64,000 bases of DNA, from the IMG/VR virus record IMGVR_UViG_3300042483_000317, positions 434 through 64,433 of that record; one strand, given 5' to 3'. The translations under genes were made by a program, and so were the position numbers. This DNA is from a virus. Lineage: Duplodnaviria; Caudoviricetes. Within the stretch, counting starts at the first letter, position 1; each line of letters starts with the position of its first letter. This document shows, in pieces, positions 1 to 64,000 of the stretch. A model generated the notes under the pieces. It did not search any database, was not told the DNA's origin, and saw nothing but the letters and a program-made list of their open reading frames with translations.

Positions 1-489
1 GTTGAGTGTATCGAATGTAATCAAGAAAATTCAGGAGGTGGACAATACATAATTAAAAATACTGATTGGAAATTATGGGAAAAAATTTATAATGATTGTG
101 TTCCACTATATGACCAAATGTTAGATTATCAAAGAAGATTCCCAATAAGTCCGGGTGAAATACAATTTTGGACAGCAGAAATGTGGTCATTATTATGGAA
201 CTTATGGTTACATGGGATTGAAACAAGAATAACATCTGAATTAGATTTTTCATGGGCAACAGATTCAATAAACATATATGAAGATAAACCAATTCTTCAT
301 ATGGCCGGAGTAACAGATAATCAAAAAAAAGATAAATTTTATAAAGGAGATTTTATTAATTCAAACCCATTAGACAAATTAAAAGAGGATATTAACTTTT
401 TTAATTATGTTAGTTCTCAAAGTTCTACAAAAAAATATGTAGAAGTTATGGAATCTTTGGTGAAAAAACAAATAAAGGATTATTTATAG
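1..489 (+). CDS. Glycosyltransferase-like protein, 5'-truncated (distant resemblance to HPAT/SGT1 peptide O-glycosyltransferases)
   Basis: Frame is open from base 1 (VECIECNQENSGGGQYIIKNTDWKLW...) into ORF 118..489. Motifs GGQYIIK, WTAEMWS and ILHMAG; WxxEM resembles WVLEMY/WISEMY of GT95/GT96. Confidence 0.5.
   Translation, partial: VECIECNQENSGGGQYIIKNTDWKLWEKIYNDCVPLYDQMLDYQRRFPISPGEIQFWTAEMWSLLWNLWLHGIETRITSELDFSWATDSINIYEDKPILHMAGVTDNQKKDKFYKGDFINSNPLDKLKEDINFFNYVSSQSSTKKYVEVMESLVKKQIKDYL
481..488 (+). promoter_or_regulatory. Putative late promoter TATTTATA
   Basis: Motif 21 nt before the ATG at 510; it recurs before many structural genes. Confidence 0.55.
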
Positions 490-509
490 TATAATAGAAA
501 AACATCATA

Positions 510-2747
510 ATGATATATTATTTTCAAACATGTTGCACCAGACTTATTGAATCCGATAATTATTTCGGAGTAAATGACCTTATATTAGCATCACCTATTT
601 TAGGGAATGTTTATTCAGTTGAGACACCTTCATTTAGTGGGTGTGCTTATTTAATACAAGGTCCAATACCATCAGGGTCATTAATTTATGATGGAAGTAA
701 AACAACCACAACATTTTATATTAGTTGCCAAACTTGTTTAGATAACGCTTATAGTTGTTTTCCACCTCCACCTCCGCAACCAGCAATTACTTATTTACTA
801 TCTAACGAATGTGATGTGATTACATTATTTCCAATGACCGTTGAATGCGATGTTATTAATCCTTCAACTCCGGGTGGTCGTGATGGTAGAGCGTCTATAT
901 CTATTACAGGAGGAACTCCTCCTTATACAGTAACTTGGGCTAATGGTAGTATATCTCCAGCAATTATGGATTTAGAATCCGGTTCATATCCCGCAACTAT
1001 TGTGGATTTTTATGGAGATTTTACAGCAAATACAATATGTGTATTGTCAGGTCCAACACGTACGCCTACACCAACACCAACATTAACACCAACACCAACA
1101 TCGTCATCCCCAATTTTAACTAAAACACCTACACAAACACCTACATTAACTCCTACACAAACTTTAACTCAAACACCTACATTAACTCCTACACAAACTT
1201 TAACTCAAACATCGGGTGCCGCCCCTACTAATACACCAACTCAAACACTAACTCAAACACTAACTCAAACACCTACACCAACTAAAACATTAACACCTAC
1301 ACCAACTCAAACATTAACACCTACATCATCGTCTCCATCATTTGGTGAAACATTTACAATGATTGCGAGAAGTTTAAATAGTTTTTCAATTATTAATGGT
1401 TTAGGATTTAGAATTGTGGCATCACTACCATTTAGAGTAGTTTGGGGTGACGGTAATACAACAAACTATCCATCAGGCACAATTGATATATCTCATACAT
1501 ATTCAACTCCTTATACCGGAAATGTATTAATTCAATCATCAAATTTAACATCAATCACATTGTTACAACCTGGTAATGTTACACCTCAAATAACGTCAAA
1601 CAGTGTTAGATATTTAGAGATTCAAACATCTCAATTAAATCTTTTAGATGGATTATTAAGTTATGGAACATACAGCCCAAGTTTTTTCACATCAGGTGAT
1701 ATAAGTTTATTACCATCAAGTTTAATTAGTTTTACTTCACTATTCGCTAATTGTTCAGGAAATGTTGCAAATTTACCAAGCGGTTTACAAGATTTATCAA
1801 TGGATTATTTAGGTAGTTCCCCAAATCAATCAAATAATATATCAGGTAGTGTTTCTAATTTACCATCAACATTAACTCAATTATTATTAGGTGGTAATAA
1901 CACTATAACGGGTAATGTTAGTGATTTCCCACCATTAATGATACAGATACAGATTGATGGTCAAAATACTATCACCGGTGATATATCTTTAATGTCAACC
2001 CCTAATTTAACTAAAATACTATTTAATGGTCTTAATACTATTTCAGGTGATTTAGGAGGTATATCTAATAATGTAACCGAAATACAATTTTACGGACAAA
2101 ATAATGTAACTGGTGATATATCTACATTACCACCAAACATAACTCGTTTAGACGTTAGAGGAAGTAACACTCTCTACGGTAATATTGGAACATTAAATTA
2201 TACAACATTAAATGAGATAAAAATAACGGGAAATAACACAATTTCAGGAAATATTAGTGGTATCAATTTAAAAACAAATTCAGTTTTACAATTAGAGGGT
2301 AATAACACTGTTACAGGTGATATTAGCGGTTTAGGTAATTCTTACATTTATCAACAATTATTAATTAGTGGTAATAACACAATTTCAGGGAATATTCAAA
2401 ATTTACCATCTAACAGTCGTTATGTTACTATATTAGGTAATAACACAATATCAGGTGATTTATCATTAGTTCACTTAAATATTAGATTTTTAGTTATTAA
2501 AGGTAATAACACAATATCAACATTCTCAAATAGTTCAAGAATTTTTACTGATTTAAATCTGATTGAAGTATTAGGTAGTGGATTTAATAGCACTAATATT
2601 AATAATTTATTAACGAGTTACGCATCATCAACTTGGGTGGGTATTAGACAATTAAAAATTAAAGGTACATCAACCCCTAAATATACTAACATTACATCAT
2701 ACAACACACTTCAAACAACAAAAGGAGTGACAATAACAATATCATAA
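510..2747 (+). CDS. Adhesin-like virion protein: Cys-rich N-domain, SprB-type repeat, Thr/Pro linker, PKD-like domain, LRR-like solenoid
   Basis: DGRASISITGGTPPYTVTW (SprB type); TPT/TQT tract; VVWGDG...SHTY (PKD); many LxxLxIxGNNTISGDIxxL repeats. Confidence 0.7.
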   Translation: MIYYFQTCCTRLIESDNYFGVNDLILASPILGNVYSVETPSFSGCAYLIQGPIPSGSLIYDGSKTTTTFYISCQTCLDNAYSCFPPPPPQPAITYLLSNECDVITLFPMTVECDVINPSTPGGRDGRASISITGGTPPYTVTWANGSISPAIMDLESGSYPATIVDFYGDFTANTICVLSGPTRTPTPTPTLTPTPTSSSPILTKTPTQTPTLTPTQTLTQTPTLTPTQTLTQTSGAAPTNTPTQTLTQTLTQTPTPTKTLTPTPTQTLTPTSSSPSFGETFTMIARSLNSFSIINGLGFRIVASLPFRVVWGDGNTTNYPSGTIDISHTYSTPYTGNVLIQSSNLTSITLLQPGNVTPQITSNSVRYLEIQTSQLNLLDGLLSYGTYSPSFFTSGDISLLPSSLISFTSLFANCSGNVANLPSGLQDLSMDYLGSSPNQSNNISGSVSNLPSTLTQLLLGGNNTITGNVSDFPPLMIQIQIDGQNTITGDISLMSTPNLTKILFNGLNTISGDLGGISNNVTEIQFYGQNNVTGDISTLPPNITRLDVRGSNTLYGNIGTLNYTTLNEIKITGNNTISGNISGINLKTNSVLQLEGNNTVTGDISGLGNSYIYQQLLISGNNTISGNIQNLPSNSRYVTILGNNTISGDLSLVHLNIRFLVIKGNNTISTFSNSSRIFTDLNLIEVLGSGFNSTNINNLLTSYASSTWVGIRQLKIKGTSTPKYTNITSYNTLQTTKGVTITIS
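1055..1335 (+). repeat. Thr/Pro/Gln linker with an exact 36-bp tandem duplication (1134-1169 and 1170-1205)
   Basis: caaacacctacattaactcctacacaaactttaact occurs twice in tandem. Confidence 0.85.
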
Positions 2748-2748
2748 A

Positions 2749-3774
2749 ATGGAATATAATTTTTGTTTAAATATTAGTATTAATAACTTACAAATTCATT
2801 TTAATCCAAACGGATTAGATGATAATGGATATAATCAATGGGTATCCGATGATTACACATATTCAATTAATTGGGACACCTCATTAAGTAGATGGAAATT
2901 GAATGGTGGTAATCTAACTTATTCAGTATTTTCTTCCTTACCATCTTCTGTACCCCCACTTAACTCTTGGTATATATTAGGGGCTAACGGAACTGTTTAT
3001 GCTAACGAAGGTGTTTGTAATCCATTAGGTATTAATTCATTAACCTATAGTGTTAATCAACCAATATGCTCATGTGATGGTAATTTAATGGTAACCGTTT
3101 CAGGTGGTTATCCACCTTATCAATATTCAATTGATAATGGTATAACATATTATAATTCACCAATGTTTAGTCAGTTATGTTCAGGAATCTATAGTATTAA
3201 AGTTGTTGATATAAGTGGAAACACTAATAGTGATAACGTGACATTAAATGAGCCTGTACCACCAACTGTTTATAGTGTAAAATTATCAACTACGACGACA
3301 AATCCTGTTAATAATAATACAACGTTAACTAATCAATATACAACAACAGTTAGTGTATCTCCTGAATTACCAAGTGGGACAGTAATCAATTTTAATATAT
3401 CTCACAATAATAAATTTTACTATTCTCCAAGTGGTGTAACTGCAAGTTTGGTTACTAATAGTACTTTATCTAAAAATAATACTTTAATACCTACAACATC
3501 AAATGGTACCGTAACATCGGACGCAAATTTTAATACAATTCAAGGATGTCAATCATATGTTAAATATTTAGATTTCTATACTGAAACTTGGGATTCATTA
3601 ACATTTACAAATTCGGATTCAATTGTTATTAACACGGTTACAACAATAACTAACAACGGGCCATTAACACCTTGTACGTATACATTAAGTGAAGATTTAT
3701 ATAATATTTACAACGCAACCATAAGTGGTTGTGGATGTTGTATTGTAGAAATTGTTAACGTTAATCAAAAATAA
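2749..3774 (+). CDS. SprB-repeat-containing putative virion protein
   Basis: CSCDGNLMVTVSGGYPPYQYSIDNG...LCSGIYSIKVVD; starts immediately after the upstream stop. Confidence 0.65.
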   Translation: MEYNFCLNISINNLQIHFNPNGLDDNGYNQWVSDDYTYSINWDTSLSRWKLNGGNLTYSVFSSLPSSVPPLNSWYILGANGTVYANEGVCNPLGINSLTYSVNQPICSCDGNLMVTVSGGYPPYQYSIDNGITYYNSPMFSQLCSGIYSIKVVDISGNTNSDNVTLNEPVPPTVYSVKLSTTTTNPVNNNTTLTNQYTTTVSVSPELPSGTVINFNISHNNKFYYSPSGVTASLVTNSTLSKNNTLIPTTSNGTVTSDANFNTIQGCQSYVKYLDFYTETWDSLTFTNSDSIVINTVTTITNNGPLTPCTYTLSEDLYNIYNATISGCGCCIVEIVNVNQK

Positions 3775-3786
3775 AAAAAATAAGAA

Positions 3787-3794
3787 TATTTATA
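3787..3794 (+). promoter_or_regulatory. Putative late promoter TATTTATA
   Basis: Motif 4 nt before the ATG at 3799. Confidence 0.55.
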
Positions 3795-3798
3795 TCAC

Positions 3799-6279
3799 AT
3801 GGGATACATATTAAAAAATACACAAGGTTTACTTAGCACGAGATTAACTGATACCGCAAGATTAAAATTATCACAAGGTAGCTTTAACATCTCTTATTTC
3901 CAAGTAGGTGATAGTGAAGTGTCTTACAATACATTAACAGGTACATCATATAATCAATTTACTACACAAATTCTTGAACCGGCATTTAATGCTCAAAATT
4001 CAACAGGAGCACCTGAATCTAACAAACAAAATGTTAAGTACCCATACTATGTTGATGGAATAACAGGTAATACTTATGGAATTCCATATATGGCATCTGT
4101 TCCTCAAGCAGTTTATAATAGAGCTGCGATGAGAGGATTCTTTACCGGAGATACAACCGCAACAACTTTTACATGGAGTGCACTAACAAATAGCCAATAT
4201 ACTATTAACTCTAACTATCTTGTAGATATGTCTACTTTAACAGGTGGTAGTGTTATTCAATTAGTATATTCAGGATGTAATTCAAATATTGTAAGATTAC
4301 CATCTATTGGTGATTTTGTAACAATATATTATGATGGTCAAGGAGAATACAATTGTTATTGTGACCCAAACCCAACACCAACACCTACATCTACACCAAC
4401 ACCAACACCTACTTTTGACGCCAATCCAACCCCAACACCTACTCCAACAATAACAAAGAGTGCGAACATATGTGACCAAGGTCCAACACCAACACCTTCA
4501 TCGACTTGTTGTACTACTCCATTACCACCTACTCCGACACCACCTGATTGTGAGATGTCAATGAGTAGTTGTTATTCAATATTAACTTATAAAATTGTAG
4601 ATATTTGTAACGGTGATTACACATTAGATAGACCAACACCTGACTTTTCAAACTTTTCAAATGGATGTTTTGCCAGAGTATTAGTATATCCACCAAACAT
4701 GACGACAATATACGATAGTATTACACCTAACTCACATTGGAATCAAAATGTTATCAATTTTGAATCATTATGTAGCACGGATGAATCTGATGTTAAAATT
4801 TGGAATATGAATATTCCTTGGTCAGAAAATCCTGCAGGTTTATATGATTCAACATATAAAGGATACCCTTATTTTGGTTCAGCATCTTATATAGGAACTA
4901 AAGAATATCTTGGTTATATGTCTGATAGTGGTCAAACAGATACTGGTGTTGTTTATTATTATAATTCATTTGATGAGACAGTAGTTGTTCAACCTAGTGA
5001 ACAAAAAGCCATCGCAATTATTCATTATACTAATCAAGCGATTGATTTCTTCTATGGTGAGAAATTCGCCTTTGAACCTTACGACCCTAACAACCCTACA
5101 GATACAACAGGTGAAGCTCGTAACTTCAGATTACATTTGCCATGGTTAATGTGGCATAAAAATCCTGAATGTTGTAAAGGACAAACTTTTTGGGTTGACC
5201 CACCAGGTTTTGACGAATATTTATTGTTCAAACCATATTATATTGAATCAACCAAAAATAGTGATATGAATACTCCGGGTATTAGATATTATCAATTATG
5301 GGACACTCATGCAAACAATAATGGGTTACCAAATAGAATTGGTAAAGTATTCCCTGATTCACAAATTATTGTAATTGACGATGAAGAAATTATTGCAGCA
5401 ATGTCTTATAAATCAAATCGTAACTGGACATTACCTGCACCTCAAATTGCATTAACAACTCCTAACACTTGTGTGGTTGAGAACAATCAACCAACAGTTA
5501 GAGGTATTTTAAGTGCTAACACAGAATATATGTACGTGACTTACAGATTTAGTAATAGTAGTTTATTTACAAATTCATTACATTGTAATTATTATACTAA
5601 AATTCAAGGACCTAATATTGATTGTGGTTCGATAGTGTCTCAAAATGTATCAGTTAGATTTGGGGCTGAATTCCCTTGTTTAAATCAACCATCATTTAAC
5701 CCAACAACAACTACTACAACAACAACTACAACAACATTATGTCCGACATCATGTGATATAATTACAGGGTTCTATGCTGACACATTACAAATTCTATGTC
5801 AAAAAGTAATTGGTACAAGTAGACCTGACCCAGATGAATGGAAGATTATTGATTTTACATCACAAATAAGTGCAACAACAGTTAATGGTTATTTAACAGT
5901 AGATAGTTTAACAGGGTCAACATTTACCATCACTGAAGAAAATTACAGGTTAGCACCAATTTATGATTTAAATGATTATATCCCATTAGTATCAGGTAGT
6001 ACAACTACACCTTCATTAAATTTTGGTGATGAATATTATTTCTATGGTTCATTAGAAACTGATATTGAAGCAACCATCTATGAAATGAAATATAAGATTA
6101 ATCTTGGTCAAGCAGAGTTTCAATCAACCTCAAATCCTACTTGGACTAAAGGTACAAATTCATATATTACAGAAATTGGTCTTTACGATTCTGATATGAA
6201 TCTTATGATTATATCAAAGCTGCAATCACCGGTCTTAAGACAAGGTATTCAACAGTTTTTGGTTAAATTTGATTTCTAA
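3799..6279 (+). CDS. Baseplate/tail-collar-type structural protein with Pro/Thr and poly-Thr inserts
   Basis: N-terminal LTDTARLKL...ISYFQVGDSE and C-terminal YITEIGLYD..NLMIISKL..P resemble tail-collar/fibre-attachment domains. PT tract about 4366-4545, poly-Thr about 5704-5736. Confidence 0.6.
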   Translation: MGYILKNTQGLLSTRLTDTARLKLSQGSFNISYFQVGDSEVSYNTLTGTSYNQFTTQILEPAFNAQNSTGAPESNKQNVKYPYYVDGITGNTYGIPYMASVPQAVYNRAAMRGFFTGDTTATTFTWSALTNSQYTINSNYLVDMSTLTGGSVIQLVYSGCNSNIVRLPSIGDFVTIYYDGQGEYNCYCDPNPTPTPTSTPTPTPTFDANPTPTPTPTITKSANICDQGPTPTPSSTCCTTPLPPTPTPPDCEMSMSSCYSILTYKIVDICNGDYTLDRPTPDFSNFSNGCFARVLVYPPNMTTIYDSITPNSHWNQNVINFESLCSTDESDVKIWNMNIPWSENPAGLYDSTYKGYPYFGSASYIGTKEYLGYMSDSGQTDTGVVYYYNSFDETVVVQPSEQKAIAIIHYTNQAIDFFYGEKFAFEPYDPNNPTDTTGEARNFRLHLPWLMWHKNPECCKGQTFWVDPPGFDEYLLFKPYYIESTKNSDMNTPGIRYYQLWDTHANNNGLPNRIGKVFPDSQIIVIDDEEIIAAMSYKSNRNWTLPAPQIALTTPNTCVVENNQPTVRGILSANTEYMYVTYRFSNSSLFTNSLHCNYYTKIQGPNIDCGSIVSQNVSVRFGAEFPCLNQPSFNPTTTTTTTTTTTLCPTSCDIITGFYADTLQILCQKVIGTSRPDPDEWKIIDFTSQISATTVNGYLTVDSLTGSTFTITEENYRLAPIYDLNDYIPLVSGSTTTPSLNFGDEYYFYGSLETDIEATIYEMKYKINLGQAEFQSTSNPTWTKGTNSYITEIGLYDSDMNLMIISKLQSPVLRQGIQQFLVKFDF

Positions 6280-6285
6280 TAAAAT

Positions 6286-6885
6286 ATGAAAAAAACACTT
6301 AAAGAAAGTCCTAAAGTTTTGGGATTAGATGTGAGCACCAAAACAATTGGTTGGGCATTATTTGATATACAAAGTCGAGAACTACTTGAATTAACTCACA
6401 TCTCTCCAATACCAAAACCAAAAGAAGAAAATAAAATAAAAGAATTACTTCTTAAAGGTGAAATCTTTAGAACTAAACTTTTAGAATATAAAGATATGGG
6501 TATTACTAAAGTTATTATTGAAGAACCTTTATTAAACTCAAACAATGTTTACACAGTTCAAACTTTATTAAGATTTAATACTTTAGTTACAAAAGAGATA
6601 TATGATGTATTAGGAGTAGTGCCCGATTTCATATCAACATACAATTCTCGTAAGTTTGCCTTTCCGGAGTTAACTCAATTAAACGATAAAGGTAAATACG
6701 TACTATTTGGAGGTCTTCCTAAAGACATTGATAAGAAAATGATTATATGGGACCTAATTGCAAAAAAAGAACCTCAAATCACTTGGTTATACACAAGAAA
6801 CAATACCTTAAAAAAAGAAAATTTTGACCAAACAGATGCTTATTGTTGTGTTATAGGTCATATGAAACAAGAAAAAATATGGTAA
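6286..6885 (+). CDS. ruvC: RuvC-like Holliday junction resolvase
   Basis: VLGLDVSTKTIGWA, IIEEP and DQTDAY give the RuvC D/E/DxxD catalytic pattern; 199 aa. Confidence 0.8.
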   Translation: MKKTLKESPKVLGLDVSTKTIGWALFDIQSRELLELTHISPIPKPKEENKIKELLLKGEIFRTKLLEYKDMGITKVIIEEPLLNSNNVYTVQTLLRFNTLVTKEIYDVLGVVPDFISTYNSRKFAFPELTQLNDKGKYVLFGGLPKDIDKKMIIWDLIAKKEPQITWLYTRNNTLKKENFDQTDAYCCVIGHMKQEKIW

Positions 6886-6915
6886 AAAAATAACCCACCT
6901 TTTGGTGGGTTTTTT
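6884..6915. terminator. Bidirectional intrinsic terminator
   Basis: Stem aacccacc/ggtgggtt flanked by A and T runs, between convergent genes. Confidence 0.85.
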
Positions 6916-6916
6916 A

Positions 6917-9900
6917 TTATTGACATACTCCTGAATTTACCTGAATTTCTAACGTTGAGCTTGCTGCAACATTAACATTTAAAAACTCAACATTAAAATA
7001 TTGATTTGTTGTTGTGATTGGTACAACTTGACTCATATAAAGTGAATTATCCACATATAATAAAACACATTGTGAGTTTCCTACAAGAGATAAGAGTGTC
7101 ACAGTTATATTTTGATTTACTAACCCTAATTGAGTACCCAATAAAGGATTTGACACAGTTACAGGGAAACTATATGAACTATCATATATATAAAACGTCT
7201 GTGGTTGGATATTTGTAACTTGAGATTCTTCTTTTTGAATACTAACACTGAAATTTCTTGTTGGTTCAATATTAATTTCACTCTTACATTTTGAACAAGA
7301 ATCTTCAGTATCATTATTAGATGAATAAATTGTATTACTAATTGTTGTGAAATAATTAGTATTATAAGTTTGAACGTTTAATTCTGGTGGTAATGTTGGT
7401 TGTCCGTTATAAATATCTTTTAATCTCCAACACGTCACATTACCTCTAATGTCAGTAGAACTAAATCCGTCCGCAATTAATAAACCAGGTAATACTAATA
7501 TAGGTTGCAATATATAGGATGTTTCCCCCTCATTATTAAGCTCACATGATGCGTATAAATACCATAATGGGTCTGCACTAGGTGTTGGTGTCATAGTCGG
7601 TGTTCTTGTTGGAGTTGGTGTTAATGTTTGAGTTAATGTTGGTGTTAATGTTGGAGTATTTGTTGGTGTAGATGTTAATGTTTGAGTTAAAGTTTGTGTA
7701 GGCGTTGATGTAGGTGTGGCTCCTAATGTTGTTGTTTGAGTCGGAGTATTAGTTAATGTAGGCGTTAATGTAGGCGTTTGAGTTGGAGTAGGTGTTTGAG
7801 TTAAAGTTTGTGTTGGAGTTAATGTAGGTGTTGGCGTAGGTGCTAAACCACAATATTGACATGAAATGTTATATTCAATAAATACATCAACAGTAACATC
7901 TGTAGCAACCAAATATTGAGCCTCACATTTTGCGATTATTTGAATCCCATTGTTTAATGAGTCAATATTTACTTGAGCAACTTGGTCAAAACTTTCTAAT
8001 AACGCCACTAAAGCATTAAAATATTCTTCATCCGTTGGATAGTCGTTTAAAGCATAACTTATATAAAATTCTGAAGTTTCTGTAACATCCCCAATAATTG
8101 CAACAATATTAAATATTGCTTGATTCAGTAAACAATTTGTATATCCGGAAGTTAAATCATAATAACCTTCGTTTAACATTTCTTTTGGACCTTTTTTAAC
8201 TAATTCTCCAATGTTTTCAAAATCACTATCACAAATATTAAATGTTTGAAACGATGAGAGTAAATCAAATCCATCTATAGTTACACTTCGAGTTTTAACA
8301 CATCCAGCACTATCAGTTACTTGTAAACTGTATGTCCCCGCACTTAAATTACTTAAATAATAACCTGTTTGACCATTTACGTTATTACTCCATAATAATG
8401 TAAAAGGTGGTGTCCCTTGTGTGATATATGCCGATACTGTACCATCGTTACCATTATTAGCATCAGTACCTGATATTAAAAAATCAACATTGTTAGATGT
8501 ATTAATTACAAAGTTAATTATTTGAGCACATCCCGGAACAGCATCATCAATTTCAGCCGCGTAAGCACCTGAAAATAAATTATTAAATGTTACCGCACTT
8601 GTCTCAATTTGTTGTAATTGACTTCCTATATTTATTGTATAAGGTGGTGTACCACCTGAAATACTAATTTGTACAGAACCATTTTGTAAATCACAAGTTG
8701 TTCCTGTTGTACTAGCACTTAAAGTAAAAGGAGATGTAGTTGATATTGTATATGGATTAGTATATACACAAGCACCATTATCAGAAATTGTTAATGTGTA
8801 AGTATCTGCAGCTAAATTAACAAATTGCCAAACAGATGAGTTTGTTGATTGATTTTGAATATCACCGTTAGAATTTACTAAAGTATATGTAAAAGGTGGT
8901 TGACCACCTAACAGAGTTATTTCTATTTTTCCGTTATTCCCACAATTTGCATTGATTGTATTAATTGTCACAATTGAAAATCCATTTGGTGTTAATACTG
9001 TTATTGAACCGACAACGGAACATAACGCAGCATCCGTTACTTTTACTGAAAATAATCCGGTTCCTATATTTTGAAATGTTTGTGAAGAACTAAATGACAC
9101 ATTTATTTGACCTGTAGACGCCGAATAATAATATGGTCCTGTACCTCCTGAAACAGTTACTGTTACCTCACCATCAGATGAAAAACAAGACGGTGGCACA
9201 CTTGTTAGAATACCAGCAATACCCAACGCAGGAACTAACCCAACTGTCGCACTTTGAGATAATGTACAATTTGTACTATCCGTTATTGTTACACTGTATG
9301 TACCATTTGTTAACCCTGTAATAAAATCAGTTGTTTCACCATTAGACCATAAATAAGTAAATGGAGCATTACCCGTTAAACCTGTCACATATATCTTACC
9401 TGATTCAACACTATTACATCCGGAATCTTCAACTATATAAAAACCCCAAGTAATTGTTGTTGATGGTTTTATAATAATAGTTTCAGAAGTTCCTGTACAA
9501 CCACCTCCATCATCAGCAACTACATAATAAATCCCCGGTGATAATGCTGGCGGTGTTATAAAGGTATTATAACCTGTTGTTGCTGAGGTTATAAACCCTG
9601 TTAATGTATTGTATAAATAAAAATCCGCAGAACCATAAAAACTACTAGTTTGAGCAGTTAACGCACCATTATCAAAATTACATGTTGTATTTTGTTGACC
9701 TATAATACTTACACAAGTACCACTAGAAATATTAACATTTACCGGTAAAGAAGTTTGAGATGGACTAGAACAAGAATCTAAAACATTAAAGGTATATGTT
9801 CCCGCCGATAAAGATGTTGCGGTATATCCTGTAACACCAGGACCTAAAGCTATTGTTCCAAGTGCTGGCGAAATCCACTGAATACTATAATCAGGTGCAA

Positions 9901-9988
9901 CACCATAAATATCCACACTAAAACTACCCGAGTTTGTATTTGAACAATCTCCAGTTATACTTAAAATTATATCTAAACTACAAGCCAT
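6917..9988 (-). CDS. Multi-SprB-repeat adhesin-like virion protein with Thr/Pro linker and Cys-containing C-terminal domains
   Basis: Several CxxxxGxIxVxxxGGTPPYTY...LxxGxYxVxVTD repeats; TPT linker about 7575-7843. Confidence 0.75.
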
Positions 9989-12900
9989 TAATTACATAAA
10001 ATTTCAAAATTTATTCCAACATTCAATTTAAAATTGATTCCCGTATCATTTACTGAACAAATTGAGCTATAAACCACAACATCAGTATCTGTTAAAATAT
10101 ACTCATAACCATAAAAATCTAAACTATTTAATGCGGGTATTAATGCCGCATCCCATTGGGCTGTTGTTGGTGAACTTAAACCAGTGTTAATATAACCAAT
10201 CCCCGTGAAGAATTGATATTGAACAATTTCAACATCATCTAAACTTAAAACAACATACCAAGTACTTTTTAAATCGTTTTGTACACAATTATTTAAATTG
10301 TAAGGTGGTTGTTGTGATGTTAAATAATTATTTAGTAGATAACCTAACACCGCACTAAACGATTGTAATTGTGGATTGGTCTGCCATGGATAAATAGAAC
10401 ATTGTATTGATTGTACGTAACAATCATATGTAAATAGATTACTAATCATTGAACATGGATTACAAGGTACAGGTATTAATTGACAACCCTCTTGTCTTCT
10501 CCAAACAAATTTTTGTCTATGGAATATTGAATTTTCATATTTAACACCCGTATTCCAAATAGTACTTGCAGGTATCATTTGTTCAACTAATCTTACCCAA
10601 TAATCCCCCATTCCATCTACATACTCAATCATTTTACTATAGTTGAAACTACCATCAGGTACTCCTGCTAAATTTTGAGCATCTAAATATTTCCAATAGA
10701 TTGACTGAAGAGTTGGATATCCCATAGTCTTACCGTCAGTAGAGAATTGTCTATTCCTAACATTAATCATGTTTTTCCAAAATGTTTGGGCAAACTCAAA
10801 GAATGTTTTACGTTTTGGTTGTGGATTTATTTCGGTCCAATCCACTCCACCTCTCATCGGATAATTTGATACCGGATTTGGGTCGCAATATGTTGGTTGA
10901 ACATAATTTAAACCTTCATTTGGTATTGGGAAATTATATTCTCTTGACATTACCCATACATCATATGATAGTCCTTGAGCAGGATTTAAAAATAAATCAG
11001 TATTTTTGGCATTAAGAACTAACGCATCATTAGTTGTATAGTATCTAGCATTATAACCACCATCTAAATTTGAACGTAGTCCAATTTCGGTGTCAACCCA
11101 ACTTTTATTATTATCAATAGTTTGTGTTAGATTATAACCTAAATTCATAAAAGGGAATTGAGCAAATCTACTAAAATACTCTTGTCCATAAGTATATGGG
11201 GTTAAAACTGTTTGATAATTAGGGTTCGCACCTGTAAATACACTATTAGTATAACTTACCTCTTCAGGGGCTCTATGTTTAGGTGTTTGTTCAAACCATC
11301 CACTACCTTTCTCAAAGAAATAATCTTCAGTATTTACCGGAGCTTTAGGAAACCCTAAATCATCCATTGGATATTCATCTTTAGTAATACTAACATCTTG
11401 AATAACGGTTGTCGTAGTAAAACCGCTGTATTCAATATTTCTAATTTTATATGTGTAACCTGCCTCAAGTGTTGGTAATTCTTGAGTATAAGTACCTCCT
11501 GATATTTGAGCGAACTGTGTGTTAAATTGTTCAACATTAATCCTTTGGTCGGCCAAATAAATATATTCATTAAATTCAACCAAAGCATCAGGAGCACCAA
11601 TTAACGCCATTAAAGTTTCAATTGATTTTCTAGTCCCTTTTGATTTGAATAGATACGCAGAATTTAATATTAAATTTCTATAGTATTGATAATTTAATTC
11701 GTCAGGCGTTGTTGCATCTGAAATACCAGGGTATTGAGACCTGTCAGTGTTTGTTTGGCCAAAAACTGAACTTAAAAAATCATCAGTAGACACTGGTGAC
11801 ATGTTTGTTTGCCACCCTAATGTTTGTGATAAATTTTTAAGTAATTGAGATGGTATGTCATCACCCGGGTTATAGTGAACTGAATTCATAAATGCCAACG
11901 CACTTATAAATTTATTAGTTTCGTCAAAACTTCTACCATAAATTTGTAAAACTTTTTCCATCTTTTGACCTAATGTGTCAAATTCTTGGAATGCTCCGGT
12001 AGTTAAAAATCTTGCAATAATATTTGTTTTATACCCATCTAAAGATACACCAATATCATTTAATTGAATTAAATAATTAGTGAATGCGTTTGTGACTATA
12101 TCAAGATTCCACGACCCATATAATGGAAAGGTAACAAACTCTTGAGACGTAAAATAACTTCCGTCTTCAGCATCTCTTGGTACATTAAAATTAGCCGTAT
12201 ATTTTGGTGTTATATCTCTATTTAATAAGAAACTTTCAACCTCATCTAAATCTTCATTAAAAATTCTATTAACTTGATAATCATTTGGTCTAATAACTAA
12301 ATCATCAAATGTAAATGATTGATTTGGGAATGGGTTTCCACTAACAGTTATATTTAAAGTCCCTGACGTTATTGATGTTGTTGGAACAATTGCCGTAACA
12401 TTATAACCATTACCACCATAGTATAAACTATAATAAGCGTATTGGACGGTCATATCTCTAAGCGACGATACTTCAATCTCTTTTAACGCAAGATTTCTTG
12501 TTGAATTAATTGTGAAATCAATTGCGAATGGGTTTCTTAATCTAGAAACATCTAAATCAAAACTAGTCTCATTGTCAATTTGATTATAGGTTATATTTGT
12601 TGCGGTTTCACCTTTAACATAATTTTCCCCCATAATAGTCGCCTCAAGAGCCGCAGGAAATTTAGAAATAATTACCTCAACCGAAGTTGATAGTCTTTTC
12701 ACTAAAGAACCGTATTGGGTAAAATTTGTAATCTGACTTAAATCAAAATTAGGGTAAACTTTAAAGTTATTCTCAAAAATTGCTCTTGATTGAATATTAC
12801 TTTCTAAACCTAAACCTTCTAAACTAATTGGGTCCGAAAACGTTCCGGTATTAAAAGTTCTATTAGTTTTTTCATTAAAGGAAGTCGCAAATTCAAAATT

Positions 12901-13011
12901 ACCCTGCGTCAAACCACCCCCCGTGACTAATTGGAAACCAACTAAATCATCAGAGAATGAACTTGCACCGGATGGACCTTGTGGAGGACATGTAAATTTT
13001 TGTAATGCCAT
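9988..13011 (-). CDS. Baseplate wedge protein (P2 gpI / T4 gp7-like core)
   Basis: [11 protein letters not shown]...[20 protein letters not shown] motif; located in the baseplate cluster. Confidence 0.65.
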
Positions 13012-13925
13012 TATTCAGTTATGTTTGTAAAGTTTTTACTAAAATCAATATTATCACCTCTATTTTGTCTAACTTCATATAATAACGTATTAAATTGGTC
13101 TCTAATTTCGTATAGGTTATATTGTTGGTAGATGTTATTATTTGTGTCGTAGATTGTGTAGATACCATCATCCATAGATTTAGTTTGATTACCATAAAGA
13201 GCAATAGCCAATGTTGAGAAATCTTGGTCAGCAATTTCAATGTCAAGGGTAATAGGATTAAAGAAGGTATTAGACATTATAATATTTTGATTTGGCTGTC
13301 CAATATATGGTGTTGCATTTGGTTTGTTCGTCGGAGATGAAGACGGAGAAACCGTACAAAAGATTATATTTGTATTATTATCAGTATATCTATATCTTAT
13401 TGCTTTTTGTGATGTGTTTGTTAAATTTTGAACAACCGGTTCACAAAAGAATGAGGATGTTACAATTCTAAAGAAATTAGGTATTTTTGTTCCATCAGAA
13501 TTTAAATACTCAATTCTAAATCCAACTAACCCCTGATTAACAAATTTATTTCTAAATTGACTTGGTACATCATTCAAATCAATTACAATTCCTTTTACGT
13601 TAGGTAATGATGATAACACACCACAATCCAAAATACTCGTTCTAATCTCCGCTGGTCTAATATATAAGGTGTAGATACCTAATTGGTTAAATTGTTCAGC
13701 AGGTAGTCTTAAATTGTATAATCCACCCAATATTTCCACATTAGGGTTTGGGCTTGAACTTGTTTGTTGATTATTAAAATAAGGTCTTAATATTGATACC
13801 GCATCTAATTTTGTTAAAACAAAATTATCTGTTTCATCTCTTGATGGTGTATAATTAAGAATGATGTCCACATCTTCGGGTGATACATCTGCGGGTCTTA
13901 TTGTACCGTATGTTCCTGTTGCCAT
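13011..13925 (-). CDS. Putative virion structural protein
   Basis: 304-aa ORF, TAATG-coupled within the tail operon. Confidence 0.5.
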   Translation of the reverse strand: MATGTYGTIRPADVSPEDVDIILNYTPSRDETDNFVLTKLDAVSILRPYFNNQQTSSSPNPNVEILGGLYNLRLPAEQFNQLGIYTLYIRPAEIRTSILDCGVLSSLPNVKGIVIDLNDVPSQFRNKFVNQGLVGFRIEYLNSDGTKIPNFFRIVTSSFFCEPVVQNLTNTSQKAIRYRYTDNNTNIIFCTVSPSSSPTNKPNATPYIGQPNQNIIMSNTFFNPITLDIEIADQDFSTLAIALYGNQTKSMDDGIYTIYDTNNNIYQQYNLYEIRDQFNTLLYEVRQNRGDNIDFSKNFTNITE

Positions 13926-13934
13926 ATTATTATT

Positions 13935-15170
13935 TTAATCTATTTTTATTATGTTAAAAAATTTGTAACCATATTTTTCAAGGTCACCTAAATTATCTAC
14001 TTCTCCTAATCTTTCCATTGATTCTAACCCGGAAACTTTTCCCCTCTCTATAAATACATTGGATTGAACTTCTGGCTCGTCAATTACATTTAATAATGCT
14101 TCATTTTTTACAATTGGTTCACATACCGTATCTATTGGTGTCACACCACTAACTACAAAGACAGTTGTACCGTCACTAAAATCATAGTAATCAACACCAT
14201 TTATTGTATATCCGGTATATAATTTAGAACCACTTGTTTTTCCACCCCAATATGTACCCACAACTCCTGTTGTCCCTGTTATTTGAACACCTAAATTATA
14301 ATACCCATCATCTAAAGTGGATTTTTTACCATAAACTCTTAAATCAGCCACCGATGATTGAGAATACCCCGTTATTACTAATGGGACTGTTAAATAAGGG
14401 TTAACCCCACTTTTATATGTTTGACAACTAGCATCACCACTATAAATAAAATCATAACAAACAGGTGTTGCTGACCAACTACCACCCATAGGGGTAAAAC
14501 AAGTTGTACCTTTAGGGTCTAATATAGTTGCATTTGTAAATGGTACAGTGACTGTTTTCCTTACCACATTAGAACCCCACGGACTCATACCTGACATACT
14601 AATTGTAAATCCACTAGTAGGACTTGCTTGAGAATATGTGTGTGAATAAAAAGTAGGACTAAAATTTGTTACGGTTTGTTTTGGAGTTCCATCACCCCAA
14701 TCTATTTCATAAGACGAAAATTCTAAATATTTTTTAAACTCAATGTCAGATGTATTATAAAAATTGTAAGTATATGCTGATAAAGTATTAGCCGAAAACA
14801 AAAAGTTAGTCATAACCTCTTGTTGTAATATCATCCCATCAAAAACTGAATAATATCCAACATCTACCGTATTTTCAGTAATTAATATTGGAATAGTTAA
14901 ACCTGTTAATAATGATGTACCTGGTTTGAGTGTAGCCTTTGAAATATTAGAAGTCGCTGTTGTTCCTGTTGCTCCCGTTAATATTTGAGTCATTGATGAA
15001 TATACATAAGCTGACCCATCAATATATTTAGTTACCTCTCTAGTATATATGTCACAACAAAATGGAATCTTCTGTTGGTCAAGATATGGGTCTCCAATAT
15101 AATTAACTTTAAAAACATCCCCATTAATTACTTCAGGAGATATCCTTATACGATATGTGTTTGCACTCAT
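13935..15170 (-). CDS. Putative structural protein with PKD-like domain
   Basis: YEIDWGDG...SHTY motif. Confidence 0.55.
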   Translation of the reverse strand: MSANTYRIRISPEVINGDVFKVNYIGDPYLDQQKIPFCCDIYTREVTKYIDGSAYVYSSMTQILTGATGTTATSNISKATLKPGTSLLTGLTIPILITENTVDVGYYSVFDGMILQQEVMTNFLFSANTLSAYTYNFYNTSDIEFKKYLEFSSYEIDWGDGTPKQTVTNFSPTFYSHTYSQASPTSGFTISMSGMSPWGSNVVRKTVTVPFTNATILDPKGTTCFTPMGGSWSATPVCYDFIYSGDASCQTYKSGVNPYLTVPLVITGYSQSSVADLRVYGKKSTLDDGYYNLGVQITGTTGVVGTYWGGKTSGSKLYTGYTINGVDYYDFSDGTTVFVVSGVTPIDTVCEPIVKNEALLNVIDEPEVQSNVFIERGKVSGLESMERLGEVDNLGDLEKYGYKFFNIIKID

Positions 15171-15970
15171 TATGGATTAATATATTCATACCATTTTATG
15201 GAACTAGTCGTTCCTGCCCTACTACCTGAATCATCCAAGATTTCATAGGTTTTATTAACATAATCTAAATTAACTTTGTAATAGAAATATTTTGAATCAA
15301 ATTGAAAAGCACTTGTTATTGTTGGTGGAATTTGAGGCACTTTCATCATTTTAACATACACACCTAATCTTCCATCAAAAAATTTAGCACTCATATAGAA
15401 AGTTGTTATATTATAAAACTTAATATTTTTCAACCAATAAATAAAAAACCCTTCTTTATCACCAACAAAATCTAATTTGTATGATGGTTTTTTAATTAAA
15501 ACATCCGGTATATATGGTGATAAGTTAACCAACTCTGTAAACCCCTGTTGAACAGGTATAATTATCGTAAAATAATTAGTTTGAGATTTACCATCCATTG
15601 TATCATAAAAATCTAATTTGAAAAACGATTTGGTAAAAGGTTTTTCAAAGTAATAAATCTCTGTTTTAGTAAAACCTTCAGGTAAATAACTAGTCACCCA
15701 ATCATTGTTAGTTGCCGTCGTTACATTTGTAGGATTACCACTATAAAAATGAAAATCATATTTAACATCAGTTTTAGTATCATTATCATATGGTTTATGT
15801 GAAAATCTTAACAATTCAAAATCTTCAGCAATTCCAATTATGTCCTCAATAACGTCTTCCTCATAAAGTTCAATACTATCTTCTTGTCCATACATATCCC
15901 ATTTCAGTTCAATCGGTAAAAGAATGTACTGCTCATCGTTTGGTATCACAAATTTAAATTTATTACTCAC
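15170..15970 (-). CDS. Putative virion structural protein
   Basis: 266-aa ORF overlapping both neighbours in the operon. Confidence 0.5.
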   Translation of the reverse strand: MSNKFKFVIPNDEQYILLPIELKWDMYGQEDSIELYEEDVIEDIIGIAEDFELLRFSHKPYDNDTKTDVKYDFHFYSGNPTNVTTATNNDWVTSYLPEGFTKTEIYYFEKPFTKSFFKLDFYDTMDGKSQTNYFTIIIPVQQGFTELVNLSPYIPDVLIKKPSYKLDFVGDKEGFFIYWLKNIKFYNITTFYMSAKFFDGRLGVYVKMMKVPQIPPTITSAFQFDSKYFYYKVNLDYVNKTYEILDDSGSRAGTTSSIKWYEYINP

Positions 15971-17771
15971 AATCGTCTATTATTGGTTCTGCTGTTATGT
16001 TTTGTTCACTATAATTAGTTCCTTCCGGTATAATTCTAAAAATAATTGTATTATTTGGATAATGAACACCATTTAAAAATGGATAATTAACACCAATATT
16101 ATCAGAATCAATATAACCATATGTGTATAAATCTTTCCATAGAAAAGAATCTTTACTTGATGAGAAATACGCATAATTTGGAACATCAACAACATTTTTT
16201 TTATTACCTTCTTCAATATATGTTGAAAAAGCTCTTATACTCAATCCATGATGAGGTTGATAATAATACCCATAAGGGTTCCCTTTAGACATAGACACTC
16301 CCGATGGTTTTGGTGTACCTATATTAAACACTTCCGGATTATATGTTATTTTATGAAACAATGTTGAAATCACTCTTTCTGTTTGTTCAAAATTATTCCA
16401 CTCACAATAATCACCATCTAAAGTATCACCTTCTTTTAATGGTAAAACATATGTAAAATCAATTTTTTGACCATTTAACTTTACACCCAACGGTGTTTGA
16501 TAAGTTCCTAATGGAAAATTAGTATCGGAGTTTGAGTTACTATCTCTCCACCAAAAAGACGGTAATTTATCTGTGGGGTCTAAAGGTAAATTAAATTCAT
16601 AACCCTTCTTTAAACCATAAAACCCTAATCCCGCACCTTTAGGTCTTCCTAAAGTTAATCCAAAATAACCTTTCCAAATAGTTGTGAAAAATAATTCAGT
16701 TATTGGTCTTTGTAAGTTATCCAATAATGGATTTATTTTAATGTCTTTACTAAAAGATAATGTGTAATTTTGAGAGCCTTCTTTTATTGATACTCTAGCA
16801 ATTCTATTAGGGGTAAACCCACTACTTTCATATTTTTTCTTAATACCAAAAATATTTTGGTCAAACCCTGCGTTAACTAAAACCGCGTCATCAACATTAG
16901 TTAAAATCTTATGTTTTCTAACGTAATATGATGACGTAGTATCGGCAGCATCATCAGGATTAACAACTCTTTTAAACGTACCCTCAACACCATCATCAAA
17001 TGTTAATCCGGTAAAACCAACATTAAAAATATTGAATATATATAAATCACTACCATCAAACCCATCACCTAATGAATACACCTCAAAAGTGTCAATATTA
17101 TTATATGAAAAATTTAATTTAACTGATTCACCCGCAGTTAATCCATGTTTAACAGGACATCTAAACGCAACAATATTTTGACCATTGTTCTCATCATTTT
17201 CAATAACAAATGGTATACCGGCCGATGCTGTCCAAATTAATGTTTGAGTTGTTTTTTTTTCAATCGCCTCTAATTGTTGATTATAAACATTTTCAAAAGG
17301 ATAACTTATAAAATGATTCCAATTATATGTTGATGCACTTTTTGACACAAAATCAATATGATTATTGGGTAGTTGAGTATAACCCGAAACATTATAATCA
17401 CTTCTAATAAAATCAAATTCGTGATATTGGGGAAATCCTGACCACATAATAAGAGGATTAATAGGACAGTTTAATTTTGCCGCAACAATCTCATTTACAT
17501 AATATAAATTATTTTCTAATGGAACATAATTTGTAGAACCAGTATATGAATTACTAAATAATATTGAGAATTTACATGTCGGTCTAAATATGTCAGATTT
17601 TTGTCTTTCATCATCAAATACCTGTTCTAAATTCACATCAATATTTCTATCAAACTCAACATTTAATTGAGCAGTTTGAACTAATGGTACATTAAACATC
17701 AGATTAGTATCTGGTGCCGATTTATACCTTAACGAACCTAAAATTACTCTTGTATCTATTCTATTACCCAT
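15963..17771 (-). CDS. Putative virion structural protein
   Basis: 602-aa ORF in the baseplate operon. Confidence 0.5.
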   Translation of the reverse strand: MGNRIDTRVILGSLRYKSAPDTNLMFNVPLVQTAQLNVEFDRNIDVNLEQVFDDERQKSDIFRPTCKFSILFSNSYTGSTNYVPLENNLYYVNEIVAAKLNCPINPLIMWSGFPQYHEFDFIRSDYNVSGYTQLPNNHIDFVSKSASTYNWNHFISYPFENVYNQQLEAIEKKTTQTLIWTASAGIPFVIENDENNGQNIVAFRCPVKHGLTAGESVKLNFSYNNIDTFEVYSLGDGFDGSDLYIFNIFNVGFTGLTFDDGVEGTFKRVVNPDDAADTTSSYYVRKHKILTNVDDAVLVNAGFDQNIFGIKKKYESSGFTPNRIARVSIKEGSQNYTLSFSKDIKINPLLDNLQRPITELFFTTIWKGYFGLTLGRPKGAGLGFYGLKKGYEFNLPLDPTDKLPSFWWRDSNSNSDTNFPLGTYQTPLGVKLNGQKIDFTYVLPLKEGDTLDGDYCEWNNFEQTERVISTLFHKITYNPEVFNIGTPKPSGVSMSKGNPYGYYYQPHHGLSIRAFSTYIEEGNKKNVVDVPNYAYFSSSKDSFLWKDLYTYGYIDSDNIGVNYPFLNGVHYPNNTIIFRIIPEGTNYSEQNITAEPIIDDCE

Positions 17772-17773
17772 AA

Positions 17774-20700
17774 TTAATTTATAAATGTTGTGGTATCAAT
17801 CCATTTAGTTGTAAACCTATCAAATGCTGAAGCACCTTTCTTTAAACCAAAGTAAAAATAAAATGGTGCCCCTACTGTCACTGTTTGTTCTTTAGGATTA
17901 TTTTTATCCCAATTTGAAATACTTTCATCTATATCTCCATTAGCGTTGACAGCGTATATATAACCTTTATAATATTTATTTTTAGATGAATTAATTGCTG
18001 TACCTCTAAAATATCTTGAAACAGTCTCTATTCTATCCATTGATTGATATTTTGAGGAAAGGAATCCGCCATTATCTATAGGGTCTGTATACCACCCATT
18101 TTTTTCATCACCAAATATTGATTGATAATCAGAAATTTCCCACTGATAAAATGGTACTTGTTGACTAAATACATCAAAATAACTAAACGCACATGTTACA
18201 TTAGCCGGAACATCATCATCAACAATAGTTCTTTTTGGTGTTATAAAATCTCTAGTTTGAGTATCCGAACTAAAGAAAATACCTATAACTGAACTATCTG
18301 AATTAAATCCGTTCCAATAAATAGGATTTTGGATTCCCGGTGGACTATCAGGATAATTTGCCGATTCAAAAGGTGCAACACCAAGTTCTGAATTAATTGA
18401 AATTAATTGAGCATAATCTCCGTCAACTTTATATTTTACTCGTGTAAAATATGCCGTAATATTTGAACCCACCAAAAATTGTAACATTTGGTCAATAAAA
18501 CTTTTATTAATTAATCGACTAATAATTAATAAATTTAATATTTCAGTCACATTACCATATGTTGTTGTCGCCAATCTATTAACCACATAACCATCATATG
18601 CGTCTGACATGACTAATTCTTGTAAATAAGCACTTCTTGGACCTAAATCCATTAAAGTTGTTGGAGTTAATAGATAATTAAAATTATCACCTTGAGCATT
18701 ACTAAAACTAGACGATGATGGCCTATCTTTACCAATAAAAGTACCGTTAGAATCTTTATATGGACTACTTCTATAATAAAAATTATTAGTTGTATGTAAC
18801 ACTAATGTATCTGTACAAAACTCACTATTTGGTTGATTTGGTTGATTTCCAAATGGACTGCTATATGTCACATCATTATGGAATGAATATGCGTATAGAG
18901 TACCATTTATCCAATTATTTGCAAATATATGAGACCATACATTTCTACACGCACCAAGATTAATACTACTTCTAGATATCCATTCAGTTAATAACTGAAA
19001 ATCTTCGAGTAATGATATAAAAACTGTTGTAACAACAATATAACAACCACCTTTAAATATTGTTTCACCTTCAAATTCTTCACATGAACCATGACTAATA
19101 GTCATATTACCTTGACCATCGTCACCATAACATTCTAAAGGTACAGAACCAGCACAACTAAATGAATCAATAATACTACTTGTAAAATTTGTACCTTCAA
19201 CTTTAAAATCTGCCGCACCACCTCCACCACCAGTTGAAGCCGCAGTTGTTGCTGTATCAAGACCAACCAATCCTTCATCAGGAATATCATACATTGCAAA
19301 AGATTCGTTATGTTGTAATGCAAATCCATTACAACAATTCTGTTGTACATTTGTTGATGTTGGTAATCTATCTGACCTCATGACCATTTTTCGACTATTG
19401 GCTCCTGATGTTAAATTATAAGTTAATGTATTACCTGTAGTGTTGTATATTGGCGCGTAATAATTACCATCCCAAGTAAAACCATTATAAGTAGCAGGAG
19501 GATTTACACTAAATACCATGTACATTAATGAACCACCCTCAACTATTTCACCAACATAATACCCTCTATTTAAATTAACATTAGAACCATTACCATTTGA
19601 CGCAGGAAGATAATAACCTCCATATATACAAGCTGGGAAAGGGAAAGACCCGCAAGGAAAATTAATTGGTTGAGCAGAATTATTAGACCATTCTTTAGTA
19701 AAACCATTTTGAGTTATAACTTTTAATCCAAAGGTAGAATTTGATTGAGCCCCATTTGAAACAGGTAGAGGAGCTTCAAGACCATTAGGTGGTGCAGGAC
19801 AGTTTGGTGTATATGTTAACTGAGTATTATCTAATTTAGAATAATAACTGAATAGTGAGGATGTAAACGAGGTAAAACCCGATGCACCAATATTAGGAAA
19901 AAAATCAAACGTATCAAAATATAATTTTTCACCTGAATAGGTATCCGTAGACAAATTACTTGATATATTAGCCATATCATGACTAACATTTTTAAAACTA
20001 CCCTGTATTGGATAATTCATTTTATAATTACCTTCAATAATTAATGATGGGTCAGTACCTAATGTTTTACCAAATAAAATATTTAAATCATATCTAATTT
20101 TCACTCTAGGTACATTAGGGTCAACACCTCTATTTAAGATTAAAACACATTGTTGGTCAGGGTCTTTTAAATAAACCAATGGTTTTTTAAATATTGGAAA
20201 TTGTTGACTACTATCTTTTGTATAAGGACCACCCCATGGACCTGCAGTTAGTCCCGGACCTCCATACCATCTCTGAATAAACATGTCATTATATAAAAAT
20301 CTTTGATTAAGAGAATTTGGTATCATTGTCCCACAATGCCCACTAAATTCTGAATAAGTCATACCGGTTATAACTTGAAAATACTCTAAATCTATTGGAA
20401 ATTTATAGTAATCATTATATCCACCTGTTGTCCCACTAATTTGTGTTGAACCTGTTAACATAACATTATAATTAACAGGTACCGGAGAACCACCAATATT
20501 AGGACTAGCATAATTAAAAGAAACTGAAGTCATTCCTGTAGATGTAAATCCTGTAATAGCTCGATTACCATACGAATTTGTAACACCACTAATTAAATTA
20601 ATATCTTTATTTAATATAGGGTCTTGGAATGTAATTATTTGACCAATAGTTAAACTACTTAAACTACTTTTCTCACATAAAATGACTATAGTATTATCAT

Positions 20701-23080
20701 AATGAAAATTAGTAGTTTGAGTTGGTGGATTATTATCTGGGTCAAACGTTACTTTTATTCTATTAACTCCACCACCGGGATTTGAACCAGGACTATTATC
20801 GAAATATTTAGCTTTTGTATTAAATAAATTTATTCTTTCCGCTAAACTTAAATTGGATGAAAATATATGGTCATTTTCTTGATTATCACTAGTCGCATAG
20901 GTAATTGTATTAACTCCCGGAACACCAACACTATTATCACTATTTCCCGCAGGTAATGTACCTGAAAAAGTTGTCGTAACCGCATTTTTTACCGAAGCAT
21001 CAACAGAATTACCCGGAATTTTAAATATTGCCCCACCAACCCCTAATATAGACAATGTTGATGATAAAACGTTAGTCGAGTCTGGGTCAAGATATATATA
21101 AGGACAAGGTACTTCTTCAGCAGTATCTGTTCCAACATCTGAAACTGATGTTGATGCCTCTTCACTTATCGTACCTGAAGTACTAGGAGTTTCACCAACT
21201 TGACAATCACATAAATCACAATCAGGGTAAGTTAATAAAGGTAATGAAACCCCTTTTAACTCCATTTTCCATAATTCCCTTAAAATATATCCAAGAGCCA
21301 CAAGAAGTAATGCGTAAAGAACAAGTTGAAGAGAATAACCAATTATTAAACCTAACGCATACGGTACAGTTCCCGCAATTAAAACTATGGTATTTATAAT
21401 TTGAACTATATAATAAAGTATTAAGGCGGGTATAATTAATATCCTAAGCAACATTATAGTAAAATACAGTAAGTGCAAAGTTATTAACAATCCATACAGT
21501 ACGGGTCTAAAAACCATCATTAAAAATGAGTATAAGATGTAAATTATATCAAATCTCATATTAGAATCGTTTGTTGGAAATTTGTTATTCTCACTATTAC
21601 AACTATCGTCTAAAATATTTTTAATACCAATAAATCTATCAGGAGTCACACCTTTTCGATATTTATCAAGTAATTGAGATACAGTATAAACTTTATTGTA
21701 TTGCATAACATAAAATTTATCATCACAATCAATCGCTTCTTGAATCATTTGACGACCTATTTGAGCACCAGTACTATTAGATGTTCCAGTATAACCATAA
21801 TCCGCCCAATCTAAACTAAACGCGTATGATTTCATAGCCAAATCATATGGTGAATTTAGAGCCCTATTAGAGGATTCTAATGGGTCTGTTCCACTACTAG
21901 TCCACCCATGTTCTCTAACATTTGGTACTATAAAATAACCTCTTTTAATTTGTTCAGATAATGATGGAGATTGGTCCCATTTTACTTTAAAACGACATTT
22001 GGCTCTAGTTGGAATACCTTTTTTAGGGTCATTGGATATTACTTGTTCACCAAATTCATTTGTTATATAATAATCCAAATTCATTGGGATATCAACTAAC
22101 CATGTACCATTCTCGTCAATAACTTTCCCCCCCTCATCTAAATCAAAAGATTCTAATATTGGTCTACCATATGTGTCCTGAAATATTGTTTGTCGTATAC
22201 CTAAAATTTCACCCGGACCCGCAGTTAAACTACATTGATAACCCGCATTACCTCTAACCTTACATGATTTTTTTAAAGCGTCTTCCTCAATTGTCGAAAC
22301 TAAAGACCCCATAAAAATGGCGGTAGGATTAATATCAATCCCTGCCTCAGATGATAAATCAAAGTCAGTTCTTGTTATACCTAAATTACATATTTGAGGT
22401 TGTCCCCATAAAGGTTCAACTTCAACAGTTCTGTTAATAGTGACAATTTGAGGTAAACTTCTTAAATTGGTCGATGATTTAAATGATACCCCCGCAACTT
22501 GAGATGGTGTTGCGATACCCATTCTTATTAAATCTTGCGGTGATAATGAAAATTCCCCAATGTCTGATAAGTCAATATCAACAACTATTGTTTGACTACC
22601 GGTTGGTAATCCAAATATCATATAATCACCACTTGTATTGGTTACGGTAGAAAATTTATAATACTTGTCATAAACTTCAATTAATGTTGGGTCAACTAAA
22701 ACATCTTTTCTATCAAAGAAAGTGCCTGTTGGTATATGTCCACTATGAGATTGTTTATAAGGAAGTAGGTTATAACGATACCCATCATCATTAAGGTCGG
22801 AAAGTGATTTATAAGGGTATAATTCAGAAATAACAGGGTCTAACTCGTCAGTACTATCTAACGGGACAAATATCGAAACTTTTGCATTTGGAATACCAAA
22901 ACCATTATTAACACTTACTCTACCAACAAGAACTCCATAGTCAGAGCATTGTCTAGTGTATATTTGACTTTGTAATATTTTTAGAGATAATATTTCTAAA
23001 TACTCAAATTCTTGGTCTATCAAGACGTTAAGTGATTTGTCAACACCAGGCTCCGTTCTTATTCTAAATGAATTGGACAT
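17774..23080 (-). CDS. Large tail-associated protein with an N-terminal carboxypeptidase-regulatory-like beta-sandwich and a ~95-aa hydrophobic segment
   Basis: GRVSVNNGFGIPNAKVSIF...TNTSGDYMIFGLPTG; hydrophobic stretch encoded at about 21270-21555. Confidence 0.55.
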   Translation of the reverse strand: MSNSFRIRTEPGVDKSLNVLIDQEFEYLEILSLKILQSQIYTRQCSDYGVLVGRVSVNNGFGIPNAKVSIFVPLDSTDELDPVISELYPYKSLSDLNDDGYRYNLLPYKQSHSGHIPTGTFFDRKDVLVDPTLIEVYDKYYKFSTVTNTSGDYMIFGLPTGSQTIVVDIDLSDIGEFSLSPQDLIRMGIATPSQVAGVSFKSSTNLRSLPQIVTINRTVEVEPLWGQPQICNLGITRTDFDLSSEAGIDINPTAIFMGSLVSTIEEDALKKSCKVRGNAGYQCSLTAGPGEILGIRQTIFQDTYGRPILESFDLDEGGKVIDENGTWLVDIPMNLDYYITNEFGEQVISNDPKKGIPTRAKCRFKVKWDQSPSLSEQIKRGYFIVPNVREHGWTSSGTDPLESSNRALNSPYDLAMKSYAFSLDWADYGYTGTSNSTGAQIGRQMIQEAIDCDDKFYVMQYNKVYTVSQLLDKYRKGVTPDRFIGIKNILDDSCNSENNKFPTNDSNMRFDIIYILYSFLMMVFRPVLYGLLITLHLLYFTIMLLRILIIPALILYYIVQIINTIVLIAGTVPYALGLIIGYSLQLVLYALLLVALGYILRELWKMELKGVSLPLLTYPDCDLCDCQVGETPSTSGTISEEASTSVSDVGTDTAEEVPCPYIYLDPDSTNVLSSTLSILGVGGAIFKIPGNSVDASVKNAVTTTFSGTLPAGNSDNSVGVPGVNTITYATSDNQENDHIFSSNLSLAERINLFNTKAKYFDNSPGSNPGGGVNRIKVTFDPDNNPPTQTTNFHYDNTIVILCEKSSLSSLTIGQIITFQDPILNKDINLISGVTNSYGNRAITGFTSTGMTSVSFNYASPNIGGSPVPVNYNVMLTGSTQISGTTGGYNDYYKFPIDLEYFQVITGMTYSEFSGHCGTMIPNSLNQRFLYNDMFIQRWYGGPGLTAGPWGGPYTKDSSQQFPIFKKPLVYLKDPDQQCVLILNRGVDPNVPRVKIRYDLNILFGKTLGTDPSLIIEGNYKMNYPIQGSFKNVSHDMANISSNLSTDTYSGEKLYFDTFDFFPNIGASGFTSFTSSLFSYYSKLDNTQLTYTPNCPAPPNGLEAPLPVSNGAQSNSTFGLKVITQNGFTKEWSNNSAQPINFPCGSFPFPACIYGGYYLPASNGNGSNVNLNRGYYVGEIVEGGSLMYMVFSVNPPATYNGFTWDGNYYAPIYNTTGNTLTYNLTSGANSRKMVMRSDRLPTSTNVQQNCCNGFALQHNESFAMYDIPDEGLVGLDTATTAASTGGGGGAADFKVEGTNFTSSIIDSFSCAGSVPLECYGDDGQGNMTISHGSCEEFEGETIFKGGCYIVVTTVFISLLEDFQLLTEWISRSSINLGACRNVWSHIFANNWINGTLYAYSFHNDVTYSSPFGNQPNQPNSEFCTDTLVLHTTNNFYYRSSPYKDSNGTFIGKDRPSSSSFSNAQGDNFNYLLTPTTLMDLGPRSAYLQELVMSDAYDGYVVNRLATTTYGNVTEILNLLIISRLINKSFIDQMLQFLVGSNITAYFTRVKYKVDGDYAQLISINSELGVAPFESANYPDSPPGIQNPIYWNGFNSDSSVIGIFFSSDTQTRDFITPKRTIVDDDVPANVTCAFSYFDVFSQQVPFYQWEISDYQSIFGDEKNGWYTDPIDNGGFLSSKYQSMDRIETVSRYFRGTAINSSKNKYYKGYIYAVNANGDIDESISNWDKNNPKEQTVTVGAPFYFYFGLKKGASAFDRFTTKWIDTTTFIN

Positions 23081-23148
23081 AATAATCTTTTTTAATAAAT
23101 AGTTTATATACTATTTTCAAAAGATAATTAATAATTTTTAAAAATAAA

Positions 23149-24075
23149 TTATGGTTTGTAGTTATATTTTTTTACAAAATCAATAGGGTTGGTATCTTTA
23201 TTTAGATAATCATTGATTATGTTGATAACATATTTGGGAATAGTATTGTCAATTGAAGTGTGAGTTGTTTTAGGAATATTAACATTAATAATTTTAGTTT
23301 TTTTGTTACCTTTATATAAAGACACTTTTCCTCCGGAATTAGTGAAAAAAATCATATTATCCGACCATCTAACCGACATGAAGTTTATTGCATAATCAAC
23401 ATTATCCTTAATCTGATAATCATAATCATTATATAGTTGATTTGCACTGTCTAACGATATTGTTAAATCAACTTTAATTTTTTCTTTGTTCAGATTGTCT
23501 AATACTTGACACATATTAAATCCACCAATGCTATGTCCAATTATTACAACTTTACCATTTGGATTAAATAATCTAAAATATTTCACTGTTTTAAAAACTT
23601 CTTCAGGCGTTAAATTATAATTATTTGTGCCAATATATGTGATGACACTATTTTTATTAGTCTCAACTTTACTTTCAATTAAACCTAACCCATTTAAATC
23701 CCTTGATTGTGTTATATCAATTTGAACCTCATTAGTTCCTACCACATCATCAAATGGACTTACGGACCCTTCAATGACTATTACTAAATTTTTGGTATTT
23801 TTATTAAAATAATCTTGAGGATATTGAATTACTTCTAATTTTCTTCGTTCTTGAAATTTGTTAAAATCAGTCGCAACAAAAGACGCAAATATTAAAAATA
23901 AAAAAATTTGAAATTTTGTTATTTTTTTAGTTTCCTTAATTTGATTAAAAAAAATTAAAATAAAGATAAACGAACATATTAATCTAAAATTAACATATGC
24001 TCCTGCCACAAACCATTGTGCCCAAGTTCCGTTATATCCTTTAATGAACGTTAAAATATCTGAAATATAATCCAT
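23149..24075 (-). CDS. Membrane-anchored alpha/beta hydrolase (lipase/esterase-like)
   Basis: Nucleophile elbow VIIGHSIGG; candidate Asp in SLDSA and His in THTSID; two N-terminal hydrophobic helices. Confidence 0.7.
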   Translation of the reverse strand: MDYISDILTFIKGYNGTWAQWFVAGAYVNFRLICSFIFILIFFNQIKETKKITKFQIFLFLIFASFVATDFNKFQERRKLEVIQYPQDYFNKNTKNLVIVIEGSVSPFDDVVGTNEVQIDITQSRDLNGLGLIESKVETNKNSVITYIGTNNYNLTPEEVFKTVKYFRLFNPNGKVVIIGHSIGGFNMCQVLDNLNKEKIKVDLTISLDSANQLYNDYDYQIKDNVDYAINFMSVRWSDNMIFFTNSGGKVSLYKGNKKTKIINVNIPKTTHTSIDNTIPKYVINIINDYLNKDTNPIDFVKKYNYKP

Positions 24076-24106
24076 TCATTAAAAATAGAATGATTCAGTT
24101 AAATTA

Positions 24107-25945
24107 TCAAGAGAAATTAACTGTTTTAATATTTTTAACTCGAACGTTAATATCTTTGTTTGGATATCTAATTTGATACACTTGTCTTGGTTCCGCAAAA
24201 ATAGTGTCATCAACTAGTTCAATTTGTTTAGTTGCCGAATCAAGATATCTTTGAGATGTTTGAGAAGAAGAGTATTGACCACCAACTTTATTAAAAAATG
24301 TCATATCTGAAACTGAAATTACCCCATTTTCACTTTGAACTAATCTTCTTAATTCAGAAACATTAACATTCTCTCCCATTTCTTGGTTCGTTGGGTCAAA
24401 ATAGTCAGTTATTATATTAATTACTTGAGAAATGATTGAACCTTGATTTTGTGAATTATCTAACACAACATCAACATTTATTGCTAAATCAATAACATTA
24501 GCACTTTCAATTGAAACATAATCATTAATCATACGATAATTTGAGAGATAATTGGCAACATTATTTTTTAATGTATTAGAAACTATTTCAGTTAATCGAC
24601 CTGTTTCATCATAAGATAACATTTGAACTTTAATCTTATTATTCTCTTCTGTTATCGCAACTTTTGCCGGTGCACCAAATTGAGATGGCATTGTTCTTAT
24701 AATAGATTCATAATCATTTATTGTAACGGCTCTATTTTGAGCAGTAAAGTTATATGAAACTAAATTTCTAACTTCTTCGGTTGTTGGGTAATTAGCCCCA
24801 CCAATTGCCGCGGTAACATTATTACATCTTAATGAGTTAACCACCGTTGTGTTAACAGATGCTGACGGACCGTTAACAAAAAATGAAACTGTACCTATTT
24901 GAGTTATTACCCCAACCCCTAAATTACTTCCTGTCCCACCACCAATTCTGTATTGAACAAATAGGGTCGTATTAGGTTTTAAAGTACTACCTAATGCAAA
25001 GTTATTAGAATATTTATACAAATTTAATGGTTTACCATCTCGAGCAAATTCTCGTAATTGTTCATCAGCCGATTGAGTACCTCCACCAAAAGTCATTTTA
25101 AAGAAACCTTCAGGGGTAAATTCAGTTATAAATTTAGTTGCCGTGGCCACATATCTACCAACTTTAATACCCGGATTATCCGAAACTTTTGTTGGGTCTT
25201 CAATAAAAACTCTATCTTGAGCCAACGCTTGAACTTCTAACCATCGGTTATCAACACCTAAAAATTCTTGATTTGAAGGTACGTTCGCATATTGTGTCCC
25301 ATCTTTTAGTAATACACTAGTTACACCTAAAACAGTTTTTTCAGGTAAAAATAATTCAAAGAATGGTTTTACATCATTTGCTGTAATAACTCTTTTAAAA
25401 ACTTTGGTAATACCATTAACAACAGTTTCTCGTTTAGTAATTGTATAATTTAATAATTTGTTATTAGAATCAAAATTTGGTATTTTTAATCTATTTGGAA
25501 ATCCTTCAGCATTTGAAGGCGATGAAAAATCAATATCATAAACTGTTTCAAATACTTGACCTGCACCATTTACTTGAGAACCTCTACGTAATATACCACA
25601 ATATCTTAAATCTTCCTTATCCCCATAAGCAGGTACTGTTATTGAAAAATCAACTAACGCTACTGATGGTCTTTGACCCGGAACTTTTAATCCATAAGTC
25701 TTTGCAATATTAAAAACTGATGACCTTTGTTGAGCGTATTGTAAAACAGTTTCTTGAATACTTCTATCAATATTAAATTGAAGGTTATCCGTAACCGCAG
25801 CGTTTAGGTCTAATAATACAGAGAACACACTCGCATCATTAAAGTTATCAATTAATTCAGGATAATAAGTTCTTGTAAAGTTTATTAACTCAGTTCTAAT
25901 TGATTGGAAATCTCTCGTAGTATACGATATTTTTTTATTTGCCAT
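24107..25945 (-). CDS. Baseplate wedge protein (T4 gp6 / baseplate J-like)
   Basis: DFQSIRTELINF, YRIGGG..N and QNRAVTINDYE motifs; adjacent to gp25. Confidence 0.85.
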   Translation of the reverse strand: MANKKISYTTRDFQSIRTELINFTRTYYPELIDNFNDASVFSVLLDLNAAVTDNLQFNIDRSIQETVLQYAQQRSSVFNIAKTYGLKVPGQRPSVALVDFSITVPAYGDKEDLRYCGILRRGSQVNGAGQVFETVYDIDFSSPSNAEGFPNRLKIPNFDSNNKLLNYTITKRETVVNGITKVFKRVITANDVKPFFELFLPEKTVLGVTSVLLKDGTQYANVPSNQEFLGVDNRWLEVQALAQDRVFIEDPTKVSDNPGIKVGRYVATATKFITEFTPEGFFKMTFGGGTQSADEQLREFARDGKPLNLYKYSNNFALGSTLKPNTTLFVQYRIGGGTGSNLGVGVITQIGTVSFFVNGPSASVNTTVVNSLRCNNVTAAIGGANYPTTEEVRNLVSYNFTAQNRAVTINDYESIIRTMPSQFGAPAKVAITEENNKIKVQMLSYDETGRLTEIVSNTLKNNVANYLSNYRMINDYVSIESANVIDLAINVDVVLDNSQNQGSIISQVINIITDYFDPTNQEMGENVNVSELRRLVQSENGVISVSDMTFFNKVGGQYSSSQTSQRYLDSATKQIELVDDTIFAEPRQVYQIRYPNKDINVRVKNIKTVNFS

Positions 25946-25950
25946 ATTCT

Positions 25951-26409
25951 TTAAATATTTAGGATTACAAAATCACTAGCGTTAAACACATCGTTATTTA
26001 TTTGATAATCTATTTTTACTTTTGCAGTATGTTCTTTAGTACCAATCCCCGGTACTCTAAAAACACGAGTATCATATTGGTCAACATAAGTACCTTTATC
26101 TTCTTCACCATCGGAAGCCGCTGTAATACTTATATTTTTTATTGTTATTCCCGGTATATATTCTTCAACCGCGTCTCTAATTTCAGCATCAATGTCCGAA
26201 AATGTCGGTCCATCTAATGGTTCAAATATAAATTCATACAACCTTGTTCCAAAATCAGGTAAAAAATATCTTGTACCTTTTCTAGTTAATAATAAATGTA
26301 TTAAATCCGTTCTTGTTTCTTGAGTACTATCCGTAGAAAGGTCTAAATACTTCCCATCATAAGAATCCCTAAAAGGGAAATTAATACCATATGTTTTTCC
26401 ATCTGCCAT
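25951..26409 (-). CDS. Baseplate gp25/gpW-like sheath-initiation protein
   Basis: LLLTRKGTRYFLPDFGTRLYEFIFEP. Confidence 0.9.
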   Translation of the reverse strand: MADGKTYGINFPFRDSYDGKYLDLSTDSTQETRTDLIHLLLTRKGTRYFLPDFGTRLYEFIFEPLDGPTFSDIDAEIRDAVEEYIPGITIKNISITAASDGEEDKGTYVDQYDTRVFRVPGIGTKEHTAKVKIDYQINNDVFNASDFVILNI

Positions 26410-26412
26410 ATC

Positions 26413-26447
26413 TATAAATATAGTGTCGTAATTATTTTTTATAAATA
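26413..26447 (-). promoter_or_regulatory. Two tandem TATTTATA late-promoter motifs
   Basis: tataaata on the + strand at 26413-26420 and 26440-26447, between the nrdA terminator and the gp25 start. Confidence 0.55.
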
Positions 26448-26452
26448 CCCTT

Positions 26453-26485
26453 AAAATAAAAAATCACGACCTTAAGTCGTGATTT
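26453..26485 (-). terminator. Intrinsic terminator after nrdA
   Basis: Stem aaatcacgac/gtcgtgattt with a U-rich tail on the minus strand. Confidence 0.8.
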
Positions 26486-26494
26486 ATATTCTTA

Positions 26495-28909
26495 TTAAGA
26501 ACCACACCCAAAACACTCAAATTCCGTGTCTGTTGGTTTTGAAGTTAGTTCAACTGTTGGTTTCTCAATTTGTTTTGGTTGACCTACTTTTGAAATGTCC
26601 ACCGCCAAGTGTTTAGCTCCGGTTGATATCGCCTTTGTTCTAACATAATAACAAAGAGTTTTCAATCCTTTACCCCACGAATGGAAGTGTGATGATGAAA
26701 TCTTTGATAATGTTGGATTGGACATATAGATATTCATTGATTGTGATTGGTCAATGAATGGTGCTCTGTCAGCAGCCATATCAATTAATTCTCTTTGAGA
26801 TATTTCCCAAATTGTTTTGTATTTTGGAATTAAATGCTCAATTCTTTTAACTTTCTTGTTGTAATTTTTATCTTCTTGGTCAAGATAATTATTAAAGTTA
26901 ATGTTTTGAATTGACCCTTCATTCATAATGATTTCATTTTTTAAATCTTCAGACCAAATACCTATTTTCTCAAAATCACTAATTAAGTATTTGTTAACAA
27001 TTAGAATTTCACCCCCAACTACACGACGATTAAATAATGCCGAGTGAGCCGGTTCTGTCATTTCAAATGAACCTGTAATCTTAGCGGAAGACGCAACTGG
27101 CATCTGAGCCGTGAATAACGAATTACAAACCCCGTGATTGGACACTTCTAACTTAAGTGAGTCCCAGTCCCACATTCTACCTAATCCTTCATAATCTAAT
27201 CCCCACATATCAAATTGGAATATACCTTTTGACATTGGTGAACCTTTAAAGAATTTGTATGGTTTGTATTCCCCTGATTTACATAATTCCATACTCTCTG
27301 TGATTGCAGCAAAGTAGATTGTTTCAAATATTTCTTTGTTTAATTGTTTTGCCTCTTCAGATGTGAAGATATAATCCATTAAGAAGAATACGTCAGCAAG
27401 ACCTTGTGTTCCAATCGCAATTGCTCTTTGTTCTAAACCACCTTTTCTACCTTGTTCAGTTGAATAACTATTAATGTCTACAACTTTGTTAAGTGCTCTA
27501 ACAACCTTTCTAACTTCACTATAAAGTAATTTGAAGTCAAACTCTCCTTTAACAATAAAGTTCTTCAATACCATAGATGATAATGTACAGATTGCTGTAG
27601 TGGTTTCATCAGTATATTGGTAAATCTCATTACATAGGTTAGATTGTTTAATCACTCCAATGTTTTGATGATTTGTCTTTCTGTTAGCACTATCTTTAGA
27701 ACATAAGTAAGGAACTCCTGTTTCAACTTGAGATTCAATAATTTTATTCCAAATTGTTTGAGCTTTAACTTTTTTACCTAAACCAAGTTCAACTGCTTTA
27801 TTGTAGTTTGCTTCATACTCATCACCATACGCTTCTTGTAATGGTTTGATACCTGCTTTGATAATGTCGTTTGGACAGAATAGATACCAATCACTATTGT
27901 TCTTAACCGCATTCATAAAGTTATCCGGTAACCAAATTGAGGTAAACAAATCTTTTGCCCTCAATTCCTCAGCACCCGTATTCTTTTTGATTTCAAGTAA
28001 GTCCATAATGTCTTTATGCCAAGGTTCAATATAGATAGCCGCACTACCAGGTCTTCTTCCTTGTTGGTTGAAAAATCTTAATCCTTCATTAACAATCTTT
28101 AGGTATTTCAATAAACCACCCGCAAACCCACCTGATGAATTAATACGGCTTTCTTTACTACGAATGTTAGACATACATAATCCAATACCAGCTGCGTCAG
28201 ACGAATACGTTGAAATGTCGTTGAATGTTTGTAATAAACCTTCTCTTGAGTCTCCATTATTGTATTTTAATACACAAGATGCTAGTTGAGGTGTTTTAGT
28301 TCCCGCGTTAATCATAATTGGTGTCGCAGGAGATATAACTTGATTTGATAATGATTGATAATACTCAACCGCCTCTTCAAATGATTTAGTCACCCATAAA
28401 GCCACTCTCATATACATATGTTGAGGTCTTTCAATTACTCTACCTTCAGGATTTTTTAACAAATACATTTCTTGTAATGATTTCCACGCAAAATAATCAA
28501 AATTGTAATCATTCTCGTGATTTATTACAGAATCAATATTTTCAGTACCATATAGTTCAATAGTCTCCATTAACTTATCGTTAATGATGCCATCAACGTG
28601 TAAGGTGTGCATTGTATTACAGAAACTTTCATCAGTTTCTTTATGATATGCAGAAATAGCAACAGACGATGCTAATCTTGAGTAATCGTGATGACTACCG
28701 GTGTAAGCCGCTGCAATCTCATAAACCAATTTATCCAACTCTTTGGTTGTAATAACACCCTCTGTTGGAACAGAAGTAATCACCTTAATGAATACCTCAT
28801 CAGCATTTACGTTTAACCCTCTTGCCGCTCGTTTAACTCTATTATAAATTTTTTGGGGGTTGAACGAAACTTCGTCTCCCCCTCTTTTTCTTATCTTTAG
28901 TGACATCAT
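26495..28909 (-). CDS. nrdA: Ribonucleotide reductase class Ia alpha subunit
   Basis: ATP cone, ERPQH, QLASC, SNLCNEI, LCYY and C-terminal CFGCGS. Confidence 0.97.
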   Translation of the reverse strand: MMSLKIRKRGGDEVSFNPQKIYNRVKRAARGLNVNADEVFIKVITSVPTEGVITTKELDKLVYEIAAAYTGSHHDYSRLASSVAISAYHKETDESFCNTMHTLHVDGIINDKLMETIELYGTENIDSVINHENDYNFDYFAWKSLQEMYLLKNPEGRVIERPQHMYMRVALWVTKSFEEAVEYYQSLSNQVISPATPIMINAGTKTPQLASCVLKYNNGDSREGLLQTFNDISTYSSDAAGIGLCMSNIRSKESRINSSGGFAGGLLKYLKIVNEGLRFFNQQGRRPGSAAIYIEPWHKDIMDLLEIKKNTGAEELRAKDLFTSIWLPDNFMNAVKNNSDWYLFCPNDIIKAGIKPLQEAYGDEYEANYNKAVELGLGKKVKAQTIWNKIIESQVETGVPYLCSKDSANRKTNHQNIGVIKQSNLCNEIYQYTDETTTAICTLSSMVLKNFIVKGEFDFKLLYSEVRKVVRALNKVVDINSYSTEQGRKGGLEQRAIAIGTQGLADVFFLMDYIFTSEEAKQLNKEIFETIYFAAITESMELCKSGEYKPYKFFKGSPMSKGIFQFDMWGLDYEGLGRMWDWDSLKLEVSNHGVCNSLFTAQMPVASSAKITGSFEMTEPAHSALFNRRVVGGEILIVNKYLISDFEKIGIWSEDLKNEIIMNEGSIQNINFNNYLDQEDKNYNKKVKRIEHLIPKYKTIWEISQRELIDMAADRAPFIDQSQSMNIYMSNPTLSKISSSHFHSWGKGLKTLCYYVRTKAISTGAKHLAVDISKVGQPKQIEKPTVELTSKPTDTEFECFGCGS

Positions 28910-28910
28910 A

Positions 28911-29861
28911 TTAAAAATCGTCTGTAAATGTTAATGACTCACCTAACTTGGCCTTTTGATACTCCATTGTTCTTGATTCAAAGAAGTTTCCTTTTGTTTC
29001 AACAGCAATCTGTTCCATAAACTTAAATGGTTGTTCAACATTAAAATGTTTTTTACATCCAAACTTAACTAATAAACCATCAGTAACAAATTCAAGGTAT
29101 TGTTTCATTAAATTTGAGTTCATACCAATTAAAGACACAGGTAATGATTCAGTGATAAATTCTTTTTCAATTTCTAAAGCGGATAGTAAGATTTCTTTAA
29201 TTCTTTTCTCCGTTGGTTTGTTCTCAACGTGATTGTTAATCAAATGAATAGCAAAATCACAATGTAAGTTCTCATCTTTGAAGATTAATGAATTAGCATT
29301 ACATAACCCTTGCATAATTCCTCTTGATTTCATCCAAAAGATTGAACAGAATGAACCTGAGAAAAAGATACCTTCAACGGCAGCAAACGCCACCAATCTT
29401 TCTTGGAAGGAAGAATTCTCAATCCAATCAAGAGCCCATTTAGCTTTCTTTTGAACTGCCGGTAATCTATCAATTGCGTGGAAACATTCGTCTTTCTCTG
29501 TTTCATCAGAAACATAAGTATCAATCAATAATGAATACATTAACGAGTGAATGTTCTCCATCATAATTTGGAATCCGTAGAAGAATTTTGCCTCAGCATA
29601 TTGAACCTCTTTTAAGAAATTCTCAGCCAAGTTTTCATTTACAATACCATCAGACGCCGCGAAGAACGCTAATATATTTTTAAGGAAATATCTTTCATTA
29701 TCAGATAGGTTTTCCCAATCTCTAATATCGTTAGATAAATCTACTTCTTCTGCCGTCCAAAAAGCCGCTTGATGTTGTTTGTAAAATTCCCATATATCAT
29801 TATGTTCAATAGGGAAGATAACGAATCTGTCATTATTTGGTTCTAATATTTTTTCTTTCAT
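28911..29861 (-). CDS. nrdB: Ribonucleotide reductase class Ia beta subunit
   Basis: [40 protein letters not shown] and NFFE. Confidence 0.97.
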
Positions 29862-29868
29862 TTTTAAA

Positions 29869-31251
29869 TTAATTTTGTGTTTGTTCTTTTTGTTTTCTTT
29901 TGTCTAACAAATCTTTTATTCTTTGTCTGTTTCTTTCTTCGGTTTGTTCTTCTAACCCTAAAAATGTTACAGAACTTTCAGTGTCAATCTCCAACATACC
30001 ATTATCAAACTTACAATTCTCAAAGACAACACCATCATCACCAATACGTGATTTAGTAATTGCAATCGTCGCTAGTTTCATTTCTTTTTGTTGTAGAGAT
30101 TTAGCTACGGAAATGATTACGTGTCCAACCTGTGCTTTTTTGATAGAACCACCCATTTGGTCAGTAGTCACAACATCCGAAGATATTGAACTTCTATTAC
30201 CTTGAGTTGCTGTCCATCCTACCAAGTCAAGTTCGTGACACATAGATTCAAAACCTCTCATCACAGACCCTTCAGATTTCCATTCATCTCCCAAGTTTTT
30301 ATCAGGAACCACACAATCAATGTAGTCCAATAATACCATATCAATTTTGTTTCCTTCAGAAATCATTTTTCTAATTTGATTCTTAATTTGCATCATTGTT
30401 ACGGTGTCAGATGGAAGTTTTTTAAGTATCAATTCATTAGGCATTTTTTCCTTAATTTCTTGAACTTTAATCATTACTTCATCCTTTTTTAAAGACAAAT
30501 CATCCGGGTGGATTTTTGTCCATAATGTAATGTGTTTACGTTGAATAATCTTTGGGTTATCCTCGAAGAATATTTGTAAAACATTATACCCCAAATTAAA
30601 TGCGTGATTCGCAATTTTTGTAAGTAATGTTGATTTACCTACACCTGTTGGGGCTAACACTACACCGATTTCACCTTTAGCAAGGCCACCTTTTAAGAGT
30701 CTATCTATCCCCGGAATACCCATCGGTATCGGATGACGATAATCCTCGTTTAGAACATCGTCTAAATTGCTGAAAACACTTTCAGTCCCCTTATCATGTT
30801 CTCCAACCTGAAGAGCTTTACTCACCATCTCTTCTAATGTGTCATAACTCTCAAATTCACCAGTGTCGATGATTTTTTGAGCTTTAACCATTACTTTCTG
30901 TAACTCCTGTTGTTTACAGAACTTCATTGATTTTTCTTGTACAAATTCAGCTCCTTCAAGCGTAGACTCCTTAACTTTTGTAAGGGTATCAATAATGATT
31001 TTAGCCGCTAGAGGTTGTTGTATCTCAGATTTTGTAATTTGTTCTAATGTGTCAAAGGTTGGTGTGTGTTCGTATTTTGTATAATATTCCTTAATCATTT
31101 GGATGATTAATTTGAAGTATTTATTCTCAAAATAACTTGTTTCAATCACATCTATAATAGACCTTGAGAAATCTTTGTCGATAATGATTTGGTTTAATAA
31201 TTGTATCTGAAAGGTACTACCTAGATACTCGAAATTTTTGTTTGACGCCAT
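29869..31251 (-). CDS. dnaB: Replicative SF4 helicase (DnaB / T4 gp41-like)
   Basis: Walker [22 protein letters not shown] and KSR arginine finger. Confidence 0.9.
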
Positions 31252-31281
31252 ATGTTTTTTCTTTTAGTGTAATAATAAATA

Positions 31282-31734
31282 CTACACACTTAAGGTAAAT
31301 TCTAGATATTTTTTTGTTAAATTTTTAGATGAAAAGATGTCAGTCAAGTTCATCAACAAGTTTTTTAGGTGTGGGCGTACATCCACAGTATATCTTATCT
31401 TTGGAGGGTATACTTTAGCGTCTACCTGTCTATGACAAATTGTCACATCATTTTGTTTGATGAAGATGTTAAAGTACTCCGGACCATCTGTATAAGACGT
31501 TTCCAAAATAGCTGGATTGTTAATAATTTCGTACATATTATCCGTCATATACGTTACGGTTTTCAATGATAATTGTGTCTGAATATCGTCTTTAAATTCA
31601 CGAAGTAATTCATAAAGTTCTAATGAGTTTTTTCCCTCATTATTGAACTCTCTCACGTTAAAAAATCTCTGTACAATGATGTTATCATTTACCATCATTA
31701 AGAATTCTAATTTTACCGATTCTTGGTCTTTCAT
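31282..31734 (-). CDS. Hypothetical protein in the replication block
   Basis: 150-aa ORF tightly packed between the exonuclease and helicase genes. Confidence 0.6.
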   Translation of the reverse strand: MKDQESVKLEFLMMVNDNIIVQRFFNVREFNNEGKNSLELYELLREFKDDIQTQLSLKTVTYMTDNMYEIINNPAILETSYTDGPEYFNIFIKQNDVTICHRQVDAKVYPPKIRYTVDVRPHLKNLLMNLTDIFSSKNLTKKYLEFTLSV

Positions 31735-31742
31735 AGTTTTAA

Positions 31743-32747
31743 TTAATTGTTGTTATAATTTCTTTTTTCTTTTCTTGTTAGTTTCATAAAGGGTCTAACA
31801 AAATTCACCCATGCGTCATCTCCTTTTGGTAGATACTTAAAAAATCCGTCTTCCATCATCATTTTTATAAGTCCTCTATGACCCCTTCCATCAGGGTCTA
31901 AACTTTCCTTATAATATAATTCAACAAGTTCTTTAGCATCATCGGTAATTAATGGGTTTGACAAATTTATAATCTTTTCATTAATTACAAAATATTCATC
32001 CCCATAAACACCACTTTTAGTTTTACCCGATAATAAATTTTGTAATGTTTTATTATTTTTATTTTCCTTAAGTAGGTTTTCCGTCCTTTCTAAAATATCG
32101 GTAATTGAAACCGGTTTTTCAAGTAGCTCAGGGAAAAACTTAATAAGAGTTTTTTCTCCTAATCCTGAAATACCTTCAATATTATCCGATTTATCTCCTG
32201 ATAAAATTTTATAAGTTCTAATGTTTTGATGTGGGAATTCGTAAATATCACATTTGATTTTACTTCCTAAATGATAAGTCTCTTTAGTTCTTGGATAATA
32301 CACCGATACCTTATCTGAAATAAGTTGAGTAAGGTCTTTATCCCCCGAATAGATAGTCTTTTGTTCGTTCTCCGAGATTTGGCAATAGTAAGCTATCAAA
32401 TCATCCGCTTCGTTATTATCTACGTTGATTTGTCTTATATAACAATCCTCCAAGTATTGTTTGATTCTTTCTTTCTGCTCAGTGAAAGAATCTAACTTAT
32501 ACTCGTTGTCTCTGTCTCTACGATTTTCTTTGTATTGGGGATAAATAAGTTTTCGAGTAGATGAGTTATCATCACCGTCCCACATAACAACAACCTTATC
32601 AAAGTCTTGTTCGTCTATGAAACGTCTAATGGTGTTTATAAAGTGCCATAAAGCCCCAATATGTTTTCCATTATGATAATAATCTTTTACTCCGTGAAAG
32701 CCAATCTTTACTAAATTATTGCCGTCCACTAATAGGGTTTTAACCAC
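31743..32747 (-). CDS. 5'-3' exonuclease / flap endonuclease (T4 RNase H-like)
   Basis: LLVDGNN, YKENR, EADDLIA, SGDKDLTQL and GDKSDNIEGISGLGEKT; GTG start. Confidence 0.92.
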   Translation of the reverse strand: MVKTLLVDGNNLVKIGFHGVKDYYHNGKHIGALWHFINTIRRFIDEQDFDKVVVMWDGDDNSSTRKLIYPQYKENRRDRDNEYKLDSFTEQKERIKQYLEDCYIRQINVDNNEADDLIAYYCQISENEQKTIYSGDKDLTQLISDKVSVYYPRTKETYHLGSKIKCDIYEFPHQNIRTYKILSGDKSDNIEGISGLGEKTLIKFFPELLEKPVSITDILERTENLLKENKNNKTLQNLLSGKTKSGVYGDEYFVINEKIINLSNPLITDDAKELVELYYKESLDPDGRGHRGLIKMMMEDGFFKYLPKGDDAWVNFVRPFMKLTRKEKRNYNNN

Positions 32748-32768
32748 TTGTTTTGTTTGTATTCGTTA

Positions 32769-33773
32769 CTAATCTTTTTCTTCTACTTCTTTCAAATCAA
32801 AATCACCATCTGTTCCAATGATGTTTTTCCAATATTCAGAGTATTCTTTTTTGTACTTCTCAATTGAAGCTTTTTCTTCTGTAGTCTCTTTACCTGCCAA
32901 GAATCCATGAGGTGTTACTATAATTTTACCATCCTCATAACCTAATCCATTGATGTGGTTTTTCATTACTGAAATTTTAGTTCTCACAGCAAATTTGATA
33001 GTTCTCTTATCTTTAGTCGCAGTAATTTTTGTTGTTCCCGCACCTTTCTCATTACCAAAACGGAATACTAATGAAGAGTTTAACCAAATTGCCTCACCAC
33101 CTTTAGCTTTAATTTTAGGTTGTCCAAATGGATTATCCGGAAGTTCAACCCAAGGTTGGTTAACAATAACCAAAGTATTCTCATATTTAGAATCCGCTTT
33201 ACGACTTCCTGAAATTCTTTGATTAATTCCCATTCCAATTTTATCCGCTAATGCAGCAGCATTATGTTGTTTTCCACCTTTACCTTCATAAGTCATTTTA
33301 CAAGGAACTGAACCAACTGAATCCCATAAGAATAGTAAACTATAATCTAATTCACCTTTCTCTTGAGCATCAAGTAAACTATTAATGTAATCAGTTATTT
33401 GTTCTATATAACTAAAGTTATTATTGAAGATGTAGAACCCATCCCATTCTAATTCACCAGTTTCTTCATCAACCATTTCTTCACAATCAAAACCCATAAG
33501 TTTTGCGTGTTCAAATGACCATTTTTGTTCCGTAATAATGAACACAGGTAATATTTGTTTTTTCTGAGCATCAACCGCACATTTAACTAAAGCTGTGGTT
33601 TTACCTGTATCGGAGTGACCCAAGAACATATTTAAATGTCCAATAGCCGGACCCGGAATACCAACAGCATCCAAAAAGTCAGGACCTAAATCAAAGAACC
33701 TTTGTGGTTTGTATTTTGCGGATGTAGAGAATTTGTCCTTAATGGACTTGAAATCATGTTTTTTAATTGCCAT
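32769..33773 (-). CDS. uvsX: RecA/UvsX-family recombinase
   Basis: GHSDTGKTT, WDSVG, IVNQ and GGEA. Start placed at MAIKK (33773) instead of 33842. Confidence 0.88.
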   Translation of the reverse strand: MAIKKHDFKSIKDKFSTSAKYKPQRFFDLGPDFLDAVGIPGPAIGHLNMFLGHSDTGKTTALVKCAVDAQKKQILPVFIITEQKWSFEHAKLMGFDCEEMVDEETGELEWDGFYIFNNNFSYIEQITDYINSLLDAQEKGELDYSLLFLWDSVGSVPCKMTYEGKGGKQHNAAALADKIGMGINQRISGSRKADSKYENTLVIVNQPWVELPDNPFGQPKIKAKGGEAIWLNSSLVFRFGNEKGAGTTKITATKDKRTIKFAVRTKISVMKNHINGLGYEDGKIIVTPHGFLAGKETTEEKASIEKYKKEYSEYWKNIIGTDGDFDLKEVEEKD

Positions 33774-33805
33774 ATCTCTAATTAATTTAATTTTTTTAGT
33801 TTTTT

Positions 33806-33854
33806 TAGACAAGTTGGACACCAAGTAAGACCTAGTGTCCAAGTTATATGTCTA
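33806..33854 (-). promoter_or_regulatory. Long intergenic hairpin between the ssb and recombinase genes
   Basis: Minus strand: TAGACA..TTGGACACTAGG-TCTTA-CTTGGTGTCCAA..TGTCTA; G-U pairs extend the stem on the mRNA strand. Confidence 0.6.
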
Positions 33855-33866
33855 TGTTTTTTTTGA

Positions 33867-34721
33867 TTAGAAAGGCATATCATCTTCCGGTTCGTCACCC
33901 GCTTGTGGGTCAACCGGTGCAGATGGTTTAGAACCACCAAATGACATCTCATCAGAATCAGAGTTACCATAATCGTAACCACCTTTATCAGAATTCCATT
34001 TTGGAGTCTCACCTCTTGCAATAGCTTCTAAATACTCAACCGGTTTTTTAGAGTAAACATCTTCCCAAGTTAACTCATCATTAACCCATCCGTCAGCAGT
34101 TGCTTTGTCCTCGTGAACAGGAGCCGCGTCATCATACATAACTGTTTGGATTACCGTGTAAAATGCACCTTTTGGAGTTTTTGCTTTAGTTAATTCTAAA
34201 ATGATATCTCTACCACTAACAGGGTCAGTAATATCACCTTTATTTCTCCAAATAGGAATAATTTTATCTAAAATTCCTTCATTTTTGTAGTTGTGTTTAA
34301 ATCTCCAAAATTTAACACCATCCGCCTCGTTATCTCTATCAATAACTTTCACGATGTAAAATTTACGTGATAAGTACTGTTTAGCTAACTCTTTGTCAGA
34401 TTCTTTTCCGGTCGCACGAAGTTCTTCGTAAACCTCATTTAAAGGTGAACGCTCACTGTCATTTTTTCCCGGGTCATAAAATTTTTGGAATTTTCCGTCA
34501 ACTTGAATCTCGTGATACCAAACTTCATTAAATGGTGAAGAACCATCTTTTGTTGGTAAGATTCTTAATCTTCTTTGGCCTTGAGTTTCCTTATCTTGAA
34601 GGATTGCCGCGAAGTATTTTTTCATTCTTTCTTCTTGTGTGAATTTTGAGGTAGAAGAAGAGCTACCTTGTTTTGATTGCTCGTATTGAGCCAAAACTGC
34701 GTCTAATGAATTTGTCGCCAT
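33867..34721 (-). CDS. Single-stranded DNA-binding protein (T4 gp32-like)
   Basis: RLRILP...PF..VWYH, YIVKVIDR, DITDP..GRDI and acidic tail EPEDDMPF. Confidence 0.85.
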   Translation of the reverse strand: MATNSLDAVLAQYEQSKQGSSSSTSKFTQEERMKKYFAAILQDKETQGQRRLRILPTKDGSSPFNEVWYHEIQVDGKFQKFYDPGKNDSERSPLNEVYEELRATGKESDKELAKQYLSRKFYIVKVIDRDNEADGVKFWRFKHNYKNEGILDKIIPIWRNKGDITDPVSGRDIILELTKAKTPKGAFYTVIQTVMYDDAAPVHEDKATADGWVNDELTWEDVYSKKPVEYLEAIARGETPKWNSDKGGYDYGNSDSDEMSFGGSKPSAPVDPQAGDEPEDDMPF

Positions 34722-34750
34722 AGTGTTTAAAATATTTAAAGGTTTATAAA

Positions 34751-34779
34751 AGTATAAGTGTCAGCCGTGTGTTTGTCAA
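34751..34779 (-). promoter_or_regulatory. Host-sigma-type promoter of the replication block
   Basis: TTGACA-17 nt-TATACT on the minus strand, about 30 nt before the ssb ATG. Confidence 0.75.
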
Positions 34780-34790
34780 ATTGTTTTGTG

Positions 34791-34815
34791 AAAAAAACGG
34801 TCCGAAGACCGTTTT
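34791..34815 (-). terminator. Intrinsic terminator with a cUUCGg tetraloop
   Basis: Minus strand reads AAAACGGTC-TTCG-GACCGTTTTTTT. Confidence 0.9.
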
Positions 34816-34817
34816 AA

Positions 34818-35489
34818 TTATTTTACTTGTCTAAATGGATTAACTTCATCTTCAAAATTTCTGAAGGTTTTTTTAATTTCATTTGGTGAATAATCTTCAA
34901 CATCATTTTGTGTTAAAACATATTCATTTTTTCCTGATTTTTCCATATCTTCTTCTTTGTCATCAAAGAATTGACTTAATTTTTGATTGAAAGGTCCTGA
35001 ATCTAATGTTCTTAACTCTAATCTTTCTTGAGGTGTTTTCTCTCTGTATTTTTCAACTTTAGCCTCTAAATCATTTAATTTAGTCATGATACCATCCATT
35101 TCACCTAATTTAGATTCTAAATCCGTTAGATGTTGAAATAAATTATTAAAATATTCTTCTTGTTTTTCTTCAACCTTTTTTTGTGATTTTACTAAATCAG
35201 TAATATCCATTTCTTCAGTTTTTGATTCTGATTTTTCATCTTCTCCAACTTTTTCAACGTCAGGGTCATTTGCAACGTCAACAGGTTGAGGTCCCGCAGG
35301 TGCTGCAGGTGTTGGTGGAACAACATTAGGGTCTGCCGGTGGTGTTAATCCTGCGTCCGGAGCCGGAGCGGCATTTGGGTCAACTTCACCAGGTGGCGGA
35401 GGTAATGTAGCATCTTGTTCAACAATATATTGATTGATAGAATTATATCTAGCAATTTCCTCTAAAATTTGATTGTCTATTTTTTTCAT
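34818..35489 (-). CDS. Pro-rich/coiled-coil acidic protein, possible prohead core or internal protein
   Basis: ILEE and IVEQ near the N-terminus, a Pro/Ala-rich stretch and a heptad region. Confidence 0.4.
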   Translation of the reverse strand: MKKIDNQILEEIARYNSINQYIVEQDATLPPPPGEVDPNAAPAPDAGLTPPADPNVVPPTPAAPAGPQPVDVANDPDVEKVGEDEKSESKTEEMDITDLVKSQKKVEEKQEEYFNNLFQHLTDLESKLGEMDGIMTKLNDLEAKVEKYREKTPQERLELRTLDSGPFNQKLSQFFDDKEEDMEKSGKNEYVLTQNDVEDYSPNEIKKTFRNFEDEVNPFRQVK

Positions 35490-35493
35490 GTTA

Positions 35494-35718
35494 TTAACCG
35501 TTTAATAGTTGTTTTACACCTGTTAAAGTTTCAACTTGAATTTTTTTATTTTTGTTTAATGTATTGTCAACTCTTTCAATTAAACCATCTTTCATTCTGA
35601 TAGTATAACAATCTCCAGTGTCTAAATCACATACTTGTTTAGAACCATCTCCCAAATCTTTTTCGGTACTTCTGGTATTTTTACCTAAATAGTTGTCTAA
35701 TATTAATTTTGTGTCCAT
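35494..35718 (-). CDS. Small hypothetical late protein
   Basis: 74 aa; preceded by TATTTATA at 35730-35737. Confidence 0.6.
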   Translation of the reverse strand: MDTKLILDNYLGKNTRSTEKDLGDGSKQVCDLDTGDCYTIRMKDGLIERVDNTLNKNKKIQVETLTGVKQLLNG

Positions 35719-35761
35719 AATCTTTTATTTATAAATATCTTTTATTTTGAAAAAACTTAAT

Positions 35762-38700
35762 TTAACATGTTGTTCCGTTTCTAGAACATGGTTTACTATC
35801 CCAAATAATTTCAGAACCTGTATACGGTTTACTATAACACTTACAACAAATATTGTCTTTAATTGCGTCCCATTTACCAACTTCAATTATTTGACGATAT
35901 GTATAACCCTTATCCGGACATTTAAGTGGTAAAAGTACTCTTGAAAAACCATAACTAATATTTGGAAATGCGTTAACTTTAACTATAAGTGTAAATCTAT
36001 ATGTTTTATCATTTTTAGCCGCTTCTAAAATTTCTGTAATATTAGCAACAGAAACAAATGTCCCAACATTTTTATTTGTTTTTGGTTTTATTGTAAAAGT
36101 ACCAATTTCTACATTATTCATTCCTCCTGAAATATATAATTTAGCGGGATAATCTTGTGTTATTAATTCATTTTGATTGTTAACTTCAAAATCGCCATTA
36201 AGAACATCACCTTTTATTTCAAGATTTTGTAATGAAAATGTATTAAATTTTTTGGCATTTTCAAAAAGTGCTTCATTACTATTAGTTGTTGGAGGTGTAT
36301 TAGGTGGTAATGAACCACTTTGATTACCACTACCTGTTTTAAACAAATCAATAGATTTTTGAACATTAGCTTCAATTTCACTTAAGAAACTTGCGTTTTG
36401 TTGAACTAACTTATTATAAACATCAATATTTTTAGCATTTGCTGAAAAATACAAAATATAGAATTTAGTAATATCTTTAGCCGTTATTTCAGGTAATTGT
36501 GATACTCTATCTTTCCACCTAGCAATTAAAAAAGTAATGTGTTTTGATAAATCTGAAAAAATTGCGTAAGGTACATTACTTGATGTACAATAATATTGTT
36601 TATTAAAGTATGAATCCCCCGCTTGTCCCCAATTTTGTAATAAATCAACACCTGAATAGTTGTTTTCCTTTGTTTCTAATTCGGTTCCGTTTGATGAACC
36701 TAAATAAATTGCTGCAAAAACCAAATATCTTAATTTTTGAATATCAGTCTGAACAATAATTGTACTTATAGCATCTTTATATTTAGATTTAGTTGTTGTT
36801 GGGCTATCAACATTATCATATTTTGCATAATTAGTTATTGTTGGTTTACATTCTGAATTAGTCGCCACACTATTAGCCGGGTTAGTTGATGCTTCTTTAA
36901 CAGTATCATTAGCTTGACTAATAACATTTGTTCCTTTTGTACCATTTTCTTTAATTGCCGCTTGTTTATCTTGTTTGTTTTTTTCAATAATTGATGTTAA
37001 CAAATTAGTTTTTAAAGTTTGAATATAACTATCCATTTCAGGTAAATTTGAAATTGATTGTCTAATACCTTTAAACACTGTTTCAAAAGTACCTGGCCCA
37101 ATACTATGATTAACTTCTTGAATCATATACGCTCCACTAAACATAGGTACATGTCTTAAATTAAAATACATTGTTGGTTGAATCATTGCATTACCCATCA
37201 TAGACACCGTACAAGCATAACTTCTATTTTTATATAAATTATATAATGAAATGTTTTGAGTTCCAGCTGCTTTACCTGATGACTGTTTAACTAATTCATC
37301 TGTTTGTTGTAATGATTCTGCAGTTGCTTGACCCGCACTTTGGTCTATTTGGAATCCATGAAAAATAGATTGGTTTTGTGGTCCAACATCTACATTAAAA
37401 CCAACAACTTTATTTGATTTGTCCCAATCATTTTTACCTATTTGGTCTTCAATTAATGGGTTATCACTCGCCCTTCTTAAATCAAAAGAATCTCCTTTAA
37501 ATCTTACATTAGCATTATTTTTAAAATCCGGTTGTTCACTTGGTTTTCCCGCATAAAAACAAACCATTTTTGCTGAAGAATTTCTATAATCAACATTTAA
37601 AAATGTACCAAACATTGTATTAGCAAAATCAAGAGACCCCTCTGGTTTTGGAACAGGATTTTTAACCGCATCTTGTACGTTATAAAAATTAACATAAGAT
37701 GGGATATTCATAACAACAAAGTTGTTTTCAACTAAAATTGTTTGAACAAATGTTAACATACTTGTTTTAACATTTATATCTGTTAATCTATTTTTTAATT
37801 TATTAACATCAATTAATACTTTATCCCCAATATTTCTATTAGCCCTATCCATTAATAAAACATCCTCAAAAAGTGTTTTAGTTTTAAAATCATTTCCGGC
37901 AATCCATTTATCATTCAACGCTTTAAATGACTCCCAATATTCTAATTTTGTTTGGGGTCCTTCCAATACTGACGGTAGAGCATTATCAGGTGTACTACCA
38001 ACATCCGGTAATTGTTTTTGTAATTTAGGCATTAATTTATTAATAATAATACTTTGGAATTTATCGGTACTCGCAATGTACTGATTCATTAATGTTATAA
38101 ACTTACTATAATTTAATGTACTGTCATTTAATTTTTGAGTTGCGTAAATTTTAATAATTGGTGCGAAAGTTTTAATATTATCAACGCTAAAATCAATATT
38201 ACAATCAACAAAGAAATCAGTTATATATGACCCATTATTTGTATATTTTAATTGAGGTATTTCAGAAAATCCAACATAAATTTGCAACGCTTTCCATTGG
38301 TTAGGATAATTAGTTATCGATTGAGATAAAGTAACGGTTCCTCCTGATGTAGGTAATGGAATTGGTGTTTGGTATGAATATTTACTCCACGTATATGGGT
38401 CAGCAATCAACGCATTTGAAAAAGTATAAAATAATCTTTTATCAAAATTTGCCGGATTACCATATTTGAATACAACATCATAATTTAAAAATGATTGTAA
38501 AATATTAGATAAAACACTTAATTGTGATTTTGAAACAGCCGATACTAATTCTGTATTTATGGTTGTACCACTTATTTTAGGTATTTTCATTAAACTTCTC
38601 ATTAACATTTGGAAATTTTTAAATGATTTTGTGGTTTCAGTATCAGTATTAGAAATGAACTCGCTATCAAAATCGTAAATTGATTTTGAGAAATTTAAAA

Positions 38701-41700
38701 ATTCAGATTCAAAACTATCCAAAATTTCTTTTTCAAACACTGAAAACATTTCACTTATTTCTGTGTAATCATCTTGTACCCCATTAATAGAAAAATTTTC
38801 TTGTTTTGTATTTCCAGTAAGATTAAAAACTTGTTTTAAATATTTCAAAGGTGTTGGTTTAACAACTTTGTTAATGTCAAAATACCCATAATTAGGTGCC
38901 TCCCAAAATAATCTAACTGAACCATTATACATCGCAGTATTACCTGTTATTTCATACTTTAGTTGATTAGTTTCTTCAGTAATACATTCATTACTAGTTT
39001 GATTAATTAACGCTCCTTGAGATGGAACAATATATGAAGATGTTTTATCCAATGTTGTAATATAAACTGACCAAGGAATAACTCTTAAATCTCTTTTCGG
39101 GTTATTTGGGTCAAACCCTTCTGGCATATTAATAATTGCTTCAGGAACATAATTTAATGTAACCCCTGAACTAAATCCATTTTGAATATCAGTATCTGTA
39201 TATCCGGAATATATTTGAAAACCTTGATAAAAAACATTAAAATCATTTATCAATAATGGATAAAACCCTGTATTAATTAAAGACGATGTTTCAAGACCCA
39301 GTGTTGTATTTTTTTCCAACACTATATCCATTTGAGCACCATTAATTGTTAACCCATAATTTCTAGACGCTGAATTTGTAACAGGGTCATAATTATGTAC
39401 ATAACTAAATCCTGACCACGATGTGTTAATAATATCAAGACCAGTTTCAACAAAAGTTTTATATCGATTCCAAACAGAACCTATTTTTAATATCCAAGGG
39501 TATGGTAATTTATGTACCGCACCAAATTTTTTAAGAGTTGCAAAAATATAGTCTAAATCTTTTACAGAATTTGATTCATATGTTTTATACTTTTCTCTAA
39601 GCGTTGATAATGGTAAACTATTTAAAAACAAATAAGCCGACGCCACAAATGGATATTCACTATTATTTCTAAAATTTTTAACCCCCTCTTGAATTGAATT
39701 GATAAAATATGGCGTGTTTAATATTGACACGGTTTGGTCACTAGTAACTAATCCTGAATAATTCAAATATCTTAAATTACCTTCTGTTGGTAATTGTGAA
39801 TCAAAACTTCTGTTTTCGTAAAATAATTTTAAATCATAATAATAAATTGGTGATTTAATATTATTAAATAAGAAATTAGTGAAAGGTCTTCTATCTTCAT
39901 CATTGGTAATATCTAAAAAATTAGATATTATTTTTTTATTACTATTATATGTTAATACTTTTGTTGTATTGTATGATGATTTAATATCTGATATTGAATT
40001 CCCATTAGCCAATTCACTTTTAACCCAAGTAAAATTAGTAAACGGATATGTATCCGTTAAATTAAAAATATTACTTGATGTTGAGTTTGAAATAAAATCG
40101 TTAACATTTTTTTCACCCGGTAAAGAAACTAATGGTTGTGATTTAGATTCACTTAATAAATTCTGACTTAAAAATTCATAACTTGAATTATTAACTTTGT
40201 TTTTAATATATGATGTGTTAAAAATACCTCTAATAAAATTCTGCCAGCTTTCCCCTGTACCATCATTTGATATATGTCTTAATAATATTTCAAAATTACC
40301 CGCATTAATTCCAAATTCTTTTAATTTTTTAATAATAAAAGGATTATTATTTGATAAACTTTGAAGAATATTAATACTTTCCGCCTCAGCAATAACATCC
40401 GTTACTTTATCAGTATCTTGAGCGTTACCATTACTTCTTAATAACCCCGAATAATTTGAGGTTAAAAATATTCTTTCAAATATCTCATAAAAGTACTTAA
40501 CTTCTTCTTTATTATCGTAGACAGCATTACTAATTGGGAATTCAATAGCATCTAATGAAACTCTTTGAATATCTGTCAATGGATTTTCAGTTTCTAAAGG
40601 GTCTCCAGGTGGATTAACGGTTTGAGCTGTCGCTTTAATAAACTCTTCCACAAATTCAACTTCAGGCCACAAATCGGTTAGATATCCTTTTGTTTGATTT
40701 ATAACATTTTTATCACCGGGATAAGTAAGTTCAAATTTTTCACGCCCATCTTTTCCGGATGTAGCGACTAACATTTGTGGCCAAGGATATATTGGTAATG
40801 TTGTATTATCACCGGAAGACACGTTATCTACACAAGCATTTGCCGTTTCAGGATTTAGTATTGAATTTCTTCTAGCCTTAATTTGGGTATCATTTAAATT
40901 CCACGCTTGAACGTGTACGTCATCCATTAATCTTAAAAATGCCTCACCATTAGCGAAAATAACTGCAAGTACATTTCTGATATTAGGAACAAATCCAATA
41001 CCATTATCTTTTTTTTGTAATAAGTTAGTTAAAGCTTCGGTTAATTCTTCTTGAATATTTTCTTTAGTTGTTTTAGCCAGTTTACCCATTTGATTTATCA
41101 AATCTTCAAATCTATTTACCCCATCAAATATATAAAATTGGAATTTTTTTTCTTCAGAACCACCTTTATTAGTAATTGTTAATGAATTAAAAATACCTTC
41201 GGTCGCCAATTGATTTTTAAATTCTTGAAGTTGTAATGCTGTTGGTTGTGTTGACAATTTTTTTCTTTGTCTATATGTTTCATCAACATTAACATCTGCT
41301 TCTTTTAAATCTATTGGGAAAATACTTTGAGTAATTTTAAACGGTATGTATGACCCAGTTTTTGTTTTACCATCAATAGTATATTTACCATTTAAACCAC
41401 AAACAGGGTTTGCCTCCATCTCTTCTTTTGCAAGATAAATTATTCCTTGAAGTTCACCCAAAGCATTACTTCTTTTTTGTGCGGTATTAATTTCCGGTTT
41501 AAAAGTATATACCTTACTACCATCGTTCATTACCAAATAATTTTTGGTATCCATATAAGTTGCTGCCCATGAAGTTCCAGCACCAGCATAAACATCTTTA
41601 TCTAAATTACCTAATAATTTTTGATATTCCTCAACATATGTTAATGGGTCTAAATTTTGTTGTGAGAATGATGTTAAAATATTTTTAATAAAATTTTCAA

Positions 41701-42637
41701 TTCTATTTTTCATTTGCACAAGCGTAATTTCAGGAAAATCATCAGGTATCATACCTTTTGATTTATATTCACTATATAATTCCCTAACTTTTTGATAACC
41801 TCGTGATACTGTTGAGTCTTGAACATTTGAAAAATTAGTTGAACTTCCTTTGGTTGTTTGTATACTAACTCTAGATTGATACATATGGGGAACAGCTATT
41901 AAAGCCGCCATAGGTATTTCACTTAATAGGGTATATTTGTATGTAAAAAATTGTAGTTTAATTTTAAAATTACCATTAGATGTGTCGTATCTTGACGAAA
42001 ACGTTTGTAACATTAATTGTAATTTAACGGCTTTACCATAAAATCCTTTTATAGTTAATTGAAACATCGGATAAGGTAAATTAAAGAACGCCGCGTAAGG
42101 TGAGTTATCTCCTGCCTCAAACATTGCTCTACCTTTAACATCTTCTAATTCAATGGTGATTGATGGTAAAAAATCTAAGCCTTGTCTAATATTGATTGAT
42201 GTAATACCTAACAATCCATTATCAACAGATGCTTGTTTACCACCTGAATTAATAGTTTGTCTAATATAATAATCACTACTTTTGTTTGGATTAGATACTG
42301 ATGTTAATTTTGGTTGATTTACACCATTACCTGTAATAGTGTCTTTACCTGTTAATTCATCCGTATATGAATTGTCTAAAAATGTTTTATCTCCCGGTTT
42401 TAAAAAGTTAATACTGGCTATTGAAACTGTTTGTACTTGGTCGTTATTTGCAACACCAATCGCTAATTTGGTACGTGGTAATACTTTACACTCCAAATTA
42501 GCATACATTACTAAATTTTCTTGTTTAACATATCTTTCTTTTACTTTTCCGTCACTATCTATGACTTTATTTGGGTCAATGATTGATATGTTATTATAAT
42601 CAAACTCAACTAATATATTTTCCGATTTATCTACCAT
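35762..42637 (-). CDS. Giant baseplate hub protein (gp27/late-control-D-like ends) with a possible degenerate muralytic domain
   Basis: N-terminal GITSINI...ITIELED; later CTVSMMGNAMIQP...SGAYMIQEVNHSI...FETVFKGIR; follows the gp53-like gene. Confidence 0.6.
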   Translation of the reverse strand: MVDKSENILVEFDYNNISIIDPNKVIDSDGKVKERYVKQENLVMYANLECKVLPRTKLAIGVANNDQVQTVSIASINFLKPGDKTFLDNSYTDELTGKDTITGNGVNQPKLTSVSNPNKSSDYYIRQTINSGGKQASVDNGLLGITSINIRQGLDFLPSITIELEDVKGRAMFEAGDNSPYAAFFNLPYPMFQLTIKGFYGKAVKLQLMLQTFSSRYDTSNGNFKIKLQFFTYKYTLLSEIPMAALIAVPHMYQSRVSIQTTKGSSTNFSNVQDSTVSRGYQKVRELYSEYKSKGMIPDDFPEITLVQMKNRIENFIKNILTSFSQQNLDPLTYVEEYQKLLGNLDKDVYAGAGTSWAATYMDTKNYLVMNDGSKVYTFKPEINTAQKRSNALGELQGIIYLAKEEMEANPVCGLNGKYTIDGKTKTGSYIPFKITQSIFPIDLKEADVNVDETYRQRKKLSTQPTALQLQEFKNQLATEGIFNSLTITNKGGSEEKKFQFYIFDGVNRFEDLINQMGKLAKTTKENIQEELTEALTNLLQKKDNGIGFVPNIRNVLAVIFANGEAFLRLMDDVHVQAWNLNDTQIKARRNSILNPETANACVDNVSSGDNTTLPIYPWPQMLVATSGKDGREKFELTYPGDKNVINQTKGYLTDLWPEVEFVEEFIKATAQTVNPPGDPLETENPLTDIQRVSLDAIEFPISNAVYDNKEEVKYFYEIFERIFLTSNYSGLLRSNGNAQDTDKVTDVIAEAESINILQSLSNNNPFIIKKLKEFGINAGNFEILLRHISNDGTGESWQNFIRGIFNTSYIKNKVNNSSYEFLSQNLLSESKSQPLVSLPGEKNVNDFISNSTSSNIFNLTDTYPFTNFTWVKSELANGNSISDIKSSYNTTKVLTYNSNKKIISNFLDITNDEDRRPFTNFLFNNIKSPIYYYDLKLFYENRSFDSQLPTEGNLRYLNYSGLVTSDQTVSILNTPYFINSIQEGVKNFRNNSEYPFVASAYLFLNSLPLSTLREKYKTYESNSVKDLDYIFATLKKFGAVHKLPYPWILKIGSVWNRYKTFVETGLDIINTSWSGFSYVHNYDPVTNSASRNYGLTINGAQMDIVLEKNTTLGLETSSLINTGFYPLLINDFNVFYQGFQIYSGYTDTDIQNGFSSGVTLNYVPEAIINMPEGFDPNNPKRDLRVIPWSVYITTLDKTSSYIVPSQGALINQTSNECITEETNQLKYEITGNTAMYNGSVRLFWEAPNYGYFDINKVVKPTPLKYLKQVFNLTGNTKQENFSINGVQDDYTEISEMFSVFEKEILDSFESEFLNFSKSIYDFDSEFISNTDTETTKSFKNFQMLMRSLMKIPKISGTTINTELVSAVSKSQLSVLSNILQSFLNYDVVFKYGNPANFDKRLFYTFSNALIADPYTWSKYSYQTPIPLPTSGGTVTLSQSITNYPNQWKALQIYVGFSEIPQLKYTNNGSYITDFFVDCNIDFSVDNIKTFAPIIKIYATQKLNDSTLNYSKFITLMNQYIASTDKFQSIIINKLMPKLQKQLPDVGSTPDNALPSVLEGPQTKLEYWESFKALNDKWIAGNDFKTKTLFEDVLLMDRANRNIGDKVLIDVNKLKNRLTDINVKTSMLTFVQTILVENNFVVMNIPSYVNFYNVQDAVKNPVPKPEGSLDFANTMFGTFLNVDYRNSSAKMVCFYAGKPSEQPDFKNNANVRFKGDSFDLRRASDNPLIEDQIGKNDWDKSNKVVGFNVDVGPQNQSIFHGFQIDQSAGQATAESLQQTDELVKQSSGKAAGTQNISLYNLYKNRSYACTVSMMGNAMIQPTMYFNLRHVPMFSGAYMIQEVNHSIGPGTFETVFKGIRQSISNLPEMDSYIQTLKTNLLTSIIEKNKQDKQAAIKENGTKGTNVISQANDTVKEASTNPANSVATNSECKPTITNYAKYDNVDSPTTTKSKYKDAISTIIVQTDIQKLRYLVFAAIYLGSSNGTELETKENNYSGVDLLQNWGQAGDSYFNKQYYCTSSNVPYAIFSDLSKHITFLIARWKDRVSQLPEITAKDITKFYILYFSANAKNIDVYNKLVQQNASFLSEIEANVQKSIDLFKTGSGNQSGSLPPNTPPTTNSNEALFENAKKFNTFSLQNLEIKGDVLNGDFEVNNQNELITQDYPAKLYISGGMNNVEIGTFTIKPKTNKNVGTFVSVANITEILEAAKNDKTYRFTLIVKVNAFPNISYGFSRVLLPLKCPDKGYTYRQIIEVGKWDAIKDNICCKCYSKPYTGSEIIWDSKPCSRNGTTC

Positions 42638-42953
42638 AATAAAAGAAGTAATTTTCTAGGTCATTGTTGTAATCCTGTAAAGAAGCTATTAAAGGATATG
42701 GAATTGTCAAGATAGCCCCATCAGGGATATTCCACTCTTGACCAGCGTATAGTGGATTTGCTTGTAATATTAACCAACCAAAAAAAGGACTACCATAAAA
42801 TTGTTGTGAAACTTTATCTAATCTAGATTGAGCAACTTTAAAAATATATCTTTTATCGGTGGATTTACTTGGCAGACCAATATATGGTACAACGGTTTGT
42901 TGTCCATTAACAATAAAATTATTGTATCTATTATAATAATCTTTAGTACCCAT
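42627..42953 (-). CDS. Baseplate gp53 / tail X LysM-like protein
   Basis: RLDKVSQQFYGSPFFGWLILQANP...IPDGAILTIP. Confidence 0.85.
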   Translation of the reverse strand: MGTKDYYNRYNNFIVNGQQTVVPYIGLPSKSTDKRYIFKVAQSRLDKVSQQFYGSPFFGWLILQANPLYAGQEWNIPDGAILTIPYPLIASLQDYNNDLENYFFYYGR

Positions 42954-42955
42954 AA

Positions 42956-45900
42956 TTAATCAAATTTTATTTTACCATCAAATGTTAATTTATCATTGTT
43001 AACATTTACAGATTTATATAAATTAGCTATATCTGTTTTCTGTTGTGTTTCAGTTGCTGGGTCCGGAACCGTAGTATATGTAAACTTTCTTAACTTACCT
43101 TTAGGATAAGCCGGTTGATTTACAAATTTTGAATAAGATTCTTTATCCCTAATTGTTTTAATAAATTTTTGTTCAGCAATTAACTCTTTTTTTGTTAAAT
43201 CCGCAAAATCATCACAAATATTATTAAATTTTCTAACTAATTTATTATCATTTTTTAGTTCTCCACTAATAATTGCGTTTTTAAATTGAGTTAGTTTATT
43301 ATTGTCATTAAAAATTTGAGCCATCACCATGAATTGTCTTTTATCTTGAACAGATGCTGTCGCAAAGTCTTTAGATATTGGTTCAAATTCCCCCGGACCT
43401 TCATAAGGTACGGTAATAGTTGTTATTATTTTTTCAGCTTCCATTAATACATTAAATTGGTCTAATCTAATACCAACTAAACGATAATCATCACACAATT
43501 CTTGATATGTGTCTAATGGTGGACCAGGACTAGCCGTATTAACTTCAGTTGTTCCGGAAATAGTATAAACTCGAGGAACCCCCGTATCTAAAATCTTACC
43601 ATCAGTTTTGGTTGTTACTAAATTTATTTTTCTAATAAATTGAACCATGCTTTGTTCTAAAACCACAATTTCTTGAATTTTAGTAAATAAACCACTACTA
43701 TAATCACTTTTTAATGAGTTAATATATTGATTCATATTTGTTTTAACTCTTTGGATTGTTGCGTCAGTAAATTTAAACCCTACTAATCTTGATATTATAT
43801 AATTTTGATTAGTTGGATTATCAGCGTTAATATCTGATATAAATGTACTAAATAACGAATCTACTTTAGTTTCAACACCTTCCGGTTTTCCATAAATTGA
43901 TGTCAATATACTACTAGAATTTAAACTTATTTCTCCCGAAGTATATAATCTATCTTGAGTTATTAATTGCCACACACCATAATTGTACGATTTAACAATA
44001 CTATCACTTTGATTTAAAATATTTGTATAATATTCTTTGGTTGCATCTAATATTTTATCCATAATAGTCATATAGGTAATTTCACCTGTTTGACCACTAG
44101 TAACCGGAATATTAGTTAAGATATCACCAATAGTGTTTCCACCATCATTAACGATGTCATTTTGGACATTGTTCACTGTGACAGGAGGTTGAGCATTTAA
44201 AATTGATTGTATTAATGTTGCATCCAACGCAGATGTATCTTCAGTCCACGTCGCTCTTTCATCATAAATTTCTGTATTAGCATAATAATTAAATGATAAT
44301 GCGTTCTGTAATTGTTCAACAGGTCTGGCTAATCCCATACCACCAATCATATCAAAACTTAAATTAACATTCGCAATCATTGGTTGAATACCAATACCTT
44401 CAGGATTCATATCTAACACTAATGGTTCATATGAAAATGAAATTGTTTTTGGAATTATTTTACCATTATAAAAATCCCCAACTCTTAATACTAAAACCGG
44501 TGGGGCACCAAACGCAGTGTTTACCGCATCATTATATTTTGGTTTACCATCAACTCCGATAATCGGTATTGTTTCACCAGGTCTAACACATTGATTTAAA
44601 AATGTTAATCTCGCATTTAAACCTTCAGGAGTCATAGAGTGAAAAGCAGGATTAAAGAATTTAATCTTATCAGCAATTGACCCATATATAACAGGATTAC
44701 TCTCTTTTATAACTTCAAAATAATCACATTCAGTTAATAATTGTCGAATAATTCGTTTTCCAATACCTTCTTTTAATTTTTGTTGTATTTCAACAGTTTG
44801 AACAGGTTTGATTGTATTTATTGTTGTTGCACTAACTTCAGGGGTTGTAATTTCAGTTTTTTGAGTTGTAGTTGTTGTTGTTACTGTTGGGGCAACAACA
44901 ATACTATTAATCTTAACTCTCCTACAAGCCATAGCATCTGTTGAATAAACCTCAGCTTCTTTGTTAGAAACATTCGTATTTGACGATGATTTAATGTTTT
45001 TACTACAGTCAACTTGTGTTCCAGTACCTGATTCACCTTGAGGTATAGAAATTTGTTCACCCTTACCACTTTGTAGTGTAATTTGTAAGGTTTGATTTTC
45101 AAAGAAAGGAGCCAAATTAACATCTCCAATACGATACGCCTTTAAGAATTGAATAACAGAATCATTTCTTCTTTTAGAAAGATTTTCATTATACGGGACA
45201 CTAGCAGTTGCTGATGCCGAACCAACCATTTGAATACTTATAGTCCCCTTTTTTTCTTTTAGAATATTGTAAGCGTCTTTTATAAAATTATTATCATTAA
45301 GAGCAATTTTTTTATAATTAGATTCAACAATATTTGTAAAGAACTCACCAACATTTCTATTAGTAACACCAACATTAAAAATTGCACTTGCGGTATCAAC
45401 ATATGTTTTTTTATTTCCAACACTAGTATATGCCGAATACGTGACATCATATGGTACTGAAGAAACTACACCTTTTGAGTTAGGGTCAGGAATATCATTA
45501 TCAAAATAAAAAGCCAATTGAGAATAATTCTTTTTAAAGTCATCTATTGATGTGTCAGGATTTGCTACTTGTGTTGTCGCATCACCAGGGGTTCCCGCAC
45601 CACCTTGAGTTACTGAATTATCTCTCGCAATACTTGAACTAACACTCTTTAACTCTTCATCCGTTAATCTTGGATTACTTAAAATCTCTTGATACGTATA
45701 TAAATCTTTCGTTGGAATAGTATTAAACTTTAACGCCAATTCATAAATGTCATACTTAACACATCCAGCAAAGAATGAATCAATTATTGAATTAATTCTT
45801 TCCTTATTTTGTCCTTTTAATTGTTTTTCAACAACCGCATTCATAACTGAAGGACTATCAACAATAATCTTCCAACTTAATTGACCCGTTCTAGTTGTAT

Positions 45901-47965
45901 TCTTATAAGTGTAAATTGGTTCCGGTCTACCCAAGAAAGAGGTATCATTCCAATTGGCACTACTACTATCAGAGAATTTTAAATCATATGGTGGAAACCA
46001 CATAACTCTACCACCATTTGGTCCTTTTTCACAAACAGGTAATTCGTCATAAGTAAAACCAGGTCTACTTGATGTTCTCCAAGCTAAGTTCTCAATTGAG
46101 AACATATATTTTTTAGCATAACCCCCCGTTCCATTAACATTATTAGCAATAATGTTTGTCGAACCCGGATTTCTTAATGGAGCGATGTTTAAGTTATATG
46201 TATTATCTAATACAGAGTGAGTAAATCTTCTACCCGCTGTAGTTATACCATCTGTTTTTTGTAAATCATTATATGTGTAGTAAGGATTGTCTTTAGTAAA
46301 AACTCTACAATATTCAATACCAGCAGCACCACCTGTCGCATTATCAGTGTATGATAAGACTTGAGAACCTTTTGTAATTTCTTTATACCCATCATTGAAC
46401 ACCTTACTAATTTGATTCATCGCATTACCAACATGTTTTAAACGGGCAATACCTGTAACATTATCCGCAGAATCAATTAATCTTTGAGTTTGGTCTAATA
46501 TTGATGTTTCTTTGAATTCAATATTTGTCGATTGGTCTCTTGTAATGTTTCCACTAACCAATTGATAATCTTCATCCATTGTTCCTGAACCACCTCCCGG
46601 TATTGCTCGGAATCCTGCATTGTCTTTATACTTTGGAGATACCCAAACAAAACCACCATCAATACTATCACTGTCAGCATAGGACTTACCTCCTAAACCA
46701 AAATTACTAAGTGTTGATTCATTACCTTCATATAAAATACCCATCTCTGATGGACCGTATACAGGTGAAGGGTCTTGTTGACCAAAGGCGTTAACAGGTA
46801 TTTGATTTGGGGGTGATGTAATATAAGATGGTTCTGATGTTCTATTACCAACATAATAACCACCAACTAACGTACCATTACCCGGATTAATATTTGGAAC
46901 TAATAAATTAACAAGACCTTGAGCAACCCCAAACAATAAACCATAATCTTTATCGTAAGAAGGTTGATATCTGTTATAATTAATATTAGCAAATAAAACC
47001 GACCTTTGACCATTACCGGTGTTGGCTAAAAATATTTGAGAACCACTTCTATTAAGATTTAAAATTGGTCCTAATAAACCACCTGTTAATTGATTAACGG
47101 TGTTTAATGCGTTTGATGTTTGTTGTGTTTGACTATTTTCGTTATTATCATTGAAGTAATCTCCCGGTATTAACGAAACGGGCCAATAAGCCCCCGCCAA
47201 TCTTGTTAAGAAGTCGGCCGCAGCAACAACAGGGTTTTCAGGTACAGTAATTTTCCAATTCTTATAAACTAAAGGTTGTTGTCCTGACAACATCATACTA
47301 ATCTCAAACGGGTCTTGTAGAGATTGTAAGTTGATTTGACCTAACGTGTTTTGAAATAATTCAGCATCAATTCTTTTTTTCAATAAAGAATTTAATTCAA
47401 TAGCGCCAAATCTAGCAATAAATGAATCTTGAGACAATAAACCATTACTACCAATAGGATTTGGTGATAATAAAATATTATAAGGTGAATATGATGACGG
47501 AGCAAAACTTGGTGGTTCCCAATAAGGTTGGTATATCTTATTATTATTCTCAACATCCGTAATGATTACTAAATCATTATAACCACCATTAGGACCATAC
47601 GCATTTTGAATATAAGCGGCATCAATAAAAAATTCATTAAGTAAATCTAACGCAGTGTCATTAGGGTTATATTCCCCTTGATTTGAATTTACCGGTAAAG
47701 GAGGTCCATTAAAATTAATATCTAAATTATAACCCCCATTTGGACCATATTCATTTAACGGGTATAATAATTGAGCATAAGGGTCATTTGTTATTAACTC
47801 ACCCGGTGAATCAATAACATTACTAACACCTAAAATAGTTTCGTAATTAACTTGATTTGCTGGTGGAGTATAAACACCTTGAACACTGTAGGGCGCCAAG
47901 TTTTTTGCCATTAGAGAATTTCTAAAGGATGACGTGGATGCAAACGATAATGAACTATCTGACAT
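42956..47965 (-). CDS. Large baseplate/tube-initiator-like protein with an embedded OmpA-C-like domain
   Basis: FLGRPEPIYTYKNTTR and APPVLVLRVGDFY (tube-initiator type); GSAS...YNENLSKRRNDSV...GKGE...RRVKI (OmpA-C). Confidence 0.65.
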   Translation of the reverse strand: MSDSSLSFASTSSFRNSLMAKNLAPYSVQGVYTPPANQVNYETILGVSNVIDSPGELITNDPYAQLLYPLNEYGPNGGYNLDINFNGPPLPVNSNQGEYNPNDTALDLLNEFFIDAAYIQNAYGPNGGYNDLVIITDVENNNKIYQPYWEPPSFAPSSYSPYNILLSPNPIGSNGLLSQDSFIARFGAIELNSLLKKRIDAELFQNTLGQINLQSLQDPFEISMMLSGQQPLVYKNWKITVPENPVVAAADFLTRLAGAYWPVSLIPGDYFNDNNENSQTQQTSNALNTVNQLTGGLLGPILNLNRSGSQIFLANTGNGQRSVLFANINYNRYQPSYDKDYGLLFGVAQGLVNLLVPNINPGNGTLVGGYYVGNRTSEPSYITSPPNQIPVNAFGQQDPSPVYGPSEMGILYEGNESTLSNFGLGGKSYADSDSIDGGFVWVSPKYKDNAGFRAIPGGGSGTMDEDYQLVSGNITRDQSTNIEFKETSILDQTQRLIDSADNVTGIARLKHVGNAMNQISKVFNDGYKEITKGSQVLSYTDNATGGAAGIEYCRVFTKDNPYYTYNDLQKTDGITTAGRRFTHSVLDNTYNLNIAPLRNPGSTNIIANNVNGTGGYAKKYMFSIENLAWRTSSRPGFTYDELPVCEKGPNGGRVMWFPPYDLKFSDSSSANWNDTSFLGRPEPIYTYKNTTRTGQLSWKIIVDSPSVMNAVVEKQLKGQNKERINSIIDSFFAGCVKYDIYELALKFNTIPTKDLYTYQEILSNPRLTDEELKSVSSSIARDNSVTQGGAGTPGDATTQVANPDTSIDDFKKNYSQLAFYFDNDIPDPNSKGVVSSVPYDVTYSAYTSVGNKKTYVDTASAIFNVGVTNRNVGEFFTNIVESNYKKIALNDNNFIKDAYNILKEKKGTISIQMVGSASATASVPYNENLSKRRNDSVIQFLKAYRIGDVNLAPFFENQTLQITLQSGKGEQISIPQGESGTGTQVDCSKNIKSSSNTNVSNKEAEVYSTDAMACRRVKINSIVVAPTVTTTTTTQKTEITTPEVSATTINTIKPVQTVEIQQKLKEGIGKRIIRQLLTECDYFEVIKESNPVIYGSIADKIKFFNPAFHSMTPEGLNARLTFLNQCVRPGETIPIIGVDGKPKYNDAVNTAFGAPPVLVLRVGDFYNGKIIPKTISFSYEPLVLDMNPEGIGIQPMIANVNLSFDMIGGMGLARPVEQLQNALSFNYYANTEIYDERATWTEDTSALDATLIQSILNAQPPVTVNNVQNDIVNDGGNTIGDILTNIPVTSGQTGEITYMTIMDKILDATKEYYTNILNQSDSIVKSYNYGVWQLITQDRLYTSGEISLNSSSILTSIYGKPEGVETKVDSLFSTFISDINADNPTNQNYIISRLVGFKFTDATIQRVKTNMNQYINSLKSDYSSGLFTKIQEIVVLEQSMVQFIRKINLVTTKTDGKILDTGVPRVYTISGTTEVNTASPGPPLDTYQELCDDYRLVGIRLDQFNVLMEAEKIITTITVPYEGPGEFEPISKDFATASVQDKRQFMVMAQIFNDNNKLTQFKNAIISGELKNDNKLVRKFNNICDDFADLTKKELIAEQKFIKTIRDKESYSKFVNQPAYPKGKLRKFTYTTVPDPATETQQKTDIANLYKSVNVNNDKLTFDGKIKFD

Positions 47966-48011
47966 ATATTATTATTTATCTATAAATAGATTGTACTTTA
48001 TTTTATCGACC

Positions 48012-49892
48012 TTACTTATTAGATAAGTTAGGATTCATTAGTTGTGTTTTATTTGACGTTGGTGCCAATAATCCATTACTATACATCGCCTCTTTCAACG
48101 CATTAACCATACCTTGTTGAACATCGGTATTCTTAAATGCTTGAACAACTTGATTAGTATCAATATTACCATTTGTTTTTAAATCAATATTATGATTTAA
48201 TGTTATTTCAATTGGTTTGTTTGGTGCTGCGTTATTTGATTGAGTATTAGTAGGTGTTGCGGACGCATTTCTAACACTACCAATATTTCTTTTAACATTT
48301 GCGGGATTAGCGTCTGATGATTGTTTTTTAATATTCGCAGTTCCTCTTATATCACCACTTAAAACTTGTTGAAGTTGTTCCACAAAAGGAAAGTCTTTTT
48401 TTATTTTTTCTGATTCTACACCAGCATTTTTTCTACTAGTTTCAATACTTTTACTAATAAATGAATTTAAGTCTTTTAAACTTGTTCCTAATTCTTTTGA
48501 CGCTTCACCTTTAGTTATTTTACCTTCAGATAACCTTTTTATAATGTCTAAATTTTTATCTACACCACTGTCAATTGAACCTCTAAGATTTTTTGATTCC
48601 ATTTCTTTTGGAGACATTACTTTAGCAACACTTGTTGCGGATGCTCTACTAAATTTTTGAAGACCCGTCATCGTTTTACCTCCAGCTAAACCTAACCCTG
48701 TTTTATCAGCCATTGATGCAATATCCGCCGCCATAGCTTGTGTAGTACTTAATTGGTCTTTAGCCAATTCCTCCATAGTTTTTGGAGCGGTATTGGCCAT
48801 TTTTTCAAGATTTGCAACATCTTTTTCATTTAACTCATCAAGGGCTTTAGTAATAGTTTGACCTGTTTCTTGGTCAGTCACCTGTACCTCATATTTACCA
48901 CCCGCACCCATTTCAGCCATATTGGCTATCATTTTTTGCTTATCTTCGTCTAATCCCGGTAAATCAGGAAAACGGATTTTACTCATTTTGTCTTCCAACT
49001 CAGCACTACCTAACGCCATTTTAGTCAATTGTTCGTAAGGAATACCCATCGCTTTTGAGATTTCTCTCATTTGACGTTTTGCTCCCGGCATGATTTCAAA
49101 ATTACCATCCTTACCAAGTTGAACAAATTGTTTACTCATTTCCGCCATTTGATTTTGTAACTCGGCAGGGTCATTTTGTGCCAAGTCCATAAGTTTTAAT
49201 GGGTCAAGTAAACTACTTTGAGACACACCTAATCTTTGCATTGCCGCAGCCATTTCAATTGCACCTTCAGGGTCAAACACTTTTTCTGCAAATGCTAATG
49301 TTTGTGACATGTCAATTCTTAACAAACTTGCTTGTGCCGCCATTTTAGCTAAACCTGACACACCACCTTCAAAATTATATTTGTTAAGAGCGTCCATATT
49401 TTGTAAAACTTTTGTGGATACATCAGAAGCGTTTACACCTGATTGAGTAGCGATATCAACAACTTTTTTCATTTCACCCGCAACTCGGCCAGCACCAATC
49501 CCAACATCTTTAAATCCTGACACTAATGTACCAACTTCTTGACCAGTAACTTTAAAAGTTGCGTAAAGGTCTTTATTTACTTCCGCAGATAATATTACGT
49601 TTCGTTGTAATGACTTTGATGCGGCTTCTTGAACTTTAATAACATCCCCGATATCACCACCTAAAGCCCTAACATTACTAACAGCATCAGCCATTGTCGC
49701 ATTTAATGTTTGAGCCATTTGTTGACCAAGACCAAACTGTTTTAAAAGTACACTGGCACCATTATCAAGTTCTTCCACAACCTTACTAACGGCAGCAATA
49801 CTAAAATTACTCGCTAAAGCATCTCCAAACGAGTCAATAATACCCTTACCTTTTTTTCCACTAGCGTCTAAACTACTATTAGCATCTTGCAT
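48012..49892 (-). CDS. Tape measure protein
   Basis: Helical Ala/Gln/Met/Lys-rich 626 aa, located after the tube and chaperone genes and before the baseplate hub. Confidence 0.75.
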   Translation of the reverse strand: MQDANSSLDASGKKGKGIIDSFGDALASNFSIAAVSKVVEELDNGASVLLKQFGLGQQMAQTLNATMADAVSNVRALGGDIGDVIKVQEAASKSLQRNVILSAEVNKDLYATFKVTGQEVGTLVSGFKDVGIGAGRVAGEMKKVVDIATQSGVNASDVSTKVLQNMDALNKYNFEGGVSGLAKMAAQASLLRIDMSQTLAFAEKVFDPEGAIEMAAAMQRLGVSQSSLLDPLKLMDLAQNDPAELQNQMAEMSKQFVQLGKDGNFEIMPGAKRQMREISKAMGIPYEQLTKMALGSAELEDKMSKIRFPDLPGLDEDKQKMIANMAEMGAGGKYEVQVTDQETGQTITKALDELNEKDVANLEKMANTAPKTMEELAKDQLSTTQAMAADIASMADKTGLGLAGGKTMTGLQKFSRASATSVAKVMSPKEMESKNLRGSIDSGVDKNLDIIKRLSEGKITKGEASKELGTSLKDLNSFISKSIETSRKNAGVESEKIKKDFPFVEQLQQVLSGDIRGTANIKKQSSDANPANVKRNIGSVRNASATPTNTQSNNAAPNKPIEITLNHNIDLKTNGNIDTNQVVQAFKNTDVQQGMVNALKEAMYSNGLLAPTSNKTQLMNPNLSNK

Positions 49893-49913
49893 ATTAAATT
49901 TGTTTTATAAATA

Positions 49914-49955
49914 AATACACCAAAGACATATTTTAATTTACGTCTTTGGTGTATT
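49914..49955 (-). promoter_or_regulatory. 14-17 bp hairpin enclosing the stop codon of the +1-frame ORF
   Basis: aatacaccaaagac (49914-49927) pairs with gtctttggtgtatt (49942-49955). Confidence 0.6.
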
Positions 49956-50096
49956 ATCTTCTATTATTCTGTTTATTAAAAATTTTCTAACATAAGTAGG
50001 CATCTCATTGAAGTCACTGTATGATGTTCTAATGAACTTTGCCATCAAGTAATATTCCTCAATAATAAGTTGTCGGTAGTTAAAAGAAAGGCCGAA
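49938..50096 (-). CDS. Unannotated gp51-like / gpT-like chaperone extension in the +1 frame of the upstream gene
   Basis: FGLSFNYRQLIIEEYYLMAKFIRTSYSDFNEMPTYVRKFLINRIIEDNTPKT* fills the gap before the tape measure gene; the MPxxxR motif is typical of tail-chaperone second ORFs. Confidence 0.7.
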   Translation of the reverse strand, partial: FGLSFNYRQLIIEEYYLMAKFIRTSYSDFNEMPTYVRKFLINRIIEDNTPKT

Positions 50097-50835
50097 AAAA
50101 CTCCACCCCAAAGGTTATCTCGAAAGATACCAGTTCTCCTGACGGGGCGTTTGCTGTTCTCTTAAGGTCCAATGACGGTTCATTTTCTCTTAAAAAAGTT
50201 CTTATGTATTTTGAGTCCATAATAGGTAAAGTATCAACAAACATAGCTATTTTACCTCTATCACTATCACCATCAATTTCAACAATTTGTTTTTGTAATT
50301 TCCAAGTAACTCTTGGTGCCTGTCTTCCTGCCGGATATTGTTCAACCATTTTATCTAACTCAATTGTATCATAAAAAGTTGTAGGTCTTATTTTAACTGT
50401 AGTTCCTGTTTTAGGTAATGTTGTTGTAAAAAACCCATTTTCATCTGGTTGATGTTGAGTTTTTTTAATATTTAATTCATCTAATATAACAGTATGTGTA
50501 AATGTTTTATTAGTTTGTGGGTCAACCAAATTAATTATATATTCCGGTCCAAAAGAAGTATTTCTCAAAAAGATTAAAATAGCTTCTACATCACCATCTA
50601 ATAATTCTTCAGGTCGTAAATCATGTTCATATAATTTATTTCTTAATAATGTTAAGACAACATTTTCTTTACCCGCCAATGCACCAATTAAATAATTTTC
50701 ATCAGATGCTGTTAAATAACCAACTTTAACTGACTTTTTTTTAGATTTATAAAAAATTCCACCACTCGGTAATGATACTACATCATGTGGTAATGTGAAA
50801 TTTTCCGTTCCTGCGTTAATTAAACTCTCATCCAT
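50080..50835 (-). CDS. T4 gp26-like baseplate hub / tail assembly chaperone
   Basis: LPSGGIFY, LTASDENYL, LLDGDVEAILIFLR..SFG and C-terminal FF. Confidence 0.75.
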   Translation of the reverse strand: MDESLINAGTENFTLPHDVVSLPSGGIFYKSKKKSVKVGYLTASDENYLIGALAGKENVVLTLLRNKLYEHDLRPEELLDGDVEAILIFLRNTSFGPEYIINLVDPQTNKTFTHTVILDELNIKKTQHQPDENGFFTTTLPKTGTTVKIRPTTFYDTIELDKMVEQYPAGRQAPRVTWKLQKQIVEIDGDSDRGKIAMFVDTLPIMDSKYIRTFLRENEPSLDLKRTANAPSGELVSFEITFGVEFFRPFF

Positions 50836-50892
50836 ATAAATTTGTTTTTATTATAAAATATAATGATATATGTTTTTTTATAAATAGTTAAT

Positions 50893-50923
50893 AAAAAATC
50901 CACATATTTTTGATATGTGGATT
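50893..50923 (-). terminator. Intrinsic terminator after the tail tube gene
   Basis: Stem aatccacatat/atatgtggatt with a U tail on the minus strand. Confidence 0.75.
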
Positions 50924-50949
50924 CTTAAATTTAAATATAAAGTATTAAT

Positions 50950-51438
50950 TTAGTAAACTAATATACATCTATCCATACGTAATACCGCTGATATTGTTGC
51001 TAAAGCATCTGTACTATACGCCAACGAATCAAAGTTAACATCAGATAAGAAAGTCCCCTCTAATATCCATTTTTCAACTACAACACCTGTTGGGTCTAAC
51101 ATCTCAAGGTCAATATTTTTCTTGTACCCCGCAGCATATCCCATACGACCTGTCACTGATTCAGCACATAAACGTACCCACTCCATAAGTGCCTGAGACG
51201 CTGAAGGCCCAATTGGGTCACGAAATTTAACATTTATTGTACCCCAAGTAAAACGACCGGCAACATATGTTTCAGTGTTTAAAAATGGAATCGCAACAGG
51301 ATTAATTGTTATTTTTGGTCTTGCTGCCGATTCTACGAACCATTCATTAATTCCTAATGTTGAAGGAAAACGTAAAATAAACCTATTTTGTCTTTTAGGT
51401 TCGTAAGGTATGGGCATTTTCATTAATAAATCAGCCAT
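50950..51438 (-). CDS. Tail tube protein (T4 gp19-like)
   Basis: YVAGRFTWGTINV..RD, LMEW, YKKNIDLEMLDPTG..VEKWILEG.F. Confidence 0.9.
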   Translation of the reverse strand: MADLLMKMPIPYEPKRQNRFILRFPSTLGINEWFVESAARPKITINPVAIPFLNTETYVAGRFTWGTINVKFRDPIGPSASQALMEWVRLCAESVTGRMGYAAGYKKNIDLEMLDPTGVVVEKWILEGTFLSDVNFDSLAYSTDALATISAVLRMDRCILVY

Positions 51439-51544
51439 TTTGAATTGTTTTTAATTTTATTTTTATTTATCTTTATTTAATAAATATCTCTATTTAAAAA
51501 ATATTTTTCTTGACTTTTATAATTTAATTAATTATCATTATAAT

Positions 51545-51604
51545 CCAGTCTAGTTTATTTAATACTAGTTTTTTTATTCTAGTTTTTTTATTTAATTCTA
51601 TTTT
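51545..51604 (+). repeat. CTAGTT/T-tract direct repeats in an AT-rich intergenic region
   Basis: CTAGTT at 51550, 51565 and 51579; degenerate copies at 51545 and 51598. Confidence 0.55.
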
Positions 51605-51615
51605 AATATAAGTAT

Positions 51616-52434
51616 TTAATATTCTTTTTTTATTCCTCCTGCTGTAGAATAAGTTTTAATAATATTTTCAGGGTCTTTCTCAAAATGTTTCTTTACTACA
51701 TCCACATTTTTTAAGTCGTCATCTGAAAAACCTATTTTTGGGACAAAATAATTATTTATTTTATTTTTTAAAAACGCCTTTTTTTGTATATGTTGAGACA
51801 TTGCTTTAACATATTGAACAAATTCTTTTAACGCTTTAATTTTTCCTTCCTCCGGATTTGTTGCGGAACCTTCTCCATAACTCACAGGATAAAATCTACA
51901 TAAATCTAAATATTCCTTAATCATTTCTTTTTTAGAAACATTATCTTCATCATCTAAATCTCTGTATTTTTCTAAATTTTTTACTAACTCATTTGAATCA
52001 ATACCATTAAGATTTGAAACAATGTAATTATAACAAGCATCTTTAATTACTGATGGTGTATGTCCTCTAGCAGTAACAATTGAAAATATAGACCCATTGT
52101 TAATCGCCTCAACAAAATCAGGCCAAGCAGGTCCCGGTTTTGCTAACATAGAATCAACAATAAATTGTTTATCTCCTTTAACTCCAAAATATCTAAAAGG
52201 TTCGTCTGAAAATCCAACGATTGTGTGACCATCAAATTCAAATGGTTCTTTACCAATTTCTTCTCTATAAGTCGCAAAATCTTCTGTAGACATTCCTACC
52301 TCATCACCATCTTCATCTTTTAATATTATTTTTGTTGGCATTGAAACTATATTATCGTCCCAATCGAACGCGTAATATTTTTCATCCGGAGCACCAAACT
52401 CATCAATACCTTCTACAATTTTATTATTTAACAT
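51616..52434 (-). CDS. HAD-superfamily phosphatase-like protein
   Basis: AFDWDDNI (motif I), IVTARG (II), a conserved Lys, and GFSDDD..N (IV). Confidence 0.75.
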   Translation of the reverse strand: MLNNKIVEGIDEFGAPDEKYYAFDWDDNIVSMPTKIILKDEDGDEVGMSTEDFATYREEIGKEPFEFDGHTIVGFSDEPFRYFGVKGDKQFIVDSMLAKPGPAWPDFVEAINNGSIFSIVTARGHTPSVIKDACYNYIVSNLNGIDSNELVKNLEKYRDLDDEDNVSKKEMIKEYLDLCRFYPVSYGEGSATNPEEGKIKALKEFVQYVKAMSQHIQKKAFLKNKINNYFVPKIGFSDDDLKNVDVVKKHFEKDPENIIKTYSTAGGIKKEY

Positions 52435-52451
52435 AATTTATTATTTGGCTT

Positions 52452-52489
52452 AATTATGACCCACTATTACAATGGGTCATAATTTTTTT
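52452..52489. terminator. Hairpin after the sheath gene (terminator or stabiliser)
   Basis: 12-bp stem aattatgaccca/tgggtcataatt; the T run is on the + side. Confidence 0.6.
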
Positions 52490-52490
52490 A

Positions 52491-55400
52491 TTATATATTC
52501 TCGAAAGAAGCTCCTGTTGGAGTAATATAGAACGTAATGTCTATAAATTCTAACGATTTGGTTGGTTTGATATAAATCTTACCTGTCATTTGATTTCTGT
52601 CTAAATCAGCTGCGTCTGACGAAACTGTTACACGGAAATCATAAAGACCTCTATCTCTTCTTATAGAGTCTAATATTGGGTTAACTGAATCCAAGAAGTC
52701 TTGTCTTACTTTAGCATCGTTTTGTTCAAATAATAATCTAACAGAAACTGCTGATATTAATTTACGTGCTTGAAGTAATAATCTTCTTACGTTGATTCTG
52801 TCAAGAGCTGATTGTCTAACTTGAAGAGTTTTATTACCCCAAATTACAGTTCCAACATCAGAGAACGTTGCGATTGGATTTAAACGACCTTGATATAGAG
52901 TATCTCTATTTTCTTGTGTCAATTTAACTCTCGCTTTAACCGCGTTTACAATACCTCTTGTATAACCCGCCGCAGCGAACCATGGGAAAGCAATGTTATC
53001 TGTTAACGCTAAGTTTCTTGTTACCTCAGCAGTTGCCGGTAAGTAAATTTGAGTATTGTTAACAGTATCTCTCATTAATACCCAAGGGTAGTAAGTTGCT
53101 GTATAGTTAGAGTCAATACCTGAATTTGCCAAATTATCTACCGCCTCTTGTGGGTAAATAAAATCTAATTGATTACCTGTTGATGGAACGTACATATTGT
53201 AGTCAGGAGTTGTACATACGTACAATGAATCCGCTCTACTATATTCAATCATATCAATAGCACTTTCAACTAAATTAGAGTTGTTAACATAATCAACACC
53301 AGGTGTTACAAATACGTTAATATTTACCGCTTCAGGATTTGCAAATGTTTGTTGTCCTAATAAGTAAGCATAAAAATCGGTGTTAGCCCAATCTTGAGTA
53401 TTACCCGCGACAATAATTTGTTTAAATGCTCCCCAACCTGACGCTGTAGGATATTTGATAGTAGGACAGGCACCTTTTAAGTAACCTCGTCTACCTAACA
53501 TAAATTGGTCAGTATTAGTTCTAAATTCTCTATAGATATCCCATCCATCAAAACCACCTCTTACCAAGAATGAAAATTTACGTGCGTAAATTCTATAGTA
53601 AGGGTTAAGTTCACTATCAGGGTCGGATGTAAACGGTGCATCACCACAAAAGAACGCTGGTGTTCCACTTGTTACGAATACATTAGGAATTGTAATACCA
53701 CTTGCATTTATATCCATATGGAAACCTCTTGTTCTAAAGTTCCAAGGTAATCCTTCAGTGTCATTACAAATGTCTAAAGGAAGTTGAGTACCTCTATATT
53801 GGAAGAAGTCCACATCAATACCTTCAGTATCTGAAATACCTAAATAAGTTCTTCTAACATTATCTCCCGGACTTGTAGTTGCGTCATCAGCACCTGATGC
53901 CAATCCAAATGGAGGGTTATAAACAACCTCACCAGGATAGTAGTATTTAGATTTAATTAATGGGAATGGTGGTCTTACACCAGCATATTCTCTATAATCA
54001 TACCCCAAGAATCCACAAGGAAGAGCGTCTATCGGAGCATCCTCATTCATCTCAACCATAACATAACTTGACAATAAAGGATATTCACCGTCTAAACTAC
54101 CAATTTTCTTACCAATAAATGAATTATCTTGAGGATTCATTGTACAGTTAGTATATTTTTCAAGAACAACCGGAGCTGAATCAGTATCAAAGAAATCTCT
54201 AATGAATACATCAAAAGTACCATTGTTAAATGACATATTTGCTAACGATATTTTAATATCAATGTTAGCAGAATCACCATCCGCAATTGTTGTAAATTTA
54301 AATAAATTATACACTTTATTACCTCTTAATTCAGACACAACCCACGGAGATACCGGTGATTGGTATTTTTCTAAATAAAACGCTATCGATGTTGGGTCTT
54401 TTGCTTGTCTAGCGTCCGGTAAAGCTGTTAATTCACAATTTAAACCTCTAATATAACCCATTCTCCAAGCGTTTGTTAATAATGCTTGAAATCTTTCTTC
54501 AACAAATAACGGAACTACTGTTCTTGGTTTTGAGAAGTTAGTTGAACCAAATACTTTACTTATGTATTTTGAATCAGAATTAGAGAATGATGTTTCAAAG
54601 AAATATTGGTCACCGTCTTTACTTGTTATATTAACACCAAATGTTGAAAATGGATTTTTAGTAACACCTGAATATGTACCTGTACAATCTAAAGTAACCG
54701 CAGAACCATCAAAATTACCATAACCATCAACACCACCTGGTACCTCATAAACAGGGCCATCATCAAGACCATAAGTTGATAAACCTCTTGAACGAAGTGT
54801 TGCAATTACTAAATCATCATAATCCGTATATGCGGTTCCCGAATAAACGTATATCACCCCAATCAATGTACCTGTATAACAATTAACCGGTTTTGCCGTT
54901 GTTGTTGAAGTAGTTGATGTTGAAGTAGTTGTTGTACAAGGGTTTGTAGTTGTAGTCGTAGTTGACGTTGATGTTGTTGTTGTAATAATAGGTGTTAATG
55001 TTAATCCTGTTACAACTGACCAAAATGAATAACCTGTGTAAACAGCGTTACCAACATTATCAAATAATGAATAATACCAAGGGTCATTTTGTGGTGCAGA
55101 ATAATTACATAAGTTAGCACTTACATTATCAACTTCATAAACATTTGTTTCACCTGTATATACAGAACTTAACCCTGAATAAACACTAGTTGGAATTGCT
55201 CCATAATAATAAATTGAAGTATCTTCTTTAGCCGGTGTTGAAACAATATCAAAAATTTGTTTAGTCATATCTATATATAATGAACTTGTAGAACCATCAA
55301 ATTGTTCGTAAGGTTCGTATAATATTGTAGATATTTCTGCCGGTAAGTTAGATGTGTTTGTAAATGATATACTATCAACACTATTAGTACACGCTGAGAA

Positions 55401-55844
55401 TTCAACAGAATAGTTTATAGTTTTAAAGTCTATACATTCAATAACACAATCAACTGTAGTTGCACTTTCACAAAAGAAATCTACCGTTGTTGGGTTAACA
55501 TTTGCTTTTGTAGTTATAGACCAAGATGGTCCTGCATCATAACCAGATAATCCTAACACTCTCGTTACGAATAATTGGTTAGATTGTTGTAAGTATGATT
55601 TGGCGATATAAGCCGCTTCGTACTTTGGAATTTGCGTATTTATAAATTTTTCTGGAGAAGTTCCACCGAAGAAATTTGTGAATTCATCAAAATTTCGTAT
55701 AAAGATAGGTTCGAAAGCGGGACCTTTTAAGGTCTCACCCACAATACCCAACGTGGTAACTCCCACACTTTGTGCTACGAAACTTAAATCAACTTCAGAA
55801 GTATATACTCCGGGAGATACGAATACTTTTTGATTTGATGCCAT
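52491..55844 (-). CDS. Contractile tail sheath protein (T4 gp18-like) with a Cys/Thr-rich insertion
   Basis: FVSPGVYTSEVDLS, GPAFEP, TYYPWV, PWFAAAG..RG, WGNKTL and RINVRRL. Start placed at MASNQK (55844). Confidence 0.95.
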   Translation of the reverse strand: MASNQKVFVSPGVYTSEVDLSFVAQSVGVTTLGIVGETLKGPAFEPIFIRNFDEFTNFFGGTSPEKFINTQIPKYEAAYIAKSYLQQSNQLFVTRVLGLSGYDAGPSWSITTKANVNPTTVDFFCESATTVDCVIECIDFKTINYSVEFSACTNSVDSISFTNTSNLPAEISTILYEPYEQFDGSTSSLYIDMTKQIFDIVSTPAKEDTSIYYYGAIPTSVYSGLSSVYTGETNVYEVDNVSANLCNYSAPQNDPWYYSLFDNVGNAVYTGYSFWSVVTGLTLTPIITTTTSTSTTTTTTNPCTTTTSTSTTSTTTAKPVNCYTGTLIGVIYVYSGTAYTDYDDLVIATLRSRGLSTYGLDDGPVYEVPGGVDGYGNFDGSAVTLDCTGTYSGVTKNPFSTFGVNITSKDGDQYFFETSFSNSDSKYISKVFGSTNFSKPRTVVPLFVEERFQALLTNAWRMGYIRGLNCELTALPDARQAKDPTSIAFYLEKYQSPVSPWVVSELRGNKVYNLFKFTTIADGDSANIDIKISLANMSFNNGTFDVFIRDFFDTDSAPVVLEKYTNCTMNPQDNSFIGKKIGSLDGEYPLLSSYVMVEMNEDAPIDALPCGFLGYDYREYAGVRPPFPLIKSKYYYPGEVVYNPPFGLASGADDATTSPGDNVRRTYLGISDTEGIDVDFFQYRGTQLPLDICNDTEGLPWNFRTRGFHMDINASGITIPNVFVTSGTPAFFCGDAPFTSDPDSELNPYYRIYARKFSFLVRGGFDGWDIYREFRTNTDQFMLGRRGYLKGACPTIKYPTASGWGAFKQIIVAGNTQDWANTDFYAYLLGQQTFANPEAVNINVFVTPGVDYVNNSNLVESAIDMIEYSRADSLYVCTTPDYNMYVPSTGNQLDFIYPQEAVDNLANSGIDSNYTATYYPWVLMRDTVNNTQIYLPATAEVTRNLALTDNIAFPWFAAAGYTRGIVNAVKARVKLTQENRDTLYQGRLNPIATFSDVGTVIWGNKTLQVRQSALDRINVRRLLLQARKLISAVSVRLLFEQNDAKVRQDFLDSVNPILDSIRRDRGLYDFRVTVSSDAADLDRNQMTGKIYIKPTKSLEFIDITFYITPTGASFENI

Positions 55845-55938
55845 TAGTTTGTCTTTTTTATTTGTAAATTTATTTTTATTGATAAATATTATAAAAAAAA
55901 CCAAAATACTTTACTTCATAAGAAGTATTTATAAATTA

Positions 55939-55976
55939 GGTAGAATAAATTCTGCCTTTATTCTACCATGGCAGAT
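55939..55976. promoter_or_regulatory. Operator-like array or hairpin at the RHH gene start
   Basis: Perfect 11-bp inverted repeat ggtagaataaa/tttattctacc; four GGYAGAW boxes. Confidence 0.6.
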
Positions 55977-56132
55977 AACGAAAAAAAGATAAAGAACCTA
56001 AAGATATCAATTGAGACTCACAACATCCTAAAGACCTATTGTGAAAAGAGGGGTATTAAAATGTATCGGTTTTTAGAAAGAATGATTGTTGAGAAATGTA
56101 AAGAAAAGAAGGATATATACGGTGAGGATTAA
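55968..56132 (+). CDS. Unannotated 54-aa ribbon-helix-helix DNA-binding protein
   Basis: MADNEKKIKNLKISIETHNILKTYCEKRGIKMYRFLERMIVEKCKEKKDIYGED: strand KNLKI, helix, G turn, helix. Confidence 0.75.
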   Translation: MADNEKKIKNLKISIETHNILKTYCEKRGIKMYRFLERMIVEKCKEKKDIYGED

Positions 56133-57166
56133 ACTAATTGGTTTTCTAACACTATAGAACCCTCTTGGGTGTCATCAACTTTAACTACAGTAATCTTTAA
56201 AACATCATTAGTATTGATTTGTATTTGATATAAATCAGACCCATAATATTGGTTATTAATGTACACATCAAACGAATCAATATTAGAAGTTTCCCCTAAA
56301 TTTAAATCAACAGTATAGTCAAAAACTTGTGAAATAATATTGTTTCCAACAACAAATAAAATATTTGTAGAGGTCCCTTCGTCTGTAATATTTTTTCTTC
56401 TACCTCGCATAAAAGATTCTTTCTCAAATTCAATAACCGTTAAAACTCTTGAAACTGCGGGAGCAACTTCAAATTCATTCTCATCAATTAGAAAACCTAA
56501 CATAGTAAAATCATAACTTTGAATATAATATTTTCTTTTATCAATATTCATTACAGATTCATCTGTAAGATTATTCATAATGATTGGAATATAATGACCT
56601 TTGATTGTTGTGTAAGCTTGACGAGAGGCAAACATTTCAAGAATATTTTTATTCAAGGCGTTTAATTCCCTCATTCTATTACAAATAATTTTAACACTAT
56701 ATGTAATATCAACAGGAACAGGTTGAGGTATTTTGTAAATATCCATACCATTTCTATTACCATCCCAAGTGGGCACTTGAGCGTAAAAATATTGTTTTCT
56801 ATTTGGTATATTATAAAGTAAAGCAGGATTAGTTCCAAACTTAACTTCCGGATTTCTAACTACAGTTATAAATGGGGGTGATACATTTGAATCCAAATCT
56901 TGAAAGTTCCAAGTTTCTGTGAATTGTGACCAGTTTTGTGTTGTTATAATAATATCGACCATTGGAATTACCTGACCATCAATTATTGTTTGTAATTCAT
57001 TTTGAACAAAATTTAACATACCCCCATCCAAATCGGCATGCAAAATGGATTTAGGTAAATAAGTTCCGTCTTTATTAATTTTTTCCAATAATTGTTCTCT
57101 TCTTGGGTAAAGAGTTTTTGGAAATGTTAACGGTATTGTTTTCTTTATTTTGTTAGGTAAACCCAT
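56129..57166 (-). CDS. Tail terminator / sheath stabiliser (T4 gp15-like)
   Basis: PPFITVVR, IPQPVPVDITYSVKI and YDFTMLGFL; lies between the neck and sheath genes. Confidence 0.65.
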   Translation of the reverse strand: MGLPNKIKKTIPLTFPKTLYPRREQLLEKINKDGTYLPKSILHADLDGGMLNFVQNELQTIIDGQVIPMVDIIITTQNWSQFTETWNFQDLDSNVSPPFITVVRNPEVKFGTNPALLYNIPNRKQYFYAQVPTWDGNRNGMDIYKIPQPVPVDITYSVKIICNRMRELNALNKNILEMFASRQAYTTIKGHYIPIIMNNLTDESVMNIDKRKYYIQSYDFTMLGFLIDENEFEVAPAVSRVLTVIEFEKESFMRGRRKNITDEGTSTNILFVVGNNIISQVFDYTVDLNLGETSNIDSFDVYINNQYYGSDLYQIQINTNDVLKITVVKVDDTQEGSIVLENQLV

Positions 57167-57167
57167 T

Positions 57168-57704
57168 TTATTGTTTTGTTATAAATATTTTGTTTCTTAA
57201 ATTTATCAATTCTACTTCACCGGCACGGTATATTGGTTCTTCGGTGTCTTTTATAACATAAGAATTATATTTGTATGGGTTATAGGTCACTATATCACTA
57301 TTTGGTTCACTTGGTAAGTTTTCACAAGGATATTTACAATAATCCATTAATGTTCCAATTACAAATGAATGAACATTTTTACTTTTTTCTCTAACTACTT
57401 TTTCTCTACCCCCTTGTCTAACTCTGAATTCAACATCAGATAATTTAACATAGTCGGCATGAGTAATAACTCTTCCACCATAGGTTACTGAAAAGGTGTG
57501 TTTGTGTAAGTTATAATAAACCATAACTTTATCACCAATATTTTTTTTCTCCTCATTATCGTGACCACACTTGTGACAGATATAAGGGTCGTTTCCACCA
57601 TCGGCTAAAGCCCAAGACCAACCACACTCATCACAAATCACTTCGGTGTCGGTAATGGTTTCTAATAGTCTTCTATATTGACTTTCATTAATTTTAATTT
57701 TCAT
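57168..57704 (-). CDS. Phage protein with a KINESQ leader, zinc ribbon and a VYYNLHK/KNVH domain
   Basis: CDECG...CHKCG; VYYNLHK..FSV, GREKV..E..KNVH and YNPY. Confidence 0.65.
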   Translation of the reverse strand: MKIKINESQYRRLLETITDTEVICDECGWSWALADGGNDPYICHKCGHDNEEKKNIGDKVMVYYNLHKHTFSVTYGGRVITHADYVKLSDVEFRVRQGGREKVVREKSKNVHSFVIGTLMDYCKYPCENLPSEPNSDIVTYNPYKYNSYVIKDTEEPIYRAGEVELINLRNKIFITKQ

Positions 57705-58107
57705 AATCGTAATATGCGGTTACGGTTTTAACCGGTAAATTAAACTTATCTTGAAACCATTTTTTCATAGGTTCTGCCCAATGTCCTTCAAACATTTCAT
57801 CTAAATGTTCCGCGTGCTCACCAATAACTTCTAAAATTGGAGCTTTATCTCTAAAAGGTTTATGTGATGGTTCAGTACTATAATAATCAACATCAAAATA
57901 ATAAAAAATAATATCAGTATCATAATTACCTTGATAATCACCTTCAAAGAACATTAAAAAGTTTTCGTTTTCTCTATCAATATCTGGATATCCATCTTCA
58001 TCTTCATCCACACCATAAACCCAATCCATTTTATTTGAATTAAATGTTTTATCAATATAGTTATATATTGAATTGAATAGTTTATTTTCTGTTATTTTGA
58101 CTTTCAT
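57694..58107 (-). CDS. Acidic hypothetical protein with an MKVKITE leader
   Basis: 137-aa ORF coupled to both neighbours. Confidence 0.6.
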   Translation of the reverse strand: MKVKITENKLFNSIYNYIDKTFNSNKMDWVYGVDEDEDGYPDIDRENENFLMFFEGDYQGNYDTDIIFYYFDVDYYSTEPSHKPFRDKAPILEVIGEHAEHLDEMFEGHWAEPMKKWFQDKFNLPVKTVTAYYDYEN

Positions 58108-58622
58108 TATAATCCTCTAAATTCGTTATCCGTCACCGGAGTTGCTATATATGATTTATAAAATGGTTTATAACCGGCATATGTATGTTTATTATCTGAA
58201 TTAATTCTTCCGTCATCGCTAACCACGTAATATCTAACTTTTGTTTCTGTTTCATAATAACCAATGTAATCCCCATAATTAATTTGAATTCCTAAATCGT
58301 TAAGTTGAGCTGCGTAAATTGCAAATTTCATATTACCAGGTTCTGATTGTACAATTTTAGAATTACCCAAAAATTTATTTTCAGGTGGAAGTATCTGAAC
58401 ATAAGCTTTAAACTCTATTGGTGGTAAATATTTTATACCATCAGTCATCACCTCACCATATACATCGTCTGTTTTGGTTTTTAATCTATCTATCTTATAT
58501 AGTACTAACGTAAAGTTCATATCACCATATAACCATTCCTCTCCCATAGAGATGTCTAAATTGTAATCCTCCGCTCCGAAGAATTTACCTATCCTTGTTA
58601 TTGGTACTAAATTTCTACTCAT
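58107..58622 (-). CDS. Head-closure / neck protein (gp14-like)
   Basis: LYKID...DDVYGE...PIEF...GDYI pattern; synteny with the tail terminator; late motif upstream. Confidence 0.55.
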   Translation of the reverse strand: MSRNLVPITRIGKFFGAEDYNLDISMGEEWLYGDMNFTLVLYKIDRLKTKTDDVYGEVMTDGIKYLPPIEFKAYVQILPPENKFLGNSKIVQSEPGNMKFAIYAAQLNDLGIQINYGDYIGYYETETKVRYYVVSDDGRINSDNKHTYAGYKPFYKSYIATPVTDNEFRGL

Positions 58623-58670
58623 ATTGATAAATATTAAATAATTTATTATATTTCTATTAAAAGATTAAAT

Positions 58671-60446
58671 TTGGAAAACAATACATCTGAAAATAGTAAT
58701 CTTACGTTAGAACAACGTGCGTTAACTCTCCTTGATACTTACGAGGGGGCAAATAACTATATCCTTAAGTTAAAATATCAAAAAGATACGAATAAAAAGT
58801 TTTATCCTACTCGAGCACAATCTGATTATATTATAAATTATTACGAAGTCACACCAAAGGTAGCCAAAAAAATGGTTGATTTAGACCCTTACTTTGCTAA
58901 AAAAATTGCCGACGAAAAATTACTAACCACAATTCCTGAACAAATATGGGTTGAAAAGCTATTAGTTGAGAAAGATAAAGCCTATCATGTTTGGGGAAAA
59001 GTATTAGACAATGAAACTATCCACGATTTTTGGCTACCAAAAGGTGCTTTGATTAAAACACACACAATAAAAGATGTTAAAATAGATTATTCAAAATATA
59101 GTCATAGACCACCTCTTGAACATCAACCAATAGCTATTGAAAAATTAGTGGGGTCAAAACGATTTATATTAGCCGATGATATGGGTCTTGGTAAGACAAC
59201 TATTACTGTTATTGCCGCATTAGAAAGTGGTGCTAAAAAAATATTAATTGTTTGTCCGGCATCTCTGAAGATTAACTGGCAAAGAGAAATATCCAACTAC
59301 ACCGATAGAAGTGTTTATATTGCTGAAGGTAAAAACTTTTCAATTGAACACGATTTTGTGATTGTTAATTACGACATTCTTAAAAACTTCTACGATTTAA
59401 AAGACAAAGAAAATTCATTAATTACTCAAGGAAACTTTGACCTTATTATTTTAGATGAGGCCCATTATGTGAGTAATGGTCAAGCGGCAAGAACAAAATT
59501 GGTTAATAGTTTCTGTAAAAAAGTTGATAAACTTTGGTTATTAACCGGAACACCTATGACCAATAGACCGATGAACTACTTTAATCTATTGGCGTTAATT
59601 GAAAGTCCTGTTGCACAGAATTGGATGGCTTACGCTATTAGATATTGTCAAGGGTATCAATTCACCGCAGGAAACCGTAAAATATGGAATGTTACGGGAG
59701 CGTCAAATTTGGAAGAATTAAGAGACCGAACATCAAGACAAGTATTAAGAAGACTTAAAACTGATGTATTAGATTTACCTGAAAAAATAATTACACCAAT
59801 ATATTTGAGATTAAAATCTAAAATGTATGAAGGTTTAATGGGTGAGTATTATGATTGGTATGATAAGAATCCGGATGAAAGTACATCATTAACGGTTCAG
59901 TTCAGTAAACTAATGAAAGTTCGTCAAGTAATTGCCGAAGAAAAAATAAAAGACACCATTGAACTTGCGGAAAACATCATAGAACAAGGTAAGAAAGTTA
60001 TTATTTTTACTAACTTCACTGATACCCTAAATAAAATTACAGAACACTTTGGTAAATCTGCGGTTAAATTAGATGGTTCAACGGCAAAACCTCAACGACA
60101 ATATGCTGTTGACCAATTTCAAGAAAATGAAAAAATTACAGTATTTGTTGGAAATGTTAAAGCCGCAGGTGTCGGTATTACATTGACCGCCGCTGAAGCC
60201 GTAATAATCAATGACCTATCATTTGTTCCGGGTGATTTGGCTCAAGCTGAAGACAGAGCATACAGATATGGACAAAAAAATTCAGTATCGGTTTACTATC
60301 CAATATTTGATAATTCAATAGAAGGAATCATTTATGACATGGTTAATATGAAAAAACAAAATATTGGAACCGTAATGGGAGACAACATTGGTGAGAGTGG
60401 TGACTTCATTGAAGAACTTATGAATAAAATCAACACTCGAAGATAA
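58671..60446 (+). CDS. SNF2-family helicase (SMARCAL1/HARP-like)
   Basis: LADDMGLGKT, VCPASL, LDEAH, LTGTP, GVGITLT and QAEDRAYRYGQ; TTG start. Confidence 0.92.
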   Translation: MENNTSENSNLTLEQRALTLLDTYEGANNYILKLKYQKDTNKKFYPTRAQSDYIINYYEVTPKVAKKMVDLDPYFAKKIADEKLLTTIPEQIWVEKLLVEKDKAYHVWGKVLDNETIHDFWLPKGALIKTHTIKDVKIDYSKYSHRPPLEHQPIAIEKLVGSKRFILADDMGLGKTTITVIAALESGAKKILIVCPASLKINWQREISNYTDRSVYIAEGKNFSIEHDFVIVNYDILKNFYDLKDKENSLITQGNFDLIILDEAHYVSNGQAARTKLVNSFCKKVDKLWLLTGTPMTNRPMNYFNLLALIESPVAQNWMAYAIRYCQGYQFTAGNRKIWNVTGASNLEELRDRTSRQVLRRLKTDVLDLPEKIITPIYLRLKSKMYEGLMGEYYDWYDKNPDESTSLTVQFSKLMKVRQVIAEEKIKDTIELAENIIEQGKKVIIFTNFTDTLNKITEHFGKSAVKLDGSTAKPQRQYAVDQFQENEKITVFVGNVKAAGVGITLTAAEAVIINDLSFVPGDLAQAEDRAYRYGQKNSVSVYYPIFDNSIEGIIYDMVNMKKQNIGTVMGDNIGESGDFIEELMNKINTRR

Positions 60447-60487
60447 TTGGTTTGTTGAGATATTTATAGAAATAAATAACAAGCCTA

Positions 60488-62026
60488 ATGAAACATATTG
60501 AAAATAAAATCAAACTCATTACGGAAGAGATAAAAGAAATTGAAAAATTAGACAATCAAAAACTCTTTCTTAATGAGATGAAAAAAATAGGAATTGAAAA
60601 ACTACCATATTCCTATTCAGCACTAAAACAATTTATTGATGCTGAAACAATGAACTACCATTATAATAAACATTATAAAGGTTACGTTGAGAAACTAAAC
60701 GCCGCTCTTAAAAACAAAGATTATGGTGATTTAGAACTTGAAGAAATTATTAAATCAATCAGTAGATTTAATCAAACAATTCGAAACAATGCCGGTGGAG
60801 CTTTTAACCACGCACTTTTTTGGAAAATGTTATCACCTAAAACTCAAACTCCAAATGGTGAGGTAATCAAACAAATTAAAAAAGATTTTAATACTTTCGC
60901 AAACTTTAAAAAAGAATTTGAAACCGTTGCCAAAGAAAGATTTGGTTCCGGTTGGGTTTGGTTGGTCTTAACTAAAAGGAACACTTTAAAAATTGTGTCC
61001 ACACAAAATCAAGATAACCCTCTTATGAATTCAATTGAAGATGGTGGATATCCTGTATTAGGGTTAGATTTATGGGAACACGCGTATTACTTAAAATACA
61101 GAAATAAAAAAGACGATTATATTAAAAACTTTTGGAAATGTGTTAATTGGGAATTTGTTAACAAACTATATACAATGAGAGTCGATAACAAATTAAATGA
61201 AAGCATTTCACTTAAATCTGTAATATCTGAAGGTAAATCTGAAAGATGTAGTCGAGAAATGAATGAGGCAATCAGAATGGTGTTTAATATTAATCCTAAA
61301 GTTAAAACAATTTTTAAAGATAGTATTAATCAAATAATGAAAGAAGTTTTTCCCGATAACTATTATGGGAATAATGAATACTCCGAAGGTGAAGTTTCAG
61401 GTGTATATGATTTAGAAAAAGATGGTCGTTCAGTTTTAAACAAATTAAACACAAACTATAGTTGTTTTTGTATTTTATTGAATGATATTAATCAAGTATT
61501 AAAATCAAAGAACGAACCTGAAATAAAAATAGTCGGGCTAAAACCTTTTGAACAAATTAGTGAAGTTAAAAAATTAGTTAATGTATTAAACGAATATAAA
61601 TTCAGAATTTTTTCACAAAAATCGTCAACATTTCAAAATCTTATGAAAGTTCTAACCCAAACAGATAGTTGGGGACAATCTCGTGAAGATAAGACCATTG
61701 AGATTTTAAAAAAACAATTTGGTAAAGATAATGTTAATGCTGTTGGTAAACTTGGTAGTAAAGAAGATATGATTGGTGGTATTGATTGTGAAGTTATAGT
61801 TGATGGGGTTAAAAAAACCGCACAAATTAAACCATTTACAGGAGAAAAAGAAATAGACAACTCTGTTATGATTTTAGGAACCGCTAATGTTAAAAGATAT
61901 TCAACAGATTGGTTAATATTCACTCGTAATAATAAAGAAGTTTTAATCTTTGATAATAAACATTCAAAAATAATGGATGGTCAGTATATTTTCCCTAAAG
62001 AAGACCTGATTTATACATTAAGTTGA
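60488..62026 (+). CDS. sod: Fe/Mn superoxide dismutase fused to a C-terminal PD-(D/E)XK-like nuclease domain
   Basis: LPYSYSAL, HYNKH, NNAGGAFNH, FGSGWVWL, NQDNP and DLWEHAYY; C-terminal G...E...D..GID...QIK. Confidence 0.85.
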   Translation: MKHIENKIKLITEEIKEIEKLDNQKLFLNEMKKIGIEKLPYSYSALKQFIDAETMNYHYNKHYKGYVEKLNAALKNKDYGDLELEEIIKSISRFNQTIRNNAGGAFNHALFWKMLSPKTQTPNGEVIKQIKKDFNTFANFKKEFETVAKERFGSGWVWLVLTKRNTLKIVSTQNQDNPLMNSIEDGGYPVLGLDLWEHAYYLKYRNKKDDYIKNFWKCVNWEFVNKLYTMRVDNKLNESISLKSVISEGKSERCSREMNEAIRMVFNINPKVKTIFKDSINQIMKEVFPDNYYGNNEYSEGEVSGVYDLEKDGRSVLNKLNTNYSCFCILLNDINQVLKSKNEPEIKIVGLKPFEQISEVKKLVNVLNEYKFRIFSQKSSTFQNLMKVLTQTDSWGQSREDKTIEILKKQFGKDNVNAVGKLGSKEDMIGGIDCEVIVDGVKKTAQIKPFTGEKEIDNSVMILGTANVKRYSTDWLIFTRNNKEVLIFDNKHSKIMDGQYIFPKEDLIYTLS

Positions 62027-62047
62027 TATTTATAAAATAAAAACATT

Positions 62048-63190
62048 ATGGCAATATTGACTGGAGCAACATACCAAACAGCTATTATACCGGAACCGGA
62101 TAGAACTAAACTATATACTAGAATTAAACATCTATTAGGAGCACCATTAAGAAGTGTTGAATTAGAAGATGAACAAATGGATAGTTTATTAGAATTGTCT
62201 ATTGGTGATTATTCACAATATATACAAGATTGGTTAATTGAATCTCAATGGACCTCATTATACAATTTAAATTTAGATACCGAATCATTATCAAGAGCAT
62301 TCATTACAAAAAGTTTAGATTGGGAAACAAGATATACTTACGCATACTCTAAAATTGTTGGATTACAAGCCGGTGGTGATTGGGTGTTGAAAAAAGATTT
62401 TGTTCAATTAGTCCCAAACCAACAAATATACGAAATCCCTGCAAACCGAGAGATAAACGAAGTATTATGGTTTACACCTTCAGAATTAAATGGATTGCTA
62501 TTTGACCCGTGGACTTTTGGTGGTTTAGGTGGTGGTGGTATGGGTGGACCGGGTGGTTTCGCTCAAATGGGAGCATCGGGGTCTTATTTTATGATGCCAG
62601 CATTTGATATGTTATTGAGAATGCAAGAGATTAATATCCAACGAAGAATTATCGCGGGAGATTTAACATATACCATTACAGCATTACCTGAAGGTAAAAA
62701 AGCATTACACTTAATGAATACTCCGGGAGGTAAATTTGATTTTGGTAATCAAACTATGGCTAGAGGTAAAGTTTGGTATTGGTATTATGATGTTGGTCCG
62801 GCCGATAGAGATAATTGTTTAAAAAACAATCCGGATATTATAAAACTACCATCAGACGTTCCAATTGATTCAATGTCTTGGATTGATTTAAATAATCCAG
62901 CGCAACAATTTGTTAGAAGATGGTTTACCGCATATTGTAAAGAAACATTATCAAGAGTTCGAGGTAAATTTAGTGGTAACATTAAAACACCTGATAGTGA
63001 ATTAACAATGGATTACGCAACTTTAGCGACTGAAGGTAAAGATGAGAAAGCAAAACTTGAAGAAGAATTAAAATTAAGACTTGAAAGATTACGTCCTGAA
63101 AAAATGATGGAACGAGAAGCATTACTTGCGGAAAATTTAAATAAACAACTTAAGTTTAGAGCAATGCCAAGACAAATTTATGTTATATAA
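62048..63190 (+). CDS. Neck / head-tail adaptor protein (T4 gp13-like)
   Basis: IKHLLGAPLRSVELEDEQ and AYCKETLSRVRGKF..I..P. Confidence 0.8.
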   Translation: MAILTGATYQTAIIPEPDRTKLYTRIKHLLGAPLRSVELEDEQMDSLLELSIGDYSQYIQDWLIESQWTSLYNLNLDTESLSRAFITKSLDWETRYTYAYSKIVGLQAGGDWVLKKDFVQLVPNQQIYEIPANREINEVLWFTPSELNGLLFDPWTFGGLGGGGMGGPGGFAQMGASGSYFMMPAFDMLLRMQEINIQRRIIAGDLTYTITALPEGKKALHLMNTPGGKFDFGNQTMARGKVWYWYYDVGPADRDNCLKNNPDIIKLPSDVPIDSMSWIDLNNPAQQFVRRWFTAYCKETLSRVRGKFSGNIKTPDSELTMDYATLATEGKDEKAKLEEELKLRLERLRPEKMMEREALLAENLNKQLKFRAMPRQIYVI

Positions 63191-63192
63191 CT

Positions 63193-63564
63193 ATGAATAC
63201 AGTATCAAATAGATTAACAAGAAAAACAATTAATGATAGACGATTTTTAAGTAATACTTTAATCGAAACACAAGAACCTGAAATAATTCCAATGAAAAAA
63301 ATAATAACTGACGCAGAATATAAAACCAATGGTGAAGTTTTAATTGTGGTTAAAGACATTGATTCCTCTAACATTACATTAGACTCTAACACAACAGAAC
63401 ACATTATAATTAAAGCACTAACCAAAGTTTTTATCAGACCTAGTTCGGGTAAAATTGATGAATTTTACGATGAAATATTTATAGATTGGGGCGCATGTGT
63501 TGAATTTTATCTATTAGAAAATAATTGGTATATTGTTTCATCAGATGGTTTAAAATTAGAATAA
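63193..63564 (+). CDS. Small beta-rich putative virion protein
   Basis: 123 aa directly after the neck gene, ending at a terminator. Confidence 0.5.
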   Translation: MNTVSNRLTRKTINDRRFLSNTLIETQEPEIIPMKKIITDAEYKTNGEVLIVVKDIDSSNITLDSNTTEHIIIKALTKVFIRPSSGKIDEFYDEIFIDWGACVEFYLLENNWYIVSSDGLKLE

Positions 63565-63591
63565 AAAAAGGTGTCGAATATGACACCTTTT
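63563..63591. terminator. Bidirectional intrinsic terminator
   Basis: Stem aaaaggtgtc/gacacctttt between convergent genes. Confidence 0.85.
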
Positions 63592-63596
63592 CTGTT

Positions 63597-64000
63597 TTAA
63601 TTAATATGGTCTTCCCAACCAGGTTCAGCTAAATCATAAATGTATTCTGAACTAACACCAACTCTATCCCAAAACTTTAATTCTAAATCTGTTATAGTTA
63701 ATAAATCCTCAATAGTGTCTTGGTCTGCTTCTTTATTTGGGATACCACCAATTAACTCACATTGAGTTTTAGTAAAGAACCCTCTATCTTCCGGATTAGC
63801 CACTAATAAACTTTCTCTTAACTCTTTATTAAAAACAATCAATAATGGTTCAACTTTTTTATTAAATGTTGAAATTGCTCTTGGAACATTATATTCTCCG
63901 GTCAAATCAGGATTATTTTCTATTTCAGTTTGGTCTAACATATAACAATTAAGTTGAATTGTTGAGGTAGATTTATCTTCGGGTTCTACACCATTTACTG
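63597..64000 (-). CDS. C-terminal end of a probable family-B DNA polymerase (gene begins beyond the window)
   Basis: Frame is open to the window edge; EYNVPRAISTFNKKVEPLL resembles the PolB C-terminal region. No catalytic motifs are visible. Confidence 0.45.
   Translation of the reverse strand, partial: VNGVEPEDKSTSTIQLNCYMLDQTEIENNPDLTGEYNVPRAISTFNKKVEPLLIVFNKELRESLLVANPEDRGFFTKTQCELIGGIPNKEADQDTIEDLLTITDLELKFWDRVGVSSEYIYDLAEPGWEDHIN

What the first reader, a model, noticed from the sequence alone, without database searches (positions are those of the whole stretch)
1136..7832. In-frame 45-nt inverted repeat in two convergent adhesin genes: possible tip-swapping inversion
Seen: 1136-1180 (aacacctacattaactcctacacaaactttaactcaaacacctac) matches the reverse complement of 7788-7832 at 44 of 45 nt, including nearly all wobble positions. 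Both copies encode [15 protein letters not shown] in the same codon phase, in linkers that separate the SprB stalk from the C-terminal tip. Inference: a crossover would invert about 6.6 kb, which contains the RuvC gene, and exchange the PKD-LRR tip with the other tip in frame. This resembles the Mu G-segment but would use homologous recombination (UvsX), since no invertase is visible. At minimum it suggests recent copying between the two linkers.
Basis: partly seen in the sequence, partly recalled or inferred. Interest (0 to 1): 0.7.

Follow-up and report, generated by a model that had tools for sequence, protein, structure and literature searches.

The report
Shared linker patch in phage fibre genes
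Two facing fibre-like genes of an uncultured giant lake phage share a real, recently copied 45-base patch in their threonine-proline spacers; these spacers are where related phages swap fibre tips, but nothing shows that the stretch between the two copies flips.

Summary
The repeat is real: 1136-1180 matches the reverse complement of 7788-7832 at 44 of 45 bases, in the same codon phase, inside Thr-Pro linkers of two convergent genes (A 510..2747 +, B 6917..9988 -). An in-silico inversion keeps both chimeras open. Codon shuffles that keep the protein reach this length in 8 of 2000 trials. A relative (L008) has an independent 59-base exact A-B tract (0 of 1000 shuffles). A third gene there has the same peptide motif but shares only 15-16 bases, so codon bias alone does not explain the identity.

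The window is a fragment of an uncultured lake jumbo myophage. Tips and linkers are mosaic among relatives: the LRR-like tip sits on stalk A or on a third stalk.

The inversion reading found no support. None of 77 informative related loci has the predicted order. No tip sits on the other stalk. Contigs from three lake runs bridge the B junction as in the window. No serine or tyrosine recombinase or reverse transcriptase was found in a complete relative.

Best reading: short-patch copying between look-alike linkers that serve as tip-exchange joints.

Earlier scan notes on look-alike phages proposed glycosylation of such Thr-Pro tracts. They did not report this repeat.

The parts
1136..1180 (+). 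Repeat arm in gene A. It lies in the stalk-near half of the Thr-Pro linker and encodes [15 protein letters not shown].
7788..7832 (-). Repeat arm in gene B. It lies at the stalk-near start of the Thr-Pro linker, with the same peptide and the same codon phase.
1134..1211 (+). 36-nt tandem unit, 2.2 copies at 100% identity, that contains the A arm. It points to recent slippage in the linker.
510..2747 (+). Gene A, 745 aa. N-terminal domain 510-1046 with one weak SprB match, two-part Thr-x-Thr-x linker about 1047-1340, LRR-like solenoid tip 1341-2747.
6917..9988 (-). Gene B, 1023 aa. Conserved core of about 710 aa with SprB repeats (7853-9988), linker 7568-7852, tip of about 216 aa (6917-7567) modelled as two beta-sandwich domains. 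It is the last gene of the minus-strand run that starts at the baseplate wedge genes.
2749..3774 (+). 341-aa protein with one weak SprB match. It lies between the arms.
3799..6279 (+). 826-aa protein with its own Pro-Thr linkers (4360-4548) and a poly-Thr tract (5683-5757). It is conserved in 475 viral contigs and was used as the anchor for relatives.
6286..6885 (+). 199-aa RuvC-like protein (weak PHROG match only). It is 89-99% identical in the closest relatives and 69-94% in the more distant ones.
6892..6911 (.). Terminator-like hairpin that reads both ways, between the convergent RuvC-like gene and gene B.
   Evidence: the same kind of hairpin in relatives
1..489 (+). 3' part of a phrog_4417 gene (326 aa in relatives), directly upstream of gene A.
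32769..33842 (-). UvsX-like recombinase. An SSB (33867..34721) and an exonuclease (31743..32747) lie beside it. This is the phage's own homologous-recombination kit.

Best explanation
The two arms are a patch of DNA recently copied between the look-alike Thr-Pro linkers of two convergent fibre or adhesin genes of an uncultured lake jumbo myophage. The two linkers are about 290 nt long and 74-83% alike in inverted orientation. The phage encodes its own recombination proteins. I infer that strand invasion between the linkers copied a short patch one way (a gene-conversion-like event), and that slippage then duplicated 36 nt of it in gene A. In this phage family, linkers of this kind are the joints at which tips are gained, lost and moved between stalk genes over evolutionary time. 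The patch is a footprint of that recombination, not a switch. Shown: the identity, its excess over codon-shuffle chance, a second independent case in a relative, and the mosaic of tips and linkers among relatives. Inferred: the copying mechanism, its direction, and that it happened within one genome.
For: 1. Identity beyond chance. 8 of 2000 synonymous shuffles reach it, 0 of 2000 unit shuffles, and 7-11 of 1500 context-keeping shuffles. It is the only long match among 28 pairs of Thr/Pro segments in the window.
2. Independent replicate. In the L008 genome, the second linker of A and the start of the B linker share 59 exact bases of a different sequence (0 of 1000 shuffles). A third gene, C, carries the same peptide motif but shares only 15-16 bases, so peptide plus codon bias does not produce the identity.
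3. Within-genome against between-genome matches. The A-B match within a genome exceeds all 28 between-genome A-B comparisons in WIN (this window) at 45, L008 at 60 and L010 at 27.
4. Linkers are exchange joints. The LRR-like tip, with the far half of its linker, sits on stalk A in WIN, L005 and L010 types, but on a third stalk C in L091, the contig that also holds L008, followed there by a fragment of the 341-aa gene; L092-L094 show the same tip-plus-fragment pattern with no stalk-A match. L115 has a B core 96% identical to the window's but a linker of the Ile/Leu/Val kind, as in L010. Linker plus tip is optional on both A (186 aa without it) and B (about 728 aa without it). B tips are 44-79% identical where flanking genes are 89-100%.
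5. Recombination genes are present: UvsX-like, SSB, exonuclease and RuvC-like.
6. The 100% tandem duplication shows that the linker changes fast.
Against: The excess in the window is modest (about 0.003-0.007 per test) and would weaken if all 28 segment pairs counted as separate tests. Two of the four distinct close genomes that have both long linkers show no base-level excess: L005 139 of 1000 shuffles and L010 264 of 1000. The 11 more distant genomes show no raised within-genome match. Copying within one genome cannot be told apart from import of both pieces from an outside donor. The same recombination that copies a patch can also end in a crossover, so rare inversion is not ruled out. Only contigs, not raw reads, were available.
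Confidence: 0.6

Rival explanations
1. A standing, reversible inversion by homologous recombination between the two arms flips 1181-7787 and re-deals the two tips between the two stalks within phage populations.
For: The arms are in frame and the chimeras stay open. The terminator hairpin between the convergent genes works in both directions, so both operons would still end properly. The phage has its own recombination genes. A preprint reports two coexisting isomers of a repeat-flanked 30-kb segment in freshwater cyanophages, with the recombinase not identified (10.64898/2026.02.14.705889, passages read). The block containing these genes has changed orientation at least 3 times in the family.
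Against: None of 77 informative loci has the predicted order. There are 0 A-B cross hits among 111 tips. The B tip follows the B core in 22 of 22 loci, and the LRR-like tip follows it in 0 of 15. Contigs from three runs bridge the B junction as in the window, and none of the 15 listed joints links the two arms (88 further joints were not shown). The exact homology is only 26 bases. Both tips would be expressed in either state, so nothing would be switched on or off. Two close genomes lack a long identical tract. In 47 of the 77 informative loci A and B point the same way, so a crossover there would delete, not invert.
Confidence: 0.08
2. Chance: two low-complexity linkers built from the same few codons and 12-nt units, expanded by slippage, happen to share 45 bases.
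For: The linkers use very few codons. Lake metagenome contigs pile up on 1051-1400 at summed depth 2266-6467, against about 20-45 in most of gene A outside its linker, so such DNA is common. Synonymous shuffles already give 29 nt on average and up to 51. L005 and L010 fit the shuffles.
Against: Only 4-11 per 1500-2000 shuffles reach the observed length, and 0 of 2000 when residues are also shuffled. L008 has a 59-base exact tract (0 of 1000), while the same peptide motif in gene C shares 15-16 bases. Between-genome A-B pairs reach at most 34.
Confidence: 0.12
3. Both patches came from outside. Recombination with co-infecting relatives placed pieces of the same donor linker into A and into B separately, with no exchange between A and B themselves.
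For: Linkers and tips are clearly mosaic between genomes. Twenty listed lake runs from 17 studies hold the stretch or a part of it, 14 of them half or more of its words, and 475 viral contigs encode a relative of the 826-aa protein, so co-infection is plausible.
Against: No donor with this tract was seen among the linkers compared; the best between-genome non-orthologous match is 34. It needs two events where one is enough. The same thing happened again in L008 with another sequence.
Confidence: 0.15
4. A site-specific invertase system of the Mu G / P1 C / shufflon kind, with the arms as crossover sites.
For: Only the general picture: inverted repeats inside fibre genes.
Against: No Resolvase (PF00239) or Phage_integrase (PF00589) match in the window's record, in a 318-kb relative rated 100% complete or in a relative rated 93% complete; 0 of 5 records each, and the controls ring. 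There is no constant-part/variable-part layout.
Confidence: 0.01

Closest known systems
Recombination at conserved motifs in T-even tail-fibre adhesin genes (Tetart et al. 1996, 1998, as cited in PMC3157838; passages read)
   Same: Conserved short motifs lie beside hypervariable receptor-binding parts, and exchanges tend to fall in or near those motifs and give chimeric adhesins. Here the linkers lie between conserved stalks and variable tips, and breakpoints fall inside them.
   Different: The joints here are long low-complexity Thr-x-Thr-x spacers, not glycine-rich structural motifs. They occur in at least three different stalk genes of one genome. The footprint is an in-frame inverted tract between two genes of the same genome. 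No crosses have been done, because the phage is uncultured.
Invertible fibre segments: Mu G (Gin), P1 C (Cin), p15B Min (recalled; summarised in the introduction of 10.64898/2026.02.14.705889)
   Same: Inverted repeats lie inside fibre genes, so an inversion would join another C-terminal part in frame.
   Different: There is no recombinase gene. Each gene has its own N-terminal part, so both tips are made in either state. No second orientation was seen.
Repeat-flanked genome isomers in freshwater Anabaena cyanophages (bioRxiv 10.64898/2026.02.14.705889; passages read)
   Same: Lake phages; a segment between inverted repeats; orientation not tied to phylogeny; no recombinase identified. Here a block of about 6-7 kb around these genes changed orientation at least 3 times in the family.
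   Different: In that work both isomers were shown in one stock by PCR and read mapping. Here the orientation differs only between distant genomes, the block's ends lie outside the A/B linkers, and no flanking repeat above chance was found.
Thr/Pro-rich linkers of secreted multi-domain proteins, and phage virion O-glycosylation (recalled; also earlier scan notes)
   Same: Extended Thr-Pro spacers between folded domains of surface proteins.
   Different: Nothing about sugar was tested here. That reading concerns what the linker protein does, not the DNA identity.

Membership tests
Serine-invertase fibre switches (Mu G/Gin, P1 C/Cin, Min) | A serine recombinase gene of the Resolvase family in the element | tested here: not met
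   PF00239: 0 of 5 records, including relatives rated 100% and 93% complete; 12 of 14 control genomes ring
Serine-invertase fibre switches (Mu G/Gin, P1 C/Cin, Min) | One constant N-terminal gene part outside the segment is joined in turn to alternative C-terminal parts, and only one is expressed | tested here: not met
   Two complete convergent genes, each with its own start. Both tips stay in an open frame in either orientation
Serine-invertase fibre switches (Mu G/Gin, P1 C/Cin, Min) | Both orientations occur in populations or among close relatives | tested here: not met
   0 of 77 informative loci. Contigs from X1, X2 and X4 show the window's B junction. Raw reads were not available, so a rare form is not excluded
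Shufflons (Rci tyrosine recombinase) | A tyrosine recombinase gene and several short repeats that bound several segments | tested here: not met
   PF00589: 0 of 5 records, 14 of 14 controls ring. There is only one pair of long identical arms
Diversity-generating retroelements | A reverse transcriptase, with a template repeat and a variable repeat that differ at adenines | tested here: not met
   PF00078: 0 of 5 records. The arms differ at one synonymous T/A position in a linker, not in a binding domain
Motif-mediated modular exchange of phage adhesins (T-even type) | Conserved joint sequences beside hypervariable receptor-binding modules | tested here: met
   Stalk cores and neighbouring genes are 70-100% identical (neighbouring genes 89-100%) while B tips are 44-79% identical; linker plus tip is present or absent on the same cores
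Motif-mediated modular exchange of phage adhesins (T-even type) | Natural chimeras whose breakpoints fall in the joints | tested here: met
   The LRR-like tip with the far half of its linker sits on stalk A or on stalk C. A B core 96% identical carries a different linker kind
Motif-mediated modular exchange of phage adhesins (T-even type) | The proteins are tail fibres or adhesins that set host range | not testable with these tools
   Only context is available: B ends the baseplate gene run and matches a virion structural PHROG at E 5e-6. No isolate and no virion proteome exist
Homologous-recombination genome isomers between inverted repeats | Both isomers coexist in one population | tested here: inconclusive
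   Contigs drop rare variants. None of the 15 listed joints links the arms, and 88 were not shown

The most novel reading that the evidence does not exclude
The Thr-x-Thr-x linkers of this jumbo-phage clade may be in-frame recombination joints that let the phage re-deal receptor-binding tips among at least three stalk genes (Z/C, A, B). Crossovers between convergent genes would be one route, giving low-level inversion isomers in lake populations. The repeated flips of the block that holds gene A and the RuvC-like gene would have the same cause.
Probability: 0.15. Interest if true: 0.7.

Novelty: new variant of a known kind. Interest (0 to 1): 0.4.

Why it matters
Host range of phages is set by fibre tips, and how tips move between genes and genomes is a central question for phage ecology and for reading host range from uncultured genomes. 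This locus gives a clean natural example in an uncultured, widespread lake phage group. Low-complexity spacers, usually dismissed as filler, mark the breakpoints of tip exchange. They also carry fresh footprints of recombination between two genes of one genome. If the inverted form were found in raw reads, it would be a fibre-shuffling inversion with no dedicated recombinase. As it stands, it is a modest extension of the T-even picture to a new kind of joint.

Tried and rejected
1. Megablast of 1-14000 against 50,697 phage records found no match. tblastn of the 826-aa protein also found none. The sheath's best hit is Microcystis phage Mel-JY01 at 31%, so no cultured relative or host could be named.
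2. Single-protein scans with the two tips reached few or no loci. Alignment queries were needed.
3. Laying reads: all 24 listed runs are kept as contigs. Contigs break at 1163/1182 inside A's tandem unit, so the A junction is not bridged. The only opposite-strand joint listed (4455/7670, 31 letters on the shorter side) lies in Pro-Thr low-complexity sequence and does not link the arms. Rare inversion therefore stays untested.
4. Fold searches. The B tip model (pLDDT 85.5) gave only weak beta-sandwich matches, the best a pilin at E 7.9e-4 and TM 0.31. The A tip model (pLDDT 67.5; the first 100 or so residues are poor) matched LRR proteins only at E 1.7e-3 or worse. Neither names a receptor.
5. 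I asked whether the family-wide flip of the block came from crossovers in the B and Z linkers, so that tips would travel with the block. The closest pair with opposite orientation (L018, L013) does not show swapped tips. No inverted repeat above chance flanks the block in 5 loci. This stays unresolved.
6. A-B base-level excess in L005 and L010 was not significant.
7. Pfam for the phrog_4417 protein, the RuvC-like protein and the 1007-aa protein gave nothing at E up to 1. PDB sequence search with the RuvC-like protein gave nothing.
8. A look-up of earlier scan notes for this genome found none. A word look-up failed because it held too many words and was not repeated.
9. The careful tree search did not finish in time; a quick tree was used.
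Full report
**What is there.** The window is bases 434-64433 of a 64,433-base IMG/VR virus record that CheckV rates 22% complete. GC content is about 27-35%. PHROG matches show a contractile-tailed phage: sheath, tube, baseplate hub and wedge proteins. It also carries a ribonucleotide reductase, a DnaB-like helicase, an exonuclease, an SSB and a UvsX-like recombinase. Close relatives lie on contigs of up to 318 kb, one of them rated 100% complete. The window is therefore a fragment of a jumbo myophage.

Twenty listed lake-water metagenome runs from 17 studies hold the stretch or a part of it, 14 of them half or more of its sampled words. No record among 50,697 deposited phage genomes matches the DNA or the 826-aa protein. 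The sheath's best hit is a Microcystis phage at 31% identity. The host is unknown.

**Gene layout.**

| Coordinates | Strand | Product |
|---|---|---|
| 1..489 | + | end of a phrog_4417 gene |
| 510..2747 | + | gene A, 745 aa |
| 2749..3774 | + | 341-aa protein |
| 3799..6279 | + | 826-aa protein |
| 6286..6885 | + | 199-aa RuvC-like protein |
| 6892-6911 | both | terminator-like hairpin that reads both ways |
| 6917..9988 | - | gene B, 1023 aa |
| 9988..13011 | - | 1007-aa protein |
| 13011..13925 | - | 304-aa protein |

The minus-strand genes continue back to the baseplate wedge genes.

- **Gene B.** It has at least four SprB repeats (E 8e-23). It also has a weak match to a virion structural protein family.
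- **Gene A.** It has one SprB match below Pfam's cut-off.
- **A tip.** It models as a beta-solenoid. Its listed Foldseek rows are nearly all LRR proteins, none better than E 1.7e-3.
- **B tip.** It models as two beta-sandwich domains with no clear relative.

1136-1180 and the reverse complement of 7788-7832 agree at 44 of 45 bases, with 26 exact. Both are in the same codon phase, and an in-silico inversion leaves open chimeras of 513 and 1255 aa. Both arms lie in Thr-x-Thr-x linkers of about 96-98 residues. The A arm is part of a 36-nt unit repeated 2.2 times at 100% identity.

**Chance tests.**

| Null model | Trials reaching 45 nt with at most 1 mismatch |
|---|---|
| Synonymous codon shuffle, both proteins kept | 8 of 2000 |
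| Two-codon-unit shuffle | 0 of 2000 |
| Codon shuffle | 0 of 2000 |
| Shuffle that also keeps the neighbouring residue | 7-11 of 1500 |
| Pooled codon resampling | 4 of 1500 |

Within the window, this pair scores 45. The other 27 pairs of Thr/Pro-rich segments score 10-23. The excess is real but modest.

**Relatives.**
- **Sample.** 475 viral contigs encode a relative of the 826-aa protein, and 80 loci were fetched.
- **Gene order.** Of these, 30 have the window's order, with A and B convergent. Another 47 have B upstream on the same strand as A. Three lack the flank. None of the 77 informative loci has the order that an A x B linker inversion predicts.
- **Tips.** Tips cut from A and B genes gave 111 sequences with no A-B cross hit.
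- **Alignment scans for the two tips.** The B tip follows the B core in 16 of 16 viral loci and 6 of 6 metagenome loci. Many of these are the same contigs as before. The LRR-like tip follows stalk A in 7 of 15 loci. In 4 loci (L091-L094) it is followed by a fragment of the 341-aa gene with no stalk-A match. The gene was read only in L091, where the tip sits on a third stalk. It follows an unexamined stalk in 3 loci, and one locus is cut short. It follows the B core in none.
- **Contigs of lake runs.** Contigs from X1, X2 and X4 bridge the whole B linker with no difference from the window. The A linker is broken at its tandem unit. None of the 15 listed joints links the two arms, and 88 joints were not shown. 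Contigs drop rare variants, so a rare inverted form is not excluded.

**No dedicated recombinase.** Resolvase, Phage_integrase and reverse-transcriptase profiles found nothing in 5 records. These include the relatives rated 100% and 93% complete, and the control genomes did ring.

**Evidence that the tract is copied DNA.** Four distinct close genomes carry long linkers in both A and B.

| Genome | Longest within-genome A-B match (nt, at most 1 mismatch) | Shuffles reaching it |
|---|---|---|
| WIN (this window) | 45 | 8 of 2000 |
| L008 | 60 (59 exact) | 0 of 1000 |
| L005 | 29 | 139 of 1000 |
| L010 | 27 | 264 of 1000 |

A-B pairs taken from different genomes reach 16-34.

- **The L008 tract is independent.** It has a different sequence from the window's. 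It lies at the start of A's second linker and at the start of B's linker.
- **Internal control.** Gene C in the same L008 genome carries the same peptide motif but shares only 15-16 exact bases with A or B. Peptide plus codon usage therefore does not give base identity.
- **Wider comparison.** Over 15 distinct genomes, the within-genome match beats all 28 between-genome comparisons in WIN, L008 and L010. L005 is beaten by 2 of 28. The other 11 genomes show nothing.
- **Net result.** Base-level copying is shown in two of the four close genomes. In L005 and L010 only the residue make-up of the two linkers agrees, and that remains unexplained. L010 has Ile/Leu/Val in both linkers. WIN, L005 and L008 have Gln/Leu.

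**Evidence that linkers are exchange joints.**
- **Optional modules.** Linker plus tip is optional on both cores. A is 186 aa without it in L006, L007, L019 and L025. B is about 728 aa without it in many loci.
- **Fast-changing tips.** B tips are 44-79% identical while the RuvC-like, 1007-aa and 304-aa proteins next to them are 89-100% identical.
- **One tip on two stalks.** In L091, the contig that also holds L008, the LRR-like tip and the far half of its linker, including the Ser-Gly hinge, sit on a third stalk gene. A 96-aa fragment of the 341-aa gene follows, which marks a cassette moved from an A-type context.
- **One core with two linker kinds.** L115 has a B core 96% identical to the window's but a linker of the L010 kind.
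- **Closest known pattern.** This matches what is described for T-even adhesin genes, where exchanges fall in or near conserved motifs (PMC3157838, passages read).

**Reading.** The most likely account is short-patch copying between two look-alike linkers in inverted orientation by the phage's own recombination system, followed by slippage in A. It happened in a locus where such linkers serve as joints for tip exchange. I put this at 0.6.

| Rival reading | Weight |
|---|---|
| Import of both patches from an outside donor | 0.15 |
| Chance | 0.12 |
| Standing inversion by homologous recombination | 0.08 |
| Site-specific invertase | 0.01 |

The standing inversion is geometrically sound but unsupported. 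It would also not switch anything on or off, because both tips are expressed in either state.

**A related side finding.** The block from the phrog_4417 gene to the RuvC-like gene lies in either orientation between B and a third stalk gene, Z. Z is the same family as stalk C. The left flank of L064 is the reverse complement of the right flank of L070.

On a quick tree of the 826-aa protein, the orientation needs 5 changes, and well-supported branches force at least 3. The tree used 53 distinct rows from the 76 of 81 rows that had a long match and a flank marker. No inverted repeat above chance flanks the block in 5 loci. The closest pair with opposite orientation does not show swapped tips. 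The cause of these flips is open. A preprint reports coexisting isomers of a repeat-flanked segment in freshwater cyanophages, with no recombinase identified (10.64898/2026.02.14.705889, passages read).

**Earlier scan notes.** Notes on look-alike phages proposed that a glycosyltransferase among these fibre genes sugar-coats the Thr-Pro tracts. I did not test this. Pfam finds nothing in the phrog_4417 protein. If true, it would bear on why the linkers keep their composition, not on the DNA identity.

No supplementary files were consulted.

Noticed in passing
L064:976-13061 against L070:7579-22430; window 1-6916: The block from the phrog_4417 gene to the RuvC-like gene lies in either orientation between gene B and a third stalk gene, Z. 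30 loci have one order and 47 the other. A quick tree of the 826-aa protein needs 5 changes, at least 3 of them forced by well-supported branches. No flanking inverted repeat above chance was found.
   Followed up: partly
L091:2972-5711: In the contig that also holds L008, an 815-aa third stalk gene carries the LRR-like tip (66% identical to the window's) with the same far half-linker. A 96-aa fragment of the 341-aa gene follows. This is a moved cassette.
   Followed up: partly
L008:10001-13429 and L008:8553-8900: The 826-aa gene is split at its poly-Thr tract by an inserted Pro-Thr linker, a domain of about 160 aa and a stop. The remaining 190 aa restart as a separate frame. A 115-aa copy of the 826-aa gene's N-terminus lies upstream of the 341-aa gene. 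L077 shows a similar break.
   Followed up: no
window 1047-1340 and 7568-7852; linkers of L005, L008, L010, L052, L059, L062, L063, L069, L077: The long linkers are two-part: two Thr-x-Thr-x runs joined by a short Gly-containing hinge (such as SGAAP, LGATP, PGLPP, IGSTPP). This is seen in A, B and C/Z genes across distant relatives.
   Followed up: no
window 1047-1340 and 7568-7852, against L010, L115: The variable residue of the two linkers agrees within a genome: Gln/Leu in WIN, L005 and L008, and Ile/Leu/Val in L010. It differs between genomes with near-identical stalks; L115's B linker, the only one recovered there, is also of the Ile/Leu/Val kind. In L005 and L010 there is no base-level excess, so this agreement is unexplained.
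   Followed up: partly
window 1051-1400: Contigs from four lake metagenome runs pile up here at summed depth 2266-6467, against about 20-45 in most of gene A outside its linker. DNA that codes Thr-Pro linkers of this kind is very common in these lakes.
   Followed up: no
window 54885-55010 (-) and 5683-5757 (+): The 1137-aa tail sheath carries a 42-residue Thr/Ser-rich tract, and the 826-aa protein a run of 11 Thr. Earlier scan notes on look-alike phages tie such tracts to a candidate glycosyltransferase. That was not tested here.
   Followed up: no
window 6892-6911: An 8-pair GC-rich hairpin with T runs on both sides lies between the convergent RuvC-like gene and gene B. The same kind of hairpin stands at this spot in L005, L012 and L064.
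   Followed up: partly

What the first reader, a model, noticed from the sequence alone, without database searches (positions are those of the whole stretch)
49938..50103. Probable programmed +1 frameshift (UUU UUU CGG C) in the gp26-like tail chaperone
Seen: the gene ends GAG TTT TTT CGG CCT TTC TTT TAA. The +1 frame (TTC GGC CTT...) stays open for 52 codons and encodes a gp51/gpT-like peptide (SYSDFNEMPTYVRKFL), whereas the -1 frame closes within about 20 codons. CGG looks rare in this AGA-preferring genome, and the gene sits between tube and tape measure. Known: lambda-type G/GT chaperones usually use -1 shifts (Mu uses -2), and UUU-CGN is the +1 site of influenza PA-X. Inference: a G/GT-type pair in a T4-like myophage made by tRNA-Phe slipping from UUU to UUC at a hungry Arg codon. 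A -2 slip on the U6 run reaches the same frame.
Basis: partly seen in the sequence, partly recalled or inferred. Interest (0 to 1): 0.8.

Follow-up and report, generated by a model that had tools for sequence, protein, structure and literature searches.

The report
Conserved +1 frameshift in tail chaperone
A phage tail-assembly gene related to T4 genes 26 and 51 very probably makes a second, longer protein when the ribosome slips forward one base at UUU-UUU-CGG, a device shared by hundreds of related phages and replaced in T4-like ones by two separate genes.

Summary
The 251-codon gene (50835..50080, minus strand) ends GAG TTT TTT CGG CCT TTC TTT TAA. The +1 frame stays open to 49938; the -1 frame closes 17 nt after the stop.

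The gene belongs to PF12322, the family of T4 gp26 and gp51. Its model's best three PDB fold matches are the three solved tail assembly chaperones.

Evidence for a real +1 shift at UUU_Y:
- Of 184 related loci carrying the downstream domain, 181 encode it in the overlapping +1 frame behind an in-frame TTT_Y. Sites are TTT TTT CGN, TTT TTT TGG or TTC TTT TGG.
- At least 29 of those have no usable start codon.
- The three loci where the domain has its own ATG have lost TTT_Y.
- Other phages encode the same junction (FFGL) in frame. They carry a short and a long paralog in tandem, as T4 carries 26 and 51.
- The window's predicted 298-aa product aligns collinearly through the junction with those natural long proteins (E 3.6e-32).
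- CGG occurs once in 19,888 window codons, at this site.

No product has been observed. Transcriptional slippage or a -2 shift are not excluded for this phage. The link to T4 gp51's tail is likely but not proven.

The parts
50080..50835 (-). Frame-0 gene, 251 aa plus stop: the short ('G-like') product. It belongs to PF12322, the T4 gp26/gp51 family.
   Evidence: ORF list. PF12322 E 2.2e-7, 31.3 bits against a cut-off of 24.5. phrog_150 E 1.3e-10, residues 15-248 on profile 12-233 of 282. AlphaFold model pLDDT 87.9. The three best fold matches of 48,161 chains are the three solved tail assembly chaperones.
50092..50100 (-). Proposed shift site UUU UUU CGG. Peptidyl-tRNA-Phe on the second UUU (50097-50095) re-pairs with UUC (50096-50094). 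The next codon read is GGC (50093-50091).
   Evidence: Sequence. TTTTTTC is kept in 80 of 80 close relatives. It is the only in-frame TTT_C in the gene. It is the only CGG in 19,888 window codons. An in-frame TTT_Y lies in the overlap of all 179 overlapping loci scored; at the FFGL junction it reads TTT TTT CGN/CTC (81), TTT TTT TGG (80), TTC TTT TGG (14) or other (4). It is absent in all 3 loci where the domain has its own start.
50101..50109 (-). GGGGTGGAG, a Shine-Dalgarno-like G-rich run directly upstream of the U6. It is a possible stimulator in this phage group only.
   Evidence: CCTTTGGGGT is invariant in 81 of 81 sequences (37 distinct). It is built from minor codons: GGG 11.7% of Gly, GTG 11% of Val, GAG 21% of Glu. 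An SD-like core lies within 17 nt upstream in 81 of 81 of this group but in only 15 of 98 other overlapping loci. Any stimulating role is inferred.
49938..50093 (-). +1-frame extension: 51 codons plus stop TAA (49940-49938). This is the 'T-like' C-terminal domain of the long 298-aa product.
   Evidence: Translation with the one-base step. The +1 coding signature starts right after the frame-0 stop. A profile of this domain finds 952 cluster representatives at E <= 1e-3. The predicted product aligns with natural in-frame long proteins across the junction, E 3.6e-32, residues 12-293.
50043..50048 (-). Internal TTG ATG in the +1 frame, preceded by GAGGA.
   Evidence: Among 37 distinct relatives this position holds ATG in 19, TTG in 11 and no start codon in 7. 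L073 and L079 have no ATG/GTG/TTG between the site and codon 24-26 of the extension.
50950..51438 (-). Tail tube gene (T4 gp19 type) directly upstream.
   Evidence: phrog_4542 'tail tube protein' E 3e-25. PF06841 scores 20.2 bits, under its cut-off.
48012..49892 (-). 626-aa gene directly downstream, the presumed tape measure protein.
   Evidence: Assigned by position and size only; there is no family hit. The gene in the same position is annotated as tail tape measure protein in Flavobacterium phage immuto.
49914..49955 (-). Terminator-like hairpin (17 pairs, then a T-rich tail). It overlaps the end of the +1 ORF and lies just before the next gene's ATG.
   Evidence: Pattern scan. The sequence block is conserved in relatives. 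Its function was not tested.

Best explanation
The gene encodes the tail (hub/tube) assembly chaperone of a jumbo myophage. It makes two proteins from one start.

Most ribosomes read frame 0 and stop at 50082-50080, giving a 251-aa short form. A minority pause with peptidyl-tRNA-Phe on the second UUU of UUU UUU CGG while the A site waits for the very rare CGG. The tRNA then re-pairs one base forward on UUC, and reading resumes at GGC. This adds 51 residues and gives a 298-aa long form with the junction ...GVEFF-GLSFNYRQ...

The pair is the counterpart of lambda gpG/gpGT. It is homologous to T4 gp26 (short) and, probably, gp51 (long).

Shown here:
- the anatomy of the site;
- family membership and the chaperone-like fold;
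- conservation of the site, and coding in the +1 frame;
- the lack of a start codon in many relatives;
- the existence of natural in-frame long forms.

Inferred:
- that the shift is ribosomal and +1;
- that CGG pausing, and perhaps the upstream GGGGUGGAG, stimulate it;
- its efficiency;
- that the short part binds the tape measure and the extension recruits tube or hub subunits.
For: 1. Anatomy and rarity. This is the only in-frame TTT_C in the gene. It is the only CGG among 573 Arg codons and 19,888 codons.

2. Close relatives. 80 of 80 keep TTTTTTC, an open +1 frame and a closed -1 frame. The codon after the run is CGG 50, CGA 17, CGC 11, CGT 2, CTC 1 of 81, counting the window. It is never AGA or AGG, although those make up 83% of Arg codons.

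3. +1 coding upstream of ATG 50045. Variable columns by +1 codon position are 6 of 11, 5 of 11 and 11 of 12. In the rest of the extension they are 24, 16 and 34 of 35.

4. Wide survey. Of 187 loci scanned, 184 hold the downstream domain.
- 179 have it in the overlapping +1 frame with an in-frame TTT_Y in the overlap.
- 2 more (L134, L138) are the same type behind assembly frame breaks.
- 3 (L096, L102, L168) give it its own ATG, and exactly these read TTC TTG, TTC CTT and TTC TTC at the site.
- 35 of the 179 have no ATG/GTG/TTG in that frame upstream of the site. 29 have none until 15 codons into the domain.
- In L086-L094 a +1 stop lies 20 nt before the frame-0 stop. That leaves GC TTC TTT TGG CCT GAC GAA as the whole shift window.

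5. Cultured phages share the layout tube, PF12322 gene, +1 ORF, tape measure. These are Bacillus SP-15 (TTT TTT CAC), Flavobacterium immuto (TTT CTT TGG) and Streptococcus GXN1 (TTC TTT CGT).

6. Natural long forms.
- 27 database proteins of 236-331 aa carry PF12322 plus this domain in one frame, with the junction IPIDSNFFGLTPEYRQ.
- The window's predicted product aligns with them without a break, E 3.6e-32, 275 columns.
- In 7 of 7 such loci a short paralog stands just before the long one. It ends LFWPNANV* and is coded TTA TTC TGG, so it has no TTT_Y. The two paralogs are 39% identical, E 6e-57.

7. Chaperone identity. The only 3 of 48,161 chains with Z >= 5 against the window protein's model are:
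- YqbN, 3klu: Z 5.7, rmsd 3.5, 84 aligned;
- Rbstp2171, 3fgx: Z 5.4, rmsd 3.9, 89 of 96 aligned;
- HK97 gp13, 2ob9: Z 5.4, rmsd 3.2, 78 aligned.
The next unrelated rows score 3.4 or less. PMC9603447 (passages read) calls all three tail assembly chaperones.

8. Established knowledge. The review PMC5009743 (passages read) makes three relevant statements:
- UCC_UUU_CGU is the influenza +1 cassette.
- The G-T frameshift is conserved in long-tailed phages 'except T4'.
Against: - No protein, ribosome-profiling or reporter data exist.
- The domain works as a separate polypeptide in 3 of 184 loci, so covalent fusion is not an absolute need.
- This phage has possible +1-frame starts. TTG 50111 is conserved in 37 of 37 distinct relatives because it lies in the invariant block. 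TTG/ATG at 50048/50045 sits behind GAGGA.
- No conserved RNA structure lies downstream: 0 compensatory pairs, z-score 0.14.
- The SD-like run is confined to this phage group.
- In-frame TTT_C occurs elsewhere in some homologues: 4 times in immuto's gene and once more in LR756508's. UUU_Y alone therefore does not define the site.
- In the window family GGG_G (50109-50106) lies in the same 32-nt shift window and could also slip +1.
- Runs of 6-7 U could support polymerase slippage, which would give the same protein.
- The fold Z-scores are modest.
- The survey loci are redundant. For example, only 37 of 81 sequences are distinct in the window's group.
Confidence: 0.7

Rival explanations
1. Transcriptional slippage. 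RNA polymerase drops one U on the U6 run (U7 in many relatives). A fraction of mRNAs then encode the long protein in frame. The protein would be identical (EFFGL).
For: 160 of 179 overlapping loci have a T run of 6 or 7 at the site. The one-base deletion product equals the natural in-frame genes, which read GAT TTT TTT GGT TTA.
Against: 17 loci have only T4 (14 with TTC TTT TGG at the junction) and 2 have T3. GXN1 has TTC TTT CGT. These runs are too short for known bacterial polymerase slippage (recalled knowledge), yet they keep the same overlap. The rare CGG, and the choice of CGN over AGR, point to a decoding pause. The laid RNA-run contigs did not span the site as one piece and could not test this.
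Confidence: 0.12
2. The small ORF is translated on its own. It starts from TTG 50111, from TTG/ATG 50048/50045, or by termination-reinitiation, and gives a free 35-57-aa peptide. No fusion protein is made in this phage.
For: Three relatives encode the domain as a separate gene with its own ATG. GAGGA lies 7-10 nt before TTG/ATG 50048/50045. Gene callers list the domain as small proteins: 148 of the best 150 representatives are 50-134 aa.
Against: - There is no conserved start. 7 of 37 distinct relatives lack one at 50045, and L073 and L079 have none up to codon 24-26.
- 35 of 179 loci have none upstream of the site.
- The stretch upstream of ATG 50045 evolves as +1 coding sequence.
- The separate-gene forms have an extra leader of about 19 residues and have lost TTT_Y.
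- The fusion junction matches natural long proteins.
Confidence: 0.1
3. A -2 ribosomal shift on the U6 run, as reported for phage Mu. It reaches the same frame and gives EFFFGL, one extra Phe.
For: Re-pairing of tRNA-Phe two bases back is perfect on U6 or U7 (sequence).
Against: It is impossible in the 14 TTC TTT TGG loci, in immuto and in LR756508, and in GXN1. Natural in-frame homologues have two Phe, not three, at the junction.
Confidence: 0.04
4. The overlap has no function. It is a chance open frame or an assembly error.
For: None beyond the general frequency of short open frames in AT-rich DNA.
Against: The arrangement is conserved in 181 of 184 loci. A domain profile has 952 database cluster hits. 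There is a codon-position signature in the +1 frame.
Confidence: 0.02

Closest known systems
Lambda gpG/gpGT and the conserved tail-assembly-chaperone frameshift of long-tailed phages (Xu, Hendrix and Duda 2004, recalled; summarised in PMC5009743, passages read)
   Same: The gene lies between the tube gene and the presumed tape measure gene. A short product and a C-terminally extended product share one start. The extension frame has no start of its own. A domain of the protein has the chaperone fold of HK97 gp13, YqbN and Rbstp2171.
   Different: The shift is +1 at UUU_Y, not -1 on an X XXY YYZ heptamer. The protein is about twice as large (251 aa). It hits no Pfam family other than PF12322, and so no chaperone family, at E <= 0.01. 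Databases annotate it as 'baseplate hub subunit'.
T4 gp26 and gp51 (hub assembly chaperones in Table 2 of PMC3004832, passages read)
   Same: Same Pfam and PHROG family. gp26 ends at phrog_150 position 235, where the window's frame-0 product ends (233). gp51 runs on to position 280. Natural in-frame long forms that carry the window's extension domain also reach 280. They align with the gp51 family to its last residues, E 3.6e-5.
   Different: T4 uses two divergently transcribed genes and no frameshift. Direct similarity is weak: BLASTP gives nothing, the window family profile against gp26 gives E 0.31, and the extension profile against gp51 gives E 0.14.
Bacterial UUU_Y +1 shift-prone sites and Yersinia YopN-TyeA (PMC5009743)
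   Same: P-site UUU followed by a pyrimidine. No stop codon is needed.
   Different: Here the site is fixed across a very large phage gene family and feeds a conserved domain.
Influenza A PA-X, UCC_UUU_CGU (PMC5009743)
   Same: The same UUU_CGN core with a slowly decoded Arg codon.
   Different: That is a eukaryotic ribosome and host. Here many relatives use UGG instead of CGN.
prfB (RF2) +1 frameshift (recalled)
   Same: A +1 slip of the P-site tRNA at a slow A site. In the window's group a Shine-Dalgarno-like run lies just upstream.
   Different: The slow A-site codon is a sense codon, not a stop. The spacing from the G-rich run to the second UUU is 3-6 nt depending on how it pairs. The run is absent in most relatives.
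Haloarchaeal myovirus HSTV-2 chaperone, 'very likely +1' (PMC5009743)
   Same: A +1 shift in a myovirus tail chaperone gene.
   Different: It is an unrelated host domain. I did not compare the sequences.

Membership tests
G/GT-type tail assembly chaperone pair (criteria of Xu et al. 2004, recalled) | Gene lies between the major tail (tube) gene and the tape measure gene | tested here: met
   Tube: phrog_4542 E 3e-25. The downstream 626-aa gene is assigned by position only. The same order, with an annotated tape measure, is seen in phage immuto.
G/GT-type tail assembly chaperone pair (criteria of Xu et al. 2004, recalled) | A second ORF overlaps the 3' end, lacks its own conserved start, and is reached by a programmed shift | tested here: met
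   The overlap is kept in 181 of 184 loci. There is no start upstream of the site in 35 of 179. The +1 coding signature starts before ATG 50045. The shift itself has not been observed.
G/GT-type tail assembly chaperone pair (criteria of Xu et al. 2004, recalled) | -1 slippery heptamer X XXY YYZ leading into the extension frame | tested here: not met
   The -1 frame closes 14-17 nt after the stop in 80 of 80 loci. The extension is in the +1 frame.
G/GT-type tail assembly chaperone pair (criteria of Xu et al. 2004, recalled) | Chaperone fold as in HK97 gp13 (2ob9), YqbN (3klu) and Rbstp2171 (3fgx) | tested here: met
   These are the top three chains, and the only three with Z >= 5, of 48,161 (Z 5.4-5.7, 78-89 residues aligned, model residues 130-229). 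The next unrelated rows score 3.4 or less. The same three are the only non-helical hits for the in-frame long homologue (Z 5.3-7.8). The Z-scores are modest. Foldseek found nothing at E <= 0.001 for the long homologue's model, the only model searched that way.
G/GT-type tail assembly chaperone pair (criteria of Xu et al. 2004, recalled) | Sequence membership in a curated chaperone family | tested here: not met
   PF12322 is the only Pfam family hit at E <= 0.01, so no chaperone family is hit. PHROGs places the protein in phrog_150 'baseplate hub'.
G/GT-type tail assembly chaperone pair (criteria of Xu et al. 2004, recalled) | Both products needed for tail assembly, at a fixed ratio, and absent from virions | not testable with these tools
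   Needs genetics and proteomics.
PF12322 T4_baseplate (T4 gp26/gp51) | Score over Pfam's gathering threshold | tested here: met
   31.3 bits against 24.5, E 2.2e-7. 30.5 bits in the six-frame genome search. T4 gp26 scores 215.6 and gp51 177.5 bits on the same model.
PF12322 T4_baseplate (T4 gp26/gp51) | The long form's C-terminal extension is homologous to gp51's last ~45 residues | tested here: inconclusive
   Extension profile against the gp51 family: E 0.14, though collinear over 46 columns. Through in-frame bridging proteins: E 3.6e-5, probability 71.5%, running to the end of gp51. phrog_150 covers 9-280 of 282 in the in-frame long form. In the window's predicted product the phrog_150 match reaches only position 242.
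UUU_Y +1 ribosomal frameshift sites | In-frame UUU followed by C or U, so that tRNA-Phe can re-pair in +1 | tested here: met
   UUU UUU C at 50100-50094. Kept in all 179 overlapping loci and lost in all 3 with a separate start.
UUU_Y +1 ribosomal frameshift sites | Slowly decoded codon in the A site | tested here: inconclusive
   CGG is 1 of 573 Arg codons in the window. Relatives use CGN, CUC or UGG. Host tRNA levels are unknown, and there are no tRNA genes in the window.
UUU_Y +1 ribosomal frameshift sites | Measured +1 product | not testable with these tools
   Needs a reporter assay or mass spectrometry.

The most novel reading that the evidence does not exclude
PF12322 proteins, long filed as 'baseplate hub subunits', are the tail assembly chaperones of T4-type myophages, and they share the fold of lambda-type chaperones. 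Their ancestral and commonest mode of expression is a +1 ribosomal frameshift at UUU_Y. That would make this one of the largest natural families of +1 frameshifting in bacterial systems: 952 clusters at 50% identity carry the extension domain. T4 is the textbook exception to the G/GT rule only because a duplication split the two products into gene 26 (short) and gene 51 (long). The tandem short and long paralogs found here in marine phages would be an independent or intermediate case.
Probability: 0.55. Interest if true: 0.82.

Novelty: new variant of a known kind. Interest (0 to 1): 0.72.

Why it matters
- Annotation. The long product is missing from every record I looked at. Phages immuto and SP-15 list the extension as a separate 'hypothetical protein'. 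Hundreds of metagenomic gene calls start it at arbitrary codons.
- Recoding. Natural +1 shifts are few. A site fixed across so many lineages comes with natural controls: lineages that lost it when the domain gained its own start, or when the gene duplicated. That makes it a good system for studying what sets +1 efficiency.
- Phage assembly. It gives a testable answer to why T4 lacks the otherwise conserved G/GT frameshift. It also suggests concrete roles for gp26 and gp51, which are still described only as hub assembly chaperones.

Six full-text searches found no paper linking this family to a frameshift or to the chaperone fold. Subscription journals and supplementary files were not searchable, so prior description cannot be excluded.

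Tried and rejected
- Complex prediction of the tube protein with the extension domain gave no verdict.
- RNA runs. The four metatranscriptome runs laid are contigs only. They gave short pieces of the gene, none spanning the site with useful flanks, so nothing can be said on expression or slippage.
- Foldseek against the PDB with the long-form model: nothing at E <= 0.001.
- Sequence search of the PDB: no relative.
- tblastn of the 53-aa extension against 50,697 phage records: no match at E <= 10.
- PHROGs scan of the extension, and of nine relatives' extensions: no hit at E <= 0.001 and only scattered weaker hits, including 'tail assembly chaperone' phrog_32580 at E 0.034 for one.
- BLASTP of the window proteins against T4 gp26 and gp51: nothing.
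- Profile comparisons: extension profile against single gp51 or gp26, E 0.21 and 0.19. Window-family profile against T4 gp26, E 0.31.
- RNA structure. The consensus fold of 14 relatives has 0 compensatory pairs. The single-sequence z-score is 0.14.
- Rfam: only sub-threshold chance hits on the hairpin.
- A slip at the stop codon (TTT TAA) was considered and rejected, because many relatives read TTC TAA there.
- My first automatic classification mis-framed about 20 loci. It was replaced by an HMM-anchored one.
Full report
**What is there**

All genes in this part of the window lie on the minus strand. Their order is:
- sheath, 55904..52491;
- a 272-aa ORF;
- tube, 51438..50950;
- a 251-codon ORF, 50835..50080;
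- a short ORF in another frame, 50111..49938;
- a 626-aa ORF, 49892..48012;
- a 1669-aa ORF.

The 251-codon ORF ends GAG TTT TTT CGG CCT TTC TTT TAA. The short ORF is in the +1 frame. Reading TTTC as one step gives a 298-aa product with the junction FGVEFFGLSFNYRQ, and that step occurs only once in the gene. The -1 frame closes 17 nt after the stop.

The window is AT-rich (31.3% G+C). In its 35 ORFs of 150 aa or more, CGG occurs once among 573 Arg codons and 19,888 codons. That single CGG is at this site.

The record is a 64-kb fragment estimated at 22% of a genome. Close relatives are complete at 272-318 kb.

**What the gene is**

The 251-aa protein passes Pfam's threshold for PF12322 (31.3 bits against 24.5) and matches phrog_150 'baseplate hub'. 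T4 gp26 (208 aa) and T4 gp51 (249 aa) both belong to these two families. On phrog_150, the matches run as follows:
- gp26 covers profile positions 14-235 of 282;
- gp51 covers 13-280;
- the window's frame-0 protein covers 12-233.

There is no sequence relative in the PDB.

An AlphaFold model of the window protein was built on 46 homologues (pLDDT 87.9) and compared with 48,161 representative chains. Only three chains reach Z 5 or more: YqbN (3klu, Z 5.7), Rbstp2171 (3fgx, Z 5.4, 89 of 96 residues aligned) and HK97 gp13 (2ob9, Z 5.4). All three align on model residues 130-229. The next rows score 4.5, 3.9 and then 3.4 or less. A paper whose passages I read describes exactly these three as the solved tail assembly chaperones (PMC9603447).

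The same three are the only non-coiled-coil hits for a natural long homologue. There, 3fgx (Z 7.8) and 2ob9 match the N-terminal half and 3klu matches the second half. The scores are modest and Foldseek saw nothing for the long homologue's model, the one searched that way. Even so, the specificity of the list supports a chaperone fold, possibly in two copies.

**Is the +1 frame used?**

In the 80 closest viral contigs (of 483 relatives found; 71-96% identity), TTTTTTC, the open +1 frame and the closed -1 frame are all kept in 80 of 80.

Among the 37 distinct sequences of that group, three observations bear on coding:
- The 34 nt between the frame-0 stop and the internal ATG vary at 11 of 12 +1-frame third positions. 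First and second positions vary at 6 of 11 and 5 of 11.
- Synonymous Arg (CGA/AGA) and Leu (CTT/TTA) changes are visible in that stretch.
- The internal start position holds ATG in 19, TTG in 11 and no start codon in 7.

Between the U run and the stop, the variation is synonymous in frame 0 (CGN; TTC/TTT). The Pro codon CCT is invariant, as expected if its last two bases also code Leu in the +1 frame.

**Wider survey**

A profile of the extension finds 952 cluster representatives at E <= 1e-3 among 1.84 billion. Of the best 150, 148 are 50-134 aa and 113 carry an FFGL-like motif near their start.

I fetched more loci using distant queries. I then anchored the analysis on HMM hits to the domain.

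- Of 187 loci scanned, 184 hold the domain.
- In 179 it is in the +1 frame, overlaps the end of the PF12322 gene, and has an in-frame TTT_Y in the overlap.
- L134 and L138 are the same type behind assembly frame breaks or Ns.

The sites at the FFGL junction are:

| Site | Loci |
|---|---|
| TTT TTT CGN or CTC CCT | 81 |
| TTT TTT TGG CCT | 80 |
| TTC TTT TGG CCT | 14 |
| TTT TTT CAC (SP-15, present twice) | 2 |
| TTT CTT TGG (immuto) | 1 |
| TTT CTA (LR756508) | 1 |

The site lies 15 nt before the stop in 138 of 179 loci. 35 of 179 have no ATG, GTG or TTG in the extension frame upstream of the site. 29 have none until 15 codons into the domain. In L086-L094 a +1 stop leaves only GC TTC TTT TGG CCT GAC GAA as the shift window.

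Streptococcus phage GXN1 has the same layout with TTC TTT CGT. Its diverged extension was not picked up by the HMM.

These loci are redundant samples, not independent lineages.

**Natural controls**

Three loci give the domain its own ATG and a leader of about 19 residues: L096 and L102 in the -1 frame, and L168 starting 9 nt after the stop. At the homologous place their upstream genes read TTC TTG TAT, TTC CTT TGG and TTC TTC TGG. TTT_Y is lost in all three.

A search for longer proteins found 27 with PF12322 plus the domain in one frame, with the junction IPIDSNFFGLTPEYRQ. In 7 of 7 loci of that kind, two paralogs stand in tandem:
- a short paralog that ends LFWPNANV*, coded TTA TTC TGG CCT, on phrog_150 positions 10-234;
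- immediately after it, the long one, coded GAT TTT TTT GGT TTA, on phrog_150 positions 9-280.

The two are 39% identical.

The window's predicted 298-aa product aligns with the in-frame family over residues 12-293 with no break at the junction (E 3.6e-32). Complete genomes of two close relatives hold a single PF12322 gene. A third holds one plus a sub-threshold hit.

**Mechanism**

The one feature common to all overlapping forms is an in-frame UUU followed by a pyrimidine and then GG, or a rare C-initial codon. According to the review passages I read, this tetranucleotide is especially prone to +1 shifting in bacteria, and its CGU form is the influenza PA-X cassette (PMC5009743).

I therefore favour a +1 slip of peptidyl-tRNA-Phe, helped in this phage by the rarest codon of the genome in the A site.

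The G-rich run GGGGUGGAG just upstream is invariant in the window's group and is made of minor codons. It is missing in most other groups: 15 of 98 have such a core. I found no conserved RNA structure or Rfam family.

The alternatives stand as follows:
- A -2 slip is excluded as a general mechanism by the TTC TTT TGG lineages.
- Polymerase slippage remains possible where the run is 6-7 U, and would give the same protein.
- GGG_G within the same 32-nt window is a second possible slip point in this group only.

**T4**

The review states that the G-T frameshift is conserved in long-tailed phages 'except T4'. A T4 tail review lists gp26 and gp51 as hub assembly chaperones of unknown mechanism (PMC3004832).

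The present data suggest that gp26 and gp51 are the short and long forms, fixed in two genes.
- The in-frame long family aligns with 22 gp51 homologues through gp51's last residues (E 3.6e-5, probability 71.5%).
- The extension alone against gp51 is collinear but not significant (E 0.14).
- gp51 homologues carry a second Pfam family, PF28602, in the database table. The local Pfam scan of T4 gp51 did not report it.

I rate this link as likely, not shown.

**Limits**

No expression or protein evidence exists. The RNA runs gave only short contigs and the complex prediction gave no verdict. The downstream gene is called a tape measure from position only. Six literature searches found no prior description. 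Subscription papers and supplements were not searchable.

Noticed in passing
window 49914-49955 (minus strand): A 17-pair hairpin with a T-rich tail overlaps the end of the +1 ORF and sits 22 nt before the next gene's ATG. The block GTCTTTGGTGTATTTATTTATAAA is conserved in relatives, and the arms seem to change together between subgroups. It could be a terminator, an attenuator or a late-promoter region.
   Followed up: partly
window 52491-55904 (minus strand): The sheath protein is unusually long (1137 aa by the listed TTG start). It carries a Thr/Ser-rich low-complexity insert (TTTTSTSTTTTTTNPCTTTTSTSTTSTTT).
   Followed up: no
window 51616-52434 (minus strand): A 272-aa ORF lies between the sheath and tube genes. 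It has no Pfam or PHROG match at E <= 0.01.
   Followed up: no
window about 17777-23080 (minus strand ORF): This is the only other in-frame TTT TTT C among the 35 long ORFs of the window. It lies in a 1768-codon ORF and is not followed by CGG.
   Followed up: no
L188-L194, about 5050-6980: Marine phage contigs carry tandem short and long PF12322 paralogs. This is a T4-like solution (genes 26 and 51) but with the genes adjacent and on the same strand.
   Followed up: yes
L096 3232-3549, L102 3223-3510, L168 about 1471-1794: The extension domain is encoded as a separate gene with its own ATG. The upstream gene has TTC instead of TTT at the homologous site.
   Followed up: yes
P0217 (266 aa), P0241 (159 aa), P0140 (134 aa): In these database proteins the extension domain is followed by unrelated sequence. 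They may be fusions with the next gene or assembly or gene-call artefacts.
   Followed up: no
window 50076-50113: RNA-run contigs from two studies match only about 34 nt around the shift site and diverge on both sides. This fits unusually strong nucleotide conservation of the site among otherwise diverged relatives.
   Followed up: no
G005 (record of L096, 187,848 bases): The six-frame PF12322 search found no match in this complete record. Yet L096 holds a gene 42% identical to the LR756508 family member. The quick genome search therefore misses diverged members.
   Followed up: no
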